Assembly (NCBI GenBank): GCA_002070205.1
Contig: MWCU01000054.1
Location: 11,968 to 75,967, forward strand
Source of the DNA: Firmicutes bacterium ADurb.Bin182
GTDB lineage: Bacteria > Bacillota > Clostridia > Christensenellales > CAG-138
DNA: 64,000 nucleotides
Reading direction: 5' to 3'
Both the position numbers and the translations under genes were made by a program. Shown in pieces: positions 1 through 64,000 of the stretch. How positions within the stretch are numbered: position 1 is the first letter of the stretch; the number at the start of each line of letters is the position of its first letter. A model generated the notes under the pieces. It did no database searches. It was not told the DNA's origin and saw only the letters and a list, made by a program, of their open reading frames with translations.

Positions 1-33
1 CGCTCTGACACAGGTCAAGGGAGGTGCTGAAGC

Positions 34-1395
34 ATGAACGGCAGCAGGAACGGAAATTTTAACCTGAAAAACAAAATCATCGAAAACATGGTTCCCATAA
101 TATTCGTCGCGTTTACGCTTCTCGGTTTCGCGGTTTCAAGCGGTGTACCGCTGAGCTATTTCCTTTCGGAACTGTCCTCAAGGTTTTTCCGCAATGCGTT
201 TTTGGTGCTGTCCCTCGTCATTCCGGTCATTGCGGGTTTGGGGCTGAACTTCGGCATAGTGGTCGGAGCGATCAGCGGACAGATAGCGATAGCCATCGTC
301 CGGTATTTCTACCTCGAGGGTTTGACCGGCCTTCTGCTGTGCTTCGCGATCGCCGCGCCCATAGCCGCGTTCTTCGGATGGCTGACGGGCAAGCTGTATA
401 ACAAAACAAGGGGGCAGGAGATGATCGCAAGCCTGATAGTCAGCTTCTTTGCGAACGGCATCTATCAGTTCCTGTTCCTGTTTGTCGTCGGCGTCATAAT
501 TTTGGTTCCGGCTACGCACCCCATGATCAAACCCGACGGCGTGGGGATCCGCATGTCGGTGGATATGGGCAAGCTCAAATACGCCCTTGAATCGATACTG
601 GAAGTGCCCTTTATGTGGGCGGTCCTTGTCGTTTGCGTTGCGGCGCTTGTCTTTATGCTGCTCAGGCATTTCAAGAAAAAGCAGGAGCTTACGAAGAATA
701 AAAAGATCAATTTCTATATCCGGATAGGTGTGTTCTCTGTGCTGGCTGTGATTTCGATCATATCGATCATTACGGGAAACAGCCTGATGTCGGTAAGGGA
801 CGTGCCTGCTGCTACGGCGGTATTGATAGCTCTTCTCTGCCTTTTCACATCATGGATAATGAAGACAAAGCTCGGCCAGGATTTCAGGAGCGTCGGTCAA
901 AACCAGTATATTGCTGGCACTAACGGCATCGATGTTGATAAGACCAGAATAATCGCGGTCATCATGTCCACGGTCTTCGCTTCCTGGGGACAGATAATTT
1001 ATCTGCAGAACATGGGAACTCTCAATACATACGGAGCTCACAACCAGATAGGAATGTTCTCGGTCGCGGCGATACTGGTTGGCGGGGCATCAGTATCAAA
1101 AGCCACCGTCGGCCAGGCGCTTCTTGGAACGATTCTGTTCAACTCGATGTTCATAATGTCTCCCGAAATAGGCAAAGCGCTGTTCGGGCAGGCGATACTC
1201 GGAGAGTACTTCAGAACATTCATGGTTTACGGCATCATCGGCATGGCGCTCGGGCTGTATGTCTGGAAAGCCAACAGGGCTTCCAAACTGACTATCGATC
1301 CCGACGCGCTGTCTGAGAGCACCGGACGGTCGGCCTGGATAACCATCCCCACGCCGCCGGACTCTTCATCGTCAAGCGGCACCCGTACGAATTGA
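34..1395 (+). CDS. ABC-type transporter permease (multi-pass membrane protein)
   Basis: 453-aa ORF. AAGGGAGG RBS lies just upstream of ATG 34. About ten hydrophobic helices and a Gly-rich loop GLGLNFGIVVGAISGQ resemble sugar/nucleoside ABC permeases. Family assigned by recall only. Confidence 0.6.
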   Translation: MNGSRNGNFNLKNKIIENMVPIIFVAFTLLGFAVSSGVPLSYFLSELSSRFFRNAFLVLSLVIPVIAGLGLNFGIVVGAISGQIAIAIVRYFYLEGLTGLLLCFAIAAPIAAFFGWLTGKLYNKTRGQEMIASLIVSFFANGIYQFLFLFVVGVIILVPATHPMIKPDGVGIRMSVDMGKLKYALESILEVPFMWAVLVVCVAALVFMLLRHFKKKQELTKNKKINFYIRIGVFSVLAVISIISIITGNSLMSVRDVPAATAVLIALLCLFTSWIMKTKLGQDFRSVGQNQYIAGTNGIDVDKTRIIAVIMSTVFASWGQIIYLQNMGTLNTYGAHNQIGMFSVAAILVGGASVSKATVGQALLGTILFNSMFIMSPEIGKALFGQAILGEYFRTFMVYGIIGMALGLYVWKANRASKLTIDPDALSESTGRSAWITIPTPPDSSSSSGTRTN

Positions 1396-1406
1396 GGGCA
1401 GAAATT

Positions 1407-2474
1407 ATGAAACAAGCTCGATTGAAAAACGTGATTGCCAATATGGAAAAGGCGGGGCTGAATCAGATAATCGTCAGCGATCCGTTATCCATATACTATC
1501 TGACGGGCATAAGCATCAGCCCGGGCGAGCGTCTGTTCGCTCTGCTTGTAAAAAACGACGGCAGCGCTAAGCTGTTCAATAACTATCTGTTTCCTTTGGA
1601 GGAGCAGGAGGGTCTCTCCATCGTTTATCACAGCGACGGGGAGGACGCGGTAGGCATGTTGGCTCAGGCGGTTTCGGGCGGACTTATCGGCATCGATAAG
1701 TTCTGGCCGTCAAAATTCCTTCTGCAGCTGATGGAAAAGCGAAGCGGGATAAAGCCGGTACTCGGCTCCGCTCCGGTTGATAACGCCCGCATGTACAAGG
1801 ACGCCGAGGAAATCGAATTGATGCGCGCGGCGTCGCGCATGAACGACGCGGTTATTGATGAAGCGCTGAAAAATGTCAATACGTATACGACAGAAAAGCA
1901 AATGTCGGGAGTGATTGCTGATCTGTTTATGAAACACGGCGCGGACAACGCGGCGTCTCAGCTCGTATGCTACGGCGCGAGTTGCAGCGAGCCTCATCAT
2001 GAGTCGAGCGGTGTAAAGCTTCAAAAAGGCGACAGCATCATATTCGACATTTTCGCAACCAAACAGCATTACTGGTGCGATATGACGCGGACAGTATTTT
2101 TCGGCTCGGTTTCCGATGAACAAAGGAAGGTTTACGAAATCGTGAAGGCGGCGAACCTTGCGGGTATCGCGGCCGTCCGGCCGGGCGTTCCTTTAAAGGA
2201 CATAGACAGGGCTGCCCGCAAAGTAATCGAGGATGCGGGTTACGGAAAGTTCTTTACTCACAGGCTCGGACACGGAATAGGTCTTGACGTTCATGAGCCG
2301 CCAGATTGCAGCGGCGTCAGTGAAGCCGTCGCCAAGCCCGGCATGTGCTTCTCGATCGAGCCGGGCGTATACATCCCCGGCAAGTTCGGGGTGCGCACGG
2401 AGGACCTTGTCGCGGTAACGGAGGACGGAGTTCTGGTGCTCAACTCGTATTCAAAGGAACTGAGGGTAATATAA
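1407..2474 (+). CDS. M24-family Xaa-Pro aminopeptidase/dipeptidase
   Basis: ORF 1392-2474, with ATG 1407 behind a GAGGG RBS. Pita-bread metal-ligand motifs are present: FDIFATKQHYWCDMTR, HRLGHGIGLDVHEPP, SIEPGVY, RTED. Confidence 0.85.
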   Translation: MKQARLKNVIANMEKAGLNQIIVSDPLSIYYLTGISISPGERLFALLVKNDGSAKLFNNYLFPLEEQEGLSIVYHSDGEDAVGMLAQAVSGGLIGIDKFWPSKFLLQLMEKRSGIKPVLGSAPVDNARMYKDAEEIELMRAASRMNDAVIDEALKNVNTYTTEKQMSGVIADLFMKHGADNAASQLVCYGASCSEPHHESSGVKLQKGDSIIFDIFATKQHYWCDMTRTVFFGSVSDEQRKVYEIVKAANLAGIAAVRPGVPLKDIDRAARKVIEDAGYGKFFTHRLGHGIGLDVHEPPDCSGVSEAVAKPGMCFSIEPGVYIPGKFGVRTEDLVAVTEDGVLVLNSYSKELRVI

Positions 2475-2486
2475 GAATTAATAGAT

Positions 2487-2524
2487 ATCGCTCACACGGC
2501 TTAAGCTGTGTGAGCGATTTTTTC
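2487..2524 (+). terminator. Rho-independent terminator after the peptidase gene
   Basis: TCGCTCACAC / GTGTGAGCGA stem around a GCTTAAGC loop, followed by a T-run. Confidence 0.8.
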
Positions 2525-2536
2525 GGAGAGAACCCT

Positions 2537-2983
2537 ATGCCTGCGAGAATAAAATTTCTTCGCAATCTTAAAAAACCGCGGGTTTTGATTATTTCCTTGC
2601 TCGTTACTGCAGGCGCTGCGGTCGGCATGATTTGGTTTTGGAGTCTTAAAACCGTTAAAATGCCGCTTGACGGGTTGCATATTACGTCCGCCCGCATATG
2701 GTCGAATATTCTGCCGGAGCGCGAGCTTCATTCGGCTGAGATCAACGATTTGATGATTGCCTTAAAATCGGCAAAAAATGTCGTTCTTAACGATTTTGAA
2801 GGCATCACGCCGGGATACGGAATTTACGCCGAATGCGAAAACGGCGGGACGATGCTTATCAATGAAGCGCGCTGCGCGTACGGCGATATCGAAGTGCAGT
2901 ACAAGGGCCGCGCGTATTGGGTGGACGATGTCGAACTGGCGGCGCTTGTTCGCCGGTATTGCGGATTGGACGAGGAATTTTAG
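2537..2983 (+). CDS. hypothetical N-terminally membrane-anchored protein
   Basis: ATG 2537 follows GGAGAG. One N-terminal TM segment (VLIISLLVTAGAAVGMIWFW). The upstream part of ORF 2345-2983 overlaps the peptidase gene and the terminator, so it is not coding. Confidence 0.5.
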   Translation: MPARIKFLRNLKKPRVLIISLLVTAGAAVGMIWFWSLKTVKMPLDGLHITSARIWSNILPERELHSAEINDLMIALKSAKNVVLNDFEGITPGYGIYAECENGGTMLINEARCAYGDIEVQYKGRAYWVDDVELAALVRRYCGLDEEF

Positions 2984-3131
2984 GTGGGGGCAAGTCTGTG
3001 GTTTGCCCGTTCTATGAATTTCGCAGGTGATTACCGTAAGCGTTTTTAATCGTCCCATGTGCCGGATCGATCGCTCCCGTTCAAACACAAGGGGGCGGTT
3101 TATTAACAGCACGCCGCTGACGCACATAAAT

Positions 3132-3169
3132 GTTGATGACGTTCACCGAATCATGTATAATAGGCGAGC
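3132..3169 (+). promoter_or_regulatory. sigma70-like promoter for PNPOx copy 1
   Basis: TTGATG, 17-nt spacer, TATAAT. A diverged equivalent sits upstream of copy 2. Confidence 0.4.
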
Positions 3170-3234
3170 AACTTATTCCAATCAAACGCAAAGGAAACTT
3201 TTATAACCGCATATGCGGTGAAAGCGGGTATACG

Positions 3235-3717
3235 ATGTTCAGTGAAATGAGAAGGTCAAAGCAATTAATGTCAAATGGTGACGCGGAGGCCGTAATGGCA
3301 AGATGCACGAATGGAGTCCTTGCCTGCGCGGGCGACGACGGTTATCCGTATGCGGTTCCGTTGAGCTATGTATATCATAAAAATAAAATCTATTTTCATT
3401 CCGCAAAGGCAGGCCATAAAATCGATTCTATAAAAAGGGATCCCAAGGTTTCATTCGCGGTCGTCGACGAAGATACGATAGTCAGTGAGGAATACACGAC
3501 TTATTATCGCAGCGTCATCGCTTTCGGCAAAGCAAGGATAGCCGAAGGAGCCGAAAGGCTCGAAGCTTTTCGGGCTTTAGTCGAAAAATATTCGGGCGAC
3601 CAGCCCGAAGAATCCAAGCGTGAGAAAACGGAAGGGTGTTCGCAATCAGATATCGTCGCAATCGATATCGAGCACATGACCGGCAAGCAAGCTATCGAAT
3701 ACGCCGCGAAAAAATAA
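3235..3717 (+). CDS. pyridoxamine 5'-phosphate oxidase family (Nim/PNPOx-like FMN-binding) protein, copy 1
   Basis: 160 aa, the same length as copy 2. NGVLACAGDDGYPYAVPLSYVY...IYFHSAKAGHK is typical of the split-barrel PNPOx/Nim family. Confidence 0.8.
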   Translation: MFSEMRRSKQLMSNGDAEAVMARCTNGVLACAGDDGYPYAVPLSYVYHKNKIYFHSAKAGHKIDSIKRDPKVSFAVVDEDTIVSEEYTTYYRSVIAFGKARIAEGAERLEAFRALVEKYSGDQPEESKREKTEGCSQSDIVAIDIEHMTGKQAIEYAAKK

Positions 3718-3767
3718 ACGCAACCGGTCTATCGCCGGCTGCTGCGCAAATAAAGGGGAGTTAAAAA

Positions 3768-4427
3768 ATGAAAGAAATAGAATCGAACAAGCACTCATGG
3801 AGCCAAATTTCCGAGGATCATTATTACGCATTCAAAGCGCGATTCAAAGAAGGAACTCAATTTTTCAATTATTACATAAAACGGGAGCTCGGGGACATCA
3901 CGGGCAAGGATATCATCCACCTTCAATGCAACACGGGCGCGGATACGATACTTTTAGCGCAGATGGGAGCTGAGCACGTAACGGGAGTGGACTTGGTTCC
4001 CGAGAATATTTATTACGCAAAAAAGCTTGCTTCCGATCTAAATGTGACAAACGTTGATTTTTTTGAATCCGATATCATGACTTTATCGCAAAAATACAAT
4101 AAAAAGCACGATATGGTATTCACTTCGGAAGGTGCGCTCGTGTGGCTTCCGGACATGGAAGTCTGGGCGAAAACTGTACGCTCCCTTTTAAACGATACCG
4201 GATATCTTTATGTTTTCGATTCTCATCCGTTTTTCTTAATGCTGGACGAAGAAAAACTCGATAAGCAGATTTACGATATAAAGTATCCCTACTTTAAAAA
4301 AACGCCCGACTTCGATACGACTATAGGCGGCTACGCTTCGGAGCGCAAGGGTTTAAACACACGGTTGTTTAATGTGGTAGACTGTTATAACCATGTAATA
4401 AGCTATTATAACGAACCGTTCAATTAG
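3768..4427 (+). CDS. class I SAM-dependent methyltransferase, 3'-truncated chimeric copy
   Basis: GGGGAG RBS. Identical to 8995-9795 through ...GGYASERKG. It then reads 23 unrelated residues where the duplication ends at 4351. The SAM-binding region IIHLQCNTGADT is retained. Confidence 0.6.
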   Translation: MKEIESNKHSWSQISEDHYYAFKARFKEGTQFFNYYIKRELGDITGKDIIHLQCNTGADTILLAQMGAEHVTGVDLVPENIYYAKKLASDLNVTNVDFFESDIMTLSQKYNKKHDMVFTSEGALVWLPDMEVWAKTVRSLLNDTGYLYVFDSHPFFLMLDEEKLDKQIYDIKYPYFKKTPDFDTTIGGYASERKGLNTRLFNVVDCYNHVISYYNEPFN

Positions 4428-4478
4428 TTTCCGGTTTTACTAAGACATATCATTCAAATAGCGGCGAGGTTGAAAACG

Positions 4479-5228
4479 ATGAAAAAGCGAAAGCGGATAT
4501 ATATATTCTCAGTTGTTTTAATTGAATCCATAGTTATCGTGATTTCTTTGTTTTATGCATCGAGAGCAAGAAACTTTCAATTTTTCGGCAGCATTTATTC
4601 ATCGATACCCAATGACGATAAGAAGATCGCTTTGACATTTGATGACGGTCCAACAAAAAACACCGGATCGATTATTGAAAAGCTGCAAGAATTCGATATT
4701 ACGGCTACTTTCTTTGTCTGCGGAGCCGAAATCGCGGAAAGGCCTGAAGACGCAAGAGCTATTGTAAATGCAGGATATGCCCTCGGGAATCATTCTTATT
4801 CGCATAAGAGAATGGTTTTTAAATCCTACTCCTTTTGCAAAGACGAGGTCGATAAGACAAACGAGCTCATAAGAGAGAGCGGATACGACGGCGAGATTTT
4901 TTTCAGACCTCCTTATTGCAAGAAGCTGTTTGCTTTGCCGTATTATTTGAACAAAATCGATATGCCTTCGATCACATGGGATAATGAGCCGGAATCGGTT
5001 TTGAGGTTTGACGCTTCGCCGAAGGAAACCGCCCAATACATAATGGATAATGTGCAAAGCGGCTCGATAATACTGCTTCACCCGATGTACGAACCAAAAA
5101 ACACACTTCTTGCCTTGGATATGATCGTACCGGAACTTCACAGGCAGGGATATATTTTTTGTACCGTGGCAGAGTTGTATAATGAATATGAGAGAAACGC
5201 GGGGACGGTTGTGAATCAGACAAATTGA
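4479..5228 (+). CDS. polysaccharide deacetylase (NodB homology domain) with N-terminal TM anchor
   Basis: Motifs LTFDDGP and HSYSH, plus an N-terminal hydrophobic helix. ATG 4479 is preferred over TTG 4470. Confidence 0.85.
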   Translation: MKKRKRIYIFSVVLIESIVIVISLFYASRARNFQFFGSIYSSIPNDDKKIALTFDDGPTKNTGSIIEKLQEFDITATFFVCGAEIAERPEDARAIVNAGYALGNHSYSHKRMVFKSYSFCKDEVDKTNELIRESGYDGEIFFRPPYCKKLFALPYYLNKIDMPSITWDNEPESVLRFDASPKETAQYIMDNVQSGSIILLHPMYEPKNTLLALDMIVPELHRQGYIFCTVAELYNEYERNAGTVVNQTN

Positions 5229-5340
5229 GCGATTGACAGGTACATAACCGCAAGAATCGACCCTGCGATTTTACTGTGACTCCATATGCGTGCGCATATG
5301 CGACGCGCGGCGAAAACGTACAGAAACAGGAGGAATGGAC

Positions 5341-7416
5341 ATGAGCGCGAAAAAACTTTTTACGGCGCTGCTGTGCGCAGCGCTGGTTTTGGCACTGCTG
5401 CCCGCTGCTGCGCAGGCGGAAAGCTATCCGGACAACTTAGAGTTTGACGTTTCGGAGGGAGACCTCACGATCAGCAATGCGGGAGATGGCAATCTGATTG
5501 TCACGTACGGCACGCCGGCGAATACAACTGCACCTTTTCCGAATACGCAGAACATTACGATCACCGGCACAACTGCCACCAACACGGTCACGGCGGAAAG
5601 CGGCGTTGTCGCTCATATTACGCTAAACGGCATGCGCATCTATGCTTCGAGCGGCGAGTGCGCGTTTGAACTTGAGGGGAATGCCTCAGTCAGCCTGACT
5701 CTTTCGGGGGCAAGCATCTTAAAGAGCGGCCTCGGCAAAGCCGGACTTCAGGTACCGGAAAACGCCGCGCTCACCATTAGCGGCGCAGGCGCGCTCACGG
5801 CCGCAAGCACCATCGACACCATCAATGGAACTGAGGGAGCGGGCATCGGCGGAGCGCATGGCGGCAAAAACGGAGCGATCACTATTTCCGGCGGCACGGT
5901 CACGGCCACAAGCATCAACGGCGCGGGAATCGGCGGCGGTCACTTAGGAGACGGCGGCAGTATTGAAATCAGCGGCGGCACGGTCATAACCTACAGCAAC
6001 TACGGCGCGGGTATCGGCGGTAGTGGTGGCACTGGTTACGGCGGCAGCGTCGTTATCAGCGGCGGCACGGTCATAACCAACAGCAACTACGGCGCAGGTA
6101 TCGGCGGTGGTGCCACCGGTTATGGCGGCAGCGTCGTTATCAGCGGCGGCACAGTCACGTCCGAGAGCATCAACGGCGCGGGCATTGGCAGCGGCTATTT
6201 AGGAGAAAGCGGCAGCGTCGTCATCAGCGGCGGTACAGTCACATCCGAAAGCAGCTATGGCGCGGGCATCGGCAGCGGCTTTCCCGCAATTGCGGTGACA
6301 ACGGTGATCACGGGCGGCTCAATAAAAGCGAACGGCGGTACCTTAGCCATTCAGGGCACACCGACAAACGGGGCGGATCACGACAATCAGTCGCTCAGCC
6401 TTGCAAAGATAACGATTCCGGGCATCACCGCAGCCACGCGCGTCACTGCGCTGACGATCCCTACTGCGTCTTACTATGGAACTGACGATATATATACGGA
6501 CGATGACGGCAAGCTCTATCTCTGGCTGCCGAGCGGCGCTGTTGTTCAGCAGGCGCGTACGGCGGATACGGCTTACGACAACGTTTCCGATTCGCTCGTC
6601 GCCGATACGGCCAAACCTTCGGTCACGGGCATATCGCCCGCGGGTCCGGATGCGGCTCCCGGCGGCGATATTGTGATCACCTTCAACGAGGAAATGCGCT
6701 CTGAGGCGGGTTCGGTCTGCTTAAACGTGGACGCGCCGTTATCGGGCGGCAGCTGGAACGCGGGCAAGACCGTGTACACTGTTCCCTATTCCGGCCTTGC
6801 TTACGACACGGCATATACGGTCACAGTTTCCGGCTTTGCGGACTATTCGGGCAATGTCATGGATCCCGATTCAGACTATTCGTTCACTACTGTGAAGGCG
6901 CATCCGCCCGAACCGGATTATATTCCCCGCACGCTCATTGATCAAGCCACGGGAGTATCCGTATCCGGCAGCCTTATCCATAAGTACGCCGCGCTTTCGG
7001 CGGGGGATTTAGCGCTGCACTCATCGGGGAACTGCGCAGCCTCCGATGTGATCCGGCAGCGGATGGGGTATAACGATCACCTGTTCCTGCAGGGCAAGGA
7101 TATATCGCTTTCAAGGGGTTTCAAAGGCACGCTGACGATCACGATGCCGGTGGGCGCGAAGTACAACGGGCAGATCGTTACCATTCTCCATTGCGCGGGT
7201 GGCGCGCTTCACACGTATACCGCCACGGTAACGGACGGGAAAGCTGTGTTCAGCGTGACCGAGCTTTCTCCCTTCGCGGTGTTTGCAAGCTCGGCGGTCG
7301 ATATCCCCAAAACCGGTGACAGCGGCTCCACCTTGGGCCTGTGGCTGCTGTGCGCAGGAACAGTTACAATCATCGCTGAGCTCGCTGTAAACAGGAAAAG
7401 AAAAAAGACCGTTTAA
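5341..7416 (+). CDS. sortase-anchored surface protein with parallel beta-helix-type ISGGTVT/GAGIGG repeats and an SbsA-like Ig domain
   Basis: Signal peptide ...LLPAAAQA. At least 5 repeats of about 27-29 aa. The C-terminus has IPKTG, a hydrophobic helix and an RKRKK tail. ATG 5341 sits 7 nt after AGGAGG. Confidence 0.8.
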   Translation: MSAKKLFTALLCAALVLALLPAAAQAESYPDNLEFDVSEGDLTISNAGDGNLIVTYGTPANTTAPFPNTQNITITGTTATNTVTAESGVVAHITLNGMRIYASSGECAFELEGNASVSLTLSGASILKSGLGKAGLQVPENAALTISGAGALTAASTIDTINGTEGAGIGGAHGGKNGAITISGGTVTATSINGAGIGGGHLGDGGSIEISGGTVITYSNYGAGIGGSGGTGYGGSVVISGGTVITNSNYGAGIGGGATGYGGSVVISGGTVTSESINGAGIGSGYLGESGSVVISGGTVTSESSYGAGIGSGFPAIAVTTVITGGSIKANGGTLAIQGTPTNGADHDNQSLSLAKITIPGITAATRVTALTIPTASYYGTDDIYTDDDGKLYLWLPSGAVVQQARTADTAYDNVSDSLVADTAKPSVTGISPAGPDAAPGGDIVITFNEEMRSEAGSVCLNVDAPLSGGSWNAGKTVYTVPYSGLAYDTAYTVTVSGFADYSGNVMDPDSDYSFTTVKAHPPEPDYIPRTLIDQATGVSVSGSLIHKYAALSAGDLALHSSGNCAASDVIRQRMGYNDHLFLQGKDISLSRGFKGTLTITMPVGAKYNGQIVTILHCAGGALHTYTATVTDGKAVFSVTELSPFAVFASSAVDIPKTGDSGSTLGLWLLCAGTVTIIAELAVNRKRKKTV

Positions 7417-7439
7417 ACGGTAAAGGCAGTGTTTATAAA

Positions 7440-7474
7440 GGGGCAAGCGGGAACGACCCGCCTGCCCTCTTTTA
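7440..7474 (+). terminator. Rho-independent terminator after the surface protein gene
   Basis: GGGCAAGCGGG-AACGA-CCCGCCTGCCC (one mismatch), followed by TCTTTT. Confidence 0.65.
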
Positions 7475-7533
7475 AAGCTTTAGCGATATTAACCAACGGC
7501 TATGCCGGTGAGAATAAAGATCTTTAGATACAA

Positions 7534-7603
7534 GCAAAACCTCCTTTTGCTAAAATAAGTGCAGGTCTGCTAACCGCACAAAGGAAGCAAAAGGAGGTTT
7601 TGT
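7534..7603 (+). promoter_or_regulatory. stem-loop sequestering the tnpA ribosome-binding site
   Basis: GCAAAACCTCCTTTTGC (7534-7550) pairs with GCAAAAGGAGGTTTTG (7587-7602), which contains the AAGGAGG RBS. Confidence 0.7.
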
Positions 7604-7606
7604 CGA

Positions 7607-8077
7607 TTGAACGACATACAAAGCTTATCACATTCAAAATGGAGATGCCAATATCATATTGTGTTTGCACCAAAATATCGAAGGAAAGAGATCTATGGAA
7701 AAATCAAAGTGGATATAGGGAAGATATTGCGAAAACTGTGCGAGCAGAAAAATGTGGAGATTGTAGAAGCAAACGCGTGCCCTGACCATATCCACATGCT
7801 GGTATGTATACCGCCGAACTTAAGCGTAGCGCAGTTTATGGGATACCTAAAGGGAAAGAGCGCGCTTATGATATTCGACAGACATGCAAACCTGAAATAC
7901 AAGTACGGGAACAGACATTTCTGGTGCAGGGGGTATTATGTGGATACGGTAGGACGAAATAAAAAAGCGATAGAGGAGTATATAAAAAACCAATTACAGG
8001 AGGATATAGTAGCGGACCAAATATCGTTTAAAGAATACATCGACCCGTTTACGGGTAGCAAGAATTCCGAGGCGTAA
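7607..8077 (+). CDS. tnpA: IS200/IS605 family Y1 (HUH) transposase TnpA
   Basis: SHSKWRCQYHIVFAPKYRRKEIYG and PDHIHMLV (HUH) motifs, with the catalytic-Tyr region near YIKNQ. TTG start. Confidence 0.9.
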   Translation: MNDIQSLSHSKWRCQYHIVFAPKYRRKEIYGKIKVDIGKILRKLCEQKNVEIVEANACPDHIHMLVCIPPNLSVAQFMGYLKGKSALMIFDRHANLKYKYGNRHFWCRGYYVDTVGRNKKAIEEYIKNQLQEDIVADQISFKEYIDPFTGSKNSEA

Positions 8078-8350
8078 AAAAGGCCGCTTTAGCGGCGGCC
8101 TGTAGAAAAAATGCAGTTTGCAGATTATTCGATGCGTCTTGAGACGCAGCAAGCAGTATGCCCTTTTAGGGCTTGTGCATACCACGCGTTTAACGCGTGG
8201 TTTTGATTCAGGTGAAATAAAAAAACTCAAAATATTGCTCTTAGTCTGTTTTTCTGCTTGCAGCAACAACATTAAAGGAAGAGTCAATATCGGCATGAAC
8301 CACTAAGATGAACGGCTGATTCAATATTGGTAATTGCCGAAAGCCCGCAA

Positions 8351-9578
8351 TAAATGTTGATGATATCAGCCGAATCATATATAATAAGCCGCAGGCAACT
8401 TATTCCAATCAAACGCAAAGGAAACTTTTATGATCGCATATGCGGTTAAAGCGGGTACACGATGTTCAGAGAAATGAGAAGGCACAAACAATTACTGCCG
8501 ACCGATGAGGTGGCAGCGGTAATGGCAAGATGCACGAATGGAGTCCTTGCCTGCGCGGGCGACGACGGTTATCCGTATGCGGTTCCGTTGAGCTATGTAT
8601 ATCATAAAAATAAAATCTATTTTCATTCCGCAAAGGCAGGCCATAAAATCGATTCTATAAAAAGGGATCCCAAGGTTTCATTCGCGGTCGTCGACGAAGA
8701 TACGATAGTCAGTGAGGAATACACGACTTATTATCGCAGCGTCATCGCTTTCGGCAAAGCAAGGATAGCCGAAGGAGCCGAAAGGCTCGAAGCTTTTCGG
8801 GCTTTAGTCGAAAAATATTCGGGCGACCAGCCCGAAGAATCCAAGCGTGAGAAAACGGAAGGGTGTTCGCAATCAGATATCGTCGCAATCGATATCGAGC
8901 ACATGACCGGCAAGCAAGCTATCGAATACGCCGCGAAAAAATAAACGCAACCGGTCTATCGCCGGCTGCTGCGCAAATAAAGGGGAGTTAAAAAATGAAA
9001 GAAATAGAATCGAACAAGCACTCATGGAGCCAAATTTCCGAGGATCATTATTACGCATTCAAAGCGCGATTCAAAGAAGGAACTCAATTTTTCAATTATT
9101 ACATAAAACGGGAGCTCGGGGACATCACGGGCAAGGATATCATCCACCTTCAATGCAACACGGGCGCGGATACGATACTTTTAGCGCAGATGGGAGCTGA
9201 GCACGTAACGGGAGTGGACTTGGTTCCCGAGAATATTTATTACGCAAAAAAGCTTGCTTCCGATCTAAATGTGACAAACGTTGATTTTTTTGAATCCGAT
9301 ATCATGACTTTATCGCAAAAATACAATAAAAAGCACGATATGGTATTCACTTCGGAAGGTGCGCTCGTGTGGCTTCCGGACATGGAAGTCTGGGCGAAAA
9401 CTGTACGCTCCCTTTTAAACGATACCGGATATCTTTATGTTTTCGATTCTCATCCGTTTTTCTTAATGCTGGACGAAGAAAAACTCGATAAGCAGATTTA
9501 CGATATAAAGTATCCCTACTTTAAAAAAACGCCCGACTTCGATACGACTATAGGCGGCTACGCTTCGGAGCGCAAGGG
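8351..9578 (+). repeat. segmental duplication, copy 2
   Basis: See 3126-4351. Confidence 0.9.
8462..8944 (+). CDS. pyridoxamine 5'-phosphate oxidase family protein, copy 2
   Basis: Differs from copy 1 only in the first ~18 residues (MFREMRRHKQLLPTDEVAAV versus MFSEMRRSKQLMSNGDAEAV). Confidence 0.8.
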   Translation: MFREMRRHKQLLPTDEVAAVMARCTNGVLACAGDDGYPYAVPLSYVYHKNKIYFHSAKAGHKIDSIKRDPKVSFAVVDEDTIVSEEYTTYYRSVIAFGKARIAEGAERLEAFRALVEKYSGDQPEESKREKTEGCSQSDIVAIDIEHMTGKQAIEYAAKK

Positions 9579-9795
9579 CGGAGTCGAGTCTTATTGCTGG
9601 ATGTTTACGGTTTCAGATATTATTAATTCACTGATAAGGGCCGGCATGCGCATCGACTTCTTTAACGAATTTACGGAGAATTTTTATGATGTCGGCAATA
9701 TGAAAAAGTCTGATAAAGAAGGTTTACTGATATACGAATACAACCGTGATAAATATCCGATGTCCTTCAGCCTGAAGGCTTCGGTCAACGCTTAA
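8995..9795 (+). CDS. class I SAM-dependent methyltransferase, full length
   Basis: 266 aa with a Rossmann SAM-binding motif. This is the intact counterpart of 3768-4427. Confidence 0.8.
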   Translation: MKEIESNKHSWSQISEDHYYAFKARFKEGTQFFNYYIKRELGDITGKDIIHLQCNTGADTILLAQMGAEHVTGVDLVPENIYYAKKLASDLNVTNVDFFESDIMTLSQKYNKKHDMVFTSEGALVWLPDMEVWAKTVRSLLNDTGYLYVFDSHPFFLMLDEEKLDKQIYDIKYPYFKKTPDFDTTIGGYASERKGGVESYCWMFTVSDIINSLIRAGMRIDFFNEFTENFYDVGNMKKSDKEGLLIYEYNRDKYPMSFSLKASVNA

Positions 9796-9848
9796 GCATA
9801 TTATCTTCGGCAGCAGCCCGAACCGAATAAATCCAATAAAGCATTAAA

Positions 9849-9881
9849 ACTGCCGGAACCTTTACAACATGCTCCGGCAGT
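9849..9881 (-). terminator. hairpin terminator shared by convergent genes
   Basis: ACTGCCGGA ... TCCGGCAGT 9-bp stem, followed by TTTTAAT on the minus strand. Confidence 0.5.
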
Positions 9882-9980
9882 GTGTTCAGCAAGACGAAAG
9901 AATCATCTTTGTCTTTCCAGAAAGAAAAAAGAATCGTTCCCTTTGTCTTTTATCTTACCGCGGATCCACATAATTTGCGT

Positions 9981-11135
9981 CTACTTCTTTTTCTGCTTGA
10001 GCAGTATAAAAATCAGCACGGCTATTGCCAGCAGCAGCGCGGCGATTATGATGATAAGCAGAATGAGCGTTATACCCAGGGGAGCCTGCGCTCCTGCTAC
10101 CGCAGGCAGCGGCGAGGGCGAGGCCTCAAGCGTGGGAACGGGCGTATCTTGCGGCAGTTCGGGAGTCGGCGAAACAGCCGCCGCGGGCGCAGTTGAAGCT
10201 GCGCCGGACTCAGGAGTAACCGTGGCTGTGGGCGGCGCTGCCGTATGCGTTTCCCGGGGGCGCTCGGTGGGCCGCTCGGTGGGCCGTACAGTGGGACTTA
10301 CTGTTGCCCGCGGGGCTTCCGTTACGGTATAAACTATGCTGTAGTTGCTGCCGCCATAGTTGACCCCGGCGAGCGAGTATTTGAGACTGCAGTTGATGCG
10401 CAGCCTGTCGGTGATATCCTGCTCCGTCAGCGTATAGCTGAAGGGTACGGTTACCGACTCTCCCAGGTTAAGGTCCCCGAAATCGCGTGCAGGCATGAAG
10501 TGATTTTCAGCCCCGTTCACATCGACTATGACGGCCACGTTCAGGTTTTTGATGACCATGCCGTCTGCGGTACTGACGTTGTCTATGTAGATGTTTCCGG
10601 ACAGCGTATCCCCCGTATGCAGTGTGCTGCGGCGCGGAGTCAAATCGTATGTAAGGCGGTACGGGACACCCGAGCCCCGCATGGTGAAGTTCTCCGTTTG
10701 CATGCCATCCGGATTGGCATCGCCATCGTTGTTGATGGCGACCAATAGCACGCGCTGAGTATTGATGTCGCTTCCGGTGAAACGTATGTTATCAAATACC
10801 AGCTTTTTCTCTTCCCCGGGCGCTATAGTGCCTTCCCAATGCTCCGAAAATCCGTCTTTTAAGTTGATGACGACATCGACCTTGGTTATGTTCGCCGTGC
10901 CCTCGTTCTTCACGCGCAGTATCAGCCTTACATACCCGCCTATGTGCCCCAGGCCGCCCGGATAGAAGTCATAAGTCATCGAAAAATCGTCGTTGGCCGC
11001 AAGCGCGGTAACCGGCGGCAGCTGCGCGGACAACAGCAGTGCCGCGAACAGCAATGAAACAAGTCTGGCTGCGGCAGCTTTCCAGGCAAGTTTCGGCATA
11101 TGCATTTGAATAAAATATTTGCGTTTCATTTTCAT
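9981..11135 (-). CDS. secreted CARDB-like repeat protein with Pro/Thr-rich stalk and C-terminal TM anchor
   Basis: Signal peptide ...PPVTALA. Two or three beta-sandwich-like modules (RVKNEGTANITKVDVVINL...PGEEKKL). PT-rich linker, then LILLIIIIAALLLAIAVLIFILL-KQKKK. ATG 11135 follows AAAGGGG. Confidence 0.65.
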   Translation of the reverse strand: MKMKRKYFIQMHMPKLAWKAAAARLVSLLFAALLLSAQLPPVTALAANDDFSMTYDFYPGGLGHIGGYVRLILRVKNEGTANITKVDVVINLKDGFSEHWEGTIAPGEEKKLVFDNIRFTGSDINTQRVLLVAINNDGDANPDGMQTENFTMRGSGVPYRLTYDLTPRRSTLHTGDTLSGNIYIDNVSTADGMVIKNLNVAVIVDVNGAENHFMPARDFGDLNLGESVTVPFSYTLTEQDITDRLRINCSLKYSLAGVNYGGSNYSIVYTVTEAPRATVSPTVRPTERPTERPRETHTAAPPTATVTPESGAASTAPAAAVSPTPELPQDTPVPTLEASPSPLPAVAGAQAPLGITLILLIIIIAALLLAIAVLIFILLKQKKK

Positions 11136-11399
11136 GTGGGCCCCTTTCAAGATGTGAGTGGGTCTTATAACCGCTTATGTGCGGCTGCGTCTTTTACTTT
11201 TCACCAATAGCAATATGTTAAGAGCGGCGGCGGGCAGACAAGTACGCCGATAATGAGCTGTATCCTGACCGGAATAAAGCTTATATATTAAACTATATGA
11301 TATATTGAAAAATATGAAATAAACCGGTGTTAGGTTTTATGGAATATTTTTATTTATTTTGATATACTGCACATATAAACCTGTCGGGAGGGTCCGAAG

Positions 11400-13943
11400 T
11401 TGTCTGGACCAGTCAGGCTCCTGTGTCCTCCGGTAGTTACGGTTACGGCGTTTGAGCGCTTTGAAATCAACAAAGCCATTGACGGCGCGCTGAAAAAGGA
11501 CGTCGCGTATATCCATGCTCCCGCAGGTTTCGGCAAGACGGTTGCCATGAGCATGTGGCTTGCAAGGAAGCAATGCAATGCGGCATGGATACCTTTCACA
11601 GTATATGACGACAGCCCTTCTGTTTTTTGTCGTTATCTTATAACGGCGCTTTTTAAACTTGAGGCCGGGTTGGCCCTATGTGCCCGCGATGTCCTAAATA
11701 ATCCCGGGTTTGATTCCGCGCCGTTCGAGTATCTCTTTAAAGCGCTTGCTTCAACAGCGGGCAGCGCTTATGGCGGCATAATTGTGCTCGATGATTTCCA
11801 CCAGATTCAAAACGAGGCAATACTCAAGGCTATGCCCATGATTATAAAAAAGCTGTTGCCGACGCATAAGTTCGCCATACTTAGCAGGCTGAAGCCGCCG
11901 GCGACGTTTTCCGATATGGCGGTCAAGCATCTGATAGGGGAGGTCACGGAGCACGAGCTGCGCTTTACAAGGCTGCAGATAGTCAGGCTTTACAAAGCCT
12001 GCGGGATAGAGCTAAGCCCGGCCGACGCGGCGGAAATCGAGGCCAAAACAGGCGGGTGGGCGCTGGGGCTGGGCGCGCGGCTAATATTCGGAAAATCAGA
12101 CAAAACGGAAAGCATGTACTGTGGAGATTCGGGCCGGCAATACATCAGCCAATACCTGAAAAATGAGATTTGGGACAAATGGGATGACAGCACACGCGAA
12201 TTCCTGATAAAGACCTCTATGTTGGAAGACTTGCCGGTCGAGCTGTGCGACACGCTGTGCAATTGCGATAGCAGGCAAACGCTGACTGCGCTTGCGGAAA
12301 GCAGCGGCCTGGTAATACGGCTCTCGGACGGATTATACAGATACCACCATATACTGCGCGATTTCCTGAGGCAACAGGCGGCAGAGTCGCGCGCCGCGCT
12401 TTCGCGCTGTTACGTCATTGCTGCGGACTATATGCACAAAAAGGGGAAGCTTCCGGCAGCGCTCGATTATTATAAGAAAAGCGCGGACAGCGAGGCGTTA
12501 AGCGCATTTTTATACAGCATATTTGATTATGATAATATGAATTCAAGCATAGAGGACATATACGATTCCTTTCTGTTTTTAAAAGAATTGCCCGCTGAAA
12601 CAATAGAAAACGATTTGCCGCTGCTGACATTGTACGCATGCATAAGCTATACCGGCGGCAATTTTGGGCAATTTAAGTCCGGCATGGCAAGGCTTAACGC
12701 TTACATGGAGAATTGTACGAATGTCAGTCCGAGGACGGTGGCCGGCGCGTTGCTGTTGCAATTTGCCAATCCGCTTATTCCGGCCCGCGAGATCGAGATA
12801 AAGGAAATATTCGGTAAATTTGAATTGCAAAGTATACCCGCCCTGTCCATCACGTTTAATCTTCCGTATCTGCACCGCAGCCACAGGGATTATTCGGATA
12901 TTGCAAACGACTGGGCTGAAACTGTGCCCGTGCTTGCAGAACGATTCAAAGCGATAGCGGGGGATATCATAGACATTTATATGAATGGGGTAGCGGGCGG
13001 CCTGCTCTATGAGCAGAACAAACTTGCGAGAGCGAGGGAGTACATGCTGAAAGCCCACAGCCGGCTTGCGGATAAAATAAATCCCGAGCTCAGGTTCGCG
13101 GTTCAGATGCACATAGCTTTGATATTTTTTGCGGAGGGTGATGAAAAAAACGCCTGGGACGCAATTGCTGCTGCGCAGGTGATGATGGACAACAGCAGCG
13201 CTTTATATCATGCAAAGAATTTAAATGCCATAATCACCAAATACCGCTTATATAAGGGCGACATTAATGCGGCAAGGGAATGGCTTTCAAGCTATATGGT
13301 AAGCGATACCGATAAGGTTACCTTGTTTCAATTATACCAGATATTGACAACTATACGCGCCAAAATTACTTTGGGCGAATTTGCTTCCGCGCTTATGCTC
13401 ATATCCAGCGCCGAACGAATCGCCGTTGATTTTTGCAGGCCGCTGGATGAAATAGAATTATATATACTGCGCGCTGTTGTGTACTGGAAAGAAAAAAGAC
13501 GAAGCAGTGCCGTCGATGCCATGGAGAAGGCCGTAATGCTTGCGAAGCCTTATGGCTATATCAGGCTGTTTGCAAACGAAGGCGCCGCGGTCATAACCAT
13601 GCTTCAGAAGCTGTACGGCAAAGTTTCCGCTGTTGCGGCAGAACCGGAACTGTTATGTTTTATACACGAGCTGATTATCTGCGCCAGTGAAAATGCGGAA
13701 GTTTATCCCGGGATGGCGTCAAGCGCGGAGGAGGAACTTGTTAAGCTGTCAAAGCAGCAGGCAATAATGCTTTCGCATATAGCCGGTGGAAAAAACATCC
13801 AGCAGATATGTAAAGCAACCGGATTAAAGCGCAATACGGTAAAAGCGCATTTGTATAAACTTTATGAGAAGCTGGAGGTAAATAACGCGACCGAGGCTGT
13901 GCTTAAAGCCTACCGAATCAAGCTGCTGGAGAAAAAGGAGTAA
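11400..13943 (+). CDS. MalT-like LuxR-family regulator (STAND ATPase + TPR-like region + C-terminal LuxR HTH)
   Basis: Walker A HAPAGFGKT and Walker B IIVLDDFH. C-terminal LSKQQAIMLSHIAGGKNIQQICKATGLKRNTVKAHLYKLYEKLEV. TTG start behind GGGAGGG. Confidence 0.8.
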   Translation: MSGPVRLLCPPVVTVTAFERFEINKAIDGALKKDVAYIHAPAGFGKTVAMSMWLARKQCNAAWIPFTVYDDSPSVFCRYLITALFKLEAGLALCARDVLNNPGFDSAPFEYLFKALASTAGSAYGGIIVLDDFHQIQNEAILKAMPMIIKKLLPTHKFAILSRLKPPATFSDMAVKHLIGEVTEHELRFTRLQIVRLYKACGIELSPADAAEIEAKTGGWALGLGARLIFGKSDKTESMYCGDSGRQYISQYLKNEIWDKWDDSTREFLIKTSMLEDLPVELCDTLCNCDSRQTLTALAESSGLVIRLSDGLYRYHHILRDFLRQQAAESRAALSRCYVIAADYMHKKGKLPAALDYYKKSADSEALSAFLYSIFDYDNMNSSIEDIYDSFLFLKELPAETIENDLPLLTLYACISYTGGNFGQFKSGMARLNAYMENCTNVSPRTVAGALLLQFANPLIPAREIEIKEIFGKFELQSIPALSITFNLPYLHRSHRDYSDIANDWAETVPVLAERFKAIAGDIIDIYMNGVAGGLLYEQNKLARAREYMLKAHSRLADKINPELRFAVQMHIALIFFAEGDEKNAWDAIAAAQVMMDNSSALYHAKNLNAIITKYRLYKGDINAAREWLSSYMVSDTDKVTLFQLYQILTTIRAKITLGEFASALMLISSAERIAVDFCRPLDEIELYILRAVVYWKEKRRSSAVDAMEKAVMLAKPYGYIRLFANEGAAVITMLQKLYGKVSAVAAEPELLCFIHELIICASENAEVYPGMASSAEEELVKLSKQQAIMLSHIAGGKNIQQICKATGLKRNTVKAHLYKLYEKLEVNNATEAVLKAYRIKLLEKKE

Positions 13944-14175
13944 CCAAAAGGTATCCTTCAAATTGAAATATATTAGATGTAAAAGGCCGCCTGACAAGCT
14001 GCTCGTCGTATTCCATAAAGTTAATAAATATCATGTAAAAAACAGATAAGCTGTGGTATTTTATTAATCCCATCAACTCGAGCATTGTTGAGTGTGTCGT
14101 TTTGATTGCAAGAGCATAAGCCTTTATAGTTTTATTTGTATGCAGCTTATTTATATTTGTTTGAGGTAAACAGTA

Positions 14176-14646
14176 ATGACAGAACACGACAAAGTGAGAT
14201 TCGAAACTGTAAAATTTATGCGTGGTAAATATCGATTGGATGAGGTTGCGGGAATGTATTACGACATCCCTTGTCTGAAGTTTCGGCAAGGAAAGAAAAC
14301 CATTGTGTCCATAAATCTGTACGATGATCATTACGATTTTCAAATTGTTCTCGGGAAAGCCGAAAGAGAAAAATTTGAAGCAGTAAAGCATGAGTTCCCG
14401 CTCGAGATACAAGAACTTTATGACCGTGAACGCACCCTGCACGACGGCAAATGGCTCTTAATTCGTGTTGCCGATTTGAAAACTTTGGAAGCTGTCAAAA
14501 AGCTGATACTTATTAAGAAAAAACCAAACCGTAGCCTTTTTCAAAAGAAAATGCCGTGCATAGCAAATGCGGACATCGCTGCGATTTATGTGTGCATTAC
14601 ACCGGCATTACCGAAGAATTCAGAGAAATGCCAATTCCGCATCTGA
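14176..14646 (+). CDS. DUF3788-like protein (possibly the N-terminal half of a frameshifted fusion)
   Basis: GAGGT RBS. The conserved-looking sequence ends at ...LILIKKKPNR, and the remaining 35 residues look like out-of-frame read-through. Confidence 0.5.
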   Translation: MTEHDKVRFETVKFMRGKYRLDEVAGMYYDIPCLKFRQGKKTIVSINLYDDHYDFQIVLGKAEREKFEAVKHEFPLEIQELYDRERTLHDGKWLLIRVADLKTLEAVKKLILIKKKPNRSLFQKKMPCIANADIAAIYVCITPALPKNSEKCQFRI

Positions 14647-14921
14647 ATAACGTATACGGCGTATCTGATTGGGATATGCGTTGCACCGGTTGTGATACGC
14701 CCGATTGTCACTGTTATCGTGACGGGAATGAGTTATGTGAGCCGTTAAAATGTTTACATACAAAACAGCTTAATACTTGCTTTGATTGTGTAAAATATCC
14801 CTGTGAACAGGCAACCGTCGGATACAGGCAATTAGAACATAGAAATATTTCCGCCGATGATGTTACATGGGCGATTTTGCCTTATGTTCCATATCAATAC
14901 GAACAATCATACCAAAACTAA
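14556..14921 (+). CDS. Cys-rich DUF3795-like protein (possibly the C-terminal half of the same gene)
   Basis: CGHRCDLC...CTGC...C.C...C..LKC....C.DC..YPC pattern. Only a GTG start with no RBS. The frame is open from 14535 (PFSKENAVHSKCG). Confidence 0.5.
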   Translation: MHSKCGHRCDLCVHYTGITEEFREMPIPHLNNVYGVSDWDMRCTGCDTPDCHCYRDGNELCEPLKCLHTKQLNTCFDCVKYPCEQATVGYRQLEHRNISADDVTWAILPYVPYQYEQSYQN

Positions 14922-15015
14922 TCAAGCCACACCGTTTACGGGAATACAAATGTCGGGTGTTAAACCGGTTGCCTTGATTCTTCACATAATATTGATGATG
15001 ACGTTGTTCTGCCTT

Positions 15016-16446
15016 TTATTTCATGGGATAAGCCGCCGTAACAGCCGCCCATTCCTTCGGCGTGAACATTGCGCGCACATCTCGGCCGGAGGCATCGGTA
15101 AGCAGGTCTAAGAACACTTTAAGTTTTTTGGCGTCGGTAGTGCCTTCTTTCAGTTCAGGAAATTCGCGGAAAACGGTCTTAAAGCTGTCCCAACCGATCT
15201 CCTGGGCAATTTCCGTAAGCTTTGCGATCATTTCCCAAACACCGTAGCCGTCCTCCAAACGCCCCCCCAACTCACGCGCCGCTTTAAGAACCTCCAAGCC
15301 ACGGAAGGAAGTATTTGAGCTGTATTCGGATGGGGTTGCGCAAATGCTGTTAATATCCATTACATAGAACAGCTTTATGTCAGTCATGACTTCGCAGTTG
15401 AAATCCCAGCTGTGGCCGTCATCGAAAAGGTGGCCCATTTCGTGCAGTACGCCAAAGTTCCAGTCTCCCGGTTCCCGCGCTGCCATTTTGCTCAGGTCTT
15501 CGTACATTGATTTGCTGTCTATGCAGATTTCGTTGGTGCCGGGTGAATAAAACCCCCAGTATTTTTGATGCTCGTTTGCTTGAACCAAAACGGTGTCATA
15601 TTTTGCATAACCGGTCAACTCAGCATAGGAGTCGTATGCATTTTCTAAATCATCCGCCCATTTCTGCAGTCGATCCATACTGATTACCTTTAAAATCCGT
15701 TGTTCCAGAATAATGGTTACAATACCGCGCCCACCCTTCACCTCGATAGGTAACTTAGCCATATTTTGCAGTTGTACAGTCCAAACGTCGCGATCACCGA
15801 TGGCCTTGCGGCGGGTGATAAAGAAACCTCTGTCATTGGATGCTAAAACATACTTAGGTTCCTCGGCGGATACGATAATGTATTCACCAGGCGCATACTC
15901 CTCAAACTGCCAGTGTTGTGCGGTATTGCCGGTATCTTCCCAAAGCTTAACCTTGTTGCCGTTGTTATACCGTGCATTGTCAATATCCAGCATTTTCAGG
16001 CGGAGTGAATCTTTCACAATGTGCCAGCCATCTTCTTGCCCGGCAGGTCTAAAGTACCAGTTATAGGCTTGATCTGAAAGGCAAAGATTATCTTCGAAAC
16101 AGTTTAGATATTGACCTGTGCGGTTTTTGAGGGTAAACACGCCGTAGCTGCAGGGAACGTTTGCGGGGTGGTACGGTGTGGGCTCAAGTACGGGCTCAGG
16201 CGTAGACTCAGGTGTGCGCACGGGTGTGGGTGTGAGTATGAGCGTGAGTGTAGGTTGCCCGGGTTGTGACTGTTCTTTATCGGGTTCCGACTCTGTAGTT
16301 TGTGACATTGACTCTTGCTGCGTTTGTTCAGGTGCAGCGCAGCCTGCAAAACCAACGGTTATGGCTAGCGCCAAAACTAGTGCCGTTAGGTGAAGGATTA
16401 TCGAACTTTTCTTCCGGATAACGCTATTGTGTTGCACTTTTTTCAT
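15016..16446 (-). CDS. lipoprotein with ricin-type beta-trefoil lectin domain and HEXXH zinc-metallopeptidase domain
   Basis: Lipobox VGFAGC. PT-rich linker. QxW motifs (AQHWQF). VLHEMGHLFD zincin motif. Confidence 0.65.
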   Translation of the reverse strand: MKKVQHNSVIRKKSSIILHLTALVLALAITVGFAGCAAPEQTQQESMSQTTESEPDKEQSQPGQPTLTLILTPTPVRTPESTPEPVLEPTPYHPANVPCSYGVFTLKNRTGQYLNCFEDNLCLSDQAYNWYFRPAGQEDGWHIVKDSLRLKMLDIDNARYNNGNKVKLWEDTGNTAQHWQFEEYAPGEYIIVSAEEPKYVLASNDRGFFITRRKAIGDRDVWTVQLQNMAKLPIEVKGGRGIVTIILEQRILKVISMDRLQKWADDLENAYDSYAELTGYAKYDTVLVQANEHQKYWGFYSPGTNEICIDSKSMYEDLSKMAAREPGDWNFGVLHEMGHLFDDGHSWDFNCEVMTDIKLFYVMDINSICATPSEYSSNTSFRGLEVLKAARELGGRLEDGYGVWEMIAKLTEIAQEIGWDSFKTVFREFPELKEGTTDAKKLKVFLDLLTDASGRDVRAMFTPKEWAAVTAAYPMK

Positions 16447-16693
16447 GACTTGATCTCCATATTCCTGTTAGACGCTATTAAACAGACTATATTTTTCAAA
16501 AGGAAAATTCCTCCTGGTTGATATTCCCGAAAAGAAACAATTTTTGGGAAGTTACCTGCATGAAAGAAACATACTTATGTGCAGTATGGGTGATGACGCT
16601 TGAAAAAAATACTTGTTGCCCTACCTAATGCTGGGTAAGACCAATTAAACGTTTGTTTATAGCAGAGCGCGATACCCGCTTTTTAGAATAGTA

Positions 16694-16722
16694 TTGTACT
16701 AGATTATTGTCAAGGGTATAAT
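16694..16722 (+). promoter_or_regulatory. orphan sigma70-like promoter with no downstream CDS
   Basis: TTGTAC, 17-nt spacer, TATAAT. The next gene downstream is on the opposite strand. Confidence 0.3.
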
Positions 16723-16998
16723 AACACACTAAAGAAGCAGGAGGACGGCAGACGGGAGCTGCTGCTAACTCCCCTGCTTTGCGATTATGAAGCAGCCGAT
16801 ATGTTCCCCTATACGGAACGCAAATAACGCTTCAACCGGCATCCATCCCGTTAACTCGAACCGAACCTTTTACGGTTACACAGAAGCCTGGTGTTCAAAA
16901 CCGGTTGCCTTGATGACTCCGGAGGCGGCAGGCGTAAAACGCGCGCCGATAGCTTTCCCGGGTCACCGGTATCCCCATTAATACTATTTGGAAAATGT

Positions 16999-17025
16999 GA
17001 AGCGCAAGAACCGACCCTGCGCTTC
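16999..17025. terminator. hairpin between the orphan transcript region and the 3' end of 17033-17404
   Basis: GAAGCGCA ... TGCGCTTC 8-bp stem, with weak T-rich flanks on both strands. Confidence 0.45.
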
Positions 17026-17032
17026 TTATGGT

Positions 17033-17404
17033 TTATTGCATTTCAGTCTCGCGCCACGCTACAGTGCCGTTTTTTATATGGTTGCGGGCAGCGACGATAT
17101 CTTTTTTCGTAATGCCAAGTTTTTTGGAATAGTACTCGACTTTCTCGCCGGTCCTCTTGATTGAACCCGAGCCTGTGATCAGGCCGATGAAGATGAATAC
17201 TATCGCGAGCAAATTGCCCGCCACACCGCCGATGCCGATCGCAAAGACCTGGCTTATAAGCAGACCGCCTAATACACATGGCAGAAACCGCGTGAATACG
17301 GCTTTAGTCGCATTCGCGCTTGCATTAATATACGCGTCAAAATCCGTCTGAGAAAAGTTCATTCCTTTTTCAAAATGTTCACGTCGGTAATCCGTCGCTT
17401 TCAT
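17033..17404 (-). CDS. hypothetical small membrane protein
   Basis: 123 aa with two adjacent hydrophobic helices in the centre. No family recognised. Confidence 0.5.
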   Translation of the reverse strand: MKATDYRREHFEKGMNFSQTDFDAYINASANATKAVFTRFLPCVLGGLLISQVFAIGIGGVAGNLLAIVFIFIGLITGSGSIKRTGEKVEYYSKKLGITKKDIVAARNHIKNGTVAWRETEMQ

Positions 17405-17515
17405 TGTAATAACCCACCCTTGTTTTGATAGCTTTATGCTGCCACATACCGTGTTTCCGCCGGATGGCAGCCCTTTATCAAAATGATTTCAGCATAAAAC
17501 CATAAAACCGGCGAG

Positions 17516-17998
17516 CTATTCATTAAGCAGATACGTTATCAGTACGCATCCGTTGTTAGTTTTTACTATTACCGCAACAAAAGCTTGGCTGCCGCGCCTC
17601 CAGGAAAATCCGCTGAAGCTATCCCCGCTCACATCATCTCCCTCTGTCCATTCATAGTCGCTCAATTCATTATCATAAAATTCTTTTACAGATGATTCCG
17701 AGCCGGGGAAAATGCTGTATATGTTCAACCCGGTTAATGAGTTTTCTTCAGTATAAACTTCCCATCCCTTGAACGGTCCGTCGGTAAGTTCACTGCCCTT
17801 AATTCCCCATACGGTTATCGGTAAACCATTCATTGCAGCGACTGCAGCAGATATTTCTCCGCCACTCTCATATATCGCAATGCTGTCCGCAGAAACGGGT
17901 TCCCGGACAGGTTCTTCAGGTTGTTTTGTCCGGGTTGCGCATGCTGGAAACATAAAAATCATTGCCAACGTTAAAAGAACTGCAAAAAGCTTCTTCAC
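17516..17998 (-). CDS. hypothetical lipoprotein
   Basis: Signal peptide with lipobox MFPAC. GGAGG RBS. No family recognised. Confidence 0.55.
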   Translation of the reverse strand: MKKLFAVLLTLAMIFMFPACATRTKQPEEPVREPVSADSIAIYESGGEISAAVAAMNGLPITVWGIKGSELTDGPFKGWEVYTEENSLTGLNIYSIFPGSESSVKEFYDNELSDYEWTEGDDVSGDSFSGFSWRRGSQAFVAVIVKTNNGCVLITYLLNE

Positions 17999-18414
17999 GG
18001 TATTTCCTCCTAAAGATTTGTTTTATGTTATGCCAAAGGTCTTTCTTCCTTTGGAATAACAAATTTTCATCTGGATACCAATAAGAACGATCCGCACAAT
18101 TAAGCCCGGGCTGCTCTCGAAAACATGACGTACCACAACTTTCTCTTAGTTTTTGTACTCCGGATGATTATGCTGCTTTTATTATGAGCGATAAGAAATA
18201 GTATTTGGTGAGCCGCCGGCACATTTTTTAAAGATATATTGCGTGTTCAAGCCGATGTAACGGTGATGCCGGACCGCAGTTTACCGACAGTATCCGTATC
18301 AATTTTTCGCAGGATCGTGCAGCGGCGGCAGATGCTGTTCGGCGCGTTACGCTCTTGATCGATAGGTATCGCACATAAGAGAGCAGTTTTTGCCGTAAGG
18401 TACAATAAGTAACG

Positions 18415-18458
18415 CGCGCCGCCGTGATGCAGCTTATCGGCAATCCGGCAGCGCGCAA
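18415..18458 (-). repeat. 44-bp copy of the 23312-23355 terminator hairpin, overlapping the adhesin stop codon
   Basis: CGCGCCGCCGTGATGCAGCTTATCGGCAA..CGGCAGCGCGCAA, 42/44 identical to the upstream copy. Confidence 0.9.
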
Positions 18459-21400
18459 GTTTTAATATTAATGATGTTATCGGGTTTTTTTCGCTTCTTA
18501 ACTATCACGAACACCGTTAAGGCAAAGCCGGTAAATATCGCGGCCCATCCCGCCGCGCTTTCACCGCTTCCTGTTTTAGGGGGAGGCAGAGTCGCCGGAC
18601 CCCATGCAGCAAACAGAATAATGTCGCTGTTACCCATTATGAGCGGGCTTTCAACTCGAGTGCCGTCACGAAGCTCCCAGCCCAAGAATATAAATCCCGG
18701 TTTTGATAGCCCCGCGCCCGAGGCGAGGGTTATGCTGTCGCCCGTGTAATAGCGGTTCATATCCACGGGAACGGCGCCTGTTCCGCCGTTCGTATGGTAG
18801 GATACGGTATAGCGGTTTACTGTAGGTTCCGATTGCTCAGATTTTTTAAAAACCGCTTTAAAACTCATATTGCTGTCCACCATAACGGTTATTGGGTTAA
18901 CCTCCGAATAAAATACCCAACTGCTATCTTCGCTTAGTGCCGCATAAGCCGCGCCGTTCAATAATGCATCCGGATCGTTTTCGTTGACGGGGACATCACT
19001 GCTGCCGGTATTCCCGGGGACTAACCAATGAAGGAACGTGTAGCCGCGCCCGGGTACAGCCGTGAGAGTTACGGATGTTTCTTCCTGATAAGTGCCGCCC
19101 TGAGGATCGAACGTAATTTTGCCGCCGCCCTCGGAATCATCTTCTAAAACCGCATCCGCAGTCACGGTAAATGTACCAAGTTCGGTAAAGATTGCGGTAT
19201 AGGTCAGATCTCCTTCGATCTTTTCCGGGAATTCGGCTGACCATCCGCTGAACTTGTAGTCTTCATCCGCTATGGGAGTCGGCGTTGTTACACTTTCATC
19301 CCATGCCGAACCGGTAAGAATACCGGAAAATTGTACTTGTGTTTCGCCGCCGGTAAAAGACCCGTGTTCGCCCGCTATAAATGTGACGGTGTGCCAATCG
19401 CTTTCTTTAATTTTAAAATATGCGGTGTAGACAGCCGTTTCATATTTACCGTCTTTCTGTCCGGGTATTATCGGATTTTCGGTTATATGCATGCTGTCAT
19501 CATCGCGTGTCCAATAGTCAAATTCATAGCCCGGCATAGCTTCTGCTTCTGAACCTTGCGCTTTGCCCGTTTCGGGGTTAAGTTCTTCGCTGTTCCGGCT
19601 GACCGAACCCATTTCATTGTCGGCGGATATATAGCTGATGGTTACTTTATCAAGCTCAGTAAAATACGCGGTATAGGCAAGATTTTCGCTCCAGCCTTCG
19701 TCTGGTCTGTTTACTGTTAATGTTTCCTCTGAGGTTACAGTGTCGGTCCCTTTTCTCCACTCCACAAAACGGTAACCCGGTTTCGGTATCGCTTTCGAGC
19801 TGACAGACGATACGCCTGAGTGCAAAACAGCGCTTGTTAAGTCCACCGTGCCCATGCTGTCATTGTCGGCTCTGAACGTGACAGTATATGTTTTTTCAAA
19901 GTTTGCGGCATATGTGACGGGTACCCAGACCGCTCCCGGTTTTGTCGGCACAAAGTTCGCATCCGTGCTGACTTCAACGCCATCACAAGTCCAGTTAACA
20001 AAGCGGTAGCCGTCGCTTGCCGTCGCGGTTGAGCCTTGCGCTATGCCTGTTGCAGGGGCAAGGCTCTCGCTGCTTCGGTCGATCGAACCGCCGACGCCCG
20101 CCGTGTATGTTATGGTAACATTGGCGTTTTCTATGAAATTTGCGATATAGGTGACTGGCATCCAGACCGCTCCCGGTTTTGTCGGCACAAACTTCGCATC
20201 CGTGCTGACTTCAACGCCATCACAAGTCCAGTTAACAAAGCTGTAGCCGACGTCTGCCGTTGCCTTTGAGCCTTGAGCTATGCCTGTAGCCGGGGCAAGG
20301 CTTTCGCTGCTCGGGTCGACCGAACCGCCGGCGCCCGCCGTATATGTTATGGTCACATCAGGTTTTTCTCTAAAGGTTGCGGTATATGTTTCAGTTTCGG
20401 TGATTGTTTCCGGCAAGACGGGGTCCCATTTATCGAACTCATATCCGGCATTTGCGACAGGTTCCGGCTCTGTGTCTATGGCGTCTTCCCATGCCGTTCC
20501 TGTGAGAATATCGGTAAATTCAGTTTTTGTTCCGGCGGCAAAATATCCGTGATCGCCTGCTTCAAACGTAACGGTATGCCATTGACCGGGATCCTTTATA
20601 AAGCTTACTTTATAAGTTATGCTCGCAGTTATCATGCTTTCGCTATTGCTGTCCGGCAATTCGGGACTCCAATTCGCCGCATAACCATTGTCCGGAACCG
20701 GCGTAGGTACTGTTATTCCGGCATCTTTCCATTTCGTACCGTTTAAAATCTCATACTGCGTTTTACCGTTAAGATGTCCGTTGCCGCCGTCTGTTTCGAA
20801 CAAGACTTTATGCCACATAGCGGGATCCTTTTCAAAATATGCGGTATAAGCCGCATCGCTCCAGCCGCCGGCGGGTTTAGAAACCGTCAGCACGGCGTTT
20901 GAGGAAACAAAATCATTGGAGTCTCGCCATTCAACAAAACGGTAACCCGTATTCGGGGTCGCAGCGGAACTGACCGAAACCGTATTCAGGTCCACGCTTG
21001 CACTTGCGGGGCTGACCGTACCCATGGCTGAATCGCCGGAATTAAAAGTAATCGTATGTGGGACTGGCTCGAAGTATGCGGTATAAGCCGCATTACTCCA
21101 GCCGCCGGCGGGCTTAGGAACCGTCAGCACGGCGTTTGAGGAAACAAAACCATTGGAGTCTCGCCATTCAACAAAACGGTAACCCGTATTCGGGGTCGCA
21201 GTGGAACTGACCGAAACCGTATTCAAGTCCACACTTGCACTTGCGGGGCTGACTGTACCCATGGATGAATCGCCGGAATTAAAAGCAATCGTATATGGTA
21301 CAGGCTCGAAGTATGCGGTATAAGTTACATCACTCCAGCCGCCTGCGGGTTGAAAAACCGTCAAAACGGCATTATTGGAAACGGGATTCTCGCCGTTTCT

Positions 21401-23029
21401 CCACTCAATAAATCGATAGCCCGCATTAGGAATCGCAGTGGAGCTTACAGATGATACGCCTGAATGCAGAACAGAGCTTGTTAAGTCCACCGTGCCCATG
21501 CTGTTATTGCCGGATTCAAACGTAGCGGTATAAGTTTTTTCAAAGTTTGCCCTAAATGTTAAGGGTATCCAGGGACCTCCTTCCGGTTTTGGCGGCACAA
21601 ATTTCGCATCTTGACCAACTTCAACGCCGTTATGGGTCCAATTAACAAAGCGGTAGCCGTCGTTCGCTGTCGCGGTTGAACCTTGCGCTATGCCCGTAAC
21701 CGGGGCAAGGCTTTCGCTGCTTCGATCGACCGAGCCGCCGACACCTGCTTCGTATGTGATGGTTACATCGGCATTTTCTCTGAAGTTTGCGGTATAGGTG
21801 ACAGGTACCCAGACCACTCCCGGCTTTGTCGGCACGAACTTTGCATCCGTGCTGACTTCAACGCCATCACAAGTCCAGTTAACAAAGCTGTAACCGATGT
21901 TCGCCGTTGCGGTTGAGCCTTGCGCCACGCCTATCTTAGGGTTAAGCCACTCGCTGCTTGGGTTTATCGAACCGCCTGCTGTTGCTTCGTAATTGATCGG
22001 TATATGCTTAAGTTCTTTGAATAGCGCTGTATAAGTTTTTGTTTCTGTTATCGTATCCGGCAATTCGGGATCCCATTTATCGAACTCGTAGCCGTCTGAC
22101 GGGTGTATGGACGGCATTGGTTTTATTGCCGTATTCCATGGTGTTCCGGTTATTATATTGGAAAAGATTTTTGTACCGAGTAATGACCCATGTTCGCCCG
22201 CCTGAAGCGTAACGGTAAAGCGTTCCTCGGGATTCTCTTTCCATCTTGCGGTATAGGTCTTATCTTGATTTATTATGCCTGTATCGCCGGGCAGCGCAGG
22301 ATCCCACCTGTCAAATAAATATCCGGGTTTGCGGTTCGTTTCTGGTACCGTTATGCCGGCGTTTCTCCACTCTGTGCCGCTGGTGACTCTGAACTCCGCT
22401 GTCCCCGAAAGCGTGCCCTTATTCGGATCTTCGGTCACGAAATTTATCGTGTACTTGGGGGAATAGTAAACTCTTAACTGTAAGTGGTCGAGCCATATAT
22501 CCTTACTTCCTCCCGTGCATTTCAGCCAGACGCGTAATGGATCATTTACCAGCCCGGGCGTCCACATGTCATAGCCCCACTTTTCGGTGGGACCGCCCAG
22601 TATTATTGTCGACCATGAAGTACTGCTGACAGCCCCTGTGTCTTTAAAATAAGTAAAATTGCCTACCGGCGCATGATTACTATCACGCAGAGATACTTCC
22701 AGCGAGCGGTATTCATTTTCATTTCCATTTTCGTTGCATCGAACCCTCAAGTGCACTTCAATCCCATCTATCCTGCAGTCTTCGGGCACAATGGGTGCGC
22801 TATGTTCTGTGAAAGTATATTCTACTATTGAATCTTCAATGTAAAACCTGGCATATTGTCCGTCAGATGAATAGGCATTTTCCGGGTCACTTACCAACTC
22901 AGGGTTGCTAAAGCGTATATAGGACTGTGCGCTTAACAGCCCGGTATCATCCGCCAGCGCAAGCGGCCTTGCCATGACGAATATGAAAGAAAAAATCAAG
23001 ACCAACGCGAGAATTCTTCTGCACGACAT
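18434..23029 (-). CDS. giant sortase-anchored adhesin with about 16 Listeria-Bacteroides-type (GYxFxxW) repeat domains
   Basis: Start ATG 23029 behind GGGGAGG. Signal peptide ...RPLALA. Repeated ~75-80 aa modules ending ..YTA.F. C-terminus has PPKTG, a hydrophobic helix and KKRKK. Confidence 0.85.
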   Translation of the reverse strand: MSCRRILALVLIFSFIFVMARPLALADDTGLLSAQSYIRFSNPELVSDPENAYSSDGQYARFYIEDSIVEYTFTEHSAPIVPEDCRIDGIEVHLRVRCNENGNENEYRSLEVSLRDSNHAPVGNFTYFKDTGAVSSTSWSTIILGGPTEKWGYDMWTPGLVNDPLRVWLKCTGGSKDIWLDHLQLRVYYSPKYTINFVTEDPNKGTLSGTAEFRVTSGTEWRNAGITVPETNRKPGYLFDRWDPALPGDTGIINQDKTYTARWKENPEERFTVTLQAGEHGSLLGTKIFSNIITGTPWNTAIKPMPSIHPSDGYEFDKWDPELPDTITETKTYTALFKELKHIPINYEATAGGSINPSSEWLNPKIGVAQGSTATANIGYSFVNWTCDGVEVSTDAKFVPTKPGVVWVPVTYTANFRENADVTITYEAGVGGSVDRSSESLAPVTGIAQGSTATANDGYRFVNWTHNGVEVGQDAKFVPPKPEGGPWIPLTFRANFEKTYTATFESGNNSMGTVDLTSSVLHSGVSSVSSTAIPNAGYRFIEWRNGENPVSNNAVLTVFQPAGGWSDVTYTAYFEPVPYTIAFNSGDSSMGTVSPASASVDLNTVSVSSTATPNTGYRFVEWRDSNGFVSSNAVLTVPKPAGGWSNAAYTAYFEPVPHTITFNSGDSAMGTVSPASASVDLNTVSVSSAATPNTGYRFVEWRDSNDFVSSNAVLTVSKPAGGWSDAAYTAYFEKDPAMWHKVLFETDGGNGHLNGKTQYEILNGTKWKDAGITVPTPVPDNGYAANWSPELPDSNSESMITASITYKVSFIKDPGQWHTVTFEAGDHGYFAAGTKTEFTDILTGTAWEDAIDTEPEPVANAGYEFDKWDPVLPETITETETYTATFREKPDVTITYTAGAGGSVDPSSESLAPATGIAQGSKATADVGYSFVNWTCDGVEVSTDAKFVPTKPGAVWMPVTYIANFIENANVTITYTAGVGGSIDRSSESLAPATGIAQGSTATASDGYRFVNWTCDGVEVSTDANFVPTKPGAVWVPVTYAANFEKTYTVTFRADNDSMGTVDLTSAVLHSGVSSVSSKAIPKPGYRFVEWRKGTDTVTSEETLTVNRPDEGWSENLAYTAYFTELDKVTISYISADNEMGSVSRNSEELNPETGKAQGSEAEAMPGYEFDYWTRDDDSMHITENPIIPGQKDGKYETAVYTAYFKIKESDWHTVTFIAGEHGSFTGGETQVQFSGILTGSAWDESVTTPTPIADEDYKFSGWSAEFPEKIEGDLTYTAIFTELGTFTVTADAVLEDDSEGGGKITFDPQGGTYQEETSVTLTAVPGRGYTFLHWLVPGNTGSSDVPVNENDPDALLNGAAYAALSEDSSWVFYSEVNPITVMVDSNMSFKAVFKKSEQSEPTVNRYTVSYHTNGGTGAVPVDMNRYYTGDSITLASGAGLSKPGFIFLGWELRDGTRVESPLIMGNSDIILFAAWGPATLPPPKTGSGESAAGWAAIFTGFALTVFVIVKKRKKPDNIINIKTCALPDCR
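20833..21545 (-). repeat. three tandem ~237-bp intragenic repeats (two nearly identical)
   Basis: 20833-21069 and 21070-21306 differ at only a few positions. 21307-21545 is more diverged. Confidence 0.85.
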
Positions 23030-23304
23030 ATTTTCTTGCCTCCCCGGAATATTGAATTGCAACTGTTTTCCCTTTTATTATGTATCCCAAAAGTCCGTGC
23101 CGCTGAAGGCACGTTCCTAAAAAACCTGCTCAGATGCTGTTTACCCGTCAGGGTAAGCAACAGTTCCCTATTAAAGAGTAGCATAAAAAAAAGGCTGCGG
23201 CATCGTACCTAAGTACGATATTGCGACAAAATTCTTATATAAGGGAAGACTGATTAAGGCTTTCCTAAATAACCGGTCGACTTGATGCCGCCGGAGTCGG
23301 CAGA

Positions 23305-23355
23305 AGAAAAACGCGCCGCCGTGATGCAGCTTATCGGCAACTCGGCAGCGCGCAA
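23305..23355 (-). terminator. Rho-independent terminator of the CofE-like gene
   Basis: Minus strand: CGCGCTGCCG - 21-nt loop - CGGCGGCGCG, followed by TTTTT. Confidence 0.7.
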
Positions 23356-23437
23356 ATTCTTATATTCGTAATCTCATTTTCTTTATCCGCACCGGGCGCG
23401 AAACATACTTCGGCCCGGCGTGCTTTCAGTGTGCGTC

Positions 23438-24619
23438 TCAGTCCGCGTAATTGTTGAAATAGTTCTGTATGAGCACTATGGGAGTGCCTTTGTCCCCGCT
23501 TCCGGTGGTCAGGTCGCACAGCGAACCGATAAGATCGGTCAGGCGCCTCGGCGTCGTGCCCTGCGAAAGCATGTTTCCCATCAGATCGCGGTCTTTGCTG
23601 CGGATCCTGTCGCGGATCGCCTGACTCAGTTCCTCGCCCGAAAGATTGGCAAAATCATTGTCCGCGATGTATTTGAGCTTCAGCTCGTTGGGAAGGCCTG
23701 TGAGACCGTCCGTATACCCGGGCGATACAACGGGATCCGCAAGCTCCCAGATCTTGCCCACGGGATCCTTGAACGCGCCGTCGCCGTATACCATGACCTC
23801 TATGTTCTTTTCCGTCCTTTTGAGCAATTCCGCCTGCACGGCTTTGACGAACCGGACGCAGTCCCTCGGGAAAAGCTTCACCGTATGCTCCGACGCTTTG
23901 TTGGAACCCAAAAGGCCGTAATTCTCGTTGAAACCGCTGCCGTTTACGGATGAGGTGAGTATATCGTCAAGCCCGAGCACATTGCGTACGCCGGCTTTTT
24001 TTATAAGCCGCTTTGTGCGCGCGCGGGTGTGGATATCGCAGCACAGCACGTCTTTTGTAAACTTTAAGATAGCTTCGGGCCGGTTCGCGAATATGACCTC
24101 CGCCTCCGCTCCCGATTCCGCGATAAGCGACCGATAGTATTCGACATAATCCATATTGGTGAAAGGATGTATGGGATAGCCGAAATGCTTTCTGAATTCC
24201 TCAAGGCTCAGTACGTCGGACCAGGGGTTGACTCCGCTTGAATCCAATGCGTCCTCGTCTATCAGGTGATTGCCGACTTCGTCCGAAGGGTAGCTCAATT
24301 GCAGCACGATTTTTTTGCAGCCGAGCGCGATTCCTCTCAGAACTATCGCAAAGCGGTTTCGGCTCAGTATGGGGAACAAAACCCCGACGGTCCCGCCGCC
24401 GAACTTAGCTTTTATATCGTCCCTGATGTTTTCAACGCTTGCATAGTTGCCCTGCGATTTTGCGACCACCGCTTCGGTAACCGCTACCACGTCCCTGTCG
24501 TTGAAGCCGTAACCGTTTTGTTCCGCGTCCTTGAGCACGCTGTTAACTGTGATTTCAACAAGATCGTCGCCGCTTCGTATAATGGGCGCTTTGATTCCCC
24601 GGGAAATAGTTCCTGCCAT
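23438..24619 (-). CDS. CofE-like (F420-0:gamma-glutamyl ligase family) protein
   Basis: 393 aa. N-terminus GIKAPIIRSGDDLVEI...VVAVTEAVVAKSQG resembles the CofE/FbiB ligase fold. Assigned by recall only. Confidence 0.5.
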   Translation of the reverse strand: MAGTISRGIKAPIIRSGDDLVEITVNSVLKDAEQNGYGFNDRDVVAVTEAVVAKSQGNYASVENIRDDIKAKFGGGTVGVLFPILSRNRFAIVLRGIALGCKKIVLQLSYPSDEVGNHLIDEDALDSSGVNPWSDVLSLEEFRKHFGYPIHPFTNMDYVEYYRSLIAESGAEAEVIFANRPEAILKFTKDVLCCDIHTRARTKRLIKKAGVRNVLGLDDILTSSVNGSGFNENYGLLGSNKASEHTVKLFPRDCVRFVKAVQAELLKRTEKNIEVMVYGDGAFKDPVGKIWELADPVVSPGYTDGLTGLPNELKLKYIADNDFANLSGEELSQAIRDRIRSKDRDLMGNMLSQGTTPRRLTDLIGSLCDLTTGSGDKGTPIVLIQNYFNNYAD

Positions 24620-24648
24620 AAAAATTGACCTCCTGCTTTTATGCTCTC

Positions 24649-24678
24649 ATTATAACCGCAGGGATGGTATTCATGCAA
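24649..24678 (-). promoter_or_regulatory. sigma70-like promoter of the CofE-like gene
   Basis: Minus strand: TTGCAT, 17-18 nt spacer, (T)TATAAT, about 30 nt upstream of the AGGAGG RBS. Confidence 0.45.
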
Positions 24679-24718
24679 ATTATGAGTTTTAATATAGGTA
24701 TAAGTATATATTATTTCA

Positions 24719-24853
24719 AGAGCTTCGCTCGCAGAGCGGCAGCTTAGCTGCCGTAGAGAACGCTTACGCGCGTCGAGAGGAAGCTTACGCTTCCGCAGAG
24801 TCGTAGAGAGCAAGCTGCGCTTGCGTATAGAATAAGCGCAAAGCATTTTATTC
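24719..24853 (+). repeat. tandem array of 21-25 bp AGAG-prefixed mini-hairpins
   Basis: Six to seven units. The arms differ but remain complementary: CGGCAGC/GCTGCCG, GGAAGC/GCTTCC, GCAAGC/GCTTGC, GAGC/GCTC. Confidence 0.8.
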
Positions 24854-24858
24854 AGACT

Positions 24859-25071
24859 GTCAAAAAACCCCTCCTAGGGATTATCAAGGGATCGGAACCC
24901 CTTGATTTACATTCCGGCTTCGGTGGCATGTACGTTGAAACGGATGAAATTCGTAAGAATTTCGTACATTGCACGCTTTGACGCTCGAAAATCTCTGATT
25001 TTAGTTCGTCAAAAATCTTGTTTTTGACTACGTGTAAATCTCGAAAAAGTCTGTACAGCCTTTTTCGACAC
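24859..25071 (+). repeat. structured dispersed element, copy A
   Basis: Shares ordered conserved boxes with 52337-52527 and with the reverse complement of 43589-43882. Confidence 0.85.
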
Positions 25072-25182
25072 GCTGCATAAACGCAAAGCGTTTATTCTCT
25101 ACTATTGCTCAACAATTGCTTTACGGCTGTGATTGCGCCATAGCGTAACTCGCAGTCTTTGCGGCTTTGCAGCTCCGGCGTA

Positions 25183-25668
25183 TTAAAAAAGCTTTCTTCC
25201 GAATTTCTCGATAAGAAGCAACAGCGGCATTCCGAGCCCGTAACAGGCAAGCGTTTGGCCGATTGCCACATACAGTATACAAAGGGACAGGGAGATCCCG
25301 AGCTCCTTCATTTCGTATACGTAATAGAGTATAAAACCGACAACCACCGCATTTATCAATACTGCGGGAAGTGGCGCCAGCCAGCGGCTGAAACCGCGTT
25401 TGCTCAAAAATCTTGTGATATAGGCCGCCAAAAGAGTCGCAAGGCTTCCGAACACGATGTCATATACGGCTGCGCCGGCGATTATATTTGCCGCAACGCA
25501 TCCGACGAACAACCCGGGGACGGCGGCGGGAATAAACCACGGAAGCACGCTCAAAGCCTCCGATACGCGCATTTGGATAAGGCCCGAGCTTAAAGGCAGA
25601 ACGGCAAAAGTCAAAAGCGCGTATATTGCGGCTATCAAAGCTCCCTGTGCAAGCTTTTTCGCATTCAT
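25183..25668 (-). CDS. queT: queuosine-precursor transporter QueT (ECF S-component-like)
   Basis: 161 aa, 5-6 TM helices. LIAAIYALLTFAVLPLSSGLIQMRVSEALSVLPWF is typical of QueT. Start taken at MNAKK. Confidence 0.7.
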   Translation of the reverse strand: MNAKKLAQGALIAAIYALLTFAVLPLSSGLIQMRVSEALSVLPWFIPAAVPGLFVGCVAANIIAGAAVYDIVFGSLATLLAAYITRFLSKRGFSRWLAPLPAVLINAVVVGFILYYVYEMKELGISLSLCILYVAIGQTLACYGLGMPLLLLIEKFGRKLF

Positions 25669-25801
25669 AAGCGTTATATTAGCATATTCCCCCGGATGCT
25701 TCAATCGAGTTCTTCCGGATTCGGCAAATTTCGCTGTACAGGCACACTGCCGCATTTTATAATAGAACAGACGGTCTTATCATTTCTTTGGGGGGAGTTC
25801 T

Positions 25802-27127
25802 ATGCTTAAACAGTTTACAAAGCAGGAAAAAAGCTGGATCATGTACGATTGGGCGAACTCGGCTTATTCCATTCTTGTCGCGTCGATATTGCCGATTTAT
25901 GCGGGCGTTGTCGGCGGCGCCGCGGGCATTCCCGCGGTCACGCAAACTTCCCACTGGGCGTTCGTAAGCTCGTTTTCCGCGCTTATAATCGCGCTGTCGG
26001 CGCCCGTTCTCGGGGCGGTCGCGGATTACCGGGGAATGCGAAAGCGCCTCTTTTTCTCCTTCTTTTTGGTCGGCGTGATCGCGACGGGTCTTTTGCCCGT
26101 CACGAACTCCTATGTTTTTCTGTTATTTTTGTACGGCATAACTAATTTCGGGTTCGCGGGCTCAAACGTATTCTATGACGCTTTCCTTATGGACGTCACT
26201 ACGAACGAACGGATGAACAAGGTATCCTCCTGGGGATTTGCGATGGGGTATATCGGGGGCAGCACAATCCCGTTCCTTGCAAGCATCGCATTGACCGTTC
26301 TGGCGAAGGACGGAATGGTCCCGCTTCTCCCCATCGACCAGACCGCCGCCATGAAAGCAGCGTGCCTGATAACGATGGGCTGGTGGGCGGTATTTACTGT
26401 TCCGCTTTTAAAGAACGTGAAGCAGGTCTATTCCATAGAGCCTGAAAAGGGAACCGTGAAAAGGAGTTTTGCACGTCTGCTCTCTACCGTGCGGGAAGTA
26501 AAAAAACACAGGATGCTGCTCGTGTTCCTCATAGCGTATTTCTGCTACATAAACGGAGTCGGAACGATCATAATGATGGCGAGCAAGCTGGCGACGAGCA
26601 TCAGCATGCCGGACGGGTCGACGGGCTTCGGAACGCTTTATATCATAGGCGGTCTGTTGATAACCCAAGTGGTCGCGTTCCCGTTCTCAATCATTTATGA
26701 CAAGCTGAGCAAGCGCTTTTCCACAAAAGCTATGATACTCTGCGGTATAATCACATATACGGTGATTTGCGCAATAGGTTTCTTCATGGTGCGCGAGTGG
26801 CAGTTCCTTATGCTGGCGGGTTTCGTGGGCACCGCGCAGGGAGGCGTTCAGGCACTTTCCAGGGCATTTTTCGGAAAGCTTATTCCGGATAAAAACCGGT
26901 CCGGAGAGTTTTTTGGATTTTACAATATCTTCGGCAAATTTGAGTCGGTTGCCGGCACCGCGCTTATGGGGCTCGTTCTGCTTTTTACGGACGACGTGCA
27001 TTACGGTATAATACCGGTATTCGTTTTGTTTATACTCGGCGGATTATTGATGCTGCGCGTGCCTGAAGTTAAGGAAGCGGGCGGCGCTGTTTCGCTTGCT
27101 TGTAATGAACGAAACGCCGCGTTATAA
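25802..27127 (+). CDS. MFS transporter, UMF1/Atg22-like family
   Basis: 12 TM helices. N-terminus KQEKSWIMYDWANSAYS is characteristic of this family. Confidence 0.75.
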   Translation: MLKQFTKQEKSWIMYDWANSAYSILVASILPIYAGVVGGAAGIPAVTQTSHWAFVSSFSALIIALSAPVLGAVADYRGMRKRLFFSFFLVGVIATGLLPVTNSYVFLLFLYGITNFGFAGSNVFYDAFLMDVTTNERMNKVSSWGFAMGYIGGSTIPFLASIALTVLAKDGMVPLLPIDQTAAMKAACLITMGWWAVFTVPLLKNVKQVYSIEPEKGTVKRSFARLLSTVREVKKHRMLLVFLIAYFCYINGVGTIIMMASKLATSISMPDGSTGFGTLYIIGGLLITQVVAFPFSIIYDKLSKRFSTKAMILCGIITYTVICAIGFFMVREWQFLMLAGFVGTAQGGVQALSRAFFGKLIPDKNRSGEFFGFYNIFGKFESVAGTALMGLVLLFTDDVHYGIIPVFVLFILGGLLMLRVPEVKEAGGAVSLACNERNAAL

Positions 27128-27130
27128 TAG

Positions 27131-28510
27131 GTGCAAATTCCGGCGGGGAAAGGTATGCTCGAAACTGTAAAAAAAACCATAGCGGAATACGGGCTTATCA
27201 AAAGCGGGCAGAGCGTAGTCGCAGGCATAAGCGGAGGGGCGGATTCGGTTGCTTTGCTGCACTGCCTTTTAGCTTTGTCGCGCACGGAAGGCTTTTCGGT
27301 TTTCGCCGCGCATCTTCATCACGGCATCAGGGGTGAGAGCGCGGACGCCGATCAACTGTTCACGCAGGAGCTCTGCGAGCAATGGGGAGTTCCGTTTTAT
27401 ACCGAAAAGGCGGACGTGCCCGGGCTGGCCGCGCTAAAAAAACAAACGCTGGAGCAGGCGGGCAGGGAAGTCCGATACGCTTTTTTGGAGAAAGCGCGCG
27501 CAAGGTTCGGAGCCGACCGCATTGCCGTCGCTCACCATATGGATGACCAGGCCGAGAGCATACTGCTGCATTTGATAAGAGGAAGCGGCCTCAGCGGGCT
27601 TGCGGGGATGTATCCTAAAAGGGATCGCATAATCCGTCCGCTGCTTCGGCTCAGAAGGTCCGAAATCGAAAGCTATCTTGAAAAAGAGGGGATCGCATTT
27701 TGTACGGATGAGACCAATCTTGAGGCGGAAGGGGCGCGCAACCGGCTGAGGCTGGATATTATCCCATATATCGAACAAAATCTCAATAAGGCTATAGTGC
27801 CGACTCTTTGCTCGATGGCTGAGCTGTTAAGAAGGGATGAAAGTTATTTGGCTTCGCTTGCGCGGGAGGCGCTCGATTCCTCGAGGCGGAACAGGGGATA
27901 TGACAGATTCGCCCTGAACAAGCTTGAGCTTCCAATAAAAACACGGGCGTTGAGGATGGCCTTAGCCGAGCACGGTATATTAAAGGATATCGAGAGGGTG
28001 CATATAGAAGCGCTGTGCGATCTTCTTGAAGCAAAAACAGGCACGCGGCTTGAGCTGCCGGGAATCACCGCAAGGACAAGCTATAATCTTATCAGCTTCG
28101 GCAGAATAACTTTCCCCCGGGTTGACGATACACCGCTTGTTTTGCCCGGAATAACTCATACTCCTTACGGGGATTTCGAAGCCGTGTTCGTTGACGGAAA
28201 CGGGTACACGAAGGATAAAAACACAGCCTGTATGGATGCGGATTCCTTAAGCTGCCTTGAATTGACTGTCAGGTCCAGGAGGCCGGGAGACAGATTTTAT
28301 CCGCTCGGCGCGCCGGGAAGGAGAAAGCTCAAGGAATTCTTCATAGATAAAAAAGTGCCGAGGAGCGCAAGGGATCGCCCGCTGTTGTGCGCGGGTGACG
28401 AGGTGCTTTTTATCCCCGGCTGCGGCATCTCGGAAAGGGTGAAACTTAGCGCCGGCTCGACAAAGGCGTTATGGGTGACTTTTAATGAAATCAACGATGA
28501 CGGGAGATAA
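27131..28510 (+). CDS. tilS: tRNA(Ile)-lysidine synthase
   Basis: PP-loop SGGADSVALLH. Conserved tilS-hpt-ftsH order. The start could be GTG 27131 or ATG 27155. Confidence 0.9.
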   Translation: MQIPAGKGMLETVKKTIAEYGLIKSGQSVVAGISGGADSVALLHCLLALSRTEGFSVFAAHLHHGIRGESADADQLFTQELCEQWGVPFYTEKADVPGLAALKKQTLEQAGREVRYAFLEKARARFGADRIAVAHHMDDQAESILLHLIRGSGLSGLAGMYPKRDRIIRPLLRLRRSEIESYLEKEGIAFCTDETNLEAEGARNRLRLDIIPYIEQNLNKAIVPTLCSMAELLRRDESYLASLAREALDSSRRNRGYDRFALNKLELPIKTRALRMALAEHGILKDIERVHIEALCDLLEAKTGTRLELPGITARTSYNLISFGRITFPRVDDTPLVLPGITHTPYGDFEAVFVDGNGYTKDKNTACMDADSLSCLELTVRSRRPGDRFYPLGAPGRRKLKEFFIDKKVPRSARDRPLLCAGDEVLFIPGCGISERVKLSAGSTKALWVTFNEINDDGR

Positions 28511-28512
28511 GT

Positions 28513-29070
28513 ATGGCTAAAGCAACGAATATGCACGATGACATCATGGAGGTGCTGCTCGGCGAGGAGACCATTAAAAAACGCGTTTCGGAATTGGGCA
28601 GGCAGATATCGCGGGATTATGACGGCAAAGACCTGATACTTGTATGCATACTGAAAGGGGCAGTCGTCTTTTTTTCGGATCTTTGCAGGGCTATAGACTG
28701 CTACGCGGAGATGGACTTCATGTCCATTTCGAGTTACGGCAACAGCTCGAAAACCTCCGGCATAGTCAGAATAAGCAAAGATATGGATATTTCGATCACC
28801 GGCAGACATGTTTTGATAGTTGAAGACATTATGGACAGCGGTCTGACCCTCAACCATTTGACGACGCTTTTAAAAGCGCGCGAACCCGCCTCGCTTAAAG
28901 TTGTTTGTCTTTTGGATAAGCCCGAGCGCCGCGAATGCGATATCGTGCCCGATTACGTCGGGTTCGTCATTCCTAACCGCTTTGTTGTGGGATACGGCCT
29001 CGATTGCGAAGGACGCTATCGCAATCTCCCGTATGTCGGCGTTATGAAGCCCGAGGTCTACAACGGTTAA
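28513..29070 (+). CDS. hpt: hypoxanthine phosphoribosyltransferase
   Basis: PRPP-binding motif VLIVEDIMDSGLTL. GGGAG RBS. Confidence 0.9.
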   Translation: MAKATNMHDDIMEVLLGEETIKKRVSELGRQISRDYDGKDLILVCILKGAVVFFSDLCRAIDCYAEMDFMSISSYGNSSKTSGIVRISKDMDISITGRHVLIVEDIMDSGLTLNHLTTLLKAREPASLKVVCLLDKPERRECDIVPDYVGFVIPNRFVVGYGLDCEGRYRNLPYVGVMKPEVYNG

Positions 29071-29274
29071 AAATGTTTTTTAAGCCGTTTTATGCCGCTG
29101 TAGTATCTTTGAACAGGGCTCCGGCATTGCCTGCATACACGGATTTTGACACACAAAATTCACTATGCAATTTCAAAAATACTTTGTATACAGCTGTGTG
29201 TTGTGGTAGTATTATAAGGATAGTTGTAAATTGGACCGATATGTTCAATTTGAAAACACGCGGGAGGACAGGCA

Positions 29275-31278
29275 TTGAACAAAAAACTAAAAACGCCTTT
29301 AATATATCTTATTATTATCGTCGCAATCATAATAATGGCTACGGGTCTTGACCCTCAGCGGAAAACTCCGGAGGAATGGGATTATAAGCATTTCCTGAAC
29401 GCCGTAAGGGAAGATAAAGTCGCGGCCGCGGAACTCACCGTGATAGAACTGAGGGGGCTTCTGAAGGGCAGTGAGATAAAAAGGGAGGACTTCCCGAAAT
29501 CCTCTGATTTTGTGCTTACTGTTCCGAGCGAAGAAACGTTCAAGGCCGATATGGCGGTCATATATGCCGAAAAGCTCGGCAAATCACCCGATTTGGTTAC
29601 AGCTACCGATTATGCGTTCGACTATGCCAGCAAACAGGCGCCCAAAGCCGGTTTGTTCGAGGTGCTGCTCCCTTATCTTCTGATATTCGGCGCAATAGGA
29701 ATATTCTATTATTTCATGATGCAGCAGCAGGGCGGCGGCAACAAGGTCATGAGCTTCGGAAAGTCGCGCGCGCGCACGAATCTCGATTCCGCGAATAAGG
29801 TCACGTTCGATAATGTGGCGGGCGCAGACGAGGAAAAGGAAGAGCTTAAAGAAGTCGTTGAGTTTATGCGCAATCCCAAGCGATTTTCGCAGATGGGCGC
29901 AAGGATCCCCAAGGGCGTGCTGCTCGTTGGCCCTCCGGGAACCGGGAAAACTCTGCTTGCAAAGGCTGCCGCGGGAGAAGCGGATGTTCCGTTTTACTCC
30001 ATATCCGGTTCCGACTTTGTTGAAATGTTCGTAGGCGTCGGAGCATCGCGCGTACGCGACCTTTTTAACACGGTGAAGAAAACCGCTCCGGCAGTCGTCT
30101 TCATCGATGAAATAGACGCCGTCGGCCGTCAGCGCGGGGCGGGCCTCGGGGGTGGGCATGATGAGCGCGAGCAGACGCTTAACCAGCTTCTCGTCGAAAT
30201 GGACGGTTTCGCGCCCAATGAAGGAATAATCGTGATTGCGGCCACAAACAGGCCGGATATCCTTGACCCGGCTCTTTTAAGGCCGGGCAGGTTTGACAGG
30301 CAGATCACCGTCAACTACCCCGATGTCAAAGGGCGGGAAGACATTTTGAAGGTGCATGCGAAAAACAAACCTTTTGAGGACGACGTGGATCTTTCCGTTC
30401 TTGCGAAGCGTACCCCGGGTTTCACGGGCGCGGACCTTGAAAACGTGCTGAACGAGGCTGCCATACTCGCGGCAAGGTTCCACAAAAACAAAATCGGCAT
30501 GAACGAGCTTGAGGAGGCGATTACGCGCGTAGTCGTCGGTCCCGAGAAAAAGAGCCGCGTCATTACCGCGGAAGATAAAAAAATTACGGCGTATCATGAA
30601 TCGGGCCACGCTATCGTTGCAATGAAGCTGCCCGGGTGCGACCCCGTTCACGAGGTGAGCATAATCCCGCGCGGCCTTGCGGGCGGTTATACGATGACCC
30701 TTCCCAAGGAAGACATGAGGCATATGACGCGCGGCAAGATACTCGACGAGATAGCGATGCTTTTGGGCGGACGCGTAGCGGAGACTCTTGCGCTTGGAGA
30801 TATCAGCACGGGCGCTTATAACGATTTGCAGCGCGCGAGCGATCTTGCGAGGAAAATGGTAGTCGAGTACGGCATGAGCGAAGAAATAGGGCCGGTGTTT
30901 CTCGGCGGAAAAGAAGAAGTCTTTATCGCGAAGGACTGGGGTCATCAGCGTAATTTCTCCGAGGAGATCGCGGCGAAGGTGGACGCCGAGATAAAGCGCA
31001 TATTGGAAGAGCAGTTTAAAAGGGCGCGGGATGTCATCAACGCCGATATGGAAGCTCTCGGCCGTACCGCCGCGGCGCTCATTGAGTATGAGCGGGTTAC
31101 CGGAGAGGAATTCGAGGCCATCTATGAGGGCAGGGATGTAGAGATTTCGGCTTTCGTAACAAAACCGGCAGAGAAGACCGAAAAGGAAAACGAAACGCAA
31201 ACGCCGCCACCTGAACCGGAACAGCAAACCCCGGAAGTAATCGAAAAAGCGGAAGACGATTCAAATAAAGGCGATTAG
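29275..31278 (+). CDS. ftsH: ATP-dependent zinc metalloprotease FtsH
   Basis: Two N-terminal TM helices, Walker [12 protein letters not shown] region, HESGHA zinc site. TTG start behind GGGAGG. Confidence 0.95.
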
Positions 31279-31413
31279 GGGATTATTAAGGGGCCGAGCG
31301 GAAATTTTCGATTGCAGGCAAAACATGTACAATTTGAAGGGGTCCATCCGGACTTCTTCGATACTCAAACCCGGCCGTGCCGGGTTATTTTACGAACAGG
31401 AGCTGTCGGCCGC

Positions 31414-32238
31414 ATGAATAACCCTTACGACCTTCACGCGCATTCCGACCGGTCGGACGGTACTGAGTCCCCTTCGGCAATCGTTCAAAAAGCGAAGGAA
31501 AAAGGACTCAGTCTGCTGGCTGTTACCGATCACGATACCGCGGACGGCGTCAGCGAGGCGGTCAACGAAGGGAAAAGGATCGGGCTTAGCGTGATTCCTG
31601 GCATTGAATTCAACACCGAGCATCCCGGCGAATTGCATATACTCGGATACTGCGTGGACATTCAAAACGAAGCGCTCATAAACGCTTTATCATCGTCAAA
31701 AAGGGCGAGGGAAAAAAGGAACGGGCTTATTTTTGAGAAGCTTAAGAGCCTGGGTCTTGATATATCCGGGGTTTTCAAGCAAAGCTCGGGCACCACGACC
31801 CGATTGAATTTTGCTATTGCTCTAAGGGACGCGGGATATGCGGATTCGGCCAGGGAAGCGTTCAACGCATATCTTTCTCCCGGCGCCCCCGCATATGTCC
31901 CGACTGAAAGGATAGCCCCTGAAGACGTAATTGAAGTCATACACGGCGCGGGCGGCGTCGCCGTGCTTGCTCACCCGTGCAAACTTAAGGGGGACCCGCT
32001 TGACCTGATACGCAAGCTTATGGGGGCGGGCATTGACGGACTTGAGGTGTATTATCCGGGATCAACGGAGGAGCAGACGGAACGCTTTTTGAACTTTGCC
32101 TTACAAAACGGGCTTATGGTCACGTGCGGAAGCGATTACCACGGGGCTAACCGTTCATCAGTATCTTTGGGATGCTCCTGGCGGGATACTCCCGAATTGA
32201 AGAAAACATTCGAGAGGCTCATAAAAATGCTGCCTTAA
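31414..32238 (+). CDS. PHP-domain phosphoesterase
   Basis: YDLHAHSDRSDGT and LAVTDHD motifs. ATG 31414 lies within ORF 31312-32238. Confidence 0.8.
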   Translation: MNNPYDLHAHSDRSDGTESPSAIVQKAKEKGLSLLAVTDHDTADGVSEAVNEGKRIGLSVIPGIEFNTEHPGELHILGYCVDIQNEALINALSSSKRAREKRNGLIFEKLKSLGLDISGVFKQSSGTTTRLNFAIALRDAGYADSAREAFNAYLSPGAPAYVPTERIAPEDVIEVIHGAGGVAVLAHPCKLKGDPLDLIRKLMGAGIDGLEVYYPGSTEEQTERFLNFALQNGLMVTCGSDYHGANRSSVSLGCSWRDTPELKKTFERLIKMLP

Positions 32239-32256
32239 CGGGAAAACCCGTTTTGC
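32237..32256 (+). terminator. short hairpin terminator
   Basis: AACGGG-AAAA-CCCGTT followed by TTTG. Confidence 0.45.
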
Positions 32257-32373
32257 CCTTAATTATGCATTATGCTTAAAGTATGCAATATTTCCTTCAT
32301 TTCCGGCGTTGCTACCAGATAAGTTATTTGTTATAATGGATTGGGATTGACAAATCATTTAAGGTGAGGCGTT

Positions 32374-33396
32374 TTGAATATGGTTCCGGGTATCATCAAA
32401 ATATTCGCGGGAAGAACGGGCAGGGTTTTCGCCTCGAAAATGTGCGATTATCTCGGTGCAAAGCTGGGTGATTCCGAGACGATCAGGTTCTCCGAAGGGA
32501 ATATATTCGTAAAGGTAAATGAATCCATAAGGGATAAGGATGTATATATCGTTCAGCCCATAGGCCGCGAACCCAACGATGAATTTGTGGAACTTCTTTT
32601 CTGGATAGACGCATTCAAGCGCGCAAGCGCAAATTCCGTTACCGCCATCATCCCGTATTTCAGCTACGCAAAAGGAGATAAAAAGGACGAACCCCGCGTT
32701 TCCATACGCGCGAGAGTATGTGCCGAATGCATTGAGCTTGCGGGAGCGGACCGCATTTTGACAATGGACCTTCATAGTGCTCAGGTCCAGGGATTTTTCA
32801 AAAAACCGGTCGATCATCTGTACGCGAGTTCCATTCTGTGCGAATATGCAAGAAGAATAGGCATTGTGGATGAGGACCTCGTGGTCGTATCGCCGGACGC
32901 CGGATTCGCGAAACGCGCGAGGCAGTTTGCAAATGAGCTTGGCTGCCCGGTCGCTATCGGCGACAAAACGCGCTCCGATCATGACGAAAAAGCAAAAGTG
33001 CTTGAGATCATCGGCGACGTAAAAGGCAAGAATTGTCTTGTCGTCGACGACTTTACGATTTCAGGCGGAACTTTGGTCGATTTGGCTCTCGGGCTCAAGG
33101 ATAAGGGAGCGAAAAGGATATTTGCTTTCCTGTCGCATATAGTTTTAGGCGAAGCCGGAGTCAAAAAAATCGAAGAGAGTCCGATTGAGCTGCTGGTTTC
33201 CACCGATACCGTGCAATGCCCCGCCGTGAAAGGATCGGGCAAGATCAAAATCGTTTCCGCCGCTCCCATGTTTGCGGAAGCCGTCAGGATCATCCACGAC
33301 CGCGAACCCATGAGCAAGATGTTCACTGAGTCCGCGTCAAGGCGGATGTTCGATATGAGCTTCGCGTCGCAGCTGAGCATAAAGGATATTAGATAG
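32374..33396 (+). CDS. prs: ribose-phosphate pyrophosphokinase
   Basis: DLHSAQVQGFF and PRPP-loop VVDDFTISGGTL motifs. The start could be TTG 32374 or ATG 32380. Confidence 0.9.
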   Translation: MNMVPGIIKIFAGRTGRVFASKMCDYLGAKLGDSETIRFSEGNIFVKVNESIRDKDVYIVQPIGREPNDEFVELLFWIDAFKRASANSVTAIIPYFSYAKGDKKDEPRVSIRARVCAECIELAGADRILTMDLHSAQVQGFFKKPVDHLYASSILCEYARRIGIVDEDLVVVSPDAGFAKRARQFANELGCPVAIGDKTRSDHDEKAKVLEIIGDVKGKNCLVVDDFTISGGTLVDLALGLKDKGAKRIFAFLSHIVLGEAGVKKIEESPIELLVSTDTVQCPAVKGSGKIKIVSAAPMFAEAVRIIHDREPMSKMFTESASRRMFDMSFASQLSIKDIR

Positions 33397-33575
33397 TTTT
33401 CAGTATATAGTAACAAGTATTCAGTTGAATGAAAAAAATCTGCCTCCCGGCAGATTTTTTTTGAACTAATAACTTTATCAGTTTTCAGTATATAGTAATA
33501 AGTATTCAGTTTATGAAAAAAAATCTGCGGCAGCAGATTTTTCATTAAATTATAACTTTATCAGTTTTGAGTATT
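33397..33575 (+). repeat. two and a bit tandem ~84-bp modules (AT-rich box + AAATCTGCC..GGCAGATTT hairpin)
   Basis: Units 33397-33481 and 33482-33564. A partial third unit is cut off at 33575. Confidence 0.85.
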
Positions 33576-33702
33576 CGGACGAAATGGGCGGGCGATTCGT
33601 GAATCGCCCCTACATATAGGAATAACATGTCAGTACAATACAACATATTGTAGGGAACGACCCCCATGTCGTTCCGAATTTGTATTTCCGGGCAACCCTT
33701 TC
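33576..33702 (+). repeat. GGGCGATTC-hairpin element, copy 1
   Basis: Collinear with 60172-60349 except for one loop. Confidence 0.85.
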
Positions 33703-33741
33703 CTGAACTTATAACTCATTACTTATTATTGATAACTGTTC

Positions 33742-33766
33742 AAATCTGCCTCCCGGCAGATTTTTC
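33742..33766. terminator. AAATCTGCC-TCCC-GGCAGATTT hairpin (bidirectional terminator-like)
   Basis: Perfect 9-bp stem with A/T runs on both sides. It lies between the convergent prs and murC genes. Confidence 0.6.
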
Positions 33767-33799
33767 ATGAACTTATAACTGAATACTTATTACTGAGAA

Positions 33800-35164
33800 C
33801 TATAAAAGCTTTTTAGTCTGCTTATACACGTCTCCGCTGCCGAGGGTCAAAACGAGGTCGCCGGGTTTTGCGGTCGTTTTAAGATAATCGCGCACGTCCT
33901 CGAATGTCGGAGTATAGCGGGCGTCGATCCCCGCGTTTACAAATGCGTTTACCATGTCCCCGGCATGAACGGTGCCGTCGTCCTTCTCGCGCCCCGGATA
34001 AATGTCTACCGTCAGCACTTCATCCGCGCCGGCAAGGCATGAGGGGTCCTTTAAGAACAGAGTTTTTGCCCGCGTATAGGAATTGCATTGAAGGACCGCT
34101 ATCAGCCTGTTGCGCTTCACCCTATTCGCGGTCTCAATTATCGCACGGATCTCGCCGGGATGATGGGCAAAGTCGTGGTAAAGCATTGCGCCCTCGGGCG
34201 TTTTGCCGTAAAACTCAAACCTGCGCTTGGCAAGCCTGTAGCGAGATAATGCCTCGGCGGCCTTTTTTATGTCCGATTTCAGCTCGAGCGCGACCGCCAT
34301 CGCGGCGAGCGAATTCATAACGTTATGCGTTCCCGGAACGTGAAGCGTTATCCGCGCGAGTTTTTCACCCTTGTAAGTAAAGTCATAGGACGCTGAGCCC
34401 GAATCGTCGAATTCGATGTTCTGCGGGCGGCAGTCTCCGCCGTGCATTCCGTAAGTCAGCTTACGTCCCTTGAATTCCCCGAGCAGCTTTATTACGTGCT
34501 CGTCGTCCGTGCAGCCTATAAACAAACCGTCTTCCGGAAGCTTATTGACGAATTTTCTAAACGCGTCCGTGATGGCGTCGATGTCCTTGAAATAGTCGAG
34601 ATGATCGTCATCGATGTTATGAATAAGAGCTATGGTCGGCCGCAGCGTTAAAAAACTTTCCACATATTCGCAGGCTTCGGTAATAAAGAGGTCTTTTGAG
34701 CCGACGCGCGTCCCTCCGCCTAAAAACTCTTCGTATCCGCCTACGTGTACAGTGGCATCCGGTCCTCCCGTCAAACTGATAAGAGCGAGCATGGATGTTA
34801 TCGTGGTTTTGCCGTGGCAGCCGGCAATGCCGACAACGCTTTTGTATCCTTCGGATAATTGTCCGAGAGCGACGGAACGCTCAAGCTCCGGGATGCCGGC
34901 TTCGCGCGCGGCGCGGCGCTCCGGGTTATCCGGCTTGATTGCCGCCGAATAGATTATTAAATCGCTGCTGCCTATGTTTTCAGGCCTGTGTCCGATAAAT
35001 ACGGGAATGCCGAGCTCAATGAGCCTGTCGGTAAAAGGGGAATCGGTAACGTCTGAACCCTGGACCTTCAAGCCCCGATCGGATAGCAGCTGGGCAAGCC
35101 CGTTCATGGAGCACCCCCCGATTCCGATCAGGTGAACTTGTTTATGATTATTGATATGCGTCAT
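33800..35164 (-). CDS. murC: UDP-N-acetylmuramate--L-alanine ligase
   Basis: GIGGCSMNGLA and GCHGKTTITSM motifs, with a Mur ligase C-terminal domain. Confidence 0.95.
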   Translation of the reverse strand: MTHINNHKQVHLIGIGGCSMNGLAQLLSDRGLKVQGSDVTDSPFTDRLIELGIPVFIGHRPENIGSSDLIIYSAAIKPDNPERRAAREAGIPELERSVALGQLSEGYKSVVGIAGCHGKTTITSMLALISLTGGPDATVHVGGYEEFLGGGTRVGSKDLFITEACEYVESFLTLRPTIALIHNIDDDHLDYFKDIDAITDAFRKFVNKLPEDGLFIGCTDDEHVIKLLGEFKGRKLTYGMHGGDCRPQNIEFDDSGSASYDFTYKGEKLARITLHVPGTHNVMNSLAAMAVALELKSDIKKAAEALSRYRLAKRRFEFYGKTPEGAMLYHDFAHHPGEIRAIIETANRVKRNRLIAVLQCNSYTRAKTLFLKDPSCLAGADEVLTVDIYPGREKDDGTVHAGDMVNAFVNAGIDARYTPTFEDVRDYLKTTAKPGDLVLTLGSGDVYKQTKKLL

Positions 35165-35375
35165 GAAAGTCTCCTCATATTTTGTATGATATTATACTAC
35201 CGGGGAATTCAGCGTTCAATGCTTTATAATATTATGACGGCGAAAAGGCTAAATGTTCCGGTTTTTTGCGTTCGTTCATTGCAGGATGCCAACATGTTCG
35301 TTAAGACCGCCTCAGGATGCCTGCATGGATGTTTTCCTCCGGGGGGAAGATAAAAGCGGAGGTGATGTTCCTGAT

Positions 35376-35523
35376 GAGAAAAAAAAGGCCCAAAAGCGTA
35401 AGGAAGAATATGGACGACATGATGGATATCATACCCAATTTAACATACGGGTATATTCCGTCGGATCAGGGCGATGATCTCGATGAACTGCCCGAATCGA
35501 TGAACGACTGGGACGGCACCTGA
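35376..35523 (+). CDS. possible small acidic protein (49 aa)
   Basis: GGAGGT lies upstream. The sequence has a basic N-terminus and an acidic C-terminus. No homology recognised. Confidence 0.25.
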
Positions 35524-35543
35524 ACCGGCGGCGGAGAATTTAA

Positions 35544-35606
35544 GACGGGGCCGCTACGATGCCCGGGCTGCGGCAGGCTTTAACTTATAATCAAGCCGGC
35601 CCCGTC
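35544..35606. terminator. long-range hairpin between convergent genes
   Basis: GACGGGGCCG ... CGGCCCCGTC 10-bp stem enclosing a 43-nt structured loop. Confidence 0.4.
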
Positions 35607-35629
35607 TTCGTTGCCGCAAAAAGCGTCCT

Positions 35630-36901
35630 TTATTTGGTTATCATCCAGGATTGAATGATATATCCGCCGGCAGCGGCATGCTGGGCTTGTGCGAGCGTAA
35701 TAATTATCCCGCTTACGAACCTCGCATCCTGCGTTCCCGGCGTGCCGAACATGATGTTCCCGGTTAAAACGACCGTGTTGTTTTCCCGCTTCGCGTCGGT
35801 GAATTCAATGCTGAACGGATGGGATACTTCTGAGAGTTCAACCGTATAAAGGCCGTTTTCCTCTTTAACCGAAGGGACGGCGCTGTCGGCGCCCGGGAAT
35901 TGTCCGGCGCTGAAATAGCTTCTGAACAGCTCGTCCATGTCTTCCCGTGTCAGCTGCAGCCGGGTCCCGTATTTTGAGGGCCCCGCGTCTTCGCTCAAAG
36001 TATCCGCGATGAACACGGCTGAAACGAAAGGGGACGGAACCGTGTCGAAGCTCTCGAAATTAACGAGGGTGGCGGCCGCAAGCCTTGAAAACACCGGAAG
36101 CAGTTCCCGATAGGACTCGACGCTGAGCACGTCGCCCACGAATGAAGGATAGATTTCTGTTTCGGAAAGCTCGAATACCTTGAATCCTTCGCCCGCTTCA
36201 TAAAGGACGCCGGGATCAAAGAATACCGCATAGCCTGTTTCGGTCAAATAAAAGCCGTTGTAAATGTCGAGCGCCTGAAGCACGGTGTCCCTTGTGATGC
36301 CGCCGAACGCGTTCATGCGGTTCCATATCAGCTGGGCTACAAGCACGTCCGCGTCATATATGCCGGTGATTTTTGCAAGCGACATCTCGTCGCCGTCGGG
36401 CGAAAGCACGAGAGCGTATTTATGATGAAGGGTTTGCGCGCCCTTTCTCGTTTCCTCCGTGAAAATGATATTTGTATAGTCTGTAACTTTTGTAACCTCC
36501 ACATTTACATAAGTGGTGAGCTGCTCGCCGGATCCTTCGCCCGGCTGCTCGGTGATCCTCGCTATAAGCTCCTCCTCATACAGGGCGACGTTCGCGTTAA
36601 AAGCGTCCGCCGCGTCGTTCTGCTCTGAAAAGACGGGAAGAGCATATATAAGGACATGTTCCGCGTTGCTTATATCGCTTCCGTCCGGAAAGCAAAGAAG
36701 ATGGGTTTCAACTGTATAAGTCCCGTCAGAGCTTACTACAGGCTCGGGTATCAAAGGCTCGTCCGGAGTTTCCGTCTCATATGGCGTTCCGGCGGGAACG
36801 GGAGAAGGCGATTCGAAAGGGCCGGGAACGGCTCCGGGATCGCACGCCAAAAGCAAAAACACTATTGCGGTAATTATGAAAATCAGCGTGATTTTACGCA
36901 T
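35630..36901 (-). CDS. hypothetical lipoprotein
   Basis: ATG 36901 behind AGGGAGG. Lipobox LLLAC. No confident family, though it may be DUF3298/RsiV-like. Confidence 0.6.
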   Translation of the reverse strand: MRKITLIFIITAIVFLLLACDPGAVPGPFESPSPVPAGTPYETETPDEPLIPEPVVSSDGTYTVETHLLCFPDGSDISNAEHVLIYALPVFSEQNDAADAFNANVALYEEELIARITEQPGEGSGEQLTTYVNVEVTKVTDYTNIIFTEETRKGAQTLHHKYALVLSPDGDEMSLAKITGIYDADVLVAQLIWNRMNAFGGITRDTVLQALDIYNGFYLTETGYAVFFDPGVLYEAGEGFKVFELSETEIYPSFVGDVLSVESYRELLPVFSRLAAATLVNFESFDTVPSPFVSAVFIADTLSEDAGPSKYGTRLQLTREDMDELFRSYFSAGQFPGADSAVPSVKEENGLYTVELSEVSHPFSIEFTDAKRENNTVVLTGNIMFGTPGTQDARFVSGIIITLAQAQHAAAGGYIIQSWMITK

Positions 36902-36993
36902 ATATGCCTCCCTTAGGATATTCGTACATATTATAATAACACCTATCATTGCGCGCTACAAATAAATTAACGGTGAACAGCTTCGCTCAGAGT

Positions 36994-37010
36994 AGTTATA
37001 AGTAATAAGT
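36994..37010 (+). repeat. 17-bp direct repeat at the left edge of the RHS cassette island
   Basis: AGTTATAAGTAATAAGT here versus AGTTATCAGTAATAAGT at 41866-41882. Confidence 0.8.
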
Positions 37011-38013
37011 ACTAATCACATGGGAAAAGACCGGCTCCGATGATCCGATCTATTACCTATACGACGCGAACGGGAACCTCTGGGGTCTGAAATACGATGG
37101 CAGCACGTACTTCTATATCCGAAACGCCCAAAACGATATCACCGGAATAGTTGATTCGACCGGCGCTGTTGTGGTAACGTATAGCTATGATGCGTGGGGC
37201 AAGCTGCTTGACGTATCCGGCACTAAGGCAGCTACATTAGGGCAGGATAATCCGTTCCGTTACAGAGGGTATTATTACGATACGGAGACGGGACTGTATT
37301 ATCTGCAGAGCAGGTATTATAACCCGGAGTGGTGCAGGTTTATTAATGCGGATGTCTACGTTTCCACCGGGCAGGGGTTGTTGGCAAGCAATATGTTTGC
37401 GTATTGCGCGAATAATCCGGTATTGCTAAAAGATCCAAGCGGGTTTGCCTACGTTATAGGTGATGATGAACATGGTAGGCCAATACTGTATTTTCCCCCA
37501 AAATCTTCACCTTCTAAAACAAATTCTGAAAGAGTAATTGATACAGTAAAGAATTCATCAACATATAAGAAAAATTCATCGGATATTTCTACTATTGTTC
37601 AAAGAAGTGGTGGAACGATAATAGATGATTCAAGAATCGAAATAAACAACATAAGAACATCATTTGTATCAGACAAAATTGCATATAACACATATATTAA
37701 AAACTGCATAGCTGAGACAGGTAATATAAACAGAGGAAAGAGTATATTGGCTGCAGCATTAGGGATGGTACCAGGTATGGGTGAAGTAGCTACTGTAATT
37801 GATTATGTAACAGGTTTTGACACTGAAATTAACGGAGATTATTATGATACATTAGGAGGTAACTATGTATTCGCGGATGTTACTTATATAGTAGATTTTG
37901 ATTTTCGAGGAATCGGTGAAGGAAAGAAGATCACATATTATGGTAGTGTTGTTGTTGGTCCGTCAATTGATAATCCCTTAAATAGTGTTTCTTGGTATGG
38001 TTGGAAAGATTGA
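37009..38013 (+). CDS. orphan RHS-core tail + DPSGF junction + ~190-aa unknown C-terminal toxin domain (no ATG/RBS)
   Basis: The frame opens at 37009 right after a stop. Reads ...YDAWGKLL..DNPFRYRGYYYDTETGLYYLQSRYYNPEWCRFINADVY...NNPVLLKDPSGF. The only listed start is GTG 37171. Confidence 0.75.
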   Translation, partial: VLITWEKTGSDDPIYYLYDANGNLWGLKYDGSTYFYIRNAQNDITGIVDSTGAVVVTYSYDAWGKLLDVSGTKAATLGQDNPFRYRGYYYDTETGLYYLQSRYYNPEWCRFINADVYVSTGQGLLASNMFAYCANNPVLLKDPSGFAYVIGDDEHGRPILYFPPKSSPSKTNSERVIDTVKNSSTYKKNSSDISTIVQRSGGTIIDDSRIEINNIRTSFVSDKIAYNTYIKNCIAETGNINRGKSILAAALGMVPGMGEVATVIDYVTGFDTEINGDYYDTLGGNYVFADVTYIVDFDFRGIGEGKKITYYGSVVVGPSIDNPLNSVSWYGWKD

Positions 38014-38033
38014 TAGAATTGGAGATTTTTATA

Positions 38034-38984
38034 ATGGAAACATTGAAAAGAACTCTAGTATGCGCATTGCTGATTATTATAATGATTTTGACTGGTTGCA
38101 GACCAAACAATAAATCGGATTACAATAGAAATTCTTTAGTTGCCGCATTGAATTTAGACTGCCAAGTAAGTATTAACAATGACGGTGCGGTTAACGTGAT
38201 AGATAAAACTCGAGGTAGTGGCTTTGATTTCAGCGACTGGCAGGACATAAAGAGCGTTTCAGCAAGCGAAGTTCAATTAGGTGCAATAAAAGTAGATGGT
38301 TCGGTGGTTATGACAGGCTATCCTGGTTTTGTTATGGACTTGACCGATTGGAAGGATATTGATATGTTGGAATTTACCGATTTTGCAGCATATGGACTGA
38401 AAGAAGACGGAACAATAATTTTTCAAAACGTGGATGATTCTCAGGTAGATGAAACTGTCAATGAAACGGTGAAGGTATGGAGAGATATCAGTTACATTGA
38501 TACTGGATTTCAAGCTATTGTTGGTGTTACGAAAAACGGTAAGGTCGTTGCATCGGTTCCTCAATTTCCGGATTTAGAAAAGAGAGTGAATCAATGGGAA
38601 GATATTAAAATGGTTAGCATATCTAATAACTTCTTTGGAAGAGCCAGGATAGTCGCAGTAAAAAACAACGGAGAAATCGTTGAAGAAAGGTATGAAGAAT
38701 CTGAAATCATTAAATACGATTTAGAGTCTTATGAAGATCTAAAAGGTGCTGTGAAAATCTGTGCAGGAGATTATTTTACCGCTGGATTAATGCCTGATGG
38801 GACATTAAAAGTAAGATGTGGCCTTGATTATGATAAGCGGCTTATGTCAGAAGTAGAAGGAGAATTTTTAGATCTAAGAAATCTAGATAATACCAAGGAC
38901 GTGGCAGACATAAACAGCTTTGAGGATATTCTCGTTGTTTTGAAAAATGATGGTACAATTTTGGTTGGTGGTTTTGAAGATTAG
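38034..38984 (+). CDS. lipoprotein with beta-propeller-like DG(T/S)hh repeats; putative immunity protein 1
   Basis: GGAGA RBS. Lipobox MILTGC. Six repeats centred on DGSVVMTG / DGTIIFQ / NGKVVAS / NGEIVEE / DGTLKVR / DGTILVGG. AT-rich. Confidence 0.6.
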   Translation: METLKRTLVCALLIIIMILTGCRPNNKSDYNRNSLVAALNLDCQVSINNDGAVNVIDKTRGSGFDFSDWQDIKSVSASEVQLGAIKVDGSVVMTGYPGFVMDLTDWKDIDMLEFTDFAAYGLKEDGTIIFQNVDDSQVDETVNETVKVWRDISYIDTGFQAIVGVTKNGKVVASVPQFPDLEKRVNQWEDIKMVSISNNFFGRARIVAVKNNGEIVEERYEESEIIKYDLESYEDLKGAVKICAGDYFTAGLMPDGTLKVRCGLDYDKRLMSEVEGEFLDLRNLDNTKDVADINSFEDILVVLKNDGTILVGGFED

Positions 38985-39025
38985 ACTCTAAGCGTGATTG
39001 TGACATACGATATACGATTGTTACA

Positions 39026-39631
39026 ATGAACTACAACGGCAGCGTGTACTTCTATGTTCGAAACGCGCAGAACGACATCGTAAGCATAGTTGATTCCACC
39101 GGCACTGTTGTGGTAACGTATAGCTATGATGCGTGGGGCAAGCTGTTTGACGTGTCCGGTGCTAAGGCAACTACATTAGGCAAAGACAATCCGTTCCGTT
39201 ACAGAGGGTATTACTTTGATTCGGAAACTGGATTGTATTATCTGCAGAGCAGGTATTATAACCCGGAATGGGGAAGGTTTATCAATGCGGATGTCTACGT
39301 TTCCACGGGACAAGGGTTATTGGCGAGCAATATGTTTGCGTATTGCGCTAATAATCCGGTTATGTTTTCCGATGAACATGGTTATCGTTATGCTATTTCT
39401 GCTGGTATAGGAGGACTTAATGCTGAAGATAGAGCTCGTAAAGAAATGAAGGATCTTCAGTCGCTCAAGGGGATAACTGGTTATGTAAACGATCAAAGAA
39501 AATTACCGGGTCTACAGCTTGGTTCAAAGGGCAATTTACCTAAACATGGGTGTGGGGTTGTTGCTGTACATAACGCCATTGTTTTAACTGGGAAAGAGTC
39601 TAATTTATATGATGTAATATATGTATTTTAA
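39026..39631 (+). CDS. orphan RHS-core tail + DEHGY junction + N-terminal part of a Cys-containing toxin domain
   Basis: Same core tail as 37009-37446. After the junction only 83 aa remain, containing Q...KHGCGVVAVHNAI. There is no SD before ATG 39026. Confidence 0.7.
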   Translation: MNYNGSVYFYVRNAQNDIVSIVDSTGTVVVTYSYDAWGKLFDVSGAKATTLGKDNPFRYRGYYFDSETGLYYLQSRYYNPEWGRFINADVYVSTGQGLLASNMFAYCANNPVMFSDEHGYRYAISAGIGGLNAEDRARKEMKDLQSLKGITGYVNDQRKLPGLQLGSKGNLPKHGCGVVAVHNAIVLTGKESNLYDVIYVF

Positions 39632-39944
39632 TGATGATTCAAATATAATTAAAAGAACTTTTGTAAATCCGATAGCGATTATGAAATATCTAAATAATCA
39701 AGGTTTAAATACATCGATTAATTGGTTCGATAATAAAGTATTAGATTCTGATGCATGTATTGTTATTTATAAATGGGAAATAAATGATAAATGGGATTTA
39801 CATTACCAGACTATAGCAAAAGTAAATTTCGGCGATGCAAATACTTATATAGCATTTAGTAAAACTGGTTTTTATACAAATCCCCAAGATTATATAAAGG
39901 AAAACGCTATAACAGAAATGTATGGGATTATTGGTATAAATTGA
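39621..39944 (+). CDS. 107-aa protein: either a small immunity protein or the frameshifted C-terminal half of toxin 2
   Basis: Overlaps the previous ORF by 11 nt in another frame. Contains WDLHYQTIAKV, which resembles a papain-fold His motif. Confidence 0.5.
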   Translation: MYFNDDSNIIKRTFVNPIAIMKYLNNQGLNTSINWFDNKVLDSDACIVIYKWEINDKWDLHYQTIAKVNFGDANTYIAFSKTGFYTNPQDYIKENAITEMYGIIGIN

Positions 39945-39957
39945 GGTGAATAGGATT

Positions 39958-41205
39958 ATGGCGCGTAAAATATTTAAATATTTGCTAATACTCATGATAT
40001 TGAATATAGTCGTGGGATGTACCGGTTGTGTACATAGTTATAAAAATTTTGAAGGAAGCCTTACTCGAAAAGTAATGCTAAAACAGAATGTTTACAGCAG
40101 TACCGGACAATTTGCCGCTTTCAATAAAGATCGAATATACTATATTTCACAAGAAGCAGATAATAATGGGATATACAGTATGAAGACTGATGGATCGGAT
40201 ATAAAGTTTGAGTTGGAAACTACAAAAGTCACGAGAATACAAGTTACAGATAACGAAATATATTATGTTGGTGTAAAAGAAGAAAGAGAGAATAAAAACA
40301 GGCTCTATGGACTTTATGAATTCGATAGATCCAATCCTGGTATAAAAAGTGTTAATTATACAGATATTCAAAGCGACGCAACAACAGAAGATGCATTTGT
40401 TTTTGCAAGTGGTACTATCGCAGTTATGGATGAAACAGGACTTTTTAGTACATTGCAACCCTCCACCGGAATTTTTGTTGTATCAAATAATACCAATTAT
40501 AATTTTGTCAAAAGGCCTGCTAAAATATCTGAAGACTTCTTTATTGCGGAATTTCAAGATTTCATTATCGTTAGCAGGTCATATCCTAATGCACATAAAA
40601 GTAAAAATATGATAAATGATTTCGCTAGCAGTCTTGTTGATGTACATAGCGGTGAATACGTAATGGATAATCTTTTTGAAGATGAGTTACGAGTTTTTTA
40701 TTCGGATGAAAAACAAATCATTAGTTCCCTAAATAATGTTTTAATTTTCATAGACCGCGATACACTGACAGAAAACAGAACGATAACTATTGGTAAAACT
40801 AATGAGAATCAGGAAGTAGCATATATTTTTAAAGATGGTGATATTTTATATGTAGTCATGAGAAACGATAATGATAGATATAACAGCAGCCTTTTCAGCG
40901 TGGATATATCTTCCGCGGAAGTAAAAAAGATAACATCGCTTAATGCTGGTAAATTAGTATTAAACATTGATAAAGGCAAGATTTATTGGGTAAAAGGTGC
41001 GAATATTTATTGTAATCTAGTTAATTCGCAGCGGATTGGGGACCGAGTAAGTAAAATTACAATCGATGAAACTATTACAGATAGTGATAATAGCATCGAA
41101 ATCGCCGGTAATTGGCTATTTATTTATAAAAACTCGGACATTAATGAACTTTGTTACAAAATTAACTTGGCGAATCTTCAAGTAATAAAGATTAATCGCC
41201 AATAG
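39958..41205 (+). CDS. DUF5050-like beta-propeller lipoprotein; putative immunity protein 2
   Basis: GAGGTG RBS. Lipobox VVGCTGC. Repeated ..IYY....D.NGIY.M..DGSD.. motifs. Confidence 0.6.
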   Translation: MARKIFKYLLILMILNIVVGCTGCVHSYKNFEGSLTRKVMLKQNVYSSTGQFAAFNKDRIYYISQEADNNGIYSMKTDGSDIKFELETTKVTRIQVTDNEIYYVGVKEERENKNRLYGLYEFDRSNPGIKSVNYTDIQSDATTEDAFVFASGTIAVMDETGLFSTLQPSTGIFVVSNNTNYNFVKRPAKISEDFFIAEFQDFIIVSRSYPNAHKSKNMINDFASSLVDVHSGEYVMDNLFEDELRVFYSDEKQIISSLNNVLIFIDRDTLTENRTITIGKTNENQEVAYIFKDGDILYVVMRNDNDRYNSSLFSVDISSAEVKKITSLNAGKLVLNIDKGKIYWVKGANIYCNLVNSQRIGDRVSKITIDETITDSDNSIEIAGNWLFIYKNSDINELCYKINLANLQVIKINRQ

Positions 41206-41237
41206 TATAAATAGGATAATATCGTTACTAATATATA

Positions 41238-41714
41238 AAACTGCGACAGACGCAGCCATATCGACTACGGAGTACAATATCATCGGTGACCTAATAACGT
41301 GGGAGAAGACCGGCTCCGATGATCCGATCTATTACCTGTACGACGCAAACGGGAATCTTTGGGGACTGAACTATGATGGCGCTGTGTACTTCTATGTTCG
41401 AAACATGCAGAACGATATCATCGGAATAGTTGATTCCGCCGGCGTTGTTGTGGTCGTATCTTTACGACGCATGGGGAAATCTTAGTATTACGGGCACCTT
41501 GGCAACTTCATTAGGGCAGGATAATCCGTTCCGATACAGAGGGTATTATTACGATACGGAGACGGGGCTGTATTATCTGCAGAGCCGGTACTATAACCCC
41601 GAGTGGTACAGGTTTATAAATGCGGATGTGTTCGTTTCCACAGGACAGGGATTGTTAGGTTATCGAGGCCGCGTTCGCTGTTGTGACGCCGATCTCCGCA
41701 CCTGCATCAGTTAA
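41238..41714 (+). pseudogene. third RHS-core tail, frameshifted and truncated
   Basis: Reads ...WEKTGSDDPIYYLYDANG..., then has a deletion where the other copies read VVTYSYDAWG. Homology ends after GQGLLG with no junction motif and no toxin domain. Confidence 0.8.
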
Positions 41715-41838
41715 AATACCGGTCGGCTGGGGTTCACCATCACCGCTGATACAAGCGGCTTCCTCTTTTCTTCCGAACGGCGGGCAAACTCGTTCAGAAG
41801 GTAGTGTTCTGGGACGAAGCCCATATCTTTAACATAAG

Positions 41839-41919
41839 AAAAAATCTGTTGCCGCAGATTTAAACAGTTATCAGTAATAAGTTATAAGTCAAAGAAAAAT
41901 CTGCCGGGCGGCAGATTTT
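41839..41919. repeat. two AAATCTG..CAGATTT hairpins flanking the right-hand 17-mer
   Basis: Hairpins at 41839-41860 and 41895-41919, with the 17-mer at 41866-41882. The second hairpin probably terminates the minus-strand 5'-nucleotidase gene. Confidence 0.7.
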
Positions 41920-41959
41920 CTCATTAACTAAATACTGACTATTGACTACTGAATACTTT

Positions 41960-43489
41960 TTACCCTACCCAGTTTATCCTCGGGGTATCGTCGAATACCG
42001 GGCCGTATGTTTTCAGGTATTCCGCAAGCATTTCGGCGTCGATTCCGTAAAAGCCGGAAAACTCCCTGTCGAGCATGGTGTAGCCGTCGCCGCCCGAACC
42101 CATGAATTCATTTGTAGCGAGTTTATAGGTTTTGCGAAGGTTGACAGGTTCCCCGCCCACCTTCACATCGCTGACCTTCAAAGTGGATTTGTTGAATGTG
42201 AACGTTATGCCCGCAACGTGCGGGAACGCGCCGTTTGCGGCGGGATACTTGCTCGTGCCCCATTCAAGCGCTTTTACGATGTCAGCCCCCGAGAGCTCAA
42301 CTGTAACCACCACATTTCCGAACGGCATTACGCCGAGCAGATCGCCCATCGTTATGCTGCCCGCCTTTATCGTCTGGCGGATATTCCCGCCGTTCCAGAT
42401 CACCGCGTCGGCGCCTGTGAGAGTGAGAAAAGCGTGCGTCGCAAGGTGCCCGAGATTGCTCTCGCCGGCTCTGACAATTTCACGCTCGCCGATAAGGTCT
42501 ACCGGGGTGGAGCAGATCACGGTGTCCGTCAAAGCTCTTTTCTGCTTTAAAAGGTAATCGATGCTGTCCTTGACTTTGGAGGAAACGGGATACTCTTTTG
42601 CCTCTTCGTAATTGTCGAGATGTGCTTCTGTCGTAAACTTCCCGTCATCGAACGTCACGGTGACCTTGCCGACATATTTTGAGTATTCGCCGGCGGAAGC
42701 GATCAGAGTCTTTTTGACCTTTTTGCCGTTCTCCAGCACGGTATGGCTGTGGCCGTCTATTATAAGATCTATTCCGCTCACCTTTTTTGCGATGTATTCG
42801 GTGGTCATGGTCGCGGATTCGTCCAGCCCGACATGCGCGATGCATACGATGTAATCCGCTCCAAGTCTTTTAAGCTCTTTCACCGCCCATTTCGCCATGG
42901 TTCTGGCGTTTTTGAACTCGAGGCCGATCGTGTTGTCGGGATGAGCCATCACCACGGTATCCTGCGTTGTGAGGCCGAAGAAGCCGACCCTCTTCCCGTC
43001 GACATTCCTTATCATATAGGGAGGGAACAAAAACCTGTTCGAATCCTTGACAACTATATTGGCGGACAGGTATTGTCCGAAGCAGTTGTAACTCAGCTCT
43101 TTGAGCCGTTTCCAGTCGTAATTGAATTCGTGGTTTCCCGGCACAAGATAATCGTAGCCGGTTTCATTAAGTACGAACGGCGCGCTTTGACCTTTGCTGA
43201 GGTTCGTTATCAAATCGCCGTGAATGGAATCGCCCGCGTCGATAAGCAGCACGTTTTTGCCTTCGTTTATAAGGCGCTGCTTCTCTCCGGCAACCTTCGC
43301 GAGGCCGATATAGCCCTGGGTCGCATCCTCATAGTAGCGGGAGTGCACGTCGTTCGTGTGCATTATGATGAGTTCCCACTCCGGTTCGGCGGGCGCGCTT
43401 ATAAGGACCGGAGCCTCGGCAGCAGCAGCGGCGATTAAGGAGAAAATCATCATCAAGACCAAAAACAGGGAAAACAGCTTCTTTCTCAT
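41960..43489 (-). CDS. secreted bifunctional metallophosphatase/5'-nucleotidase (UshA-like)
   Basis: Signal peptide. HTNDVHSRY, DAGDSIHG and GNHEFN motifs. C-terminal 5'-nucleotidase domain. Confidence 0.85.
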   Translation of the reverse strand: MRKKLFSLFLVLMMIFSLIAAAAAEAPVLISAPAEPEWELIIMHTNDVHSRYYEDATQGYIGLAKVAGEKQRLINEGKNVLLIDAGDSIHGDLITNLSKGQSAPFVLNETGYDYLVPGNHEFNYDWKRLKELSYNCFGQYLSANIVVKDSNRFLFPPYMIRNVDGKRVGFFGLTTQDTVVMAHPDNTIGLEFKNARTMAKWAVKELKRLGADYIVCIAHVGLDESATMTTEYIAKKVSGIDLIIDGHSHTVLENGKKVKKTLIASAGEYSKYVGKVTVTFDDGKFTTEAHLDNYEEAKEYPVSSKVKDSIDYLLKQKRALTDTVICSTPVDLIGEREIVRAGESNLGHLATHAFLTLTGADAVIWNGGNIRQTIKAGSITMGDLLGVMPFGNVVVTVELSGADIVKALEWGTSKYPAANGAFPHVAGITFTFNKSTLKVSDVKVGGEPVNLRKTYKLATNEFMGSGGDGYTMLDREFSGFYGIDAEMLAEYLKTYGPVFDDTPRINWVG

Positions 43490-43588
43490 ATGTGACCTCC
43501 TCTTGCTTGATTGACCTGTGAGATATCTTTACCTAATTGTATTATAAGCAGGTTCCCATAATGCGGCAATCGGTATGATTGTCATTAA

Positions 43589-43882
43589 GTGTCGAAGAAG
43601 TCTTGACAGACTTCTTCGAGTTTTACACGTTTTGCCTAAAATCGAAGATTTCCGGGCGGCCTGAGCGAATATTTTCGCGGGGAGCTGCAAAATACGATTG
43701 TCTGAAACATAGATTTCAGACTACCTTGTGGATTTCATCCGTTTCACCGCATAATCGCTGATGACGGAACGTATCAGTCGATCATGCCGCTCATGCAAAA
43801 GCAGAGCTTTTGCTGGGCCGGAATGAAAATCAAGGGGCCATGCGGAAATCGAAGATTTCTGCTCAGCCCCTTAATAATCCCC
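43589..43882 (-). repeat. structured dispersed element, copy C (expanded hairpins)
   Basis: The reverse complement carries the same box order as copies A and B. It lies between two divergent promoters. Confidence 0.8.
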
Positions 43883-43985
43883 AAATGAATGATAGGCCTA
43901 AACCGGTTACATGTGATATAATATAAGAATTATGAATAATATCGGCTTGCGCATGTTCGCCCGTCAAATCAAGAAAAGGAGTTTC

Positions 43986-44945
43986 ATGAAGCGTTTTTTT
44001 ATTCTCTTTTTAATAATGATATCGGTTTTTTCGGCGTCCTGCGGCAGTCCGCCCGTGCAATACCCGCTTCCTCTCAGCAGGGAGGATGTCGAATCGGTCA
44101 TTGCTGGGCAGCAGTTGGAGTGGCGGTTTGAGGAAGCCCAGTCATTCGATGAGTTTCATACTATATATTCATTCAGAGACGATGACGGGGTTTTATTCGC
44201 TGTCGAAAGCAGAGGCGGCGATAAAGGCGAAAGATCTGTATCTGTTGTTATTCATACATCCGGTTATTCGGAAGATCAAATGCGGAAATTCCACGAGCGG
44301 GAATCATACATGCTGTTCGATCTGGCGGGATCGCTTTTTGGAAATCCCAAAGAGACTAAACGGTTTTTTGGCGATGTTGAAAAGTTTATGGAAAGCAAAG
44401 AATCTTGCGGGCAATACGGCCTGTCGGTTACGAAGCGGATAGGGGACAATCATTTTCTGTACGGGTTTTCCCCGTGGTCCGCAAAATCATCACAGAGTAA
44501 ATCGGGCAGGCTGACTGTCATGAATACCGCAGCTTTTGAGCGGCAGAATTTTATTCGCGCAAGGGGCACGGAAAACACTGCGAAGCTTGAAAACCGGCCG
44601 CTTGAAATTATGACGGTCGCCGGCATAAAGGCGGCGGAACCGGCCGTAGAAAGTTCTGATGAAGCCGACATACGCTTCGCAGTCCGCGGCCGACTGGAGG
44701 ACATACGGAAATTAAAGGATATTCCCGAATCGTTCAAGAATAAAGACGGCGAAACGCCGCTGCCGTGTATGGAGGATTACTTAATAGCGAAGCTTACGGA
44801 CGCGACGGGCAGCATGGAGGTTTATTTGCGCCCGACGTCATTAAGCAAGGAAGAATTAGGCGTGGAGCGCGACCATTACATGCAGTTTTTCAGTGCGGAA
44901 GAGTCCTTTTTCGTTATCGTTTTCAGCGCGCTGACCGGTTTATAA
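43986..44945 (+). CDS. hypothetical lipoprotein
   Basis: AAAGGAG RBS. Lipobox FSASC. No family recognised. Confidence 0.6.
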   Translation: MKRFFILFLIMISVFSASCGSPPVQYPLPLSREDVESVIAGQQLEWRFEEAQSFDEFHTIYSFRDDDGVLFAVESRGGDKGERSVSVVIHTSGYSEDQMRKFHERESYMLFDLAGSLFGNPKETKRFFGDVEKFMESKESCGQYGLSVTKRIGDNHFLYGFSPWSAKSSQSKSGRLTVMNTAAFERQNFIRARGTENTAKLENRPLEIMTVAGIKAAEPAVESSDEADIRFAVRGRLEDIRKLKDIPESFKNKDGETPLPCMEDYLIAKLTDATGSMEVYLRPTSLSKEELGVERDHYMQFFSAEESFFVIVFSALTGL

Positions 44946-44970
44946 TAAATGTGCAGCGGGGGTTTAAAGC

Positions 44971-45291
44971 ATGGAGCAGGGTAAAAATCAGTTTATTTAT
45001 GTGTTGAGGCTTGCGCCGCGCCTCAGGAAAGAGGAAAACTGGACGGACAGGGATGAAAACGCCGTAGAGCGTCATTTTGCCAAGCTCAAAGAGCTTTTGA
45101 ATGAGGGAAAGCTCCTGCTTGCGGGCAAGACGGAAGGACTTGACGACAAAACGTTCGGAATAGTGGTTTTTGAAGCCGAAACGCAGGAGGAAGCCGAAAA
45201 AATCGTCAGAAGCGACCCCGCCGTATCGGAAGGGGTAATGACGGCTGAGCTGTTTCCCTATCATGTCGCTTTGATGAGAAAATCGTTGTGA
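44971..45291 (+). CDS. YciI-family protein
   Basis: 106 aa. H..YL..L...G.LLLAG...........VFEA...EEA...V..DP pattern. Confidence 0.7.
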   Translation: MEQGKNQFIYVLRLAPRLRKEENWTDRDENAVERHFAKLKELLNEGKLLLAGKTEGLDDKTFGIVVFEAETQEEAEKIVRSDPAVSEGVMTAELFPYHVALMRKSL

Positions 45292-45464
45292 AGCTCCGGT
45301 CCGCTGTCCCTGTTTTTGAGCATATCCCCGCGCCCGCATCCGGATCGGTAGTTCGTGTAAATCCTGTTTTCTGTTTTCATCTTTTGATTGCCGCATCATG
45401 CTTCTTTTTCGGCATGCAAAAAAATGGTATAATATCAATAATTTAATGGAATCGGGTGATTGTC

Positions 45465-47255
45465 ATGTCAAGGACGGGTGCAAGCGCGCTGTTTTGCACC
45501 GCTTCGCGCTCCACGCTCAGGCTCGCGGCGGCTTCTCCGGACCTTACTCTGTGCGATCCGGAAGCGAACGCGGAGGAGATAATAAAGTGCATTATCCGCA
45601 GTGACGAACTGGATGTCTCCTACCTTGCCCTGCCCGAGCTTTGCATCACCGGCGCAACGGCGGGTTCGCTTTTATCGCACGATATTCTTTTGAATGCTGC
45701 GTCGCGCGCGCTGCAGCGGATATTGAAAGCCACGCAGAATACGAGCGTTACGACGGCTTTGGGACTTCCTTACAGAATGAACGGCAAGGTGCGAAGCTGC
45801 TCAGCGCTCATATGCGCCGGCAGGGTATACGCCATAATCCCTTCCGGAACGGGCGATGCCCCCTTCGGGTTTTTGCCCGAACTGGACTACGACCCTGTCA
45901 GCAAGCCCCCGCTTACGCCCATTCCGCGGCTGCTTCTAAGGTTCGGAAACGAGCTTTTCGACCAGGCGCCGAAAGCGCATCCGGGCTGCGTCATCCTGTC
46001 GCCCGGAGCCCTCAACGCGACGGCGACAAGCTTCGAACAACTGACTCAGTCGCTTTCTTCATACAGTGCCCGTACCGGCTGCGCCATCGCGTACGCATCG
46101 CCGAACCCCGGTGAATCGGGATCGTTTTATCTTTTCGACGGCGTTTGCGCCGTTGCGGCACACGGAAGCATACTTGCCGTCAGCGAGCCTTTTTCAAAGG
46201 ATCCCTTCGTTTATGCCGATGTGAATATGGCGGAGCTTTCGCAGTTTGAGCCGTATGTTTCCCCGGATGAAATAAAGGGCGATACTTATCTTTCCTGTGT
46301 GCCGGAAATCCAAAAGAAACAATGCCGCAGGATCCTTGACCTTCAGGCGGCGGCTTTGAGCCGAAGGCTCATTCATATGAAAGGGAAAGGTTTCGTAATA
46401 GGAGTTTCGGGAGGCCTTGACAGTACGATGGCTTTGCTTGCCTGCGCCGCAGCCGCGGATGATATGGGGCTTAAAAGGGACGCGGTACTCGGCGTGTCCA
46501 TGCCCGGTTTCGGAACGAGCGAAAGAACAAAGAGCAATGCGAAAAGGCTTGTTGAAGCACTCTCGTGCAAATATATGGAGATAAGCGTGAAAGGCGCGTG
46601 CGAGAGGCATTTTGAGGATATCGGCCACGATATCAAGGATAAAAGCATCGTGTTTGAGAACGCTCAGGCGAGGGAACGCACAAAAATCCTGCTTTCCTTA
46701 TCAAACAAGTATCAGCTTCTTGATGTCGGGACCGGCGACCTGTCCGAGTCGGCGCTTGGCTGGACCACGTTTTGCGGGGATCATATGTCCCAATATGCCA
46801 TAAACTCTTCGCTTCCCAAAACCGTTATAAGGCTTGTGGTAAGGGAGGCCGCGGAGCGATTCAGGGAAGCCGCGGATATTCTTGAAAACATATTGGATAC
46901 TCCGGTGAGCCCCGAGCTTTTGCCGCCGGACAAGGGAGGTATCACTCAAAAGACTGAGCAGATACTAGGCTATTACGAGCTTCATGATTTCTTTTTGTAT
47001 CAGTTGCTAGCGAACAAGGCGGGGCCCGCGGAAATATACCGCAAGGCGAAAGCCGCCCTTCCTTATGATGAGGACGAGATTTACCGGGTCCTCGGTATAT
47101 TCCTGAACCGGTTCTTTTCATCGCAATTCAAACGCAATTCCGGAACGGAAGGCCCGAATATTTTGCTGTCCGTATCGCCTTTCGCATTCGTGATGCCGAG
47201 CGATCTTATAGGCTCACCGTGGATGAAGGAATATCTGTCCATCAAAAATTGTTAA
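45465..47255 (+). CDS. nadE: glutamine-dependent NAD+ synthetase
   Basis: N-terminal CN-hydrolase-like domain plus PP-loop GVSGGLDST. Confidence 0.85.
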   Translation: MSRTGASALFCTASRSTLRLAAASPDLTLCDPEANAEEIIKCIIRSDELDVSYLALPELCITGATAGSLLSHDILLNAASRALQRILKATQNTSVTTALGLPYRMNGKVRSCSALICAGRVYAIIPSGTGDAPFGFLPELDYDPVSKPPLTPIPRLLLRFGNELFDQAPKAHPGCVILSPGALNATATSFEQLTQSLSSYSARTGCAIAYASPNPGESGSFYLFDGVCAVAAHGSILAVSEPFSKDPFVYADVNMAELSQFEPYVSPDEIKGDTYLSCVPEIQKKQCRRILDLQAAALSRRLIHMKGKGFVIGVSGGLDSTMALLACAAAADDMGLKRDAVLGVSMPGFGTSERTKSNAKRLVEALSCKYMEISVKGACERHFEDIGHDIKDKSIVFENAQARERTKILLSLSNKYQLLDVGTGDLSESALGWTTFCGDHMSQYAINSSLPKTVIRLVVREAAERFREAADILENILDTPVSPELLPPDKGGITQKTEQILGYYELHDFFLYQLLANKAGPAEIYRKAKAALPYDEDEIYRVLGIFLNRFFSSQFKRNSGTEGPNILLSVSPFAFVMPSDLIGSPWMKEYLSIKNC

Positions 47256-47273
47256 TAGGCGTCGTTATAAGTC

Positions 47274-47341
47274 TTTCATTCTGAGCTTGCGAAGGATTTT
47301 GTTCCCTTTTTTCTTGTCATTCTGAGCTTGCGAAGAATCCG
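47274..47341 (+). repeat. two 22-24 bp direct repeats TCATTCTGAGCTTGCGAAG(G/A)AT
   Basis: Copies at 47274-47297 and 47318-47341. Confidence 0.8.
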
Positions 47342-47447
47342 GTCGCTTCGGATTGCTGCGGGAGTACGCCGGTCGCTATTGTCCTTGGGACCGAATCATC
47401 GGTTATCTGCTTATTGCGCGGCGGCGCCGCGTTGAAAGGGTATCCCT

Positions 47448-49583
47448 ATGAAAAAACTGTTATCGTTGATTTTGATTATTACCGTGATTTTCATCTTAAC
47501 GGGCTGCGAAAAGCCCGGGGGAATCGAAATCTGCGCCCGTTTTTTGAATCATATCAAAGCCGGGGAGTACGAAGCCGCATACGATATGCTGAGCGCGTCC
47601 TCACGAAATGATACGGGGGAACCTTTATCGAATAAAATCTCGAAAGACGAGTTTATAGGCAAATATAAAGCCATATTCGATGAACTTCAGATCACAGGCG
47701 TTTCTTATGAGATATTCGCGTTCAAGGAAGGCGAAATAATCACTACGGCCGACTATACCATGACTTATTTTTCGGGAAAAGCGGGCCCGATGACGGATGA
47801 ATACCGCATGTCCGCGATACGAGAGTCGGGTTCGTGGCGCATCGAATGGACTCCCTCTTATATATTCCCGCAAATGGAATGGGGGGATACGGTCAGAGTA
47901 GCGAAAACGCAAGCCAAAAGGGGAGAGATCCTCGCCGAAGGAATACCGCTCGCCGCCAATGTCAACGCGGTGTCGGTAATCGCGAAGCCTTCAAAGATCG
48001 AGGACGAAGATTTTGTTGTGCGCCAGGTTGCCGTCCTTTTGAATATGACGGAGCAGGCGGTCAAAAAAAAGCTGGACAGCGCCTATAATGATTTTACAAT
48101 AATCAAAAAGACGTATCCGGACGGTATCGACTCATTTACGGAGCAGCAGCTGCTTCTTATACCGGGCATCGGCATCGATAAGTCAAACTTCGGCTTGCTG
48201 CGCGATTATCCCGAAGGCTCGCTGCTTTCGCATATACTCGGCTACACGGGTTTCGCGTCGGAAGAGGATCTTAATTATATCAAAGACCGGTGGCTGGATG
48301 CTCAAGGCATGTACAGCGCCGATTCGATAATCGGGAAATCGGGCCTCGAGTACAGGTTCGAAAGGGAGCTTCGGGGTACGGACGGGAGCTTCACCTATAT
48401 CGCGGCGCCTGACGGAAGCGTGAAAAGGACGCTGTATACGCAGGAGGTTCAAGACGGCCTGGATATCGAGCTTACTGTCGATATCGAGCTTCAAAGAAGG
48501 GCGGAGGAGCTCCTCAGGCTGACGCTGTTCGATGACATTACTGCCGGCGCCGTCATCGTAATGGACCCTCTGACGGGCAGGGTGGATGCGATGTGCTCTT
48601 ATCCTTCCTACGACCTCAATCTGTTTACGCGCGGCATAAGCGAGGAAGACTATCAAAAACTGCTTGCTCAAAAGAACAAACCGCTGTTCAACCGGCTCAC
48701 GCAGGGTTTGTACCCACCCGGGTCATTATTCAAGCCGTTTACAGCGGCCGCTGCGCTGGAGAGCGGGGCGATTACGCCGGACTACGTTTTTTCGGAACCC
48801 ATCGTCGACGATTACTGGATACCGTCCAAATACGGGCATTGGCAGTGGTCCGCAATAAAAAGGGCCGAAATCAAACACAGGGAAATGCCGCTCAACCTTC
48901 ACAGCGCAATTCTGCACTCGGATAATATCTATTTCGCCAACGCGGCTCTTCTCACCGGCGCCGGGGACTTTACTGAATTTGTAAAAGCCGCCGGTCTGGG
49001 AGAGGCAGTGCCCTTTGAGCTCAGCGTCAGCAGATCGCAGCTGTTGAACGAGAGCTCGCAGATGAATCTCATGCTGCTTGCGGATAGCGGCTACGGGCAG
49101 GGCGAGGTGCTGATCACGCCCCTGCAGATGGCGTCTTCGTTCTGCGCGTTCGCGAACGGGGGAAATATACCTGTTCCTTTTATCGTTAAGGCTGTTTACC
49201 GCACGGAAGGAACAGAATATACTGCGGAATATGAAACTCAGCCCCAAAACTGGAAGGAAGGGGTCATCCGCAAAAGGACGATAGACGTGCTTGAGCCCAT
49301 GATGAAAGACGTCGTCGACCCCAAATTCAACGGCACGGGCAACAAGCTTAGGGTCGGCAGCTGCAAAATCGCCGGCAAGACGGGAACCGCACAGATAGGG
49401 AACGACAGGAACCGTGAAATAGCCTGGTTTGCGGGTTATCGAACCGGAGTTGACGATGAGGACGCGCGGCTTGTGCTTGTCATGCTGGAGGTCCCGGCCG
49501 GCGAGGAATACAACGACTTTAAGTTTGATATCGCGAGGAAGCTGCTTAAGATGGATAAACAACAGCAGACGGAAGGGGATTGA
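47448..49583 (+). CDS. class B penicillin-binding protein (transpeptidase) with NTF2-like N-terminal domain
   Basis: Lipobox-like LTGC. SxxK (SLFK), SxN (HSDN) and KTGTA motifs. Confidence 0.85.
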   Translation: MKKLLSLILIITVIFILTGCEKPGGIEICARFLNHIKAGEYEAAYDMLSASSRNDTGEPLSNKISKDEFIGKYKAIFDELQITGVSYEIFAFKEGEIITTADYTMTYFSGKAGPMTDEYRMSAIRESGSWRIEWTPSYIFPQMEWGDTVRVAKTQAKRGEILAEGIPLAANVNAVSVIAKPSKIEDEDFVVRQVAVLLNMTEQAVKKKLDSAYNDFTIIKKTYPDGIDSFTEQQLLLIPGIGIDKSNFGLLRDYPEGSLLSHILGYTGFASEEDLNYIKDRWLDAQGMYSADSIIGKSGLEYRFERELRGTDGSFTYIAAPDGSVKRTLYTQEVQDGLDIELTVDIELQRRAEELLRLTLFDDITAGAVIVMDPLTGRVDAMCSYPSYDLNLFTRGISEEDYQKLLAQKNKPLFNRLTQGLYPPGSLFKPFTAAAALESGAITPDYVFSEPIVDDYWIPSKYGHWQWSAIKRAEIKHREMPLNLHSAILHSDNIYFANAALLTGAGDFTEFVKAAGLGEAVPFELSVSRSQLLNESSQMNLMLLADSGYGQGEVLITPLQMASSFCAFANGGNIPVPFIVKAVYRTEGTEYTAEYETQPQNWKEGVIRKRTIDVLEPMMKDVVDPKFNGTGNKLRVGSCKIAGKTGTAQIGNDRNREIAWFAGYRTGVDDEDARLVLVMLEVPAGEEYNDFKFDIARKLLKMDKQQQTEGD

Positions 49584-49586
49584 GAG

Positions 49587-50426
49587 GTGCCCGTAGAACT
49601 TGCTCCCGCTTACTTAAAAAAAACGAGGGAGCTAATTAAAAAGTACGACATTAAGCCCAATAAAGCGCTCGGGCAGAATTTTCTTGTCAGCGGTGAAGCG
49701 GTGCGCCGCATAATCGAGGCGCTGGAGCCGGACGGGAGGAATGTTTTGGAGATAGGGCCGGGGCTCGGGATACTGACGGAGGAGATCGCGAAAAGGGCGA
49801 GCAGCGCGGCCGCGGTGGAAATCGACGCTTCGATGGTAAACGTGTTGAGGAATGAGCTCGGCAATTATAATAATCTTGCCGTGATCCACTCAGATTTTCT
49901 TAAAGTCGATCACGAAAAAATCCGCGAAATGCTGGGAGAACAAATAGCAGTCGCGGGAAATCTGCCGTATTATATAACCACTCCCATAGCAACGAGCCTG
50001 CTCACAAGCCGGCTTGCTCCCGAAACTATCGTATTGACTGTTCAGAGGGAGGCCGCTCAAAGGTTCTTTGCCCGTCCCGGCGAAAGGGTATACGGCCCGC
50101 TGGCAGCGCTTTCTCAAACAGCTTATGATATATCGCCCGTTATGCGTATTTCCGCCTCCGGCTTTTATCCCGCTCCCGAAGTTGATTCGGCCGTTGTAAA
50201 GCTTTCGCGAAGACATGGGCCTTTGCCCGATATGGGAGCTTTTTCTTCTTTTTTGCAAACGGCGTTTTCCATGCGAAGAAAAACGCTCGGCAACAATTTG
50301 AACGGTATAGTTTCAAGGGAAGAAACCGCAAGAATCCTCGAATCCATGGGGCTCCCGGCGGACAGCAGAGCGGAAATGCTCTCTCCTTCGGAGCTGGCGG
50401 AATTTTCGGCCCGGATCGGGAGATAA
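49587..50426 (+). CDS. rsmA: 16S rRNA (adenine1518/1519-N6)-dimethyltransferase
   Basis: QNFL, LEIGPGLG and GNLPYYITTPI motifs. Confidence 0.9.
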   Translation: MPVELAPAYLKKTRELIKKYDIKPNKALGQNFLVSGEAVRRIIEALEPDGRNVLEIGPGLGILTEEIAKRASSAAAVEIDASMVNVLRNELGNYNNLAVIHSDFLKVDHEKIREMLGEQIAVAGNLPYYITTPIATSLLTSRLAPETIVLTVQREAAQRFFARPGERVYGPLAALSQTAYDISPVMRISASGFYPAPEVDSAVVKLSRRHGPLPDMGAFSSFLQTAFSMRRKTLGNNLNGIVSREETARILESMGLPADSRAEMLSPSELAEFSARIGR

Positions 50427-50555
50427 TATTGCCTTATATAAACGGGCTTGTATGGAATTTGCAATCAAGGTATAATATTCGCGTCGATATACCCCAGCTT
50501 ATAGTCGGTAAAGATAAAGCTAACAGCTTTAATATTTTTAAAGGAGCAAAAAAAT

Positions 50556-52136
50556 ATGAAAAATTACATTGAAAACCTCGGGATCCGTCACCCCAAAGCG
50601 GTTTATCGCAACCTTACCCCGGCAAGGCTCACTGAAGCGGCGCTGCTCAGAGGCGAGGGAAAGCTGTCCGAGACCGGCGCGCTGGTCGTAGAGACGGGGA
50701 AATATACCGGGCGCTCTCCCAATGACCGCTTCGTGGTGGATTATCCCTCCATTCACGGCGAGATCGACTGGGGAAAAGTCAATGTACCGATCTCTCCCGA
50801 AAAGTCGGACGCGATTTTCAAAAAGATAGCCGGTTATCTTCAGGGCAAAGAAATTTTCGTGTTTGACGGATTTGCGGGAGCAAATGAAAAATACGCGCTT
50901 TCCGTTCGCGTTATAAACGAGCTGGCAAGCCAGAATTTATTCATCCACCAGCTCCTCATCCGCCCGACTGAGGAACAGCTGAAAAACTTCGAGCCCGGTT
51001 TCCTAATAATAGCGGCGCCCGGATTCAAATGCGACCCGGAAGCGGACGGCGTCAATTCGGAAGCCGCGATAATCGTGGATTTTGAAAAGAAGATGGTTTT
51101 GATAGCTGGCAGCCAGTACTCCGGCGAAATAAAAAAGAGCGTGTTTTCTGTGATGAACTACATCCTGCCTCACAAAAACGTGCTCCCGATGCACTGCTCC
51201 GCAAATATCGGATATAAAGGCGATACCGCTCTGTTTTTCGGATTATCGGGCACGGGGAAAACGACTCTTTCCGCCGACCCCGACCGCAAGCTTATAGGCG
51301 ACGACGAGCATGGGTGGAGCGAGGACGGAATATTCAATTTCGAAGGCGGATGCTACGCCAAGTGCATAAATCTTTCAAAAGAGCATGAACCCCAGATTTG
51401 GAATGCGATAAAATTCGGAGCGCTCGTTGAAAACGTCGTGATGGACGAAACGACCCGCAGGCTGGATTTTGACGACGGCGGCCTCACCGAGAATACGCGC
51501 ACGGGATATCCCGTGGATTTTATTCCGAACTGCGCCATCCCGGGCGTGGGCGGACATCCGAAAACCGTCATTTTTCTTACCGCGGATGCGTTCGGTGTGC
51601 TTCCCCCGGTATCAAAGCTTGATAAAAACATGGCGATGTATCATTTCATATCGGGATATACGAGCAAGCTCGCGGGCACCGAGCGCGGAATAGTCGAGCC
51701 GCAGACGACGTTTTCGACCTGCTTCGGAGCGCCGTTCCTGCCGCTTCATCCGTCCGTATACGCCGAAATGCTCGGCAAAAAGATCGATGAGCACGATTCT
51801 AATGTTTATCTCATAAATACCGGATGGTCCGGCGGCCCCTACGGAGTGGGCAAGCGCATGAGCATAAAGCATACGCGCGCAATGGTCACGGCCGCTCTCA
51901 ACGGCGATCTTGAAAAGGGCGAATTCGTTTTGGACCCCGTATTCAACGTTTTGGTCCCGACGGCGTGCCCCGGCGTTCCCTCCGATGTTCTAAGCCCGAG
52001 GAAGGTATGGGCGGACAAGGTAGCCTATGACAGGCAGGCGAAAGACCTGGCGGCACGCTTCGTAAAGAACTTCAAGCAGTACACGGGCATGAAGCAGGAG
52101 ATAATAGACGCGGGACCTAAAGTAAACATTGATTAA
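50556..52136 (+). CDS. pckA: phosphoenolpyruvate carboxykinase (ATP)
   Basis: [19 protein letters not shown] and GGCYAK motifs. Confidence 0.95.
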
Positions 52137-52244
52137 GTCGGGCACATCACTGGTTCTTTTTTCGCCCGGGTTCGTTAAAAATGCTTGAAATAGCTCTGCT
52201 ATTACTGCGCTTTTTGCCTTGACGGACAAAAAAATTCCTCGCTG

Positions 52245-52331
52245 TGCCGACAACCCTCCCATTAATCAGTGTTTACTAAAGCGTAATTGATTGAAACACG
52301 TTCAAGAGGCAATGCAAACATGCATTGCCTC
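52245..52331 (+). repeat. ~87-bp direct repeat R1 (ends in the GGCAATGCA hairpin), copy 1
   Basis: TGCCGACAACCCTCCC..TAATCAGTG...AAGCGTAATT...AGAGGCAATGCAAACATGCATTGCCTC. A diverged copy lies at 54189-54273. Confidence 0.8.
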
Positions 52332-52336
52332 AGATC

Positions 52337-52527
52337 GTCAAAAAACCCTCATGGGGATTATCAAGGGGTCGAAATCCCTTGATTTCCATTCCGGCTTCGG
52401 CGGCATGTACGTCGAAACGGATGAAATCCGTATGGATTTCGTACTTTGCATGCTTTGCCGCCGGAAATCTCTGATTTTAGGCAAAGCATGAAAATCTCGA
52501 AAAAGTCTGCAATGACTTTTTCGACAC
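52337..52527 (+). repeat. structured dispersed element, copy B
   Basis: See copies A and C. Confidence 0.85.
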
Positions 52528-52532
52528 TCTCG

Positions 52533-52554
52533 GGCAATGCAAACCTGCATTGCC
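52533..52554 (+). repeat. second copy of the GGCAATGCA..TGCATTGCC hairpin
   Basis: Differs from 52309-52330 by one loop base. Confidence 0.85.
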
Positions 52555-52665
52555 TTTTATGATAGTGCCGGTTAAGTTAATCGCCTTTTCTATGATTCAG
52601 GAGCATTTTACGTTTGCAAACAGATCGAAATGTATGTTTGTTTAAAATCGTTTGTTATCATATAT

Positions 52666-52694
52666 GTTGACAAATGGTACGAAGTATGCCATAA
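52666..52694 (+). promoter_or_regulatory. sigma70-like promoter of the abiE operon
   Basis: TTGACA, 17-nt spacer, CATAAT. Confidence 0.5.
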
Positions 52695-52731
52695 TATCGT
52701 GTCAATTGTAAACAGAAGGGTGGAGATGCAG

Positions 52732-53334
52732 ATGACGTCTATGGATATTATGGATAACCTGTCAACCGTCTCCCGCCAAAACAACGGGTTGATCCTCACT
52801 AAAGCAGCTGAAGCAAACGGAGTTTCGAGAGCAATGTTATCTAAGCTTTGCAAGAAAGGAACGCTGTTTCGTATCGCTGCGGGTCAGTATGTGTTTGCTT
52901 CCGAGCTCGGCGATGAGATGCTGTCGTTAAGCCGGCGTTCGGGACTGATCGTTTTTTCTCATGAGAGTGCTTTGTTCCTGAACGGCATTTCGGAGAGGAC
53001 ACCATTCGAGCATACGGTCACGATTCCAAGCTCGAAAAAACTTGCAGCGTCCATAAGCGAACACTGCAAGGTATATTATGTCAAAGATAAACTGGCACAC
53101 TTGGGAAAAACAACATTAAAGACTACCCTGGGTAATCCGGTTCCGGCATATGACCCGGAACGAACTATCTTAGATATCATCCGGAGTCGGAGAAGAATTG
53201 CTGAAGAGACCTTACTCTCATCGCTGAAACTGTACGCAGCAAGCCCAAAAAAAAATCTGTTGAATCTACGCGCTTACGCCGAAGCCTTTGGAATGACAGA
53301 AAAGGTCAGAAGGTATATGGAGGTGTTATTATGA
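52732..53334 (+). CDS. type IV TA system AbiEi-family antitoxin/transcriptional regulator
   Basis: N-terminal wHTH (GLILTKAAEANGVSRAMLSKLCKKGTLFRIAAGQYVF) followed by ..FSHESALFLNG. ATG 52732 sits 6 nt after GGTGGAG. Confidence 0.8.
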   Translation: MTSMDIMDNLSTVSRQNNGLILTKAAEANGVSRAMLSKLCKKGTLFRIAAGQYVFASELGDEMLSLSRRSGLIVFSHESALFLNGISERTPFEHTVTIPSSKKLAASISEHCKVYYVKDKLAHLGKTTLKTTLGNPVPAYDPERTILDIIRSRRRIAEETLLSSLKLYAASPKKNLLNLRAYAEAFGMTEKVRRYMEVLL

Positions 53335-54158
53335 GCGCGAACGCTATGAGCCTGAAAGCGAAGATACGCAGCCTTGCCAAGCAGAAAAGTATCCCCGCAC
53401 AAGTAATTCTGCAAAACTATATGTTCGAGCGATTTCTCGTCCGGCTTTCTGCATCAGTTTATAAAGATAAATTTATACTCAAGGGTGGAATGCTGGTGGC
53501 TGCGATTGTCGGTCTTGAAAACCGCGCGACAATGGATTTAGATACTACGATAAAAGACTTGCCGTTGACGCCTGAAAGCATCAAGACAGCTTTGCAGGAG
53601 ATAATCGGTATTGACATGGATGATGAAGTGACTTTTACCATCGGAAACATTTTGCACATCCGGGATAACGATGTTTATGGCGGATATCGCGTAATGATAA
53701 GCGTGCGATACGAAACGATTCTCACGCCGCTATCGATCGATGTATCCACTGGCGATGTCATCACGCCTCGCGCGGTAAATTATATCTTCAGAGGAATATT
53801 CGACGATGCTCTGACCTTTGATCTTTGGGCGTATAACATTGAAACCGTTATGGCGGAAAAGGTGGAAACTATACTGAGCCGCAGTGTATTCAACACCCGA
53901 CCGAGAGATTTTTACGATGTATATATCCTTTGTACAACGCAGCAGTTCGACAAGCAGGTGTTCCGGGATGCATTTTGTGCAACTGCAGTTCGCCGCGGAA
54001 CTGCTGAACAGATTAGAGATATTCCGTCTTCGCTTAAAACCCTTACAGCAAGCAATGAATTGCGAAATCTATGGGACGGGTTCAGGAGGCAATTTGCTTA
54101 CGCTGAAGATATAACCTATGACATGATAATCGGTAAATTGACAGAACTGCTAAATTGA
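53331..54158 (+). CDS. AbiEii/AbiGii-family nucleotidyltransferase toxin (DUF1814)
   Basis: 4-nt overlap with abiEi. FILKGGMLVA...RATMDLDT motif. Confidence 0.85.
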   Translation: MSANAMSLKAKIRSLAKQKSIPAQVILQNYMFERFLVRLSASVYKDKFILKGGMLVAAIVGLENRATMDLDTTIKDLPLTPESIKTALQEIIGIDMDDEVTFTIGNILHIRDNDVYGGYRVMISVRYETILTPLSIDVSTGDVITPRAVNYIFRGIFDDALTFDLWAYNIETVMAEKVETILSRSVFNTRPRDFYDVYILCTTQQFDKQVFRDAFCATAVRRGTAEQIRDIPSSLKTLTASNELRNLWDGFRRQFAYAEDITYDMIIGKLTELLN

Positions 54159-54188
54159 TGTTTTCGCGTGTCCTATACAATAGGAATC

Positions 54189-54273
54189 TGCCGACGACCC
54201 TCCCTATAATCAGTGCTTGCTGAAGCGTAATTATTAATGCAAGATAAGAGGCAATGCAAACCGCATTGCCTCT
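54189..54273 (+). repeat. direct repeat R1, copy 2 (with third hairpin copy)
   Basis: See 52245-52331. Confidence 0.8.
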
Positions 54274-54309
54274 TATAATATTTAAATGCGGCAAATGCTT
54301 GACTCGGTT

Positions 54310-54352
54310 TAGTCTATAATGATAGACTGAATATGGTCGATTACGATAGACT
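54310..54352 (+). promoter_or_regulatory. candidate BlaI-type operator (TAGTCTA-N6-TAGACT dyad plus an extra GATAGACT box)
   Basis: Dyad at 54310-54328 and a third half-site at 54345-54352, immediately upstream of the repressor gene. Confidence 0.35.
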
Positions 54353-54369
54353 GGGAGCCGGAGGCAGGT

Positions 54370-54735
54370 ATGGAAAGGAATTTAAAGCTTTACGACGCTG
54401 AATATCGTATGGTAAATATCGTTTGGAAAAACGAGCCCCTGCACTCCAGAGAACTCACAGAGCTTTGCGCGAAGCAGCTCGGATGGAAGCGCAGCACTAC
54501 TTATACCGTATTGAAAAAGCTATGTGACCGAGGTATTTTAAAGAATGATTCAGCAATCGTCACATCTCTTGTTTCGCAAGGCGAGGTGCAGCGCTATGAG
54601 GCGGAAGCGGTCATGGGAAAAAGCTTTGGCGGCTCTTTGCCTAAGTTTATAACGGCATTTTTGGATGATAAAAAGCTGTCGGCCGAGCAAGTCTCGGAAA
54701 TCAAACGCCTGATCGACAGATATAAGGAGGATTGA
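54370..54735 (+). CDS. BlaI/MecI/CopY-family transcriptional repressor
   Basis: 121-aa winged helix (WKRSTTYTVLKKLCDRGIL). Translationally coupled to the M56 gene. Confidence 0.85.
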   Translation: MERNLKLYDAEYRMVNIVWKNEPLHSRELTELCAKQLGWKRSTTYTVLKKLCDRGILKNDSAIVTSLVSQGEVQRYEAEAVMGKSFGGSLPKFITAFLDDKKLSAEQVSEIKRLIDRYKED

Positions 54736-56834
54736 TCATGTTTGAGAACGTTTTTATTGCAGTACTCAACATGAGCATTACCGCGTCCTATGCCGCTGTA
54801 TTCATAATTCTTTTGCGTCTGCTTTTAAAAAAAGCTCCAAAGTCAATTTCATATGCACTGTGGTCTGTGGTTTTGCTGCGGGCAATATGCCCCGTTTCTT
54901 TCTCATCTGTAATCAGCTTGTTTGGCAGGCTCGGTACGGTTAATACAGCAGCGGGTAATGGGACGATTCGCTATATTCCGGAAAATATGGGCATGAGCGC
55001 CGTACCTGCTGTTAATGTTGGAATTGCAAACGTGAACATTGTTATTAACGAGAGTCTCTCCGCTGCCACTCCCACGAGCAGTGTTAATCCCATGCAGCTC
55101 ATAATAACCGCCGGTATGATCATTTGGTTGATCGGTGCTATGGCAATGATGGCGTACAGCATCATTGCCTATATAGTTCTAAGGCGCAGAATATCCACTG
55201 CCGTACACATTGAAAACAATATTTATGAAAGTGACCTTATCAGCACAGCATTTGTATGCGGTTTCATCAAACCGCGGATATACCTGCCCGTTGGAATGGA
55301 TGAAAACAGCAGGAGTTTTGTGTTGGCTCATGAGCGGATCCATATACGGCGGCGCGATCATCTCATCAAGCCGGCTGCGTTTTTGGTTTTGTCGATGCAT
55401 TGGTTCAATCCGTTTATGTGGGCAGCGTATTTTTTAATGGGAAAAGATATGGAAATGAGCTGTGACGAGCGTGTTTTAAAAAGCATCGGGCTAGATGAAA
55501 AAGCAAATTACGGCACAGCATTGCTGACTCTTTCGGCAGGGCGGCGGATCATAGCAGGAAGCCCGTTGGCGTTTGGTGAGAGCAATACCAGATCGCGCGT
55601 GAAAAACGTGCTCAATTATAGAAAACCGGCATTTTGGATGGCTTTCTTCGCAATAGCACTGGTCGCAGCTGTCGGTGTGAGTCTGCTTGCAAATCCAAAA
55701 ACGCCTGAACCGACTGACCTTGCGCCGGAAATTCCCGCCGTACCTGACGCAAGTCCGGGCGAAGAGCAACCGGCAACGCCTTTCCCAACGGTCACCACCG
55801 ATATTCCCGATGGTTTTATAATAAACGCAGCCGGTGCTGCCGACTCTGAGGTGTCCGCCATATTCGCCGTTGAAAAGAACAGCCTTTACATCCAAACGCT
55901 TGCCGAACAGGACATTCACTTATATATCTATGCGCGGCAGGATTGGCATGACGGTGCGCTTATATTGGCGGGGGTATCCCCCAGGGGCGAGACCGCTCCC
56001 GAGCTTTATTTCATAAACAGCAGCGGCGCGGTCATGCGCACGAGCGGCTCCGACTGTTGGAGCATCAACTATACCCATTATGAAGGCGAAACCATCGTGT
56101 TTGGAAAATCTTTCGCGTGGGATAACGGACCGCTTGCCACAGATGAAGTAAGGGCAGAATTTTGGGGCACAGAAGCCGTATCCGTGCCGATGGAATATAT
56201 TCCGAATGAAGATAATGAAATAACGCGCGGCTTTATTTGCACGACACCCTCCGTAACATGGCTAAAATCGCTTAAAATATTAAGAGACGGTAAAACTGTC
56301 ACGGATGATGGGAGCGGCCAGTTCATTTACAGTCCGGAAAACGAGCCGTGGTATGGCGAGGCGGAGAGCATTCGCAACCGAACGCGTTACGTATGGATGT
56401 CCGATGCACTGCCTGCCGCTCAAAAAATAAACGTTTTAGATTTCTTTGGCGGTTACCCGTCGGTCACAGTCGAAACGGGAGTTGCCGCCCAACCGAGCAT
56501 TACCCGTGCGCTTACATATTGGCCGGATTGTTCGGCGCATAAGGGCATATCCCCCGATATATGGCACAGCAACAACGGCTTATACGATAGGGTCAGCGTA
56601 AAGGCGGGAAGTAAAATAACAGCTGAGGTATCGGCGGTGACCGATGATTCTCAAGACCATCAGAAAGTATCGGACCTTGCCATATCCAAGATATACTGGG
56701 CAGACTTATCCATAAACAGCGATGATTTGTGCATAACCGAAGGCGAGCTTGTAAGCCCCGCAAAAAAGGGATATTATGTACTTGTTCTGTATACGGACTA
56801 TGGATACTTCTCTCAAACAGTGAGAGTCGTATGA
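54732..56834 (+). CDS. BlaR1-like M56 peptidase signal transducer with a non-canonical ~370-aa extracellular domain
   Basis: Four TM helices. HEXXH motif LAHERIHIRRRDH. The C-terminal domain shows no SxxK/KTG penicillin-binding motifs. Confidence 0.75.
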   Translation: MIMFENVFIAVLNMSITASYAAVFIILLRLLLKKAPKSISYALWSVVLLRAICPVSFSSVISLFGRLGTVNTAAGNGTIRYIPENMGMSAVPAVNVGIANVNIVINESLSAATPTSSVNPMQLIITAGMIIWLIGAMAMMAYSIIAYIVLRRRISTAVHIENNIYESDLISTAFVCGFIKPRIYLPVGMDENSRSFVLAHERIHIRRRDHLIKPAAFLVLSMHWFNPFMWAAYFLMGKDMEMSCDERVLKSIGLDEKANYGTALLTLSAGRRIIAGSPLAFGESNTRSRVKNVLNYRKPAFWMAFFAIALVAAVGVSLLANPKTPEPTDLAPEIPAVPDASPGEEQPATPFPTVTTDIPDGFIINAAGAADSEVSAIFAVEKNSLYIQTLAEQDIHLYIYARQDWHDGALILAGVSPRGETAPELYFINSSGAVMRTSGSDCWSINYTHYEGETIVFGKSFAWDNGPLATDEVRAEFWGTEAVSVPMEYIPNEDNEITRGFICTTPSVTWLKSLKILRDGKTVTDDGSGQFIYSPENEPWYGEAESIRNRTRYVWMSDALPAAQKINVLDFFGGYPSVTVETGVAAQPSITRALTYWPDCSAHKGISPDIWHSNNGLYDRVSVKAGSKITAEVSAVTDDSQDHQKVSDLAISKIYWADLSINSDDLCITEGELVSPAKKGYYVLVLYTDYGYFSQTVRVV

Positions 56835-56840
56835 GGGAAA

Positions 56841-57698
56841 ATGGAATCACACACAAACGCGCCTATGAATGAAATAATCGAAAGCATCGCAAAGGAAAAG
56901 GGCTTTGCGAAGGTTTTCTTTTTGCCCTGCGAGCCTCTTGACCGGCATATTTTTGAAGCTCAAAAGGAAGGTCAAGTCGCCTCCGCCCTTAAACTGCCGC
57001 ATGACCCGCTATCGGTTTATCCATGGGCAAAATGCGTGCTGCTGCTCATTTGGGCATATGAACCGTTCGCTCCGGATGAACGCATACCGGCATACTACCT
57101 TGCGTCAAACAAGGCATATCACGCGGCAAAGGAAGTCGCCGCAGAAATCAAGGCGTCGGGATTTCGATCCGAGCTCATCAACCTTCCCGCCCGTTCACTC
57201 GCGCTTCAAAACGGAATAGGCTCCGCCGGCAAAAACGGTTTGCTTGCGCTCAAGGGGTTAGGCACCCGCATAGCCCTGTATACGCTTGTCACCGACGCAT
57301 GCGGTCCCGTCAAGCCGAATGAACCTGTTCCCGATGAGTGCGGGGAGTGCAATGCGTGCTCGCTGGCCTGCCCCGCGGGCGCTATCGGCGCAGGACTTAC
57401 TCCAGTAAAATGCATGCGCTACGAAATGGATACGGGGGAGCATCCCGAATGGGTGAACGCCGTAATGCCGGGATTCCTCGGCTGCGAGATTTGCCAGCAC
57501 GTATGCCCCAAAAACGCGGGCTTGCGGGTTATTGAGCCTTCGGATGACGTCAAGAGAGCGTTTGAGCTCAAACGTCTGCTTTCGGGGGACGACGCGGAAG
57601 CCCGAAGGCTCGCCGGCAAAAACATGACCAAAGAAGGAAAGCTTATAAACGAAGCGCGCGTATTTGCGCAAAGAGACGGTATTTTAACCGAAAAATAA
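56841..57698 (+). CDS. QueG-like 4Fe-4S double-cluster protein (epoxyqueuosine reductase family?)
   Basis: CGECNACSLACPAGAI and CEICQHVCPKN motifs. Shorter than canonical QueG. Confidence 0.5.
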   Translation: MESHTNAPMNEIIESIAKEKGFAKVFFLPCEPLDRHIFEAQKEGQVASALKLPHDPLSVYPWAKCVLLLIWAYEPFAPDERIPAYYLASNKAYHAAKEVAAEIKASGFRSELINLPARSLALQNGIGSAGKNGLLALKGLGTRIALYTLVTDACGPVKPNEPVPDECGECNACSLACPAGAIGAGLTPVKCMRYEMDTGEHPEWVNAVMPGFLGCEICQHVCPKNAGLRVIEPSDDVKRAFELKRLLSGDDAEARRLAGKNMTKEGKLINEARVFAQRDGILTEK

Positions 57699-57801
57699 CA
57701 ATAATTTGAGTGAAACGTAAAACATTTGTGATACATCGGTTATTACGATATGTTATAATACAGCCGTAAGAATCAATAATCATCCCCTTTCAGTTTTATT
57801 C

Positions 57802-57829
57802 AGCCGCCTTATCGGAGGCGGTTTTTTTT
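57802..57829 (+). terminator. Rho-independent terminator
   Basis: AGCCGCC-TTATCGGA-GGCGGT followed by T8. Confidence 0.7.
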
Positions 57830-57842
57830 GCGGCAATGATCA

Positions 57843-57882
57843 ACAAAAAATAAATCCGCCGGCGCAATATCGCGCCGGCGGG
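57843..57882 (-). terminator. Rho-independent terminator of the SRP RNA
   Basis: Minus strand: CCGCCGGCGC-GATATT-GCGCCGGCGG, followed by ATTTATTTTTT. Confidence 0.8.
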
Positions 57883-57895
57883 TTATTAAAATTAT

Positions 57896-58164
57896 GCCGC
57901 GCACCCGTCCTTTGACAAAGCGCCTCCGGGCGGTATGCAGGCAGGCGGCTCCTTCCGGGCGTCCCCGCGGCACACCGCCTTTTCCGCTTAATGCTGCTTC
58001 CGTCAGGACCTGACATGCTTCACGGACGGCGATTGCACGGGACCCGGATATCAACGCTCCTTGCCTGCGCCGGACCCCACAGGCACCCGCCGGGGGACGG
58101 GACTTCAGCCCTGCTGTAGCGGATTGCAGGTACAGGGCACCGCTGTCTCCCCGCTTAGCGCGGC
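57896..58164 (-). ncRNA. ffs: signal recognition particle RNA, long (Alu-domain-containing) Firmicutes type
   Basis: Minus strand contains the domain IV core GTCAGGTCCTGACGGAAGCAGCATTAAG and an Alu-like 5' part GGTGCCCTGTACCTGCAATCCGCTACAGCAGGGCTGAA. The termini GCCGCGC/GCGCGGC pair. Confidence 0.85.
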
Positions 58165-58191
58165 AAACTTTGATTCCTCAGGTATTCTACT

Positions 58192-58220
58192 ATTCTACAC
58201 GCGGCGCGAGCCGATTGCAA
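58192..58220 (-). promoter_or_regulatory. sigma70-like promoter of the SRP RNA
   Basis: Minus strand: TTGCAA, 17-nt spacer, TAGAAT. Confidence 0.5.
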
Positions 58221-58273
58221 GCGTTAAAGGTTTCCTTTGTTTAGGAGGCGGACGCCTTGCTTTTATTGTTATA

Positions 58274-58302
58274 TTGACAAATATATGTCAAAAGTATAGA
58301 AT
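58274..58302 (+). promoter_or_regulatory. promoter with embedded 18-bp palindrome upstream of the ABC operon
   Basis: TTGACA, 17-nt spacer, TAGAAT. TTGACAAATATATGTCAA is a perfect inverted repeat covering the -35 box and the spacer. Confidence 0.5.
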
Positions 58303-58373
58303 TGACGATGTGTATTTATTTGTTTGTATATTGTCTTAAATGCGTAATTTATTATCCAAAAGGAAGATAATTT

Positions 58374-59288
58374 ATGGATAAGATCATAGAAGTAAAGGGC
58401 TTGAAAAAATCATACGGAAGCGTGCAGGCTGTTCGCGGTATCGACTTTTATGTCGAGAGGGGCAAATTGTTCGCTTTTCTCGGGCCGAACGGCGCGGGGA
58501 AATCCACGACCATCGATATCATAAGCACTCTGCTTAAGCCCGACGAAGGCAGCGTGACGGTCGATTCGCTGATTCTCGGCAGGGATGACGTGAAGATCCG
58601 TGAAAAAGTGGGCACCATGTTTCAGGACAGCTTGCTGGACGACGAGCTCACCGTCAGGGAAAATCTCCGTGTTCGCGGCAGCTTCTACGGCATGAGCAAG
58701 GCAAAGCTCGAAAGCGCGGTGGATGAGGCCGCGAAAGCCGCCGGGCTTGAAGGCTTTTTGGACAGAAGATACGGAAAGCTCTCCGGAGGACAGCGCCGCA
58801 GAACTGACATAGCGCGGGCGCTTTTGAACGCTCCGGATATACTCATACTGGATGAGCCGACTACCGGCCTTGACCCTCAGACCCGCAAAAGCATATGGGA
58901 TACTATTCGTTTGCTTCAAACGAAAAACGGCATGACCGTGTTTTTGACTACTCATTACATGGAAGAAGCGGACAACGCCGATTTCGTCGTCGTGATAGAC
59001 GACGGTTTGATCGCCGCAAAAGGCACGCCTTCCGAGCTGAAAGAAAGATATACGTCCGATATCCTGAAAATCACGCCGAAGCAAAACGATGCGCTTGCGG
59101 AGCTTTTGAACGAAATGGGACTGGATTATTTTTCGGCCGGAGGCGCAGTTCATATAAAGATTCAAAGTTCTTTTGACGCTTTGCCGGTAATCGAGCGCTG
59201 TAAGGATTTGATAAGCAGCTTTGAAGTGCACAGCGGGACGATGGATGACGCTTTTATCGGGATAACCGGGAAGGAGATAAGAGAATGA
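58374..59288 (+). CDS. ABC transporter ATP-binding protein (ABC-2/DrrA-like)
   Basis: Walker A GPNGAGKST, signature LSGGQRRR, Walker B ILILDEPT. Confidence 0.9.
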   Translation: MDKIIEVKGLKKSYGSVQAVRGIDFYVERGKLFAFLGPNGAGKSTTIDIISTLLKPDEGSVTVDSLILGRDDVKIREKVGTMFQDSLLDDELTVRENLRVRGSFYGMSKAKLESAVDEAAKAAGLEGFLDRRYGKLSGGQRRRTDIARALLNAPDILILDEPTTGLDPQTRKSIWDTIRLLQTKNGMTVFLTTHYMEEADNADFVVVIDDGLIAAKGTPSELKERYTSDILKITPKQNDALAELLNEMGLDYFSAGGAVHIKIQSSFDALPVIERCKDLISSFEVHSGTMDDAFIGITGKEIRE

Positions 59289-60139
59289 AGGGATTGACCA
59301 GAAGGAACCTCTTGATGTTCTTCAGAGACCGCTCCAACGTGTTCTTTTCCATGCTTGCGGTCATCATAGTTTTTATGCTTTACATACTGTTCCTCGGCGA
59401 TATGTATGCTGGAAATTTCCAAGGCGAGGGAGTGCGGTCGATGATGAATTACTGGCTCATGGCGGGGCTTATAACCGTTACGACTGTGACCTCTACTCTC
59501 GGCGCGTTTTCGTTGATACCTTATGACAGAGAGACAAAACGCATAAAAGATTTTAATTCTTCGCCGCTCAGCGGGGCGGAAATCAGCGCCGCTTATATCA
59601 TAAGCGCGCTCGTTATAGGCGTTATAATGAGTCTAATCGCCTTGATCTGCGCGCAGGCGTATATTTTGCTTCAGGGCGGCGTCTTGATGCGCCTTGAAAC
59701 ACTGGCCAAGACTTTGGGGCTTATTGTGCTTTCGGTGATCTCCGGCAGCGCAATGGTATATTTGATGGCGGCGCTGTTCAAAAGCAGGAACGCGTTCGGC
59801 ACCGCATTTTCCGTTACGTCCACGCTGCTCGGCTTTCTGACCGGCATATATATTCCCATAGGATATCTCCCGAAAGCCGTTCAGGGCTTTATAAAGGTAT
59901 TCCCGTCCGCTCATGCCGCCGCACTTATGCGCCAGGTGCTTATGGAGGATTCGATGGCAAAGGTTTTCGCCGGCGCGCCCGCTGCAATCATAGAGGAGAA
60001 TTCACAGGTTCTGGGCGTAATGTTTAAGATCGGCGATCAAACAGTAAGCCCGCTTGCAAGCGTTTTGATTTTGCTTGGCTCGTCTCTTCTGTTCTTTGCG
60101 CTTGCGATCGCGATCATGTCCGGGAAAAGGCGGGACTGA
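59285..60139 (+). CDS. ABC-2 type transporter permease
   Basis: 4-nt overlap with the ATPase gene. Six TM helices. Confidence 0.8.
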   Translation: MKGLTRRNLLMFFRDRSNVFFSMLAVIIVFMLYILFLGDMYAGNFQGEGVRSMMNYWLMAGLITVTTVTSTLGAFSLIPYDRETKRIKDFNSSPLSGAEISAAYIISALVIGVIMSLIALICAQAYILLQGGVLMRLETLAKTLGLIVLSVISGSAMVYLMAALFKSRNAFGTAFSVTSTLLGFLTGIYIPIGYLPKAVQGFIKVFPSAHAAALMRQVLMEDSMAKVFAGAPAAIIEENSQVLGVMFKIGDQTVSPLASVLILLGSSLLFFALAIAIMSGKRRD

Positions 60140-60171
60140 CACGCATGGCGTATTTAAAAAGCATGGGGCTC

Positions 60172-60349
60172 TCCGGAAATGGGCGGGCGATTCGTGAATC
60201 GCCCCTACATATAGGTAAACATGTCAGCGAAACACAATATATTGTAGGGAACGATCTGGGGCGTCTTGTTTTCTCCCTATAAACATTAATCAAAGAAAAA
60301 AGACGCTCAAAGTGTCGTTCCGAATTTGTATTTCCGGACAAACCCTTTC
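60172..60349 (+). repeat. GGGCGATTC-hairpin element, copy 2 (with 60-nt insertion in one loop)
   Basis: See 33576-33702. Has a 9-bp terminal inverted repeat TCCGGAAAT / ATTTCCGGA. Confidence 0.85.
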
Positions 60350-60390
60350 TCATCATGCTATGCCAAACGGTATCTAAACTTTACGCAATT

Positions 60391-60885
60391 TCACAGGATC
60401 GATTCCGCGAAGGATGCGATTGCCTGCCAATCGCGATAATCGCCTTCTGGCGCTTTCACGTTTTTTATGATCCACTTTTCAAAGGAACTCAGTTCATTTA
60501 TTATCAGCTTACCTCCAAAGCAGGTAATAGCGCGCGGATGTATGCGGTCGATTACCGGCTGAAGATTCTTTGGGTAAAACTGGCCATCCATATGTTCAAC
60601 AGGGTCTTCCGGACCGGTCGGGCCGCTTATAAAGAGCCAGACCGGTAGTTTTTCCAATACCTCTGTGTTTTTTTTCAGGAACTGCACGGCATTTCTATGC
60701 CAAAGCCCGTAGTAGACCGAACTGCCGAGGATGATCTTGCTATAAGGAGTCAGATCTTTTACTTTACCCGCATCCAGCACATCCGCCTGCAAGCCTTTTT
60801 GCCTGAGAATTTCACCTATTCTTTCGGCTATTTGCGCGGTCGAGCCTCTTTTTGATCCGTAAGCCACCAATATTTTCTTATCCAT
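60391..60885 (-). CDS. flavodoxin-domain protein (HemG-like)
   Basis: KILVAYGSKRGSTAQIAERI FMN-phosphate loop. Confidence 0.7.
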   Translation of the reverse strand: MDKKILVAYGSKRGSTAQIAERIGEILRQKGLQADVLDAGKVKDLTPYSKIILGSSVYYGLWHRNAVQFLKKNTEVLEKLPVWLFISGPTGPEDPVEHMDGQFYPKNLQPVIDRIHPRAITCFGGKLIINELSSFEKWIIKNVKAPEGDYRDWQAIASFAESIL

Positions 60886-61561
60886 TGATCACCACTCCTT
60901 TTTCAATGTCATGAGCGCATCCCGATATAAATGCGAGAATAAAGAACAGCAGTCCGGCGCTTAAAGTATAAACCATTGACATACTGATACTTTCCGGATC
61001 GGTTACGCCGGGCATAAATCCGAATATCGCTATTTGCAGCGTAAAAAGCACAAGCAGCGAACCTGCAATCAGGAAAGGAAGCCACAGTTTCAGTATAAAC
61101 TTCCTGAGACCTTGGGGCAAGACCTTTCGCCACCAATAGAGCGGCTTGCGGATCCGCGTGGACATTGCCCATCCTATCATAAAGAAGATCACCTGACCTA
61201 TCCCGCCGCCCACTAGAAACAGCAGTATAAACAGCGACAGGAAAACAAGGGGCGCATGCTTTCTGTGCATAAAGCCGGCTGACCAGATGATGACGGCAAT
61301 ACCCGTCAGCATAGCGGCAATACCGGTTATCAGAAAATTCGGGATGACGGTAAAGGCGGGCTCATTCCCATGAAGCCACATTCTGTTTGCTTCTCCGATA
61401 GCCTCGATCATAAAACCGTTCGTTGCCGTATTGCCTTGCAGTGCTTCAAAAAAGCCGTGGCCAATGCCGCCGATGCCGAAAATGACGCCGATTGCGGCTG
61501 TGATCGTCTTGATCGCGCGGTTAAGGCCTTGCCTTGCGTCAATAGTTTTTTCGCTGTTCAT
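60878..61561 (-). CDS. hypothetical 6-TM membrane protein
   Basis: 227 aa and hydrophobic. Overlaps both neighbours, consistent with an operon. Confidence 0.6.
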   Translation of the reverse strand: MNSEKTIDARQGLNRAIKTITAAIGVIFGIGGIGHGFFEALQGNTATNGFMIEAIGEANRMWLHGNEPAFTVIPNFLITGIAAMLTGIAVIIWSAGFMHRKHAPLVFLSLFILLFLVGGGIGQVIFFMIGWAMSTRIRKPLYWWRKVLPQGLRKFILKLWLPFLIAGSLLVLFTLQIAIFGFMPGVTDPESISMSMVYTLSAGLLFFILAFISGCAHDIEKGVVING

Positions 61562-62142
61562 TACTTTTCCTCCTTGATTCGCTTAAATAATATACAATCG
61601 ACCATTTGATTGATTGTTTGCTTTCTCTTTTTTTCATCGAAAAAGTCAGTATTCAAATATCTGCCATAAAGTTCAGGTTTGAGCACGATATGGTGAAACG
61701 GGATCATGAGCTGCAACGCGATGATATTTAACTCTGATTCATCACAATCAGTAAAAATCTCTCTCAGCAAGGGTATTACCATTTTACAGGAATTTCCACA
61801 GCCGGATTTCAGTTCGAGTGATATGGCAATCTTGCAGATATTATGGTATTTGAATGCTGTATCTGCCGTTTCGAGCAGCATGTTTTTCAGCCTTGTTTCA
61901 GGGTCGCTATCCAAACGATTATTTTGGCCGGACTGCTCGATGATATCTCCCATCATAGTTCCTACGACCTCGGAGAGAAGGTTCTCTTTTGACCTGTAGT
62001 AATAATTGACTAGCGCAAGATTCACACCCGCTTTTGACGCGATTTCCCTTGTCGTTATTTGCTGCTCTGTTTTCCCCTCAGCCACTAATTCCATTGCGGC
62101 CAGGAATATTTTCTCTTTTGCGGTCGATTCATCGGTGCTCAT
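61561..62142 (-). CDS. TetR/AcrR-family transcriptional regulator
   Basis: N-terminal HTH TTREIASKAGVNLALVNYYYRSKENLL. Confidence 0.85.
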   Translation of the reverse strand: MSTDESTAKEKIFLAAMELVAEGKTEQQITTREIASKAGVNLALVNYYYRSKENLLSEVVGTMMGDIIEQSGQNNRLDSDPETRLKNMLLETADTAFKYHNICKIAISLELKSGCGNSCKMVIPLLREIFTDCDESELNIIALQLMIPFHHIVLKPELYGRYLNTDFFDEKKRKQTINQMVDCILFKRIKEEK

Positions 62143-62156
62143 TAAATGTGCTCCTT

Positions 62157-62183
62157 ATTAAACATGATTAAATCATGTTTAAT
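62157..62183. promoter_or_regulatory. perfect 27-bp palindrome, candidate TetR operator
   Basis: ATTAAACATGATT-A-AATCATGTTTAAT, 15 nt upstream of the tetR start. Confidence 0.6.
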
Positions 62184-62293
62184 ATTATGCTCAATATTTG
62201 GAAATGTCAATAGGGTTTTTTTATTTCTTAATGATTCTGATAATCTAAGTTTGAGGAATACAGGTATTAAAGCAAATCAGTAAAACCGTAAAC

Positions 62294-62338
62294 AAAAAAA
62301 TATCCCCGATATGTTTCCGTGAACGCATATCGGGGATA
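62294..62338 (-). terminator. Rho-independent terminator of the apbE/FMN-bind operon
   Basis: Minus strand: TATCCCCGATATG ... CATATCGGGGATA 13-bp stem, followed by T7. Confidence 0.8.
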
Positions 62339-62381
62339 AATCAGGGTTGACAGATTTACTTTGATCCGAAAACTCACGGGA

Positions 62382-62858
62382 TCACTGTTTTTCCTGCGCC
62401 TGCATCAAAGCGTTTTCAAGCGCTTTAAGGTGCGATTTTGAGGTTACCGTCGCGCCGCTTATCACGTCCACTTGAAGAGTCTGTGATTTGACCGATCTGC
62501 CGAATAGGTCATCAACAGTTTGATCGTTTGTCATCTTTACAGGCTTTCCGTCCTTATCCACAGCTCCTTTGAGCACTTTGATATCGGATATCTCGCCCCC
62601 GGATACGGTTACCTCGACTTTAGTATCCCTTAAATGAGATTTTGTCCCTTTATATTCCCCGATATAGGTACCGTCTTTAAGGTTTTTAAAATCTACCGGC
62701 GCAAACGTAAGTTCCGCGATTTCACGCCTTCCCGGCGCATCGGCTAAAACTCCTGCCAATAAGCCGCCCCCTGCTACCACTGCAATCAATATTGCTACCC
62801 ACATTTTCTTTTTCCCCTTTCTTTTATCTGTTTTTTTCATTTTTTTTGTTCCCTTCAT
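62382..62858 (-). CDS. membrane-anchored FMN-binding domain protein
   Basis: Lys-rich N-terminus plus one TM helix. Flavinylation motif DVISGATVTS. Confidence 0.8.
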   Translation of the reverse strand: MKGTKKMKKTDKRKGKKKMWVAILIAVVAGGGLLAGVLADAPGRREIAELTFAPVDFKNLKDGTYIGEYKGTKSHLRDTKVEVTVSGGEISDIKVLKGAVDKDGKPVKMTNDQTVDDLFGRSVKSQTLQVDVISGATVTSKSHLKALENALMQAQEKQ

Positions 62859-63811
62859 ACGAAATTTGCTTTTATTCCGTCAACCGCTTTATAACGATCC
62901 TTCAATTCACGGGTTATGAAAACCCTCTGCCGCTTGTCGACAAGAACGGCTTGGGTGTCCGGGAAACAGCCGAGGTATCGCAGTCCTTTCTCCATTCCCG
63001 CCACGAATATGAGCGTTGACAGAGCGTCCGCCGTCATAGCGCTGTCCGCGATCACCGTAACGCTGATAAGTCCCGATTCGGCGGGATATCCCGTGGTAGG
63101 ATCAAGTATGTGATGCCTTCTTTTTCCTTTACGGTCAATAAAATACCGCTCGTAATCGCCGGATGTAACTACCGCTTTGCCGGTCACCTTGACTGCTCCG
63201 ATTAAGGCTCCGGCATGTCTCGGGTGCCGGATGCCGACGCTCCATTCGGACCCGTCGGGCTTATTTCCGAGTGTGGACACATTTCCGCCGATATTGACGG
63301 CGGCTGAAGTCACGCCATGGTCTTGAAGCACTTTTATGCACCGGTCGCTTGCGTACCCTTTCCCGATACCGCCCAAATCTATTGATTGACCCGGTTTACG
63401 AAGGCAGGCTGTTATATTGACAGTATCCAGTACAAGATCGCGAAAGCCGACTTTTTCTTGAGCATTCCTGATTTTTGAGTTATCCGGAACGCGGTTCGAA
63501 TGCTTGTAGTCCCATAAATCCATTAAAGGCGCGACGGTAATATCAAACAAACCCTGAGATATTTCGGAAAGCTGAAGCGCGAACGAAAGGATCTCGAGCG
63601 TTTCGCAGTTGATTTTTACCCGGCCCGAACCCGCAAGCATGTTTATCCTGCTTATTTCGCTATTTTGAATAAAGCGGCTCAACATGCTTTCAAGCCGCGA
63701 AAGCTCCGATTTCGCGTATGAAAGCGCCTGCTCGGAATTTTCGCCGTAAACCCTGTATGAAATGCCCGTGTTCATGCCAAAGCTCTCTGACGCCGCAGCT
63801 GCTGATTGCAT
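62855..63811 (-). CDS. apbE: FAD:protein FMN transferase (ApbE family)
   Basis: FGMNTGISYRVYG, DLGGIGKGYA and HHILDPTTGYP motifs. GGGAGGG RBS. No signal peptide visible. Confidence 0.85.
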   Translation of the reverse strand: MQSAAAASESFGMNTGISYRVYGENSEQALSYAKSELSRLESMLSRFIQNSEISRINMLAGSGRVKINCETLEILSFALQLSEISQGLFDITVAPLMDLWDYKHSNRVPDNSKIRNAQEKVGFRDLVLDTVNITACLRKPGQSIDLGGIGKGYASDRCIKVLQDHGVTSAAVNIGGNVSTLGNKPDGSEWSVGIRHPRHAGALIGAVKVTGKAVVTSGDYERYFIDRKGKRRHHILDPTTGYPAESGLISVTVIADSAMTADALSTLIFVAGMEKGLRYLGCFPDTQAVLVDKRQRVFITRELKDRYKAVDGIKANFV

Positions 63812-63836
63812 GATTGATTCCCTCCCGAAATCCTTG

Positions 63837-63864
63837 GTGAATGAATATGTTCATGTTCATTCAC
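63837..63864. promoter_or_regulatory. inverted repeat upstream of apbE
   Basis: GTGAATGAA-N10-TTCATTCAC. Confidence 0.35.
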
Positions 63865-64000
63865 CCGTTTTCCTTAAAAACTGCTCCTTATTCAGAGCAG
63901 AAGTCATAAAAGCCCGTCCGCCGGGTCTGCGCCGTTTTACACCTGCCTGCCCGTTATGAGCAGTCAGTCAATCCTTTCATTATCAATTCCGTCATAGTAC

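What the first reader, a model, noticed from the sequence alone, without database searches (positions are those of the whole stretch)
3126..9578. Mosaic 1.2-kb segmental duplication brackets a 4-kb accessory insert containing IS200
3126-4351 and 8351-9578 are direct repeats. The first ~165 bp (promoter, leader and the first 18 codons of the PNPOx gene) are clearly diverged. The next ~1060 bp (3292-4351 versus 8519-9578) show no difference that I could find. The identity ends abruptly inside the methyltransferase gene, so the left copy (3768-4427) is a chimera with 23 foreign C-terminal residues. Between the repeats lie a polysaccharide deacetylase, the IPKTG surface protein and a solo IS200 tnpA. 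The sharp switch from diverged to identical sequence points to recent gene conversion or to a recombination-mediated insertion. The arrangement is also prone to deletion of the insert by recombination between the repeats.
Basis: seen in the sequence. Interest (0 to 1): 0.6.

Follow-up and report, generated by a model that had tools for sequence, protein, structure and literature searches.

The report
Duplicated two-gene operon homogenised by gene conversion
A small operon (a Nim-like flavoprotein gene plus a methyltransferase gene) is present twice, 5.2 kb apart, in an uncultured digester bacterium, and the copies have been kept alike by patchwise DNA exchange, which is a real but ordinary kind of genome evolution.

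Summary
Window 3126-4351 and 8350-9578 are direct repeats: 32 of 170 aligned columns differ at the 5' end, then 1060 bp (3292-4351 = 8519-9578) show no difference, and homology stops dead at both outer ends. The left methyltransferase is truncated after residue 195 and carries 24 unrelated residues.

The window comes from a short-read MAG (Firmicutes bacterium ADurb.Bin182). No read or read pair can span the 1060-bp repeat, and both copies may have been written from one assembly-graph edge, so "zero differences" may be partly by construction.

All four repeat junctions recur in independent assemblies from other samples. The two promoters are locus-specific in all nine sequences, so the duplication is older than the strain divergence.

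Three short blocks (55-100 bp, 14-23% diverged) each have two alleles, and both alleles occur at both loci, in all four combinations. Sites that vary between strains are identical between the window's two copies.

Best reading: an old paralogous operon pair under concerted evolution by short-patch gene conversion. IS200 (~7470-8208) is a passenger. How the duplication arose is unresolved. This is an ordinary phenomenon of low novelty.

The parts
3126..4351 (+). Left repeat copy: promoter A, leader, Nim-like gene and the first 195 codons of the methyltransferase.
   Evidence: The left context recurs in L012, L013, L014, L017 and L019.
8350..9578 (+). Right repeat copy: promoter B, leader, Nim-like gene and the first 195 codons of the full-length methyltransferase.
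   Evidence: The right context recurs in L001, L011 and L015.
3292..4351 (+). Identity tract, left copy. 1060 bp with 0 differences from 8519-9578.
   Evidence: 42 sites in this tract are polymorphic among strains, and none differs between the window's two copies.
8519..9578 (+). Identity tract, right copy.
   Evidence: L015 is 100% identical over 8519-9259.
3133..3161 (+). Promoter-like site A (TTGATG, 17-nt spacer, TATAAT). The spacer and downstream bases are locus-specific.
   Evidence: The haplotype is shared by wL (the window's left copy), L012, L013, L014 and L019.
8357..8385 (+). Promoter-like site B (TTGATG, 17-nt spacer, TATAAT), locus-specific.
   Evidence: The haplotype is shared by wR (the window's right copy), L015, L001 and L011.
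3205..3291 (+). Block 1 (leader plus codons 1-19), allele 1 in the left copy. The right copy (8432-8518) carries allele 2, with 20 of 87 positions different.
   Evidence: Allele 2 occurs at the left locus in L019. Allele 1 occurs, with 4 differences, at the right locus in L001 and L011.
3235..3717 (+). Nim-like PNPOx-superfamily flavoprotein gene, left copy (160 aa).
   Evidence: Pfam Pyridox_ox_2 and PNPOx_N. The exact protein is also found in JGI 3300029440.
8462..8944 (+). Nim-like PNPOx-superfamily flavoprotein gene, right copy (160 aa).
   Evidence: Pfam. NCBIfam NimABCDEF scores 188.6 bits, below the 260-bit cut-off.
3768..4427 (+). Truncated chimeric methyltransferase. Residues 1-195 equal the right copy, followed by 24 unrelated residues. 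It lacks the last 71 residues of the family.
   Evidence: HMM score 346 bits against 468 bits for the full copy; alignment ends at residue 195.
8995..9795 (+). Full-length class I SAM-dependent methyltransferase (266 aa).
   Evidence: More than 1000 full-length homologues of about 265 aa were found.
4352..4478 (+). Junction J2 and the upstream region of the deacetylase gene. It is unrelated to the methyltransferase 3' end.
   Evidence: J2 is reproduced in L015 and L016.
4479..5228 (+). Polysaccharide deacetylase (PgdA/PdaB-like), 249 aa.
5341..7416 (+). Surface protein, 691 aa, with beta-helix repeats (84-nt period at 5805-6273), a Big_5 domain and an IPKTG sorting signal.
7470..8208 (+). IS200 element of about 740 bp (tnpA 7607-8077), inserted in the intergenic region. 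Its ends lie 54 bp after the surface-protein gene and 141 bp before the right repeat.
   Evidence: Homology to IMG/VR IS200 copies stops at about 7470-7490 and at 8208. NCBIfam transpos_IS200 scores 153.7 bits. There is a weak STnc490-like match at 7491-7594.
2537..2983 (+). Hypothetical 148-aa gene that accompanies the left locus in every left-context contig.

Best explanation
The chromosome of this uncultured Firmicutes population carries two paralogous copies of a two-gene operon, a Nim-like flavoprotein gene and a class I SAM methyltransferase gene. The copies lie in direct orientation 5.2 kb apart.

The duplication is old. Each locus has kept its own promoter sequence and its own upstream neighbour: the hyp148 gene on the left and IS200 on the right. 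Inside the operon the copies do not evolve independently. Short-patch, RecA-type gene conversion between the loci, together with homologous recombination among strains, moves sequence blocks back and forth. As a result the copies within one genome resemble each other more than they resemble their positional counterparts in other strains.

In the window's lineage a conversion tract, or several overlapping tracts, covers 3292-4351. Its 5' end falls at codon 19 of the Nim-like gene. Its 3' end is fixed by the point where homology stops, because the left methyltransferase was cut at codon 195 by an illegitimate junction to the deacetylase upstream region. The truncated left methyltransferase is probably inactive. 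The left Nim-like gene is intact and has its own promoter. IS200 is a later simple insertion and played no part.

Shown: the repeat, its boundaries, all four junctions in independent assemblies, the locus-specific promoters, and block alleles shared across loci.

Inferred: that the exchange mechanism is gene conversion, that both copies sit on one molecule, and that they are truly 100% identical.
For: 1. The repeat and the sharp mosaic are real. 32 of 170 columns differ in the 5' part against 0 of 1060 in the tract (p = 2e-29).

2. All four junctions are seen in other assemblies.
- J1 (left flank into the repeat): L012, L013, L014, L017, L019.
- J2 (repeat into the deacetylase region), the whole insert and J3 (IS200 side into the repeat): L015, from another NCBI MAG, is 100% identical to window 4275-9259. 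L016, from Logan run SRR17648133, also covers J2.
- J4 (repeat into the methyltransferase 3' end): L018, L001, L011.
- L016 and L018 come from the same run, and each starts with the last 30 nt of the repeat. That is what a k=31 assembly graph gives when both exits exist.

3. The promoter haplotypes are strictly locus-specific in 9 of 9 sequences, although the strains differ by 2-4% elsewhere. The paralogy is therefore old.

4. Concerted evolution. wL (the window's left copy) and wR (the window's right copy) differ at 0 of 887 positions over 3292-4178, the part of the tract covered by all the contigs. Each differs from the same-locus sequences of other strains at 14-36 of 887 positions. The block 3 allele 'p' is in both window copies, while allele 'q' is at both loci in other strains.

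5. Inter-locus exchange is seen directly. L019 carries the left flank and promoter A, then switches between 3207 and 3220 to the allele that the window has only at its right locus. L001 and L011 carry promoter B with a mostly left-type block 1.

6. All four allele combinations exist for (promoter, block 1) and for (block 2, block 3). The gaps between these pairs are 37 bp and 24 bp, shorter than the assembly k-mers, so the linkage is not an assembler switch.

7. L019 shows that the left locus once had a full-length methyltransferase with its own terminator. The window's left copy is therefore a truncated derivative.
Against: - The source contig is a short-read metagenome assembly. The BioProject's paper describes Illumina 2x151 reads and metaSPAdes with k up to 127. 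No read or read pair spans 1060 bp, so both copies may have been emitted from one graph edge with bubbles popped. True differences of a few SNPs, or even a short diverged block, could have been erased.
- Linkage through the whole repeat is documented only for promoter B to the methyltransferase 3' end (L001, L011) and for promoter A to a full-length methyltransferase (L019), and those are other strains. It is not documented for promoter A to the deacetylase.
- Left-context and right-context contigs of other strains come from different samples. It is therefore not proven that both loci coexist in one genome outside the window's lineage.
- The three left-context contigs stop at 4178-4201, before J2, for unknown reasons.
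Confidence: 0.65

Rival explanations
1. Recent recombination-mediated (Campbell-type) insertion. A circular DNA carried promoter B, the Nim-like gene, a methyltransferase fragment ending at codon 195, the deacetylase, the surface protein and IS200. It integrated by a single crossover into a single-copy locus like that of L019. This duplicated the homology, and the identity reflects the recency of the event rather than later conversion.
For: The topology fits exactly. The left copy ends where the homology of the putative circle would end, and the right copy starts where it would start. L019 looks like an unoccupied site, with promoter A and a full-length methyltransferase.
Against: - The insert has no integrase, replication or mobilisation gene.
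- The arrangement of IS200, promoter B, the repeat and the window's right flank is conserved in strains 2.4% diverged (L001, L011). Promoter A is conserved in others. The event would therefore have to be old, and identity would then again need conversion.
- L019's sequence after the methyltransferase stop codon is not the window's right flank.
- Block alleles present at both loci need repeated exchange in any case.
Confidence: 0.15
2. Assembly-path artefact. The organism, or a mix of strains, has one chromosomal copy (promoter A, repeat, methyltransferase 3' end) plus a separate 5.2-kb circular or strain-specific molecule (promoter B, repeat, deacetylase, surface protein, IS200). Alternatively two strains each have one context. 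The assembler unrolled the graph loop into a tandem arrangement.
For: Short reads cannot span the repeat. A graph with one entry, one exit and one loop is resolved the same way whatever the truth. All independent contigs break at or inside the repeat. The 100% identity of L015 to the window over 4985 bp shows the same graph structure, not linkage.
Against: - L001 and L011 link IS200 and promoter B through the whole repeat to the methyltransferase 3' end and the right flank. A circle would not contain that path.
- A 5.2-kb molecule without any replication gene is unlikely to persist.
- The same junction set recurs in a sample sequenced years later (SRR17648133).
- Concerted block alleles at both loci are easier to explain if the loci share a cell.
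Confidence: 0.12
3. IS200-mediated event. The IS200 copy mobilised or duplicated the adjacent operon, as in a composite or one-ended transposition.
For: An IS200 tnpA lies between the copies and upstream of the right copy in three strains.
Against: - There is a single IS copy and no second IS in the window.
- The element ends at about 7470 and 8208, which is 3.1 kb from one repeat boundary and 141 bp from the other.
- By established knowledge, IS200/IS605 elements move as single-stranded circles without target duplication and are not known to make kilobase direct repeats of flanking DNA.
Confidence: 0.02

Closest known systems
Concerted evolution of duplicated bacterial genes by RecA-dependent gene conversion (the textbook example is tufA/tufB in Salmonella; recalled from general knowledge, not tested here)
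   Same: There are two paralogous copies on one chromosome. The coding parts are kept near-identical while the flanks and promoters diverge. Tract boundaries are sharp. Variants are shared by both copies within a genome but differ between strains.
   Different: Here the copies are only 5.2 kb apart and in direct orientation. One copy is truncated. The evidence comes from metagenome contigs, not from isolates. The exchanged units are short (55-100 bp) and highly diverged (14-23%), and they also segregate among strains.
Mosaic genes produced by homologous recombination among strains or species (for example the pbp genes of streptococci; general knowledge)
   Same: Discrete blocks of about 15-23% divergence are embedded in sequence that is more than 99% identical. 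All four allele combinations occur between adjacent blocks.
   Different: The alternative alleles here are found at two loci of the same lineage. An intragenomic paralogue is therefore the obvious donor, and no foreign donor species was identified. The nearest other homologues are at most 78% identical at the protein level.
Campbell-type integration products and amplifiable units flanked by direct repeats
   Same: A segment is flanked by kilobase direct repeats, and one repeat is truncated at the end of the homology. Such a structure can in principle delete or amplify by unequal recombination.
   Different: There are no integration or replication functions. No empty site with matching flanks was found, and there is no evidence of copy-number change.
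nim genes (5-nitroimidazole reductases) of Bacteroides with upstream IS elements
   Same: A PNPOx-fold Nim-family protein matches the NimABCDEF model end to end, and an IS element lies upstream of one copy.
   Different: The score (188.6 bits) is below the equivalog cut-off (260 bits). The protein belongs to a very large family of anaerobe proteins, with more than 7000 hits at E <= 1e-30. The right copy has its own sigma-70-like promoter 141 bp downstream of the IS end. No resistance phenotype can be inferred.

Membership tests
Direct segmental duplication (paralogous repeat on one replicon) | Two homologous segments in the same orientation, with unrelated sequence outside them. | tested here: met
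   3126-4351 aligns to 8350-9578, and the flanks are unrelated.
Direct segmental duplication (paralogous repeat on one replicon) | All four repeat/unique junctions exist in nature and not only in this contig. | tested here: met
   J1 is in L012, L013, L014, L017 and L019. J2 is in L015 and L016. J3 is in L015, L001 and L011. J4 is in L018, L001 and L011.
Direct segmental duplication (paralogous repeat on one replicon) | Physical linkage of both copies on one molecule, shown by a read or clone that spans a copy with both of its flanks. | not testable with these tools
   Only short-read assemblies are available. Whole-repeat linkage is seen only for promoter B to the methyltransferase 3' end (L001, L011) and promoter A to a full-length methyltransferase (L019), in other strains.
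Gene conversion / concerted evolution of paralogues | Paralogues within a genome are more alike than positional homologues between genomes. | tested here: met
   The window's two copies differ at 0 of 887 positions, against 14-36 of 887 to same-locus sequences of other strains. Caveat: bubbles may have been collapsed in the assembly.
Gene conversion / concerted evolution of paralogues | Non-uniform divergence with sharp tract boundaries. | tested here: met
   32 of 170 columns differ in the 5' part against 0 of 1060 in the tract, p = 2e-29. Among polymorphic sites only, 32 of 33 against 0 of 42, p = 2e-20.
Gene conversion / concerted evolution of paralogues | The same allele is found at both loci, and recombinant combinations with locus-specific markers exist. 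| tested here: met
   The combinations (A,1), (A,2), (B,1') and (B,2) of promoter and block 1 are all observed. The breakpoint in L019 lies between 3207 and 3220.
Gene conversion / concerted evolution of paralogues | The identity of the two copies is verified at read level. | not testable with these tools
   No reads are available. The BioProject's methods describe metaSPAdes on 2x151 reads, which pops bubbles.
IS-mediated composite element | IS copies, or IS ends, at the boundaries of the mobilised or duplicated segment. | tested here: not met
   There is one IS200, at about 7470-8208. Its ends are not at 3126, 4351, 8350 or 9578.
Campbell-type integrated element | The insert is flanked by the duplicated homology, with one copy truncated at the end of the homology. 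| tested here: met
Campbell-type integrated element | An empty site with the same outer flanks exists in relatives. | tested here: inconclusive
   L019 has the left flank and a full-length methyltransferase, but its downstream 51 bp differ from the window's right flank.
Campbell-type integrated element | Integration, replication or mobilisation genes on the insert. | tested here: not met
   The insert holds only a deacetylase, a surface protein and IS200 tnpA.
Nim (5-nitroimidazole reductase) family | Score at or above the NCBIfam equivalog cut-off for NimABCDEF or NimIJ. | tested here: not met
   188.6 bits against a 260-bit cut-off, and 169.5 bits against a 270-bit cut-off. The PNPOx-fold Pfam families are met.
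IS200 group of IS200/IS605 | Y1 (HUH) transposase, no tnpB, and an element of about 0.7 kb. | tested here: met
   Pfam Y1_Tnp at 1e-39. NCBIfam transpos_IS200 at 153.7 bits against a 55-bit cut-off. The homology span is about 740 bp.

The most novel reading that the evidence does not exclude
The two loci may serve as reciprocal cassette donors. Short, strongly diverged patches at the N-terminus and C-terminus of a Nim-family flavoprotein, and at the operon's intergenic region, would then be shuffled between loci and strains under diversifying selection. That would amount to a low-grade variation system for a redox/detoxification enzyme. Alternatively, the 5.2-kb repeat-flanked unit may be an amplifiable or deletable cassette that changes the dosage of the Nim-like gene and the surface protein.
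Probability: 0.07. Interest if true: 0.45.

Novelty: new member of a known kind. Interest (0 to 1): 0.2.

Why it matters
The main value is as a worked example and a caution. It shows that paralogue gene conversion can be read from metagenome contigs when locus-specific markers lie within a k-mer of the exchanged blocks. It also shows that "perfect identity" of a kilobase repeat in a short-read MAG cannot be taken at face value. Biologically, it documents a duplicated Nim-like/methyltransferase operon with one decayed copy in a wastewater and digester Firmicutes lineage. Two kinds of IS element lie near the two operon copies: IS200 here, and ISL3 in other strains. There is no new mechanism, and no open question becomes testable.

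Tried and rejected
1. Residual homology beyond 4351. tblastn extended the left methyltransferase match to residue 214, which suggested a diverged remnant. This was rejected. The family HMM alignment stops at residue 195, the tail adds 0.2 bits (239 of 300 shuffled tails score at least as well), and the DNA Smith-Waterman score is at chance level.

2. IS200 as the cause. Rejected by mapping the element ends to about 7470 and 8208 using 39 IMG/VR relatives.

3. Riboswitch or known RNA in the conserved leader (3168-3234). Rfam gave no hit at E <= 1.

4. Close relatives in GTDB species genomes and JGI metagenome contigs. The peptide-pattern scans returned only methyltransferase homologues of 64% identity or less, and none had a Nim-like neighbour. 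The gene pairing is therefore lineage-specific, and these two scans gave no synteny information.

5. Exact-protein look-ups with ORF-finder start codons failed. They succeeded once the annotated starts were used.

6. Searching the window for L019's terminator, to test whether the left operon's lost 3' end survives nearby. There were 0 matches.

7. A foreign donor for the diverged blocks. No homologue between 78% and 88% protein identity was found. Allele 2 of block 1 is closer to the family consensus than allele 1, but this does not settle the direction of exchange.

8. Literature on the other samples. There were no hits for SRR17648133, JAKJBM or SRR29782968. PRJEB14051 appears in wastewater studies.

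Full report
**1. The observation**

A local alignment of the two regions and MAFFT alignments of their ends confirm the finding almost to the base.
- Window 3126-4351 aligns with 8350-9578.
- The last 1060 bp (3292-4351 = 8519-9578) have no difference.
- The first ~165 bp have 19 substitutions plus small indels, which is 32 differing columns out of 170.
- Twelve of the substitutions fall in the 33 bp just before the identical tract.
- Homology begins and ends abruptly.
- The contrast of 32/170 against 0/1060 gives Fisher p = 2e-29.
- This is the only long near-identical repeat in the 64-kb window.

**2. Gene content**

Each copy starts with a sigma-70-like promoter (TTGATG, 17 nt, TATAAT). A ~70-nt leader follows, then a 160-aa PNPOx-superfamily gene and a class I SAM methyltransferase gene.

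The PNPOx-like protein matches the NCBIfam NimABCDEF model end to end. It scores 188.6 bits, below the 260-bit equivalog cut-off, so I call it Nim-like, not Nim.

The right methyltransferase is full length (266 aa), like more than 1000 homologues. The left one is identical through residue 195 and then has 24 unrelated residues, not 23.

I tested whether that tail is a decayed remnant of the real C-terminus. It is not. A family HMM stops at residue 195, the tail scores no better than shuffled tails, and the DNA similarity is at chance.

Between the copies lie three features:
- a PgdA/PdaB-like deacetylase with its own upstream region;
- a 691-aa beta-helix/Big_5 protein ending in IPKTG plus a membrane anchor;
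- an IS200.

Comparison with 39 related IS200 copies places the element at about 7470-8208. It is a simple intergenic insertion, and its ends coincide with none of the repeat boundaries.

**3. Source and the assembly question**

Exact protein look-ups identify the window as a 102.5-kb contig of the MAG "Firmicutes bacterium ADurb.Bin182" (OQB24426-OQB24435). The paper of that BioProject describes Illumina 2x151 reads assembled with metaSPAdes at k up to 127 (PMC7382037). This bin may come from an earlier assembly of the same project. Either way it was built from short reads.

A 1060-bp exact repeat cannot be spanned by such reads. In a de Bruijn graph the locus is one entry, one repeat edge, one loop and one exit. 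The assembler walks the repeat edge twice. The arrangement is then the only linear solution of the graph. The two copies are identical by construction, and isolated differences or short diverged bubbles would have been popped. This reasoning is inference from how such assemblers work.

**4. Independent evidence**

The two collection scans found no close relatives. Exact-protein look-ups did recover ten contigs from other samples, assigned by BLAST to the window.

| Context | Contigs | Match to window |
|---|---|---|
| Left (hyp148, promoter A, Nim-like, methyltransferase 5' part) | L012 (JGI 3300029440) | 98.1% identity; ends at 4178 |
| Left | L013, L014 (two ENA projects) | 96.6% identity; both end at 4201 |
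| Left | L017 (Logan SRR29782968, 11 kb) | 98.5% identity; ends exactly 30 nt into the 37-nt stretch 3168-3204 that both copies share, as expected for k=31 if both contexts are in the sample |
| Left | L019 (JGI 3300010357) | described in section 6 |
| Right (IS200, promoter B, whole operon, right flank to 9977) | L001, L011 | about 98% identity |
| Insert | L015 (contig of another NCBI MAG, GCA_022706985.1) | 100% identical to window 4275-9259: last 77 nt of the repeat, the whole insert, and 741 nt into the right copy |
| Insert | L016 (Logan SRR17648133) | covers 4322-7076 |
| Right flank | L018 (Logan SRR17648133) | covers 9549-17006 |

L016 and L018 come from the same run, and each starts with the last 30 nt of the repeat. 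All four junctions are therefore real and recur. What remains unproven is physical linkage of promoter A through the repeat to the deacetylase.

**5. What the comparison shows**

In what follows, wL is the window's left copy and wR is its right copy.

The promoter segment (3140-3167) has two haplotypes that differ at 12 columns. They are strictly tied to context in all nine sequences. The duplication therefore predates the 2-4% divergence among these strains.

Downstream, variation is concentrated in three short blocks, each with two alleles:

| Block | Position | Content | Differences between alleles |
|---|---|---|---|
| 1 | 3205-3291 | leader plus codons 1-19 | 20/87 |
| 2 | 3621-3718 | C-terminus of the Nim-like protein | 21/100 |
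| 3 | 3743-3797 | intergenic region plus start of the methyltransferase | 11/80 |

The rest is at least 99% identical in everything sampled.

Allele distribution:
- For blocks 1 and 3, both alleles were seen at both loci.
- For block 2, allele x was seen at both loci and allele y only at the left locus.
- Block 1 allele 2, the window's right-copy type, sits behind promoter A in L019. The switch lies between 3207 and 3220.
- Block 1 allele 1 sits, with four right-type sites retained, behind promoter B in L001 and L011.
- All four combinations occur for (promoter, block 1) and for (block 2, block 3).
- Those pairs are only 37 bp and 24 bp apart, less than the assembly k-mers. The combinations are therefore real haplotypes, not assembler switches.
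- Linkage across the longer identical stretches (block 1 to block 2, and block 3 onward) could be chimeric, so I do not rely on it.

The window's two copies share the (x, p) combination of blocks 2 and 3, which was seen in no other contig. They are identical at all 42 sites of the tract that vary among strains.

**6. Interpretation**

The pattern is concerted evolution of an old paralogous pair by short-patch gene conversion, overlaid with recombination among strains.

The "diverged 165 bp" has two components. The promoter part is true locus-specific divergence. The leader and N-terminal part is a segregating block at which the window's two copies happen to carry different alleles.

The 3' end of the tract is simply where homology ends. 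L019 shows that the left locus once had a full-length methyltransferase, one residue different from the window's protein, followed by its own terminator. The window's left copy therefore lost its 3' end by an illegitimate junction to the deacetylase upstream region.

It remains open how the arrangement arose. It could be an older duplication followed by deletion. It could instead be a Campbell-type integration of a circle carrying a truncated copy. The insert has no integration or replication genes. L019's 51 bp after the stop codon are neither the window's right flank nor found anywhere in the window.

The alternative of a single-copy chromosome plus a 5.2-kb circle is disfavoured. L001 and L011 link IS200 and promoter B through the repeat to the right flank. 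Only long reads, depth analysis or PCR can exclude that alternative.

**7. Comparison with known systems, and verdict**

This behaves like classical concerted evolution of duplicated bacterial genes and like mosaic genes formed by homologous recombination. It is not an IS-mediated structure, and the defining features of an integrative element are only partly met.

The Nim-like identity and the upstream IS recall Bacteroides nim loci. The protein is below the family cut-off and belongs to a very large anaerobe family. It also has its own promoter. The Nim-like/methyltransferase pairing is not conserved in distant genomes.

However, the phenomenon is ordinary, and the perfect identity is partly uninformative because of how the contig was built. 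Interest is low. Its novelty is that of a new instance of a known kind.

Noticed in passing
L013:3-611 (minus strand) and L014:2-292; breakpoint at window 2474: In two related metagenome contigs, synteny with the window stops exactly at the stop codon of the M24 peptidase gene (2474). There an ISL3-family transposase (Zn_ribbon_ISL3, HTH_Tnp_ISL3) replaces the peptidase. The neighbourhood of the left operon copy therefore takes IS insertions in other strains too.
   Followed up: partly
window 4178-4201 (= 9405-9428): All three left-context contigs end inside the repeat, well before its end: L012 at 4178, and L013 and L014 both at 4201 despite different k (119 and 127) and different projects. 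L015 ends at 9259. This suggests a population-level branch point, either an alternative junction or a variant, at about 4202 in the left locus of other strains. It is unexplained.
   Followed up: no
window 3207-3218 and 8435-8444: A perfect 12-bp palindrome, CCGCATATGCGG, lies in the leader of the left copy. In the right copy it is reduced to a 10-bp core, CGCATATGCG. It sits between the promoter and the start codon and could be an operator or a 5'-UTR hairpin. Rfam has no family hit for the leader.
   Followed up: partly
window 7491-7594: The 5' untranslated part of the IS200 gives a weak, sub-threshold match to Rfam STnc490 (24 bits against a 56-bit gathering score). It also contains a long-range inverted repeat (gcaaaacctccttttgc ... 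gcaaaaggaggttttg) that would sequester the tnpA ribosome-binding site, as described for Salmonella IS200.
   Followed up: no
window 5805-6273: There are five tandem 84-87-nt repeats (60-79% identity) inside the surface-protein gene. They encode glycine-rich beta-helix repeats (GAGIGG motifs). At 58-63% GC the gene is much richer in GC than its neighbours (36-47%).
   Followed up: partly
window 18434-23062 (minus strand): A 1542-aa ORF contains nine or more divergent InlB B-repeat (Flg_new_2) domains, with internal DNA repeats at 79-91% identity (19749-22094). It is another large repetitive surface protein.
   Followed up: partly
window 37012-41656: Three partially similar segments (84-87% identity over about 300-370 bp, starting at about 37012, 39027 and 41291) lie at the starts of consecutive ORFs. 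One of the ORFs has a weak RHS-repeat match and another a DUF5050 match. This may be an array of polymorphic-toxin or variable C-terminal cassettes.
   Followed up: no
window 9981-11135 (minus strand): A 384-aa hypothetical protein lies convergent to the right methyltransferase. It has a signal or anchor sequence, a Pro/Thr/Ala-rich linker and a C-terminal hydrophobic segment. It has no Pfam or NCBIfam hit and only two members in its 90% identity cluster.
   Followed up: no

What the first reader, a model, noticed from the sequence alone, without database searches (positions are those of the whole stretch)
18415..23355. The giant adhesin gene lies between two copies of its neighbour's terminator and ends inside one of them
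The 44-bp sequence CGCGCCGCCGTGATGCAGCTTATCGGCAA..CGGCAGCGCGCAA occurs at 23312-23355 and at 18415-18458, with 42/44 positions identical. At 23312-23355 it forms the stem-loop plus T5 terminator of the CofE-like gene. The 18415-18458 copy supplies the last seven codons (..CALPDCR) and the stop of the 1531-aa adhesin. A second terminator-like hairpin with T8 (about 23190-23225, minus strand) lies upstream of the adhesin promoter region. The layout suggests a ~4.9-kb cassette, promoter plus adhesin, inserted into the terminator with duplication of the target. The ORF then simply runs on until the first stop in the duplicated hairpin.
Basis: seen in the sequence. Interest (0 to 1): 0.6.

Follow-up and report, generated by a model that had tools for sequence, protein, structure and literature searches.

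The report
Repeated terminator module flanking accessory surface genes
The two 44-base repeats are real, but they are two of four diverged copies of a longer gene-end (terminator) module that separates a run of accessory surface-protein genes, and the adhesin gene reads on into one copy to find its stop codon; this is ordinary recombinational genome patchwork, not a new kind of element.

Summary
The sequences 18415-18458 and 23312-23355 match at 42/44 positions, and no other copy occurs in the window. The adhesin's last seven codons and its TAA lie in the first copy.

The 44-mer is the hairpin core (H) of a longer module with three parts. These are a leader U (~35 nt), the hairpin H (46 nt), and a T-run plus tail D (~50-75 nt).

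Four diverged copies sit on the minus strand, each after one transcription unit:
- the CofE-like gene
- the adhesin
- the lipoprotein plus a 123-aa ORF
- the M60-like peptidase

A conspecific contig (L076) is almost identical across the CofE-like gene up to 31 nt before its stop. After that it diverges, carries one module, and then an IS1182-family transposase instead of the adhesin. Its non-coding module aligns at 88.6% over 79 nt with the adhesin's post-KKRKK codons. All 16 tail codons are therefore module sequence.

One assembly has A8 instead of A7 at the junction, so the protein ends KKRKKTR*. Hairpins A and B match at 43/46 while their flanks are much less alike, so this is not a fresh target-site duplication.

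Most likely this is serial recombinational stacking of accessory genes next to the CofE-like gene. Interest is modest.

The parts
23438..24619 (-). CofE-like gene (393 aa, PF01996 F420_ligase domain). It is the conserved anchor gene upstream of the array. It is not a bona fide CofE by the NCBIfam cut-off.
   Evidence: Pfam E=3.3e-56. TIGR01916 scores 42 bits against a cut-off of 180. GC3 is 0.665.
23439..23468 (-). Cluster of 6 synonymous differences from conspecific contig L076. It marks a recombination breakpoint in the last 31 nt of the CofE-like gene.
   Evidence: There are 0 mismatches over gene nt 540-1151 and over 135 nt upstream. Then come 6 mismatches in nt 1152-1181, followed by a diverged 3' UTR.
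23388..23422 (-). First hairpin (hp1) after the CofE-like stop. It has no T-run. It is homologous to, but diverged from, the one in L076.
   Evidence: Fold -22.3 kcal/mol, z -2.45; alignment A1.
23253..23394 (-). Module copy B, complete. It comprises U 23356-23394, hairpin H 23312-23355, T5 23307-23311, and tail D including the motif CATCAAGTCGACCGGTT at 23271-23287.
   Evidence: nhmmer 128 bits; fold; D motif.
23185..23227 (-). Second terminator-like hairpin followed by T8. It is preceded by the same 12-mer (ATATAAGAATTT) that precedes hairpin B.
   Evidence: Fold -15.8 kcal/mol, z -3.17; the 12-mer match 23229-23240 against 23354-23365.
18434..23029 (-). Adhesin-like surface protein of 1531 aa. 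It has a signal peptide, 9 Flg_new_2 and 1 Flg_new (InlB B-repeat) domains, and a PPKTG sorting signal.
   Evidence: Pfam; TIGR01167 matches residues 1484-1515 through to the end of the model. The best non-self homolog is 34% identical. GC3 is 0.50.
18485..18499 (-). KKRKK codons. The A7 run at 18485-18491 is where homology to the module begins. It is A8 in one other assembly.
18434..18484 (-). The 16 tail codons (PDNIINIKTCALPDCR) plus TAA. All are encoded by module sequence (U and the 5' half of H).
   Evidence: 79-nt ungapped alignment to the non-coding L076 module. 5 of the 16 residues differ from what L076's sequence would encode (sequence).
18405..18493 (-). Module copy A. It has U and H (18413-18458) only. 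The T-run has decayed (TTACTTATT), and what follows shows no significant similarity to D.
   Evidence: nhmmer 107 bits; D_A against the other D tails p=0.2-0.55; fold.
17516..17998 (-). Lipoprotein-like ORF of 160 aa. It is an orphan.
   Evidence: Only a self hit in the protein database; GC3 0.42.
17033..17404 (-). 123-aa ORF with a hydrophobic stretch. It has no Pfam family.
16882..17003 (-). Module copy C. U is weak, the hairpin is degenerate, T4 is present, and D is well kept (motif at 16899-16915).
   Evidence: nhmmer 73 bits; D_B against D_C p=0 in 1000 shuffles.
15016..16446 (-). M60-like peptidase with a ricin-type lectin domain and a lipoprotein-type signal.
   Evidence: Pfam PF13402 and PF14200; GC3 0.53.
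14931..15000 (-). Module copy E. A U-like 14-mer (CATCATCAATATTA) is joined to distal D (motif at 14963-14979). There is no hairpin.
   Evidence: (U_A against U_E p=0.003; D_C against D_E p=0).

Best explanation
**What it is.** The 44-nt repeat is the hairpin core of a roughly 90-150-nt gene-end module. The module has an A/T-rich leader U, a 46-nt GC-rich hairpin H, and a T-run plus tail D. In this organism it belongs to the 3' end of the CofE-like gene.

**Shown**
- Four diverged copies lie on the same strand. Each sits directly after one transcription unit: the CofE-like gene, the adhesin, the lipoprotein plus 123-aa ORF, and the M60-like peptidase.
- The three downstream units have lower GC3 than the core genes. 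Two of them have no relatives in the databases.
- The first unit is absent from its place in one conspecific contig.
- Sequence identity between that contig and the window collapses 31 nt before the CofE-like stop.
- The adhesin has no stop or terminator of its own. After its sortase signal (PPKTG, membrane span, KKRKK) the frame passes at an A7 run into module copy A. It then reads 16 codons of otherwise non-coding sequence to a TAA in the hairpin's apical region.

**Inferred**
- The accessory units were stacked one after another beside the CofE-like gene by recombination.
- The 3' end of the CofE-like gene and the module served as homology for that recombination.
- One route is a homologous crossover in the anchor with an illegitimate join at the far end. 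The other is a crossover inside the hairpin.
- Each event added a homeologous module copy and pushed older copies downstream, where they decay.
- Because the stop sits inside hairpin A and its T-run has decayed, termination after the adhesin is probably weak. The lipoprotein and the 123-aa ORF may then be co-transcribed with it.
For: - **Four module copies, none elsewhere in 64 kb.** nhmmer profile, pairwise alignments with shuffle tests, and a D motif found exactly three times, all on the minus strand.
- **Conspecific contig L076.** The CofE-like gene is 99.1% identical, with no mismatch over nt 540-1151 and 135 nt upstream. Then come 6 of 31 mismatches and a diverged 3' UTR. One module follows, then an IS1182-family transposase and no adhesin.
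- **Origin of the tail.** L076's module matches copy A at 88.6% over 79 nt, covering the adhesin tail codons. H identities are A-B 43/46, A-L 42/46 and B-L 40/46, against U+H identities of 60, 67 and 58 out of 83.
- **Canonical end of the protein.** TIGR01167 ends at KKRKK. Homologs end 1-6 residues after their basic cluster. The A8 variant ends KKRKKTR*.
- **Composition.** GC3 is 0.58-0.67 in core genes against 0.42-0.54 in the accessory units.
- **Orphans.** The adhesin's best non-self hit is 34% identical. The lipoprotein has none.
- **Hairpin.** It is kept through G-U changes on the minus-strand RNA.
- **Precedents.** Sequential displacement arrays by homology-facilitated illegitimate recombination are described in PMC5361080. 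A stop codon close to a terminator represses termination in E. coli (PMC4824070).
Against: - The polarity is not established. L076 could equally be the strain that was replaced.
- L076's module is 88.6% identical to copy A, not near-identical, so L076 is not the empty ancestral site. At least two events are needed under any scenario.
- No donor genome was found.
- Only about 64 kb plus a few short contigs of this organism could be examined, so more module copies elsewhere in the genome cannot be excluded.
- Copy A lacks a recognisable D tail. A simple displacement model does not predict that.
- The A8 variant lies 40 nt from a run of N near a contig end and could be an assembly error.
- The terminator function of any copy is predicted, not measured. 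The apical region of H (14-21 nt) is larger than in textbook terminators.
Confidence: 0.5

Rival explanations
1. One promoter-plus-adhesin cassette transposed into the CofE-like terminator hairpin, and the whole stem-loop was duplicated as the target. IS1182-family elements can in principle do this, because they attack stem-loops.
For: - An IS1182-family transposase lies beside the module in conspecific contig L076.
- It sits where copies C and E have a small stem-loop (CCGTAAAAGG and CCGTAAACGG).
- The IS1182-family member IS1272 targets stem-loops. [quoted passage not shown]
- The best-conserved part of the repeat is exactly the hairpin.
Against: - No transposase, inverted repeats or IS remnant lie in or beside 18459-23311.
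- Homology extends about 35 nt beyond the hairpin on the U side.
- The copies differ at 3 of 46 positions in H and far more in the flanks, whereas the assemblies differ by less than 0.5%.
- Two further module copies exist, one of them without a hairpin.
Confidence: 0.15
2. The hairpin is the core of an attachment site for a site-specific recombinase encoded elsewhere. Circular elements integrated one after another, as in tandem island accretion or integron-like cassettes, and each regenerated a copy of the site.
For: - Identity is high only in H and drops on both sides, as at an att core.
- The copies form a same-orientation array with orphan cargo.
- The flanks swap: U of copy A resembles U in L076 and copy E, while D of copy B resembles D of copy C.
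Against: - No integrase or recombinase was found among the window ORFs scanned.
- By inspection there are no attC-type R''/R' core sites (GTTRRRY) at the hairpin feet (sequences).
- Copy E lacks the hairpin altogether.
- The adhesin unit appears to carry its own upstream region with terminator-like hairpins, unlike promoterless cassettes.
Confidence: 0.1
3. This is an old local duplication of the terminator region. Selection or gene conversion then kept the hairpins alike. Under this view the genes between the copies are long-term residents and the contig without the adhesin is a later replacement.
For: - H is conserved far better than U and D, as expected if both hairpins are selected as terminators.
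- Copies A and B share states that L076 lacks (TTGCGCGC and GATAAG), which fits gene conversion.
- The window holds another large direct repeat flanking surface-protein genes.
Against: - It does not explain why the adhesin lacks its own stop and fuses to the module at an A-run.
- It does not explain the low GC3 and orphan status of the cargo.
- It does not explain the sharp breakpoint in the CofE-like gene between conspecific contigs.
Confidence: 0.15
4. The module belongs to a genome-wide dispersed repeat family (REP- or MITE-like) that happens to have several copies here.
For: The window contains other short intergenic repeat families. Only a small part of the genome could be searched.
Against: - There are no copies in the other roughly 55 kb of the window.
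- All copies have the same orientation and all sit at ends of transcription units.
- Exact-word scans of 185,579 genomes and of the JGI metagenomes gave only chance hits, and a scan of viral contigs gave none.
Confidence: 0.07

Closest known systems
Sequential displacement arrays made by homology-facilitated illegitimate recombination (T6SS effector-immunity arrays in Vibrio cholerae, PMC5361080; Rhs C-terminal displacement)
   Same: There is a conserved upstream anchor with a recombination breakpoint. New cargo arrives next to the anchor and older units are pushed downstream. Relics of the anchor's end are repeated along the array.
   Different: - The repeated relic here is a non-coding terminator module, not a coding segment.
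- The cargo is surface or secreted proteins, not toxin-immunity pairs.
- No donors are known.
- The mechanism is inferred from one conspecific contig only.
Stem-loop-targeted transposition of IS1182-family elements (IS1272, PMC5678879)
   Same: A terminator-like stem-loop is the place of insertion. An IS1182-family transposase lies next to the module in a conspecific contig. Duplication of a whole stem-loop is one predicted outcome.
   Different: - The adhesin segment has no transposase or element ends.
- The repeat extends beyond the stem-loop.
- The copies are diverged.
- IS1272 itself was seen to delete its target stem-loop, not to duplicate it.
Integron gene-cassette arrays (attC sites)
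   Same: It is a same-orientation array of mostly orphan genes separated by imperfect palindromes, and an ORF ends inside a palindrome.
   Different: There are no attC core sites and no integrase. One unit is 4.6 kb and has its own upstream region. One module copy has no palindrome.
Sortase-anchored Gram-positive surface proteins with InlB B-repeat (Flg_new) domains
   Same: It has a signal peptide, repeated Flg_new and Flg_new_2 domains, a PPKTG motif, a hydrophobic span and a KKRKK tail. The motif is of the (S/P)PXTG type, which from my own knowledge is used by Clostridioides difficile sortase B.
   Different: Sixteen extra residues follow the basic tail, and they are encoded by terminator-module sequence. 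No orthologs exist outside this organism.

Membership tests
Intrinsic (Rho-independent) terminator | GC-rich stem-loop in the transcript of the upstream gene | tested here: met
   There is an 11-14-bp GC-rich stem on the minus-strand RNA (-28.5 and -28.9 kcal/mol), better than on the plus strand. 95.6% of pair cells are kept in copies A, B and L076.
Intrinsic (Rho-independent) terminator | Short loop (3-8 nt) | tested here: not met
   The apical region is 14-21 nt with only weak internal pairs. The consensus scan picked only a 5-bp sub-hairpin in copy B.
Intrinsic (Rho-independent) terminator | U-tract directly after the stem | tested here: inconclusive
   Copy B has U5, L076 has U4 and copy C has U4. 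Copy A has UUACUUAUU, so its tract is interrupted.
Intrinsic (Rho-independent) terminator | Transcripts end there | not testable with these tools
   This needs 3'-end RNA mapping.
Target-site duplication of a transposable element | Direct repeats that abut the terminal inverted repeats of an element carrying, or served by, a transposase | tested here: not met
   There is no transposase or IS remnant between or beside the repeats. No inverted repeats at the borders were reported.
Target-site duplication of a transposable element | Repeats identical or nearly so, and confined to the staggered-cut length | tested here: not met
   H is 43/46 identical, but homology continues into U at about 65% with a gap. 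Further copies exist.
Integron cassette array (attC) | R''/R' core sites (RYYYAAC ... GTTRRRY) at the feet of the palindrome | tested here: not met
   By inspection the 3' feet read GTTACTT, GTTTTTC, GTTTTGC and GTTTTAC. No AAC is conserved at the 5' feet (sequences).
Integron cassette array (attC) | IntI-type integrase nearby | tested here: not met
   No integrase family appeared among the 27 window ORFs scanned. The rest of the genome was not searched.
Sequential displacement / accretion array next to a conserved anchor | Recombination breakpoint inside the conserved upstream gene between strains | tested here: met
   There are 0 mismatches over nt 540-1151, then 6 in the last 31 nt, then a diverged 3' UTR.
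Sequential displacement / accretion array next to a conserved anchor | Repeated relics of the anchor's 3' end after each displaced unit | tested here: met
   There are four module copies, each after one transcription unit.
Sequential displacement / accretion array next to a conserved anchor | Different cargo at the same place in different strains, with identifiable donors | tested here: inconclusive
   One contig carries an IS1182-family transposase instead of the adhesin. No donors were found, and the protein and DNA searches gave no other strains.
Sortase-anchored (LPXTG-type) surface protein | LPXTG-like motif, hydrophobic span and basic tail at the C-terminus | tested here: met
   TIGR01167 scores 17.3-19.3 bits against a cut-off of 15.9, matching residues 1484-1515 to the end of the model. 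The sequence is PPKTG...KKRKK.
Sortase-anchored (LPXTG-type) surface protein | Protein ends within a few residues of the basic tail | tested here: not met
   16 residues follow KKRKK in the window and in L078. Homologs have 1-6. The A8 variant has 2.
Sortase-anchored (LPXTG-type) surface protein | Cognate sortase in the genome | not tested
   No sortase was looked for.
CofE (F420-0:gamma-glutamyl ligase) | Score above the equivalog cut-off | tested here: not met
   TIGR01916 scores 42 bits against 180.65. Only the Pfam domain PF01996 is met. 'CofE-like' is therefore the right name.

The most novel reading that the evidence does not exclude
The 46-nt hairpin may be the recognition structure of a recombination or transposition system that has not been described. 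One candidate is an IS1182-type, structure-dependent transposase acting in trans. Such a system would capture whole, promoter-bearing genes at a terminator and build integron-like arrays of surface-protein genes in an uncultured Clostridia lineage.
Probability: 0.07. Interest if true: 0.75.

Novelty: new variant of a known kind. Interest (0 to 1): 0.35.

Why it matters
If the reading is right, a gene's terminator region, not only its coding sequence or a tRNA gene, can serve as the reusable landing pad where accessory surface-protein genes pile up. The case also shows how an acquired gene can borrow both its stop codon and its terminator from the resident sequence. For annotation, the last 16 residues of this adhesin are not part of the functional protein. 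They lie beyond the sorting signal, which, from general knowledge of sortase substrates, is cleaved off during anchoring. The near-identical hairpins also explain why short-read assemblies do not always resolve this locus cleanly. The wider interest is modest because the mechanisms proposed are known ones.

Tried and rejected
- **Dispersed repeat.** Searches of the window with up to 3 mismatches, blastn-short and an nhmmer profile found no copies outside the array.
- **18-mer scan of 185,579 genomes.** It gave 70 hits. None extends beyond the word, and most lie in coding sequence for the peptide motif MQLIG.
- **20-mer scan of JGI metagenomes.** It gave one chance hit. A viral-contig scan gave none. 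These exact words would miss variants such as the one in L076.
- **Synteny in relatives.** CofE-like proteins at 81-82% identity (L003, L004) have unrelated neighbours and unrelated terminators, with no module.
- **Adhesin orthologs.** None exist; the best non-self hit is 34% identical.
- **Lipoprotein relatives.** None exist.
- **Exact-protein look-ups.** Look-ups of the M60-like peptidase and the 123-aa ORF returned only the same strain.
- **Paralogy among the cargo genes.** There is none.
- **Rfam.** The region has no known RNA family.
- **attC signature.** It is absent by inspection.
- **IS1182 end remnants in the window.** Only chance-level 16-mers were found.
- **Covariation in the hairpin.** There are only one-sided G-U changes and only three sequences, so there is no statistical support.
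- **Sigma-70-type promoter for the adhesin.** None was found on the minus strand.
Full report
**1. The observation**

The 44-mer at 23312-23355 recurs at 18415-18458 with two adjacent differences. No other match with up to three mismatches exists in the 64-kb window, and none appeared in 100 shuffles.

Ungapped similarity runs over 63 nt at 87%. On the minus strand, copy B is followed by T5 and lies 82 nt after the stop of the PF01996 gene at 23438-24619.

Both copies fold into long GC-rich hairpins as minus-strand RNA, at -28.5 and -28.9 kcal/mol. They fold less well on the plus strand because several pairs are G-U.

The adhesin ORF is on the minus strand at 18434-23062. Its probable start is the ATG at 23029 after GGGGAGG, giving 1531 aa. 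It ends KKRKKPDNIINIKTCALPDCR*, with the TAA at 18436-18434 inside the hairpin's apical region. The T8 hairpin at 23185-23227 is also real.

**2. The proteins and the organism**

The adhesin has nine Flg_new_2 domains and one Flg_new (InlB B-repeat) domain. It also has a sortase signal. TIGR01167 matches residues 1484-1515 through to the last position of the model, which is exactly the end of KKRKK. Sixteen residues therefore lie beyond the canonical end.

Homologous proteins with such signals stop 1-6 residues after their basic cluster.

The window comes from 'Firmicutes bacterium ADurb.Bin182'. Two other assemblies of the same organism carry the same arrangement:
- GCA_022706985.1, seen as L001 and L077
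- Logan SRR17648133, seen as L002, L078 and L079

They are 99.45-99.87% identical to the window.

The adhesin's best non-self relative is 34% identical. The 160-aa lipoprotein has no relative at all.

**3. A conspecific contig without the adhesin at this place**

Contig L076 (ENA ERZ22666056, 2184 nt) encodes a CofE-like protein with one amino-acid difference. Compared with the window, its DNA shows the following:
- It is identical over the 135 nt upstream of the gene.
- It has no mismatch over gene nt 540-1151.
- It then has 6 mismatches in the last 31 nt, all synonymous.
- Its 3' UTR is strongly diverged.

That is a recombination breakpoint. Downstream, L076 has one hairpin module followed, on the other strand, by the end of an IS1182-family transposase gene. 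There is no adhesin.

**4. The repeat is part of a longer module, and the adhesin tail is module sequence**

L076's module aligns without gaps over 79 nt, at 88.6% (E=2e-23), with window 18489-18411. That stretch runs from the A-run of the KKRKK codons through the whole hairpin. All 16 tail codons therefore correspond to sequence that is non-coding 3' UTR in L076.

Translated in the same frame, L076's sequence would give PDNVMDIKSRALPDCR. That is five differences in 16 residues, so there is no sign of selection on the peptide.

Identities between the copies:

| Segment | A-B | A-L076 | B-L076 |
|---|---|---|---|
| Hairpin H (46 nt) | 43 | 42 | 40 |
| U plus H (83 nt) | 60 | 67 | 58 |

The changes in the stem are one-sided G-U changes, and three sequences are too few for statistics.

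In GCA_022706985.1 the A-run is A8 rather than A7, so the protein ends KKRKKTR*. That variant lies 40 nt from a run of N near a contig end and may be an assembly error. The Logan contig has A7.

**5. Four copies, not two**

Downstream of hairpin B comes a tail D (CTGCCGACTCCGGCGGCATCAAGTCGACCGGTT...). It recurs after the 123-aa ORF at 16945-16882, together with a degenerate hairpin and T4; this is copy C.

Its distal part recurs after the M60-like peptidase gene at 14979-14931. There it is joined to a 14-mer (CATCATCAATATTA) that matches the U of copy A at 13 of 14 positions; this is copy E, which has no hairpin.

Shuffle tests give p=0 for D_B against D_C and for D_C against D_E, and p=0.003 for U_A against U_E. 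The sequence after hairpin A is not significantly like any D (p=0.2-0.55).

The motif CATCAAGKCRACCGGTT occurs exactly three times, always on the minus strand. A profile built from the modules finds nothing else in the window. L076's tail D is also homologous, up to the point where the IS begins. That point corresponds to a small stem-loop in copies C and E.

The layout on the minus strand is therefore:
- CofE-like gene, then module B
- adhesin, then module A
- lipoprotein and 123-aa ORF, then module C
- M60-like peptidase, then module E

**6. What this says about the origin**

The cargo genes are not paralogs of one another. Their GC3 is 0.42-0.54, against 0.58-0.67 for the neighbouring core genes and 0.665 for the CofE-like gene.

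No integrase or transposase was found among 27 window ORFs. No IS1182 remnant is present.

The module copies differ from one another far more than the assemblies differ from one another. A recent target-site duplication is therefore excluded. The copies are either old or came from different, related donors.

I favour serial recombinational stacking next to the CofE-like gene. Three points support this:
- the breakpoint inside the anchor gene
- the fusion of the adhesin frame to the module at an A-run
- the increasing decay of the module copies with distance from the anchor

The published analogues are displacement arrays ascribed to homology-facilitated illegitimate recombination (PMC5361080).

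I cannot decide between an illegitimate far-end join and a crossover within the hairpin. I also cannot tell which of the two strain types is derived. L076's module is not near-identical to copy A, so at least two events occurred.

**7. Rivals**

- **Stem-loop-targeted transposition.** IS1182-family elements do attack stem-loops and could duplicate one (PMC5678879), and such an element sits beside the module in L076. However, the adhesin segment has no element ends, and the homology exceeds the stem-loop.
- **An att-type or integron-like site.** There is no recombinase and no attC signature.
- **An old in-situ duplication with selection on the hairpins.** This remains possible.
- **A genome-wide repeat family.** This is unlikely on present data, but it was tested on only a small part of the genome.

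**8. Functional inference**

Copy B looks like a working terminator: a strong stem, U5, and an A-tract that pairs with it. Copy A has an interrupted U-tract and contains the stop codon.

In E. coli, a terminator placed a few bases after a stop codon is almost fully repressed by the translating ribosome (PMC4824070). Read-through from the adhesin into the lipoprotein gene and the 123-aa ORF is therefore plausible. It is untested, and transcription-translation coupling in this lineage is unknown.

The 16-residue tail lies beyond the sorting signal. From general knowledge of sortase substrates, that signal is removed during anchoring, so the tail should not matter to the mature protein.

**9. Verdict**

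This is a variant of known recombinational accretion at a hotspot. Its unusual feature is that the repeated landmark is a non-coding terminator module. Interest is modest.

Noticed in passing
window 3121-4351 and 8346-9578: A 1234-nt direct repeat at 97.3% identity covers a PNPOx-like gene and a methyltransferase gene. It flanks about 4 kb that holds a polysaccharide deacetylase and a beta-helix/Big_5 surface protein. Other assemblies break their contigs at this repeat. This is a second case in the window of direct repeats flanking surface-protein genes.
   Followed up: partly
window 24852-25074, 52330-52530, 31292-31368, 43585-43661: This is a family of intergenic repeats of about 70-220 nt at 78-84% identity, with one copy inverted. 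They contain the palindrome TCGAAAAAGTCTG..CAG.CTTTTTCGA. One copy lies just upstream of the CofE-like gene. There is no Rfam match.
   Followed up: no
window 33395-33801 and 41830-41957: Clusters of near-perfect hairpin-plus-T-run units (AAAATCTGCC.CCCGGCAGATTTT) lie in inverted orientation on either side of an 8-kb segment. That segment includes a very low-GC island at 37171-41205 (GC3 0.27-0.32) with RCC1-, RHS- and DUF5050-like ORFs and its own 300-nt repeats.
   Followed up: no
window 18485-18491; L077 about 300-308: There is a homopolymer difference, A7 against A8, at the KKRKK codons. It switches the adhesin C-terminus between a 16-residue and a 2-residue tail. It could be real slippage or an assembly error, because 12 N lie 40 nt away.
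   Followed up: partly
L076 1533-2184: An IS1182-family transposase fragment begins where module copies C and E carry a small stem-loop (CCGTAAAAGG and CCGTAAACGG). This fits the stem-loop-replacing insertion described for IS1272.
   Followed up: partly
window 24437-24439 (CofE-like codon 61): Three adjacent base differences between the window and L076 change a serine codon from AGC to TCA without changing the protein.
   Followed up: no
window 19749-22116: The adhesin gene has internal repeats with a 237-nt period, corresponding to 79-aa B-repeat units, up to 93% identical (20832-21305). The other assemblies end their contigs inside this gene.
   Followed up: no
window 57897-58163 (minus strand): This is a bacterial large SRP RNA gene, the only Rfam match in the window.
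   Followed up: no
Genome-contig hits L005-L074: The 18-mer GATGCAGCTTATCGGCAA from the hairpin's apical region occurs 70 times in unrelated genomes. From my own arithmetic, about 17 hits are expected by chance. Most encode the peptide motif (G)MQLIG of amidase-type proteins. This is coincidence, but it shows that the word is not specific.
   Followed up: yes

What the first reader, a model, noticed from the sequence alone, without database searches (positions are those of the whole stretch)
24859..25071. Unassigned 190-290 bp structured element family with conserved boxes and compensatory stem changes (3 copies)
The copies are A 24859-25071 (+), B 52337-52527 (+) and C 43589-43882 (-). All carry the same ordered boxes: GGGGATTATCAAGGGG, CCCTTGATTTCCATTCCGGC, GGCATG, GAAACGGATGAAAT, GGAAATCT(CT/TC)GATTTTAGG, AAA(T/A)CTCGAA.AAGTCTG and CTT.TTCGACAC. 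Between the boxes are hairpins that differ in sequence and length but stay self-complementary. The terminal stem is TCGAAAAAG/CTTTTTCGA in A and B, but TCGAAGAAGTC/GACTTCTTCGA in C, so an A-to-G change is matched by T-to-C. The first stem in C replaces one C-G pair with a T-G wobble, which is tolerated only if the element strand is read as RNA. A and B share an open frame, but the expansions in C are not multiples of 3, so the element is not protein-coding. All copies are intergenic. I cannot match this to any riboswitch, sRNA, MITE or IS end that I know.
Basis: seen in the sequence. Interest (0 to 1): 0.8.

Follow-up and report, generated by a model that had tools for sequence, protein, structure and literature searches.

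The report
Hairpin-rich miniature transposon family (MITE)
The repeated 190-320 bp element is a small non-coding mobile element (MITE-like) that inserts at gene ends and terminator hairpins in uncultured gut Clostridia and keeps a five-hairpin fold through compensatory mutations: a new, somewhat unusual family of a known kind, not a new riboswitch or RNA gene.

Summary
Copies A, B and C are where stated. A fourth, internally deleted copy D lies at 31278-31369. Rfam has no match. Homologues exist in camel-gut and other metagenome contigs (E, E2, F, G), and two diverged ones (H, I) in a related MAG.

The element is mobile. At the trxB-trxA spacer, two lineages carry it flanked by a 9-bp direct repeat (TTATTCCAT). 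A third lineage has an empty site with one TTATTCCAT. Copies A and B are flanked by 21- and 23-nt duplications that are each a whole terminator-type hairpin. The ends form an imperfect 16-nt terminal inverted repeat (CAGnnTRTCGAAAAAG). Short-read contigs break inside A and B.

The five-helix fold is also real:
- 94% of pair cells are canonical at 57-89% sequence identity.
- 21 pairs changed on both sides.
- Large insertions occur only in loops.
- The orthologous copies E1 and E2 differ at 9 of 70 unpaired but 1 of 106 paired positions.

G·U outnumbers A·C, which mildly favours the element-sense strand. Transcription is untested and orientation is mixed.

Best reading: a new MITE family with structure-directed, hairpin-duplicating insertion. 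The closest precedent is IS1272 (IS1182 family). The transposase is unknown.

The parts
24853..25076 (+). Copy A, full element (224 nt): 5'-CAGACTGTCAAAAAAC ... CTTTTTCGACACGCTGC-3'
   Evidence: Sequence; CM hit of 169 bits; ends defined by the flanking duplication. Logan contigs L002 and L003 end at window position 25023, inside this copy.
24832..24852 (+). Left target duplication of A (ATAAGCGCAAAGCATTTTATT), a degraded copy of the hairpin
   Evidence: direct repeat with 25077-25096.
25077..25096 (+). Right target duplication of A (ATAAACGCAAAGCGTTTATT). It is the inner part of a roughly 33-nt palindrome if the element is removed.
52331..52532 (+). Copy B, full element (202 nt)
   Evidence: CM hit of 196 bits. 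Logan contigs L157 and L158 end at window position 52416, inside it.
52308..52330 (+). Left target duplication of B (GGCAATGCAAACATGCATTGCCT): a copy of the pckA terminator hairpin without the T tail
   Evidence: 22 of 23 identical to 52533-52555. The hairpin occurs nowhere else in the window.
52533..52555 (+). Right target duplication of B (GGCAATGCAAACCTGCATTGCCT), followed by TTTAT: an intact intrinsic terminator
   Evidence: terminator-like site at 52532-52555.
52331..52346 (+). Left terminal inverted repeat of B (CAGATCGTCAAAAAAC)
   Evidence: Compared by eye with the reverse complement of 52517-52532. The same ends are seen in A, E, E2 and H, and less clearly in F.
52517..52532 (+). Right terminal inverted repeat of B (CTTTTTCGACACTCTCG). 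Its inner part is the 3' arm of helix P5.
52360..52383 (+). Helix P1 of B (ATCAAGGGGT/ATCCCTTGAT). Its loop is the site of large insertions in C and E2.
52390..52421 (+). Helix P2 of B (TCCG..TTCGGCG / CGTCGAA..CGGA)
52422..52441 (+). Helix P3 of B (TGAAATCC/GGATTTCG); 7 of 9 pairs changed on both sides across copies
   Evidence: helix 4.
52449..52490 (+). Helix P4 of B (CATGCTTTGCC/GGCAAAGCATG), with the loop box GGAAATCTCTGATTTTA
52497..52524 (+). Helix P5 of B, the subterminal hairpin (TCGAAAAAGTC/GACTTTTTCGA). It is the most widely conserved part and is present in all copies, including H and I.
43589..43882 (-). Copy C (294 nt): expanded variant with extra hairpins in the loops. It lacks the 5' leader and left inverted repeat, and no clear target duplication was found.
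   Evidence: (70.6 bits).
31278..31369 (+). Copy D (about 90 nt): a C-type copy with an internal deletion. It starts at the G of the ftsH TAG stop codon and is followed by a terminator hairpin at about 31371-31386. Its P5 has three G·U pairs.
   Evidence: (I3). It is also present in strain contig L155.

Best explanation
The copies belong to a family of non-autonomous transposable elements (MITE-like, 190-320 bp, no gene). Their ends are an imperfect 16-nt inverted repeat, 5'-CAGnnTRTCGAAAAAG ... CTTTTTCGACAYnnnn-3'. The right end is folded into a subterminal hairpin (P5).

A transposase encoded elsewhere is inferred but was not found. I infer that it joins the element to staggered positions of the target and that repair of the gaps duplicates the target. 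In ordinary DNA the duplication is 9 bp; this is shown at trxB by filled and empty sites. When the target is a terminator-type hairpin, the whole hairpin is duplicated (21 and 23 nt at A and B). That the joining occurs at the feet of an extruded stem-loop is inferred. Insertions survive at gene 3' ends: inside terminators, or 0-4 nt from stop codons.

The body of the element is a chain of five helices. These are kept by compensatory substitutions and tolerate large insertions only in loops. The helices are therefore under constraint as a single-stranded fold (shown). Whether the folded molecule is RNA or single-stranded/cruciform DNA, and what it does, is not shown. It might be transposase recognition, or transcript stability or termination at the insertion site.
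For: Mobility:
- Filled sites at L143, L164-166 and L160-162 have TTATTCCAT (or TTATTCCGT) on both sides. The empty site in L167 has a single TTATTCCAT and an 80-nt trxB-trxA spacer.
- Flanking direct repeats occur at A (about 21 nt) and B (23 nt, 1 mismatch, found nowhere else in the window).
- In A, B and E the left repeat ends 22-24 nt before the GGGG box, and the right repeat starts 4-5 nt after CGACAC. Three independent copies therefore give the same ends.
- The inverted repeat is visible in A, B, E, E2, H and (less clearly) F.
- There are four copies in 64 kb, in unrelated contexts and both orientations.
- Homologues sit in non-syntenic contigs.
- Assembly breaks fall inside A and B.

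Structure:
- 94% of cells paired against 84% in shuffles, 21 pairs changed on both sides, slid controls 36-52% paired.
- Pairwise identity is only 57-89%.
- Fold z-scores range from -4 to -7.8.
- Insertions of 17-115 nt lie only in loops or bulges.
- The orthologous copies E1 and E2 differ at 1 of 106 paired and 9 of 70 unpaired positions, Fisher p = 0.0012.

Precedent: IS1272 (IS1182 family) targets terminator hairpins of unrelated sequence, in both orientations, and has 16-bp inverted repeats. The published model includes a pathway that duplicates the whole stem-loop (PMC5678879; PMC4923244).
Against: - No transposase or full-length parent element with these ends was found. None lies in the window or in about 400 kb of fetched loci (and the Pfam columns). 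The genomes themselves could not be searched.
- C, D and G lack the left inverted repeat.
- Clear target duplications were seen in only 3 of 9 independent insertions.
- Their lengths differ (9, 21 and 23), which is unusual for DDE transposases.
- IS1272 itself deletes rather than duplicates the hairpin.
- Strong constraint on internal helices, also after insertion, is not expected of a purely selfish MITE.
Confidence: 0.78

Rival explanations
1. The element is a free-standing structured non-coding RNA gene or cis-regulatory RNA. Its copies are paralogous genes kept for an RNA function, and mobility is incidental or absent.
For: - Helix covariation and loop-only insertions.
- Excess of G·U over A·C on the sense strand: 19 against 6 pairs, p about 0.007, with ascertainment bias.
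- The sense strand is more stable as RNA in 8 of 10 copies.
- Helices were spared during in-situ divergence of E1 and E2.
- B and D lie in 3' UTR position in the sense orientation.
Against: - Filled and empty sites with a target duplication prove insertion.
- Orientation relative to neighbouring genes is about 4 sense to 4 antisense.
- No sigma-70-like promoter lies inside A or B.
- There is no consistent neighbouring gene.
- C lies upstream of the promoter of its neighbour rather than in its leader.
- No Rfam family matches.
Confidence: 0.1
2. The element is a SINE-like retroelement. The structured RNA is copied into nicked targets by a reverse transcriptase that recognises the 3' hairpin (target-primed reverse transcription).
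For: - Target duplications have variable length: 9, 21 and 23 nt.
- The 3' end (P5 plus tail) is intact in all nine copies, whereas the 5' leader is missing in C, D and G.
- There is an RNA-type G·U bias.
Against: - A 16-nt terminal inverted repeat is present in most full copies. This is typical of DNA transposons and not needed by retroelements.
- C and D start at the same base, so they are not independent random 5' truncations.
- There is no A-tail or simple repeat at the 3' end.
- No reverse transcriptase was seen in any locus.
- No such bacterial system is known (my own knowledge).
Confidence: 0.06
3. The element is an IS200/IS605-type palindrome-associated element (possibly carrying an omega-RNA scaffold) or a REP/REPIN element moved by a HUH tyrosine transposase as single-stranded DNA.
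For: - A strand-biased hairpin-rich body and a subterminal 3' hairpin.
- Association with hairpin targets.
Against: - These families insert without target duplication (established knowledge of IS200/IS605 and RAYT elements). Here a 9-bp duplication is shown against an empty site.
- The Rfam IS605-orfB and HEARO models do not match.
- The size and five-helix body are unlike REPs.
Confidence: 0.02
4. The copies are neutral decaying repeats. The apparent structure would be a by-product of palindromic origin, for example hairpins captured from former target sites, with no selection.
For: - The element duplicates target hairpins, so hairpins could accrete.
- The extra hairpin in A, and the loose similarity between P4 of B and its flanking hairpin.
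Against: - Single-pair compensatory changes occur within otherwise conserved helices: P3 GAAAUCC/GGAUUUC, GAAAUUC/GAAUUUC and GAAAACC/GGUUUUC.
- 94% pairing is retained at 57-89% identity.
- E1 against E2 differs at 1 of 106 paired and 9 of 70 unpaired positions.
Confidence: 0.04

Closest known systems
Bacterial MITEs in general (for example Correia/NEMIS, RUP, BOX, ERIC, bcr1; the examples are named from my own knowledge)
   Same: Small, non-coding, multi-copy and intergenic. Has terminal inverted repeats and target-site duplication, is highly folded, often sits at gene ends, and breaks short-read assemblies.
   Different: The fold here is not simply left end pairing with right end. It is five local helices with conserved junction boxes, compensatory substitutions and loop-only expansions. 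The target duplication varies from 9 nt to a whole hairpin. There is no sequence similarity to any family I could search (plasmid, phage, viral and Rfam collections).
IS1272 / TnSha1 (IS1182 family): 'stem-loop replacing' or structure-dependent transposition (PMC5678879, PMC4923244)
   Same: Targets terminator-type hairpins of unrelated sequence downstream of genes, in either orientation. Inverted repeats are 16 bp. [quoted passage not shown]
   Different: IS1272 deletes all or part of the hairpin and makes no duplication. It is a 1.9-kb autonomous IS of staphylococci. Here no transposase is known, one insertion (trxB) has an ordinary 9-bp duplication in a non-terminator target, and similarity of the end sequences to IS1272 could not be tested (one search failed).
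IS200/IS605 palindrome-associated elements and TnpB/IscB omega-RNA scaffolds
   Same: Hairpin-rich, strand-asymmetric non-autonomous elements whose structured part can be an RNA.
   Different: Those insert next to a short target motif without duplication and have no inverted repeats. Their Rfam models do not match here.
Eukaryotic SINEs
   Same: A structured, non-coding, dispersed element with variable-length target duplications and a conserved 3' end.
   Different: Terminal inverted repeats are present, there is no 3' tail, and no reverse transcriptase partner is known. This is an analogy only.

Membership tests
MITE (non-autonomous DNA transposon) | Short (under about 500 bp), with no transposase gene or other conserved ORF | tested here: met
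   Copies are 90-320 nt. ORFs are short and not conserved between copies. A six-frame query found no protein homologue.
MITE (non-autonomous DNA transposon) | Several dispersed copies per genome | tested here: met
   Four copies in 64 kb. Contigs of two independent assemblies break inside A and B. The whole genome could not be counted.
MITE (non-autonomous DNA transposon) | Target-site duplication, shown against an empty site | tested here: met
   trxB-trxA locus: filled sites have TTATTCCAT on both sides, and the empty site (L167) has one copy. A and B have 21- and 23-nt flanking repeats. C, D, G, H and I have none that I could recognise.
MITE (non-autonomous DNA transposon) | Terminal inverted repeats | tested here: inconclusive
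   An imperfect 16-nt repeat, CAGnnTRTCGAAAAAG, is seen in A, B, E, E2, H and perhaps F. It is absent at the left end of C, D and G. It was judged by eye, and no statistic was computed.
MITE (non-autonomous DNA transposon) | An autonomous partner IS with the same ends | not testable with these tools
   None lies in the window or fetched loci.
IS1182 family (IS1272-like) derivative | Mobilised by an IS1182-family DDE transposase, with ends matching that family | not tested
   No transposase was found. The IS1272 end sequence could not be obtained.
IS1182 family (IS1272-like) derivative | Insertion into hairpin or palindromic targets without primary sequence specificity | tested here: inconclusive
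   A and B: yes, each has a whole hairpin duplicated. E: the target is the end of trxB, with only a 4-bp mini-palindrome. D sits just upstream of a terminator.
Rfam structured RNA families (riboswitches, sRNAs, omega-RNA/HEARO, IS605-orfB and others) | Match to a curated covariance model at its gathering score | tested here: not met
   At gathering threshold the window gave only SRP RNA. E-value searches of A, B, C and E2 gave only sub-threshold generic hairpin hits.
Cis-regulatory leader RNA (riboswitch, T-box, attenuator) | Constant position and sense orientation in the 5' leader of a functionally coherent gene set | tested here: not met
   A, E, F and I are antisense to their neighbours. 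B, D and H are in 3' position. C is upstream of its neighbour's promoter.
IS200/IS605 PATE or REP/REPIN | Insertion without target duplication, with no terminal inverted repeats | tested here: not met
   A 9-bp duplication is shown against the empty site, and inverted repeats are present.

The most novel reading that the evidence does not exclude
The conserved five-helix body is a functional RNA (or single-stranded DNA) that takes part in the element's own movement. For example, it could be a scaffold or guide recognised by an unknown enzyme, or the template of a SINE-like retrotransposition primed at the 3' hairpin. This would explain three things: the helices stay under purifying selection even at fixed insertion sites, the 3' end is always intact while 5' ends vary, and the target duplications vary in length.
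Probability: 0.1. Interest if true: 0.85.

Novelty: new variant of a known kind. Interest (0 to 1): 0.42.

Why it matters
It is a previously undescribed repeat family in poorly known gut Clostridia (Christensenellales-like lineages known only from metagenome assemblies and short-read sequencing runs). It fragments their short-read assemblies.

It gives natural examples of a transposon that duplicates whole terminator hairpins. That outcome had only been drawn as a hypothetical pathway in the IS1272 model. The same family also makes an ordinary 9-bp duplication, which links structure-directed and ordinary target capture.

The internal helices are conserved by compensatory change, and also during in-situ divergence of an orthologous insertion. 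That is more constraint than a purely selfish MITE should show. The element may therefore have a role in transcript ends (it sits in or next to terminators and stop codons) or a structural requirement for mobility.

For annotation, it warns against calling such repeats new RNA genes on covariation alone.

Tried and rejected
- Rfam at gathering and E-value thresholds: nothing.
- blastn of copy B against PLSDB plasmids and INPHARED phages: no match.
- Genome-collection scan with AAATCTYYGATTTTAGN{8,38}CTCGAA: 18 hits in unrelated phyla that lack the other boxes, so they are chance matches.
- Viral-contig scans: 0 hits for the P1/junction box and for the P5 hairpin.
- Metagenome scan: 6 hits, of which 3 are real (L143, L144, L147) and 3 are chance matches in coding sequence.
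- Six-frame translations of B, E and G joined into one protein query, to fish for spuriously called ORFs in other copies: no hit. No ORF is called in A-D in the public assemblies.
- Looked for polymorphism of A-D between strains. All assemblies of this species carry them or break in them. The nearest relatives (FtsH 76-77% identical) are too far for site comparison: L152-154 and L159 have no copy, and L151 has two diverged ones elsewhere.
- Considered that the variable P4 hairpin mirrors the flanking target hairpin, as a guide would. Rejected, because the shared TTTGCC motif is family-wide and E shows no such match.
- Considered a protein-coding reading: rejected.
- Tried to obtain the IS1272 end sequence for comparison: not available.
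- The Siguier 2014 review could not be read. My recollection that ISfinder lists direct repeats of 0-60 bp for IS1182 is therefore unverified.

Full report
**1. Observation**

Three of the boxes were tested. Each occurs exactly three times in the window. For the two longer boxes, no shuffle of 100 reached three matches; the 14-mer GAAACGGATGAAAT alone did so in 9 of 100.

A repeat scan and a box search revealed a fourth copy, D, at 31278-31369(+). Alignment with C shows that D is the first ~36 nt and last ~60 nt of a C-type element. The join lies in a GAAATCTTCGATT motif that occurs twice in C. A covariance model built later finds only A, B, C and D in the window.

**2. Known RNA families and coding potential**

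- Rfam at gathering threshold finds only the SRP RNA at 57897-58163.
- Permissive searches of A, B, C and a homologue give only sub-threshold generic hairpin hits.
- ORFs inside the copies are short and not shared.
- No gene is called in them in public assemblies.
- A six-frame protein query found nothing.

**3. Host and relatives**

The window matches MAG GCA_022706985.1 and two Logan assemblies. The closest FtsH proteins of other organisms are only 76-77% identical and come from Christensenellales/Clostridia MAGs.

Short-read contigs L002 and L003 end at window position 25023, inside A. L157 and L158 end at 52416, inside B. This is the behaviour of a multi-copy repeat.

A metagenome scan for CCCTTGATTTNCATTCCGGC gave three true homologues:
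- E at L143 5247-5438(-), from a camel co-assembly;
- F at L144 10632-10890(-), from the same co-assembly;
- G at L147 835-1021(+).

It also gave three chance matches in coding sequence. E, F and G are not syntenic with the window.

A related MAG (L151) holds two diverged members, H and I. They share mainly the 3' hairpin, and H also shares the 5' leader.

**4. Mobility**

Flanking direct repeats:
- A: ATAAGCGCAAAGCATTTTATT / ATAAACGCAAAGCGTTTATT.
- B: GGCAATGCAAAC[A/C]TGCATTGCCT on both sides, found nowhere else in the window.
- E: TTATTCCAT on both sides.

In all three copies the left repeat ends 22-24 nt before the GGGG box, and the right repeat starts 4-5 nt after CGACAC. The same element ends are therefore defined three times: 5'-CAG(A/T)..TRTC(G)AAAAA(G/C) ... 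CTTTTTCGACAC(G/T)nn(G/C)-3'. The two ends are an imperfect 16-nt inverted repeat.

The gene next to E is trxB, in a glycine reductase operon, and the 9-nt repeat is its last three codons. The trxB-trxA spacer compares as follows across lineages:

| TrxB identity to E's host | Loci | State of the spacer |
|---|---|---|
| 99% | L164-166 | E is present |
| 94% | L160-162 | Orthologous copy E2, flanked by TTATTCCGT/TTATTCCAT, with a better left inverted repeat (CAGACTATCGAAAAAG) and a 115-nt insertion in the loop of helix 1 |
| 90% | L167 | Spacer is 80 nt, with a single TTATTCCAT in otherwise alignable flanks |

 This is a filled/empty pair with a 9-bp target duplication. It shows insertion directly.

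Removing B and one repeat restores a canonical intrinsic terminator about 170 nt after pckA. Removing A restores a ~33-nt palindrome. A and B therefore duplicated a whole hairpin.

Other copies sit at gene ends:
- D starts in the ftsH stop codon and precedes the terminator.
- F ends 3-4 nt from the stop codon of a YitT-family gene.
- I abuts the stop codon of prs.

Orientation relative to neighbouring genes is mixed: B, D and H are sense, C is roughly sense, and A, E, F and I are antisense.

**5. Structure**

Single copies fold far better than shuffles, with z-scores from -4.2 to -7.8. RNAalifold on four and five copies gives five helices, P1-P5.

On a model-guided alignment of eight copies:
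- 94.0% of pair cells are canonical, against 84.1 +/- 1.0 in shuffles.
- 21 pairs carry changes on both sides, against 9.2 +/- 1.8.
- No shuffle of 500 reaches any of these measures.
- Sliding the partners drops pairing to 36-52%.

Two caveats apply: there are only eight related sequences, and the alignment is fitted to the model. Even so, the copies are only 57-89% identical, so this much pairing would not survive neutral drift.

Large insertions lie only in loops or bulges. These are the P1 loop in C and E2, the P2/P3 junction in F, a P4 bulge in A, and several loops in C.

The orthologous copies E1 and E2 diverged in place. They differ at 1 of 106 paired and 9 of 70 unpaired core positions, Fisher p = 0.0012.

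P5 is the most widely conserved part:
- It is present in all nine independent copies.
- It has compensated changes in C (A-U to G-C) and H (A-U to C-G).
- Single-sided changes are all to G·U (in G and D).
- The distal part of the helix is freely covarying.

**6. Which strand, RNA or DNA**

- G·U occurs at 19 pairs and A·C at 6 (37 against 9 cells; binomial p about 0.007).
- The sense strand is more stable as RNA in 8 of 10 copies.

Both results favour the element-sense strand. They are biased, however, because the structure was derived on that strand with RNA rules. G·T is also the best tolerated mismatch in single-stranded DNA.

No sigma-70-like promoter lies inside A or B, and orientation is mixed. 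Transcription of the sense strand is therefore not assured. RNA against single-stranded DNA remains open.

**7. Mechanism proposed**

Shown:
- insertion with target duplication;
- conserved ends;
- hairpin duplication at A and B;
- helix constraint.

Inferred:
- A transposase acting in trans recognises the inverted repeats and the right-end hairpin.
- It joins the 3' ends 9 bp apart in ordinary DNA, or at the feet of an extruded stem-loop, so that repair copies the whole hairpin.

The closest precedent is IS1272/TnSha1 of the IS1182 family. It inserts into terminator hairpins of unrelated sequence in both orientations and has 16-bp inverted repeats. Its published model explicitly includes a pathway that would duplicate the stem-loop, although IS1272 itself deletes it (PMC5678879; PMC4923244). 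Both papers cite Siguier et al. for other IS1182 members that target palindromes. My recollection that ISfinder lists direct repeats of 0-60 bp for that family is unverified (searches failed). Membership in IS1182 is a lead, not a finding, because no transposase or family end sequence could be compared.

**8. Rivals**

- A pure RNA-gene or riboswitch reading fails on position, orientation and the demonstrated insertion.
- IS200/IS605 or REP-type elements are contradicted by the target duplication.
- Neutral decay is contradicted.
- A SINE-like retroelement is not excluded. In its favour are the variable duplications, the always-intact 3' end and the leaderless C, D and G. Against it are the inverted repeats, the identical 5' start of C and D, and the absence of any reverse transcriptase.

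**9. Verdict**

This is a new MITE family with two unusual traits: duplication of whole target hairpins, and a selectively maintained five-helix core. It is worth a note for annotators of gut Clostridia MAGs and for people working on structure-directed transposition. It is not a new class of system on present evidence.

Noticed in passing
window 33581-33704(+) and 60176-60350(+): A second unassigned repeat family. Three shared blocks include a 40/40 identical GAAATGGGCGGGCGATTCGTGAATCGCCCCTACATATAGG. The second copy has a ~57-nt insertion in the loop of the hairpin GGGAACGA/TGTCGTTCC. No Rfam match at gathering threshold.
   Followed up: partly
window 33395-33801(+) and 41830-41919(-): A third repeat: units of about 85 nt containing the terminator-like hairpin AAATCTGCC.CCCGGCAGATTTTT plus GAACTTATAACT...TTATTACTGA. 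There are four direct copies upstream of murC and inverted copies near 41.9 kb.
   Followed up: no
window 24720-24850: Immediately left of copy A is a run of six short GC-rich hairpins (centre GC-TTA/TGC-GC), each followed by YAGAG(A). TRF does not call it a tandem repeat. It might be a trace of repeated hairpin duplication at this site, but it is unexplained.
   Followed up: partly
L160 9000-9115 (inside copy E2): A 115-nt GC-rich insertion sits exactly in the loop of helix P1 of the orthologous copy E2. A 61-aa ORF is called there in the JGI contigs, and it is probably spurious.
   Followed up: no
window 18434-23062(-): A 1542-aa ORF with 237-nt (79-aa) tandem repeats, probably a cell-surface repeat protein (D1/D3/D6/D8).
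   Followed up: no
window 37088-41661: Three copies of a 300-nt repeat (62-86% identical) within a cluster of genes with weak RHS, RCC1 and DUF5050 matches. These look like paralogous gene starts (D2, 67).
   Followed up: no
window 3126-3456 and 8350-8683: A duplicated promoter region plus gene start, 83-92% identical, 5.2 kb apart (D5, D16).
   Followed up: no
window 52630-54158(+): An AbiEi/AbiEii-like toxin-antitoxin or abortive-infection pair lies directly downstream of copy B.
   Followed up: no
window 57897-58163(-): Bacterial large SRP RNA, 193 bits. This is consistent with a Bacillota host.
   Followed up: yes
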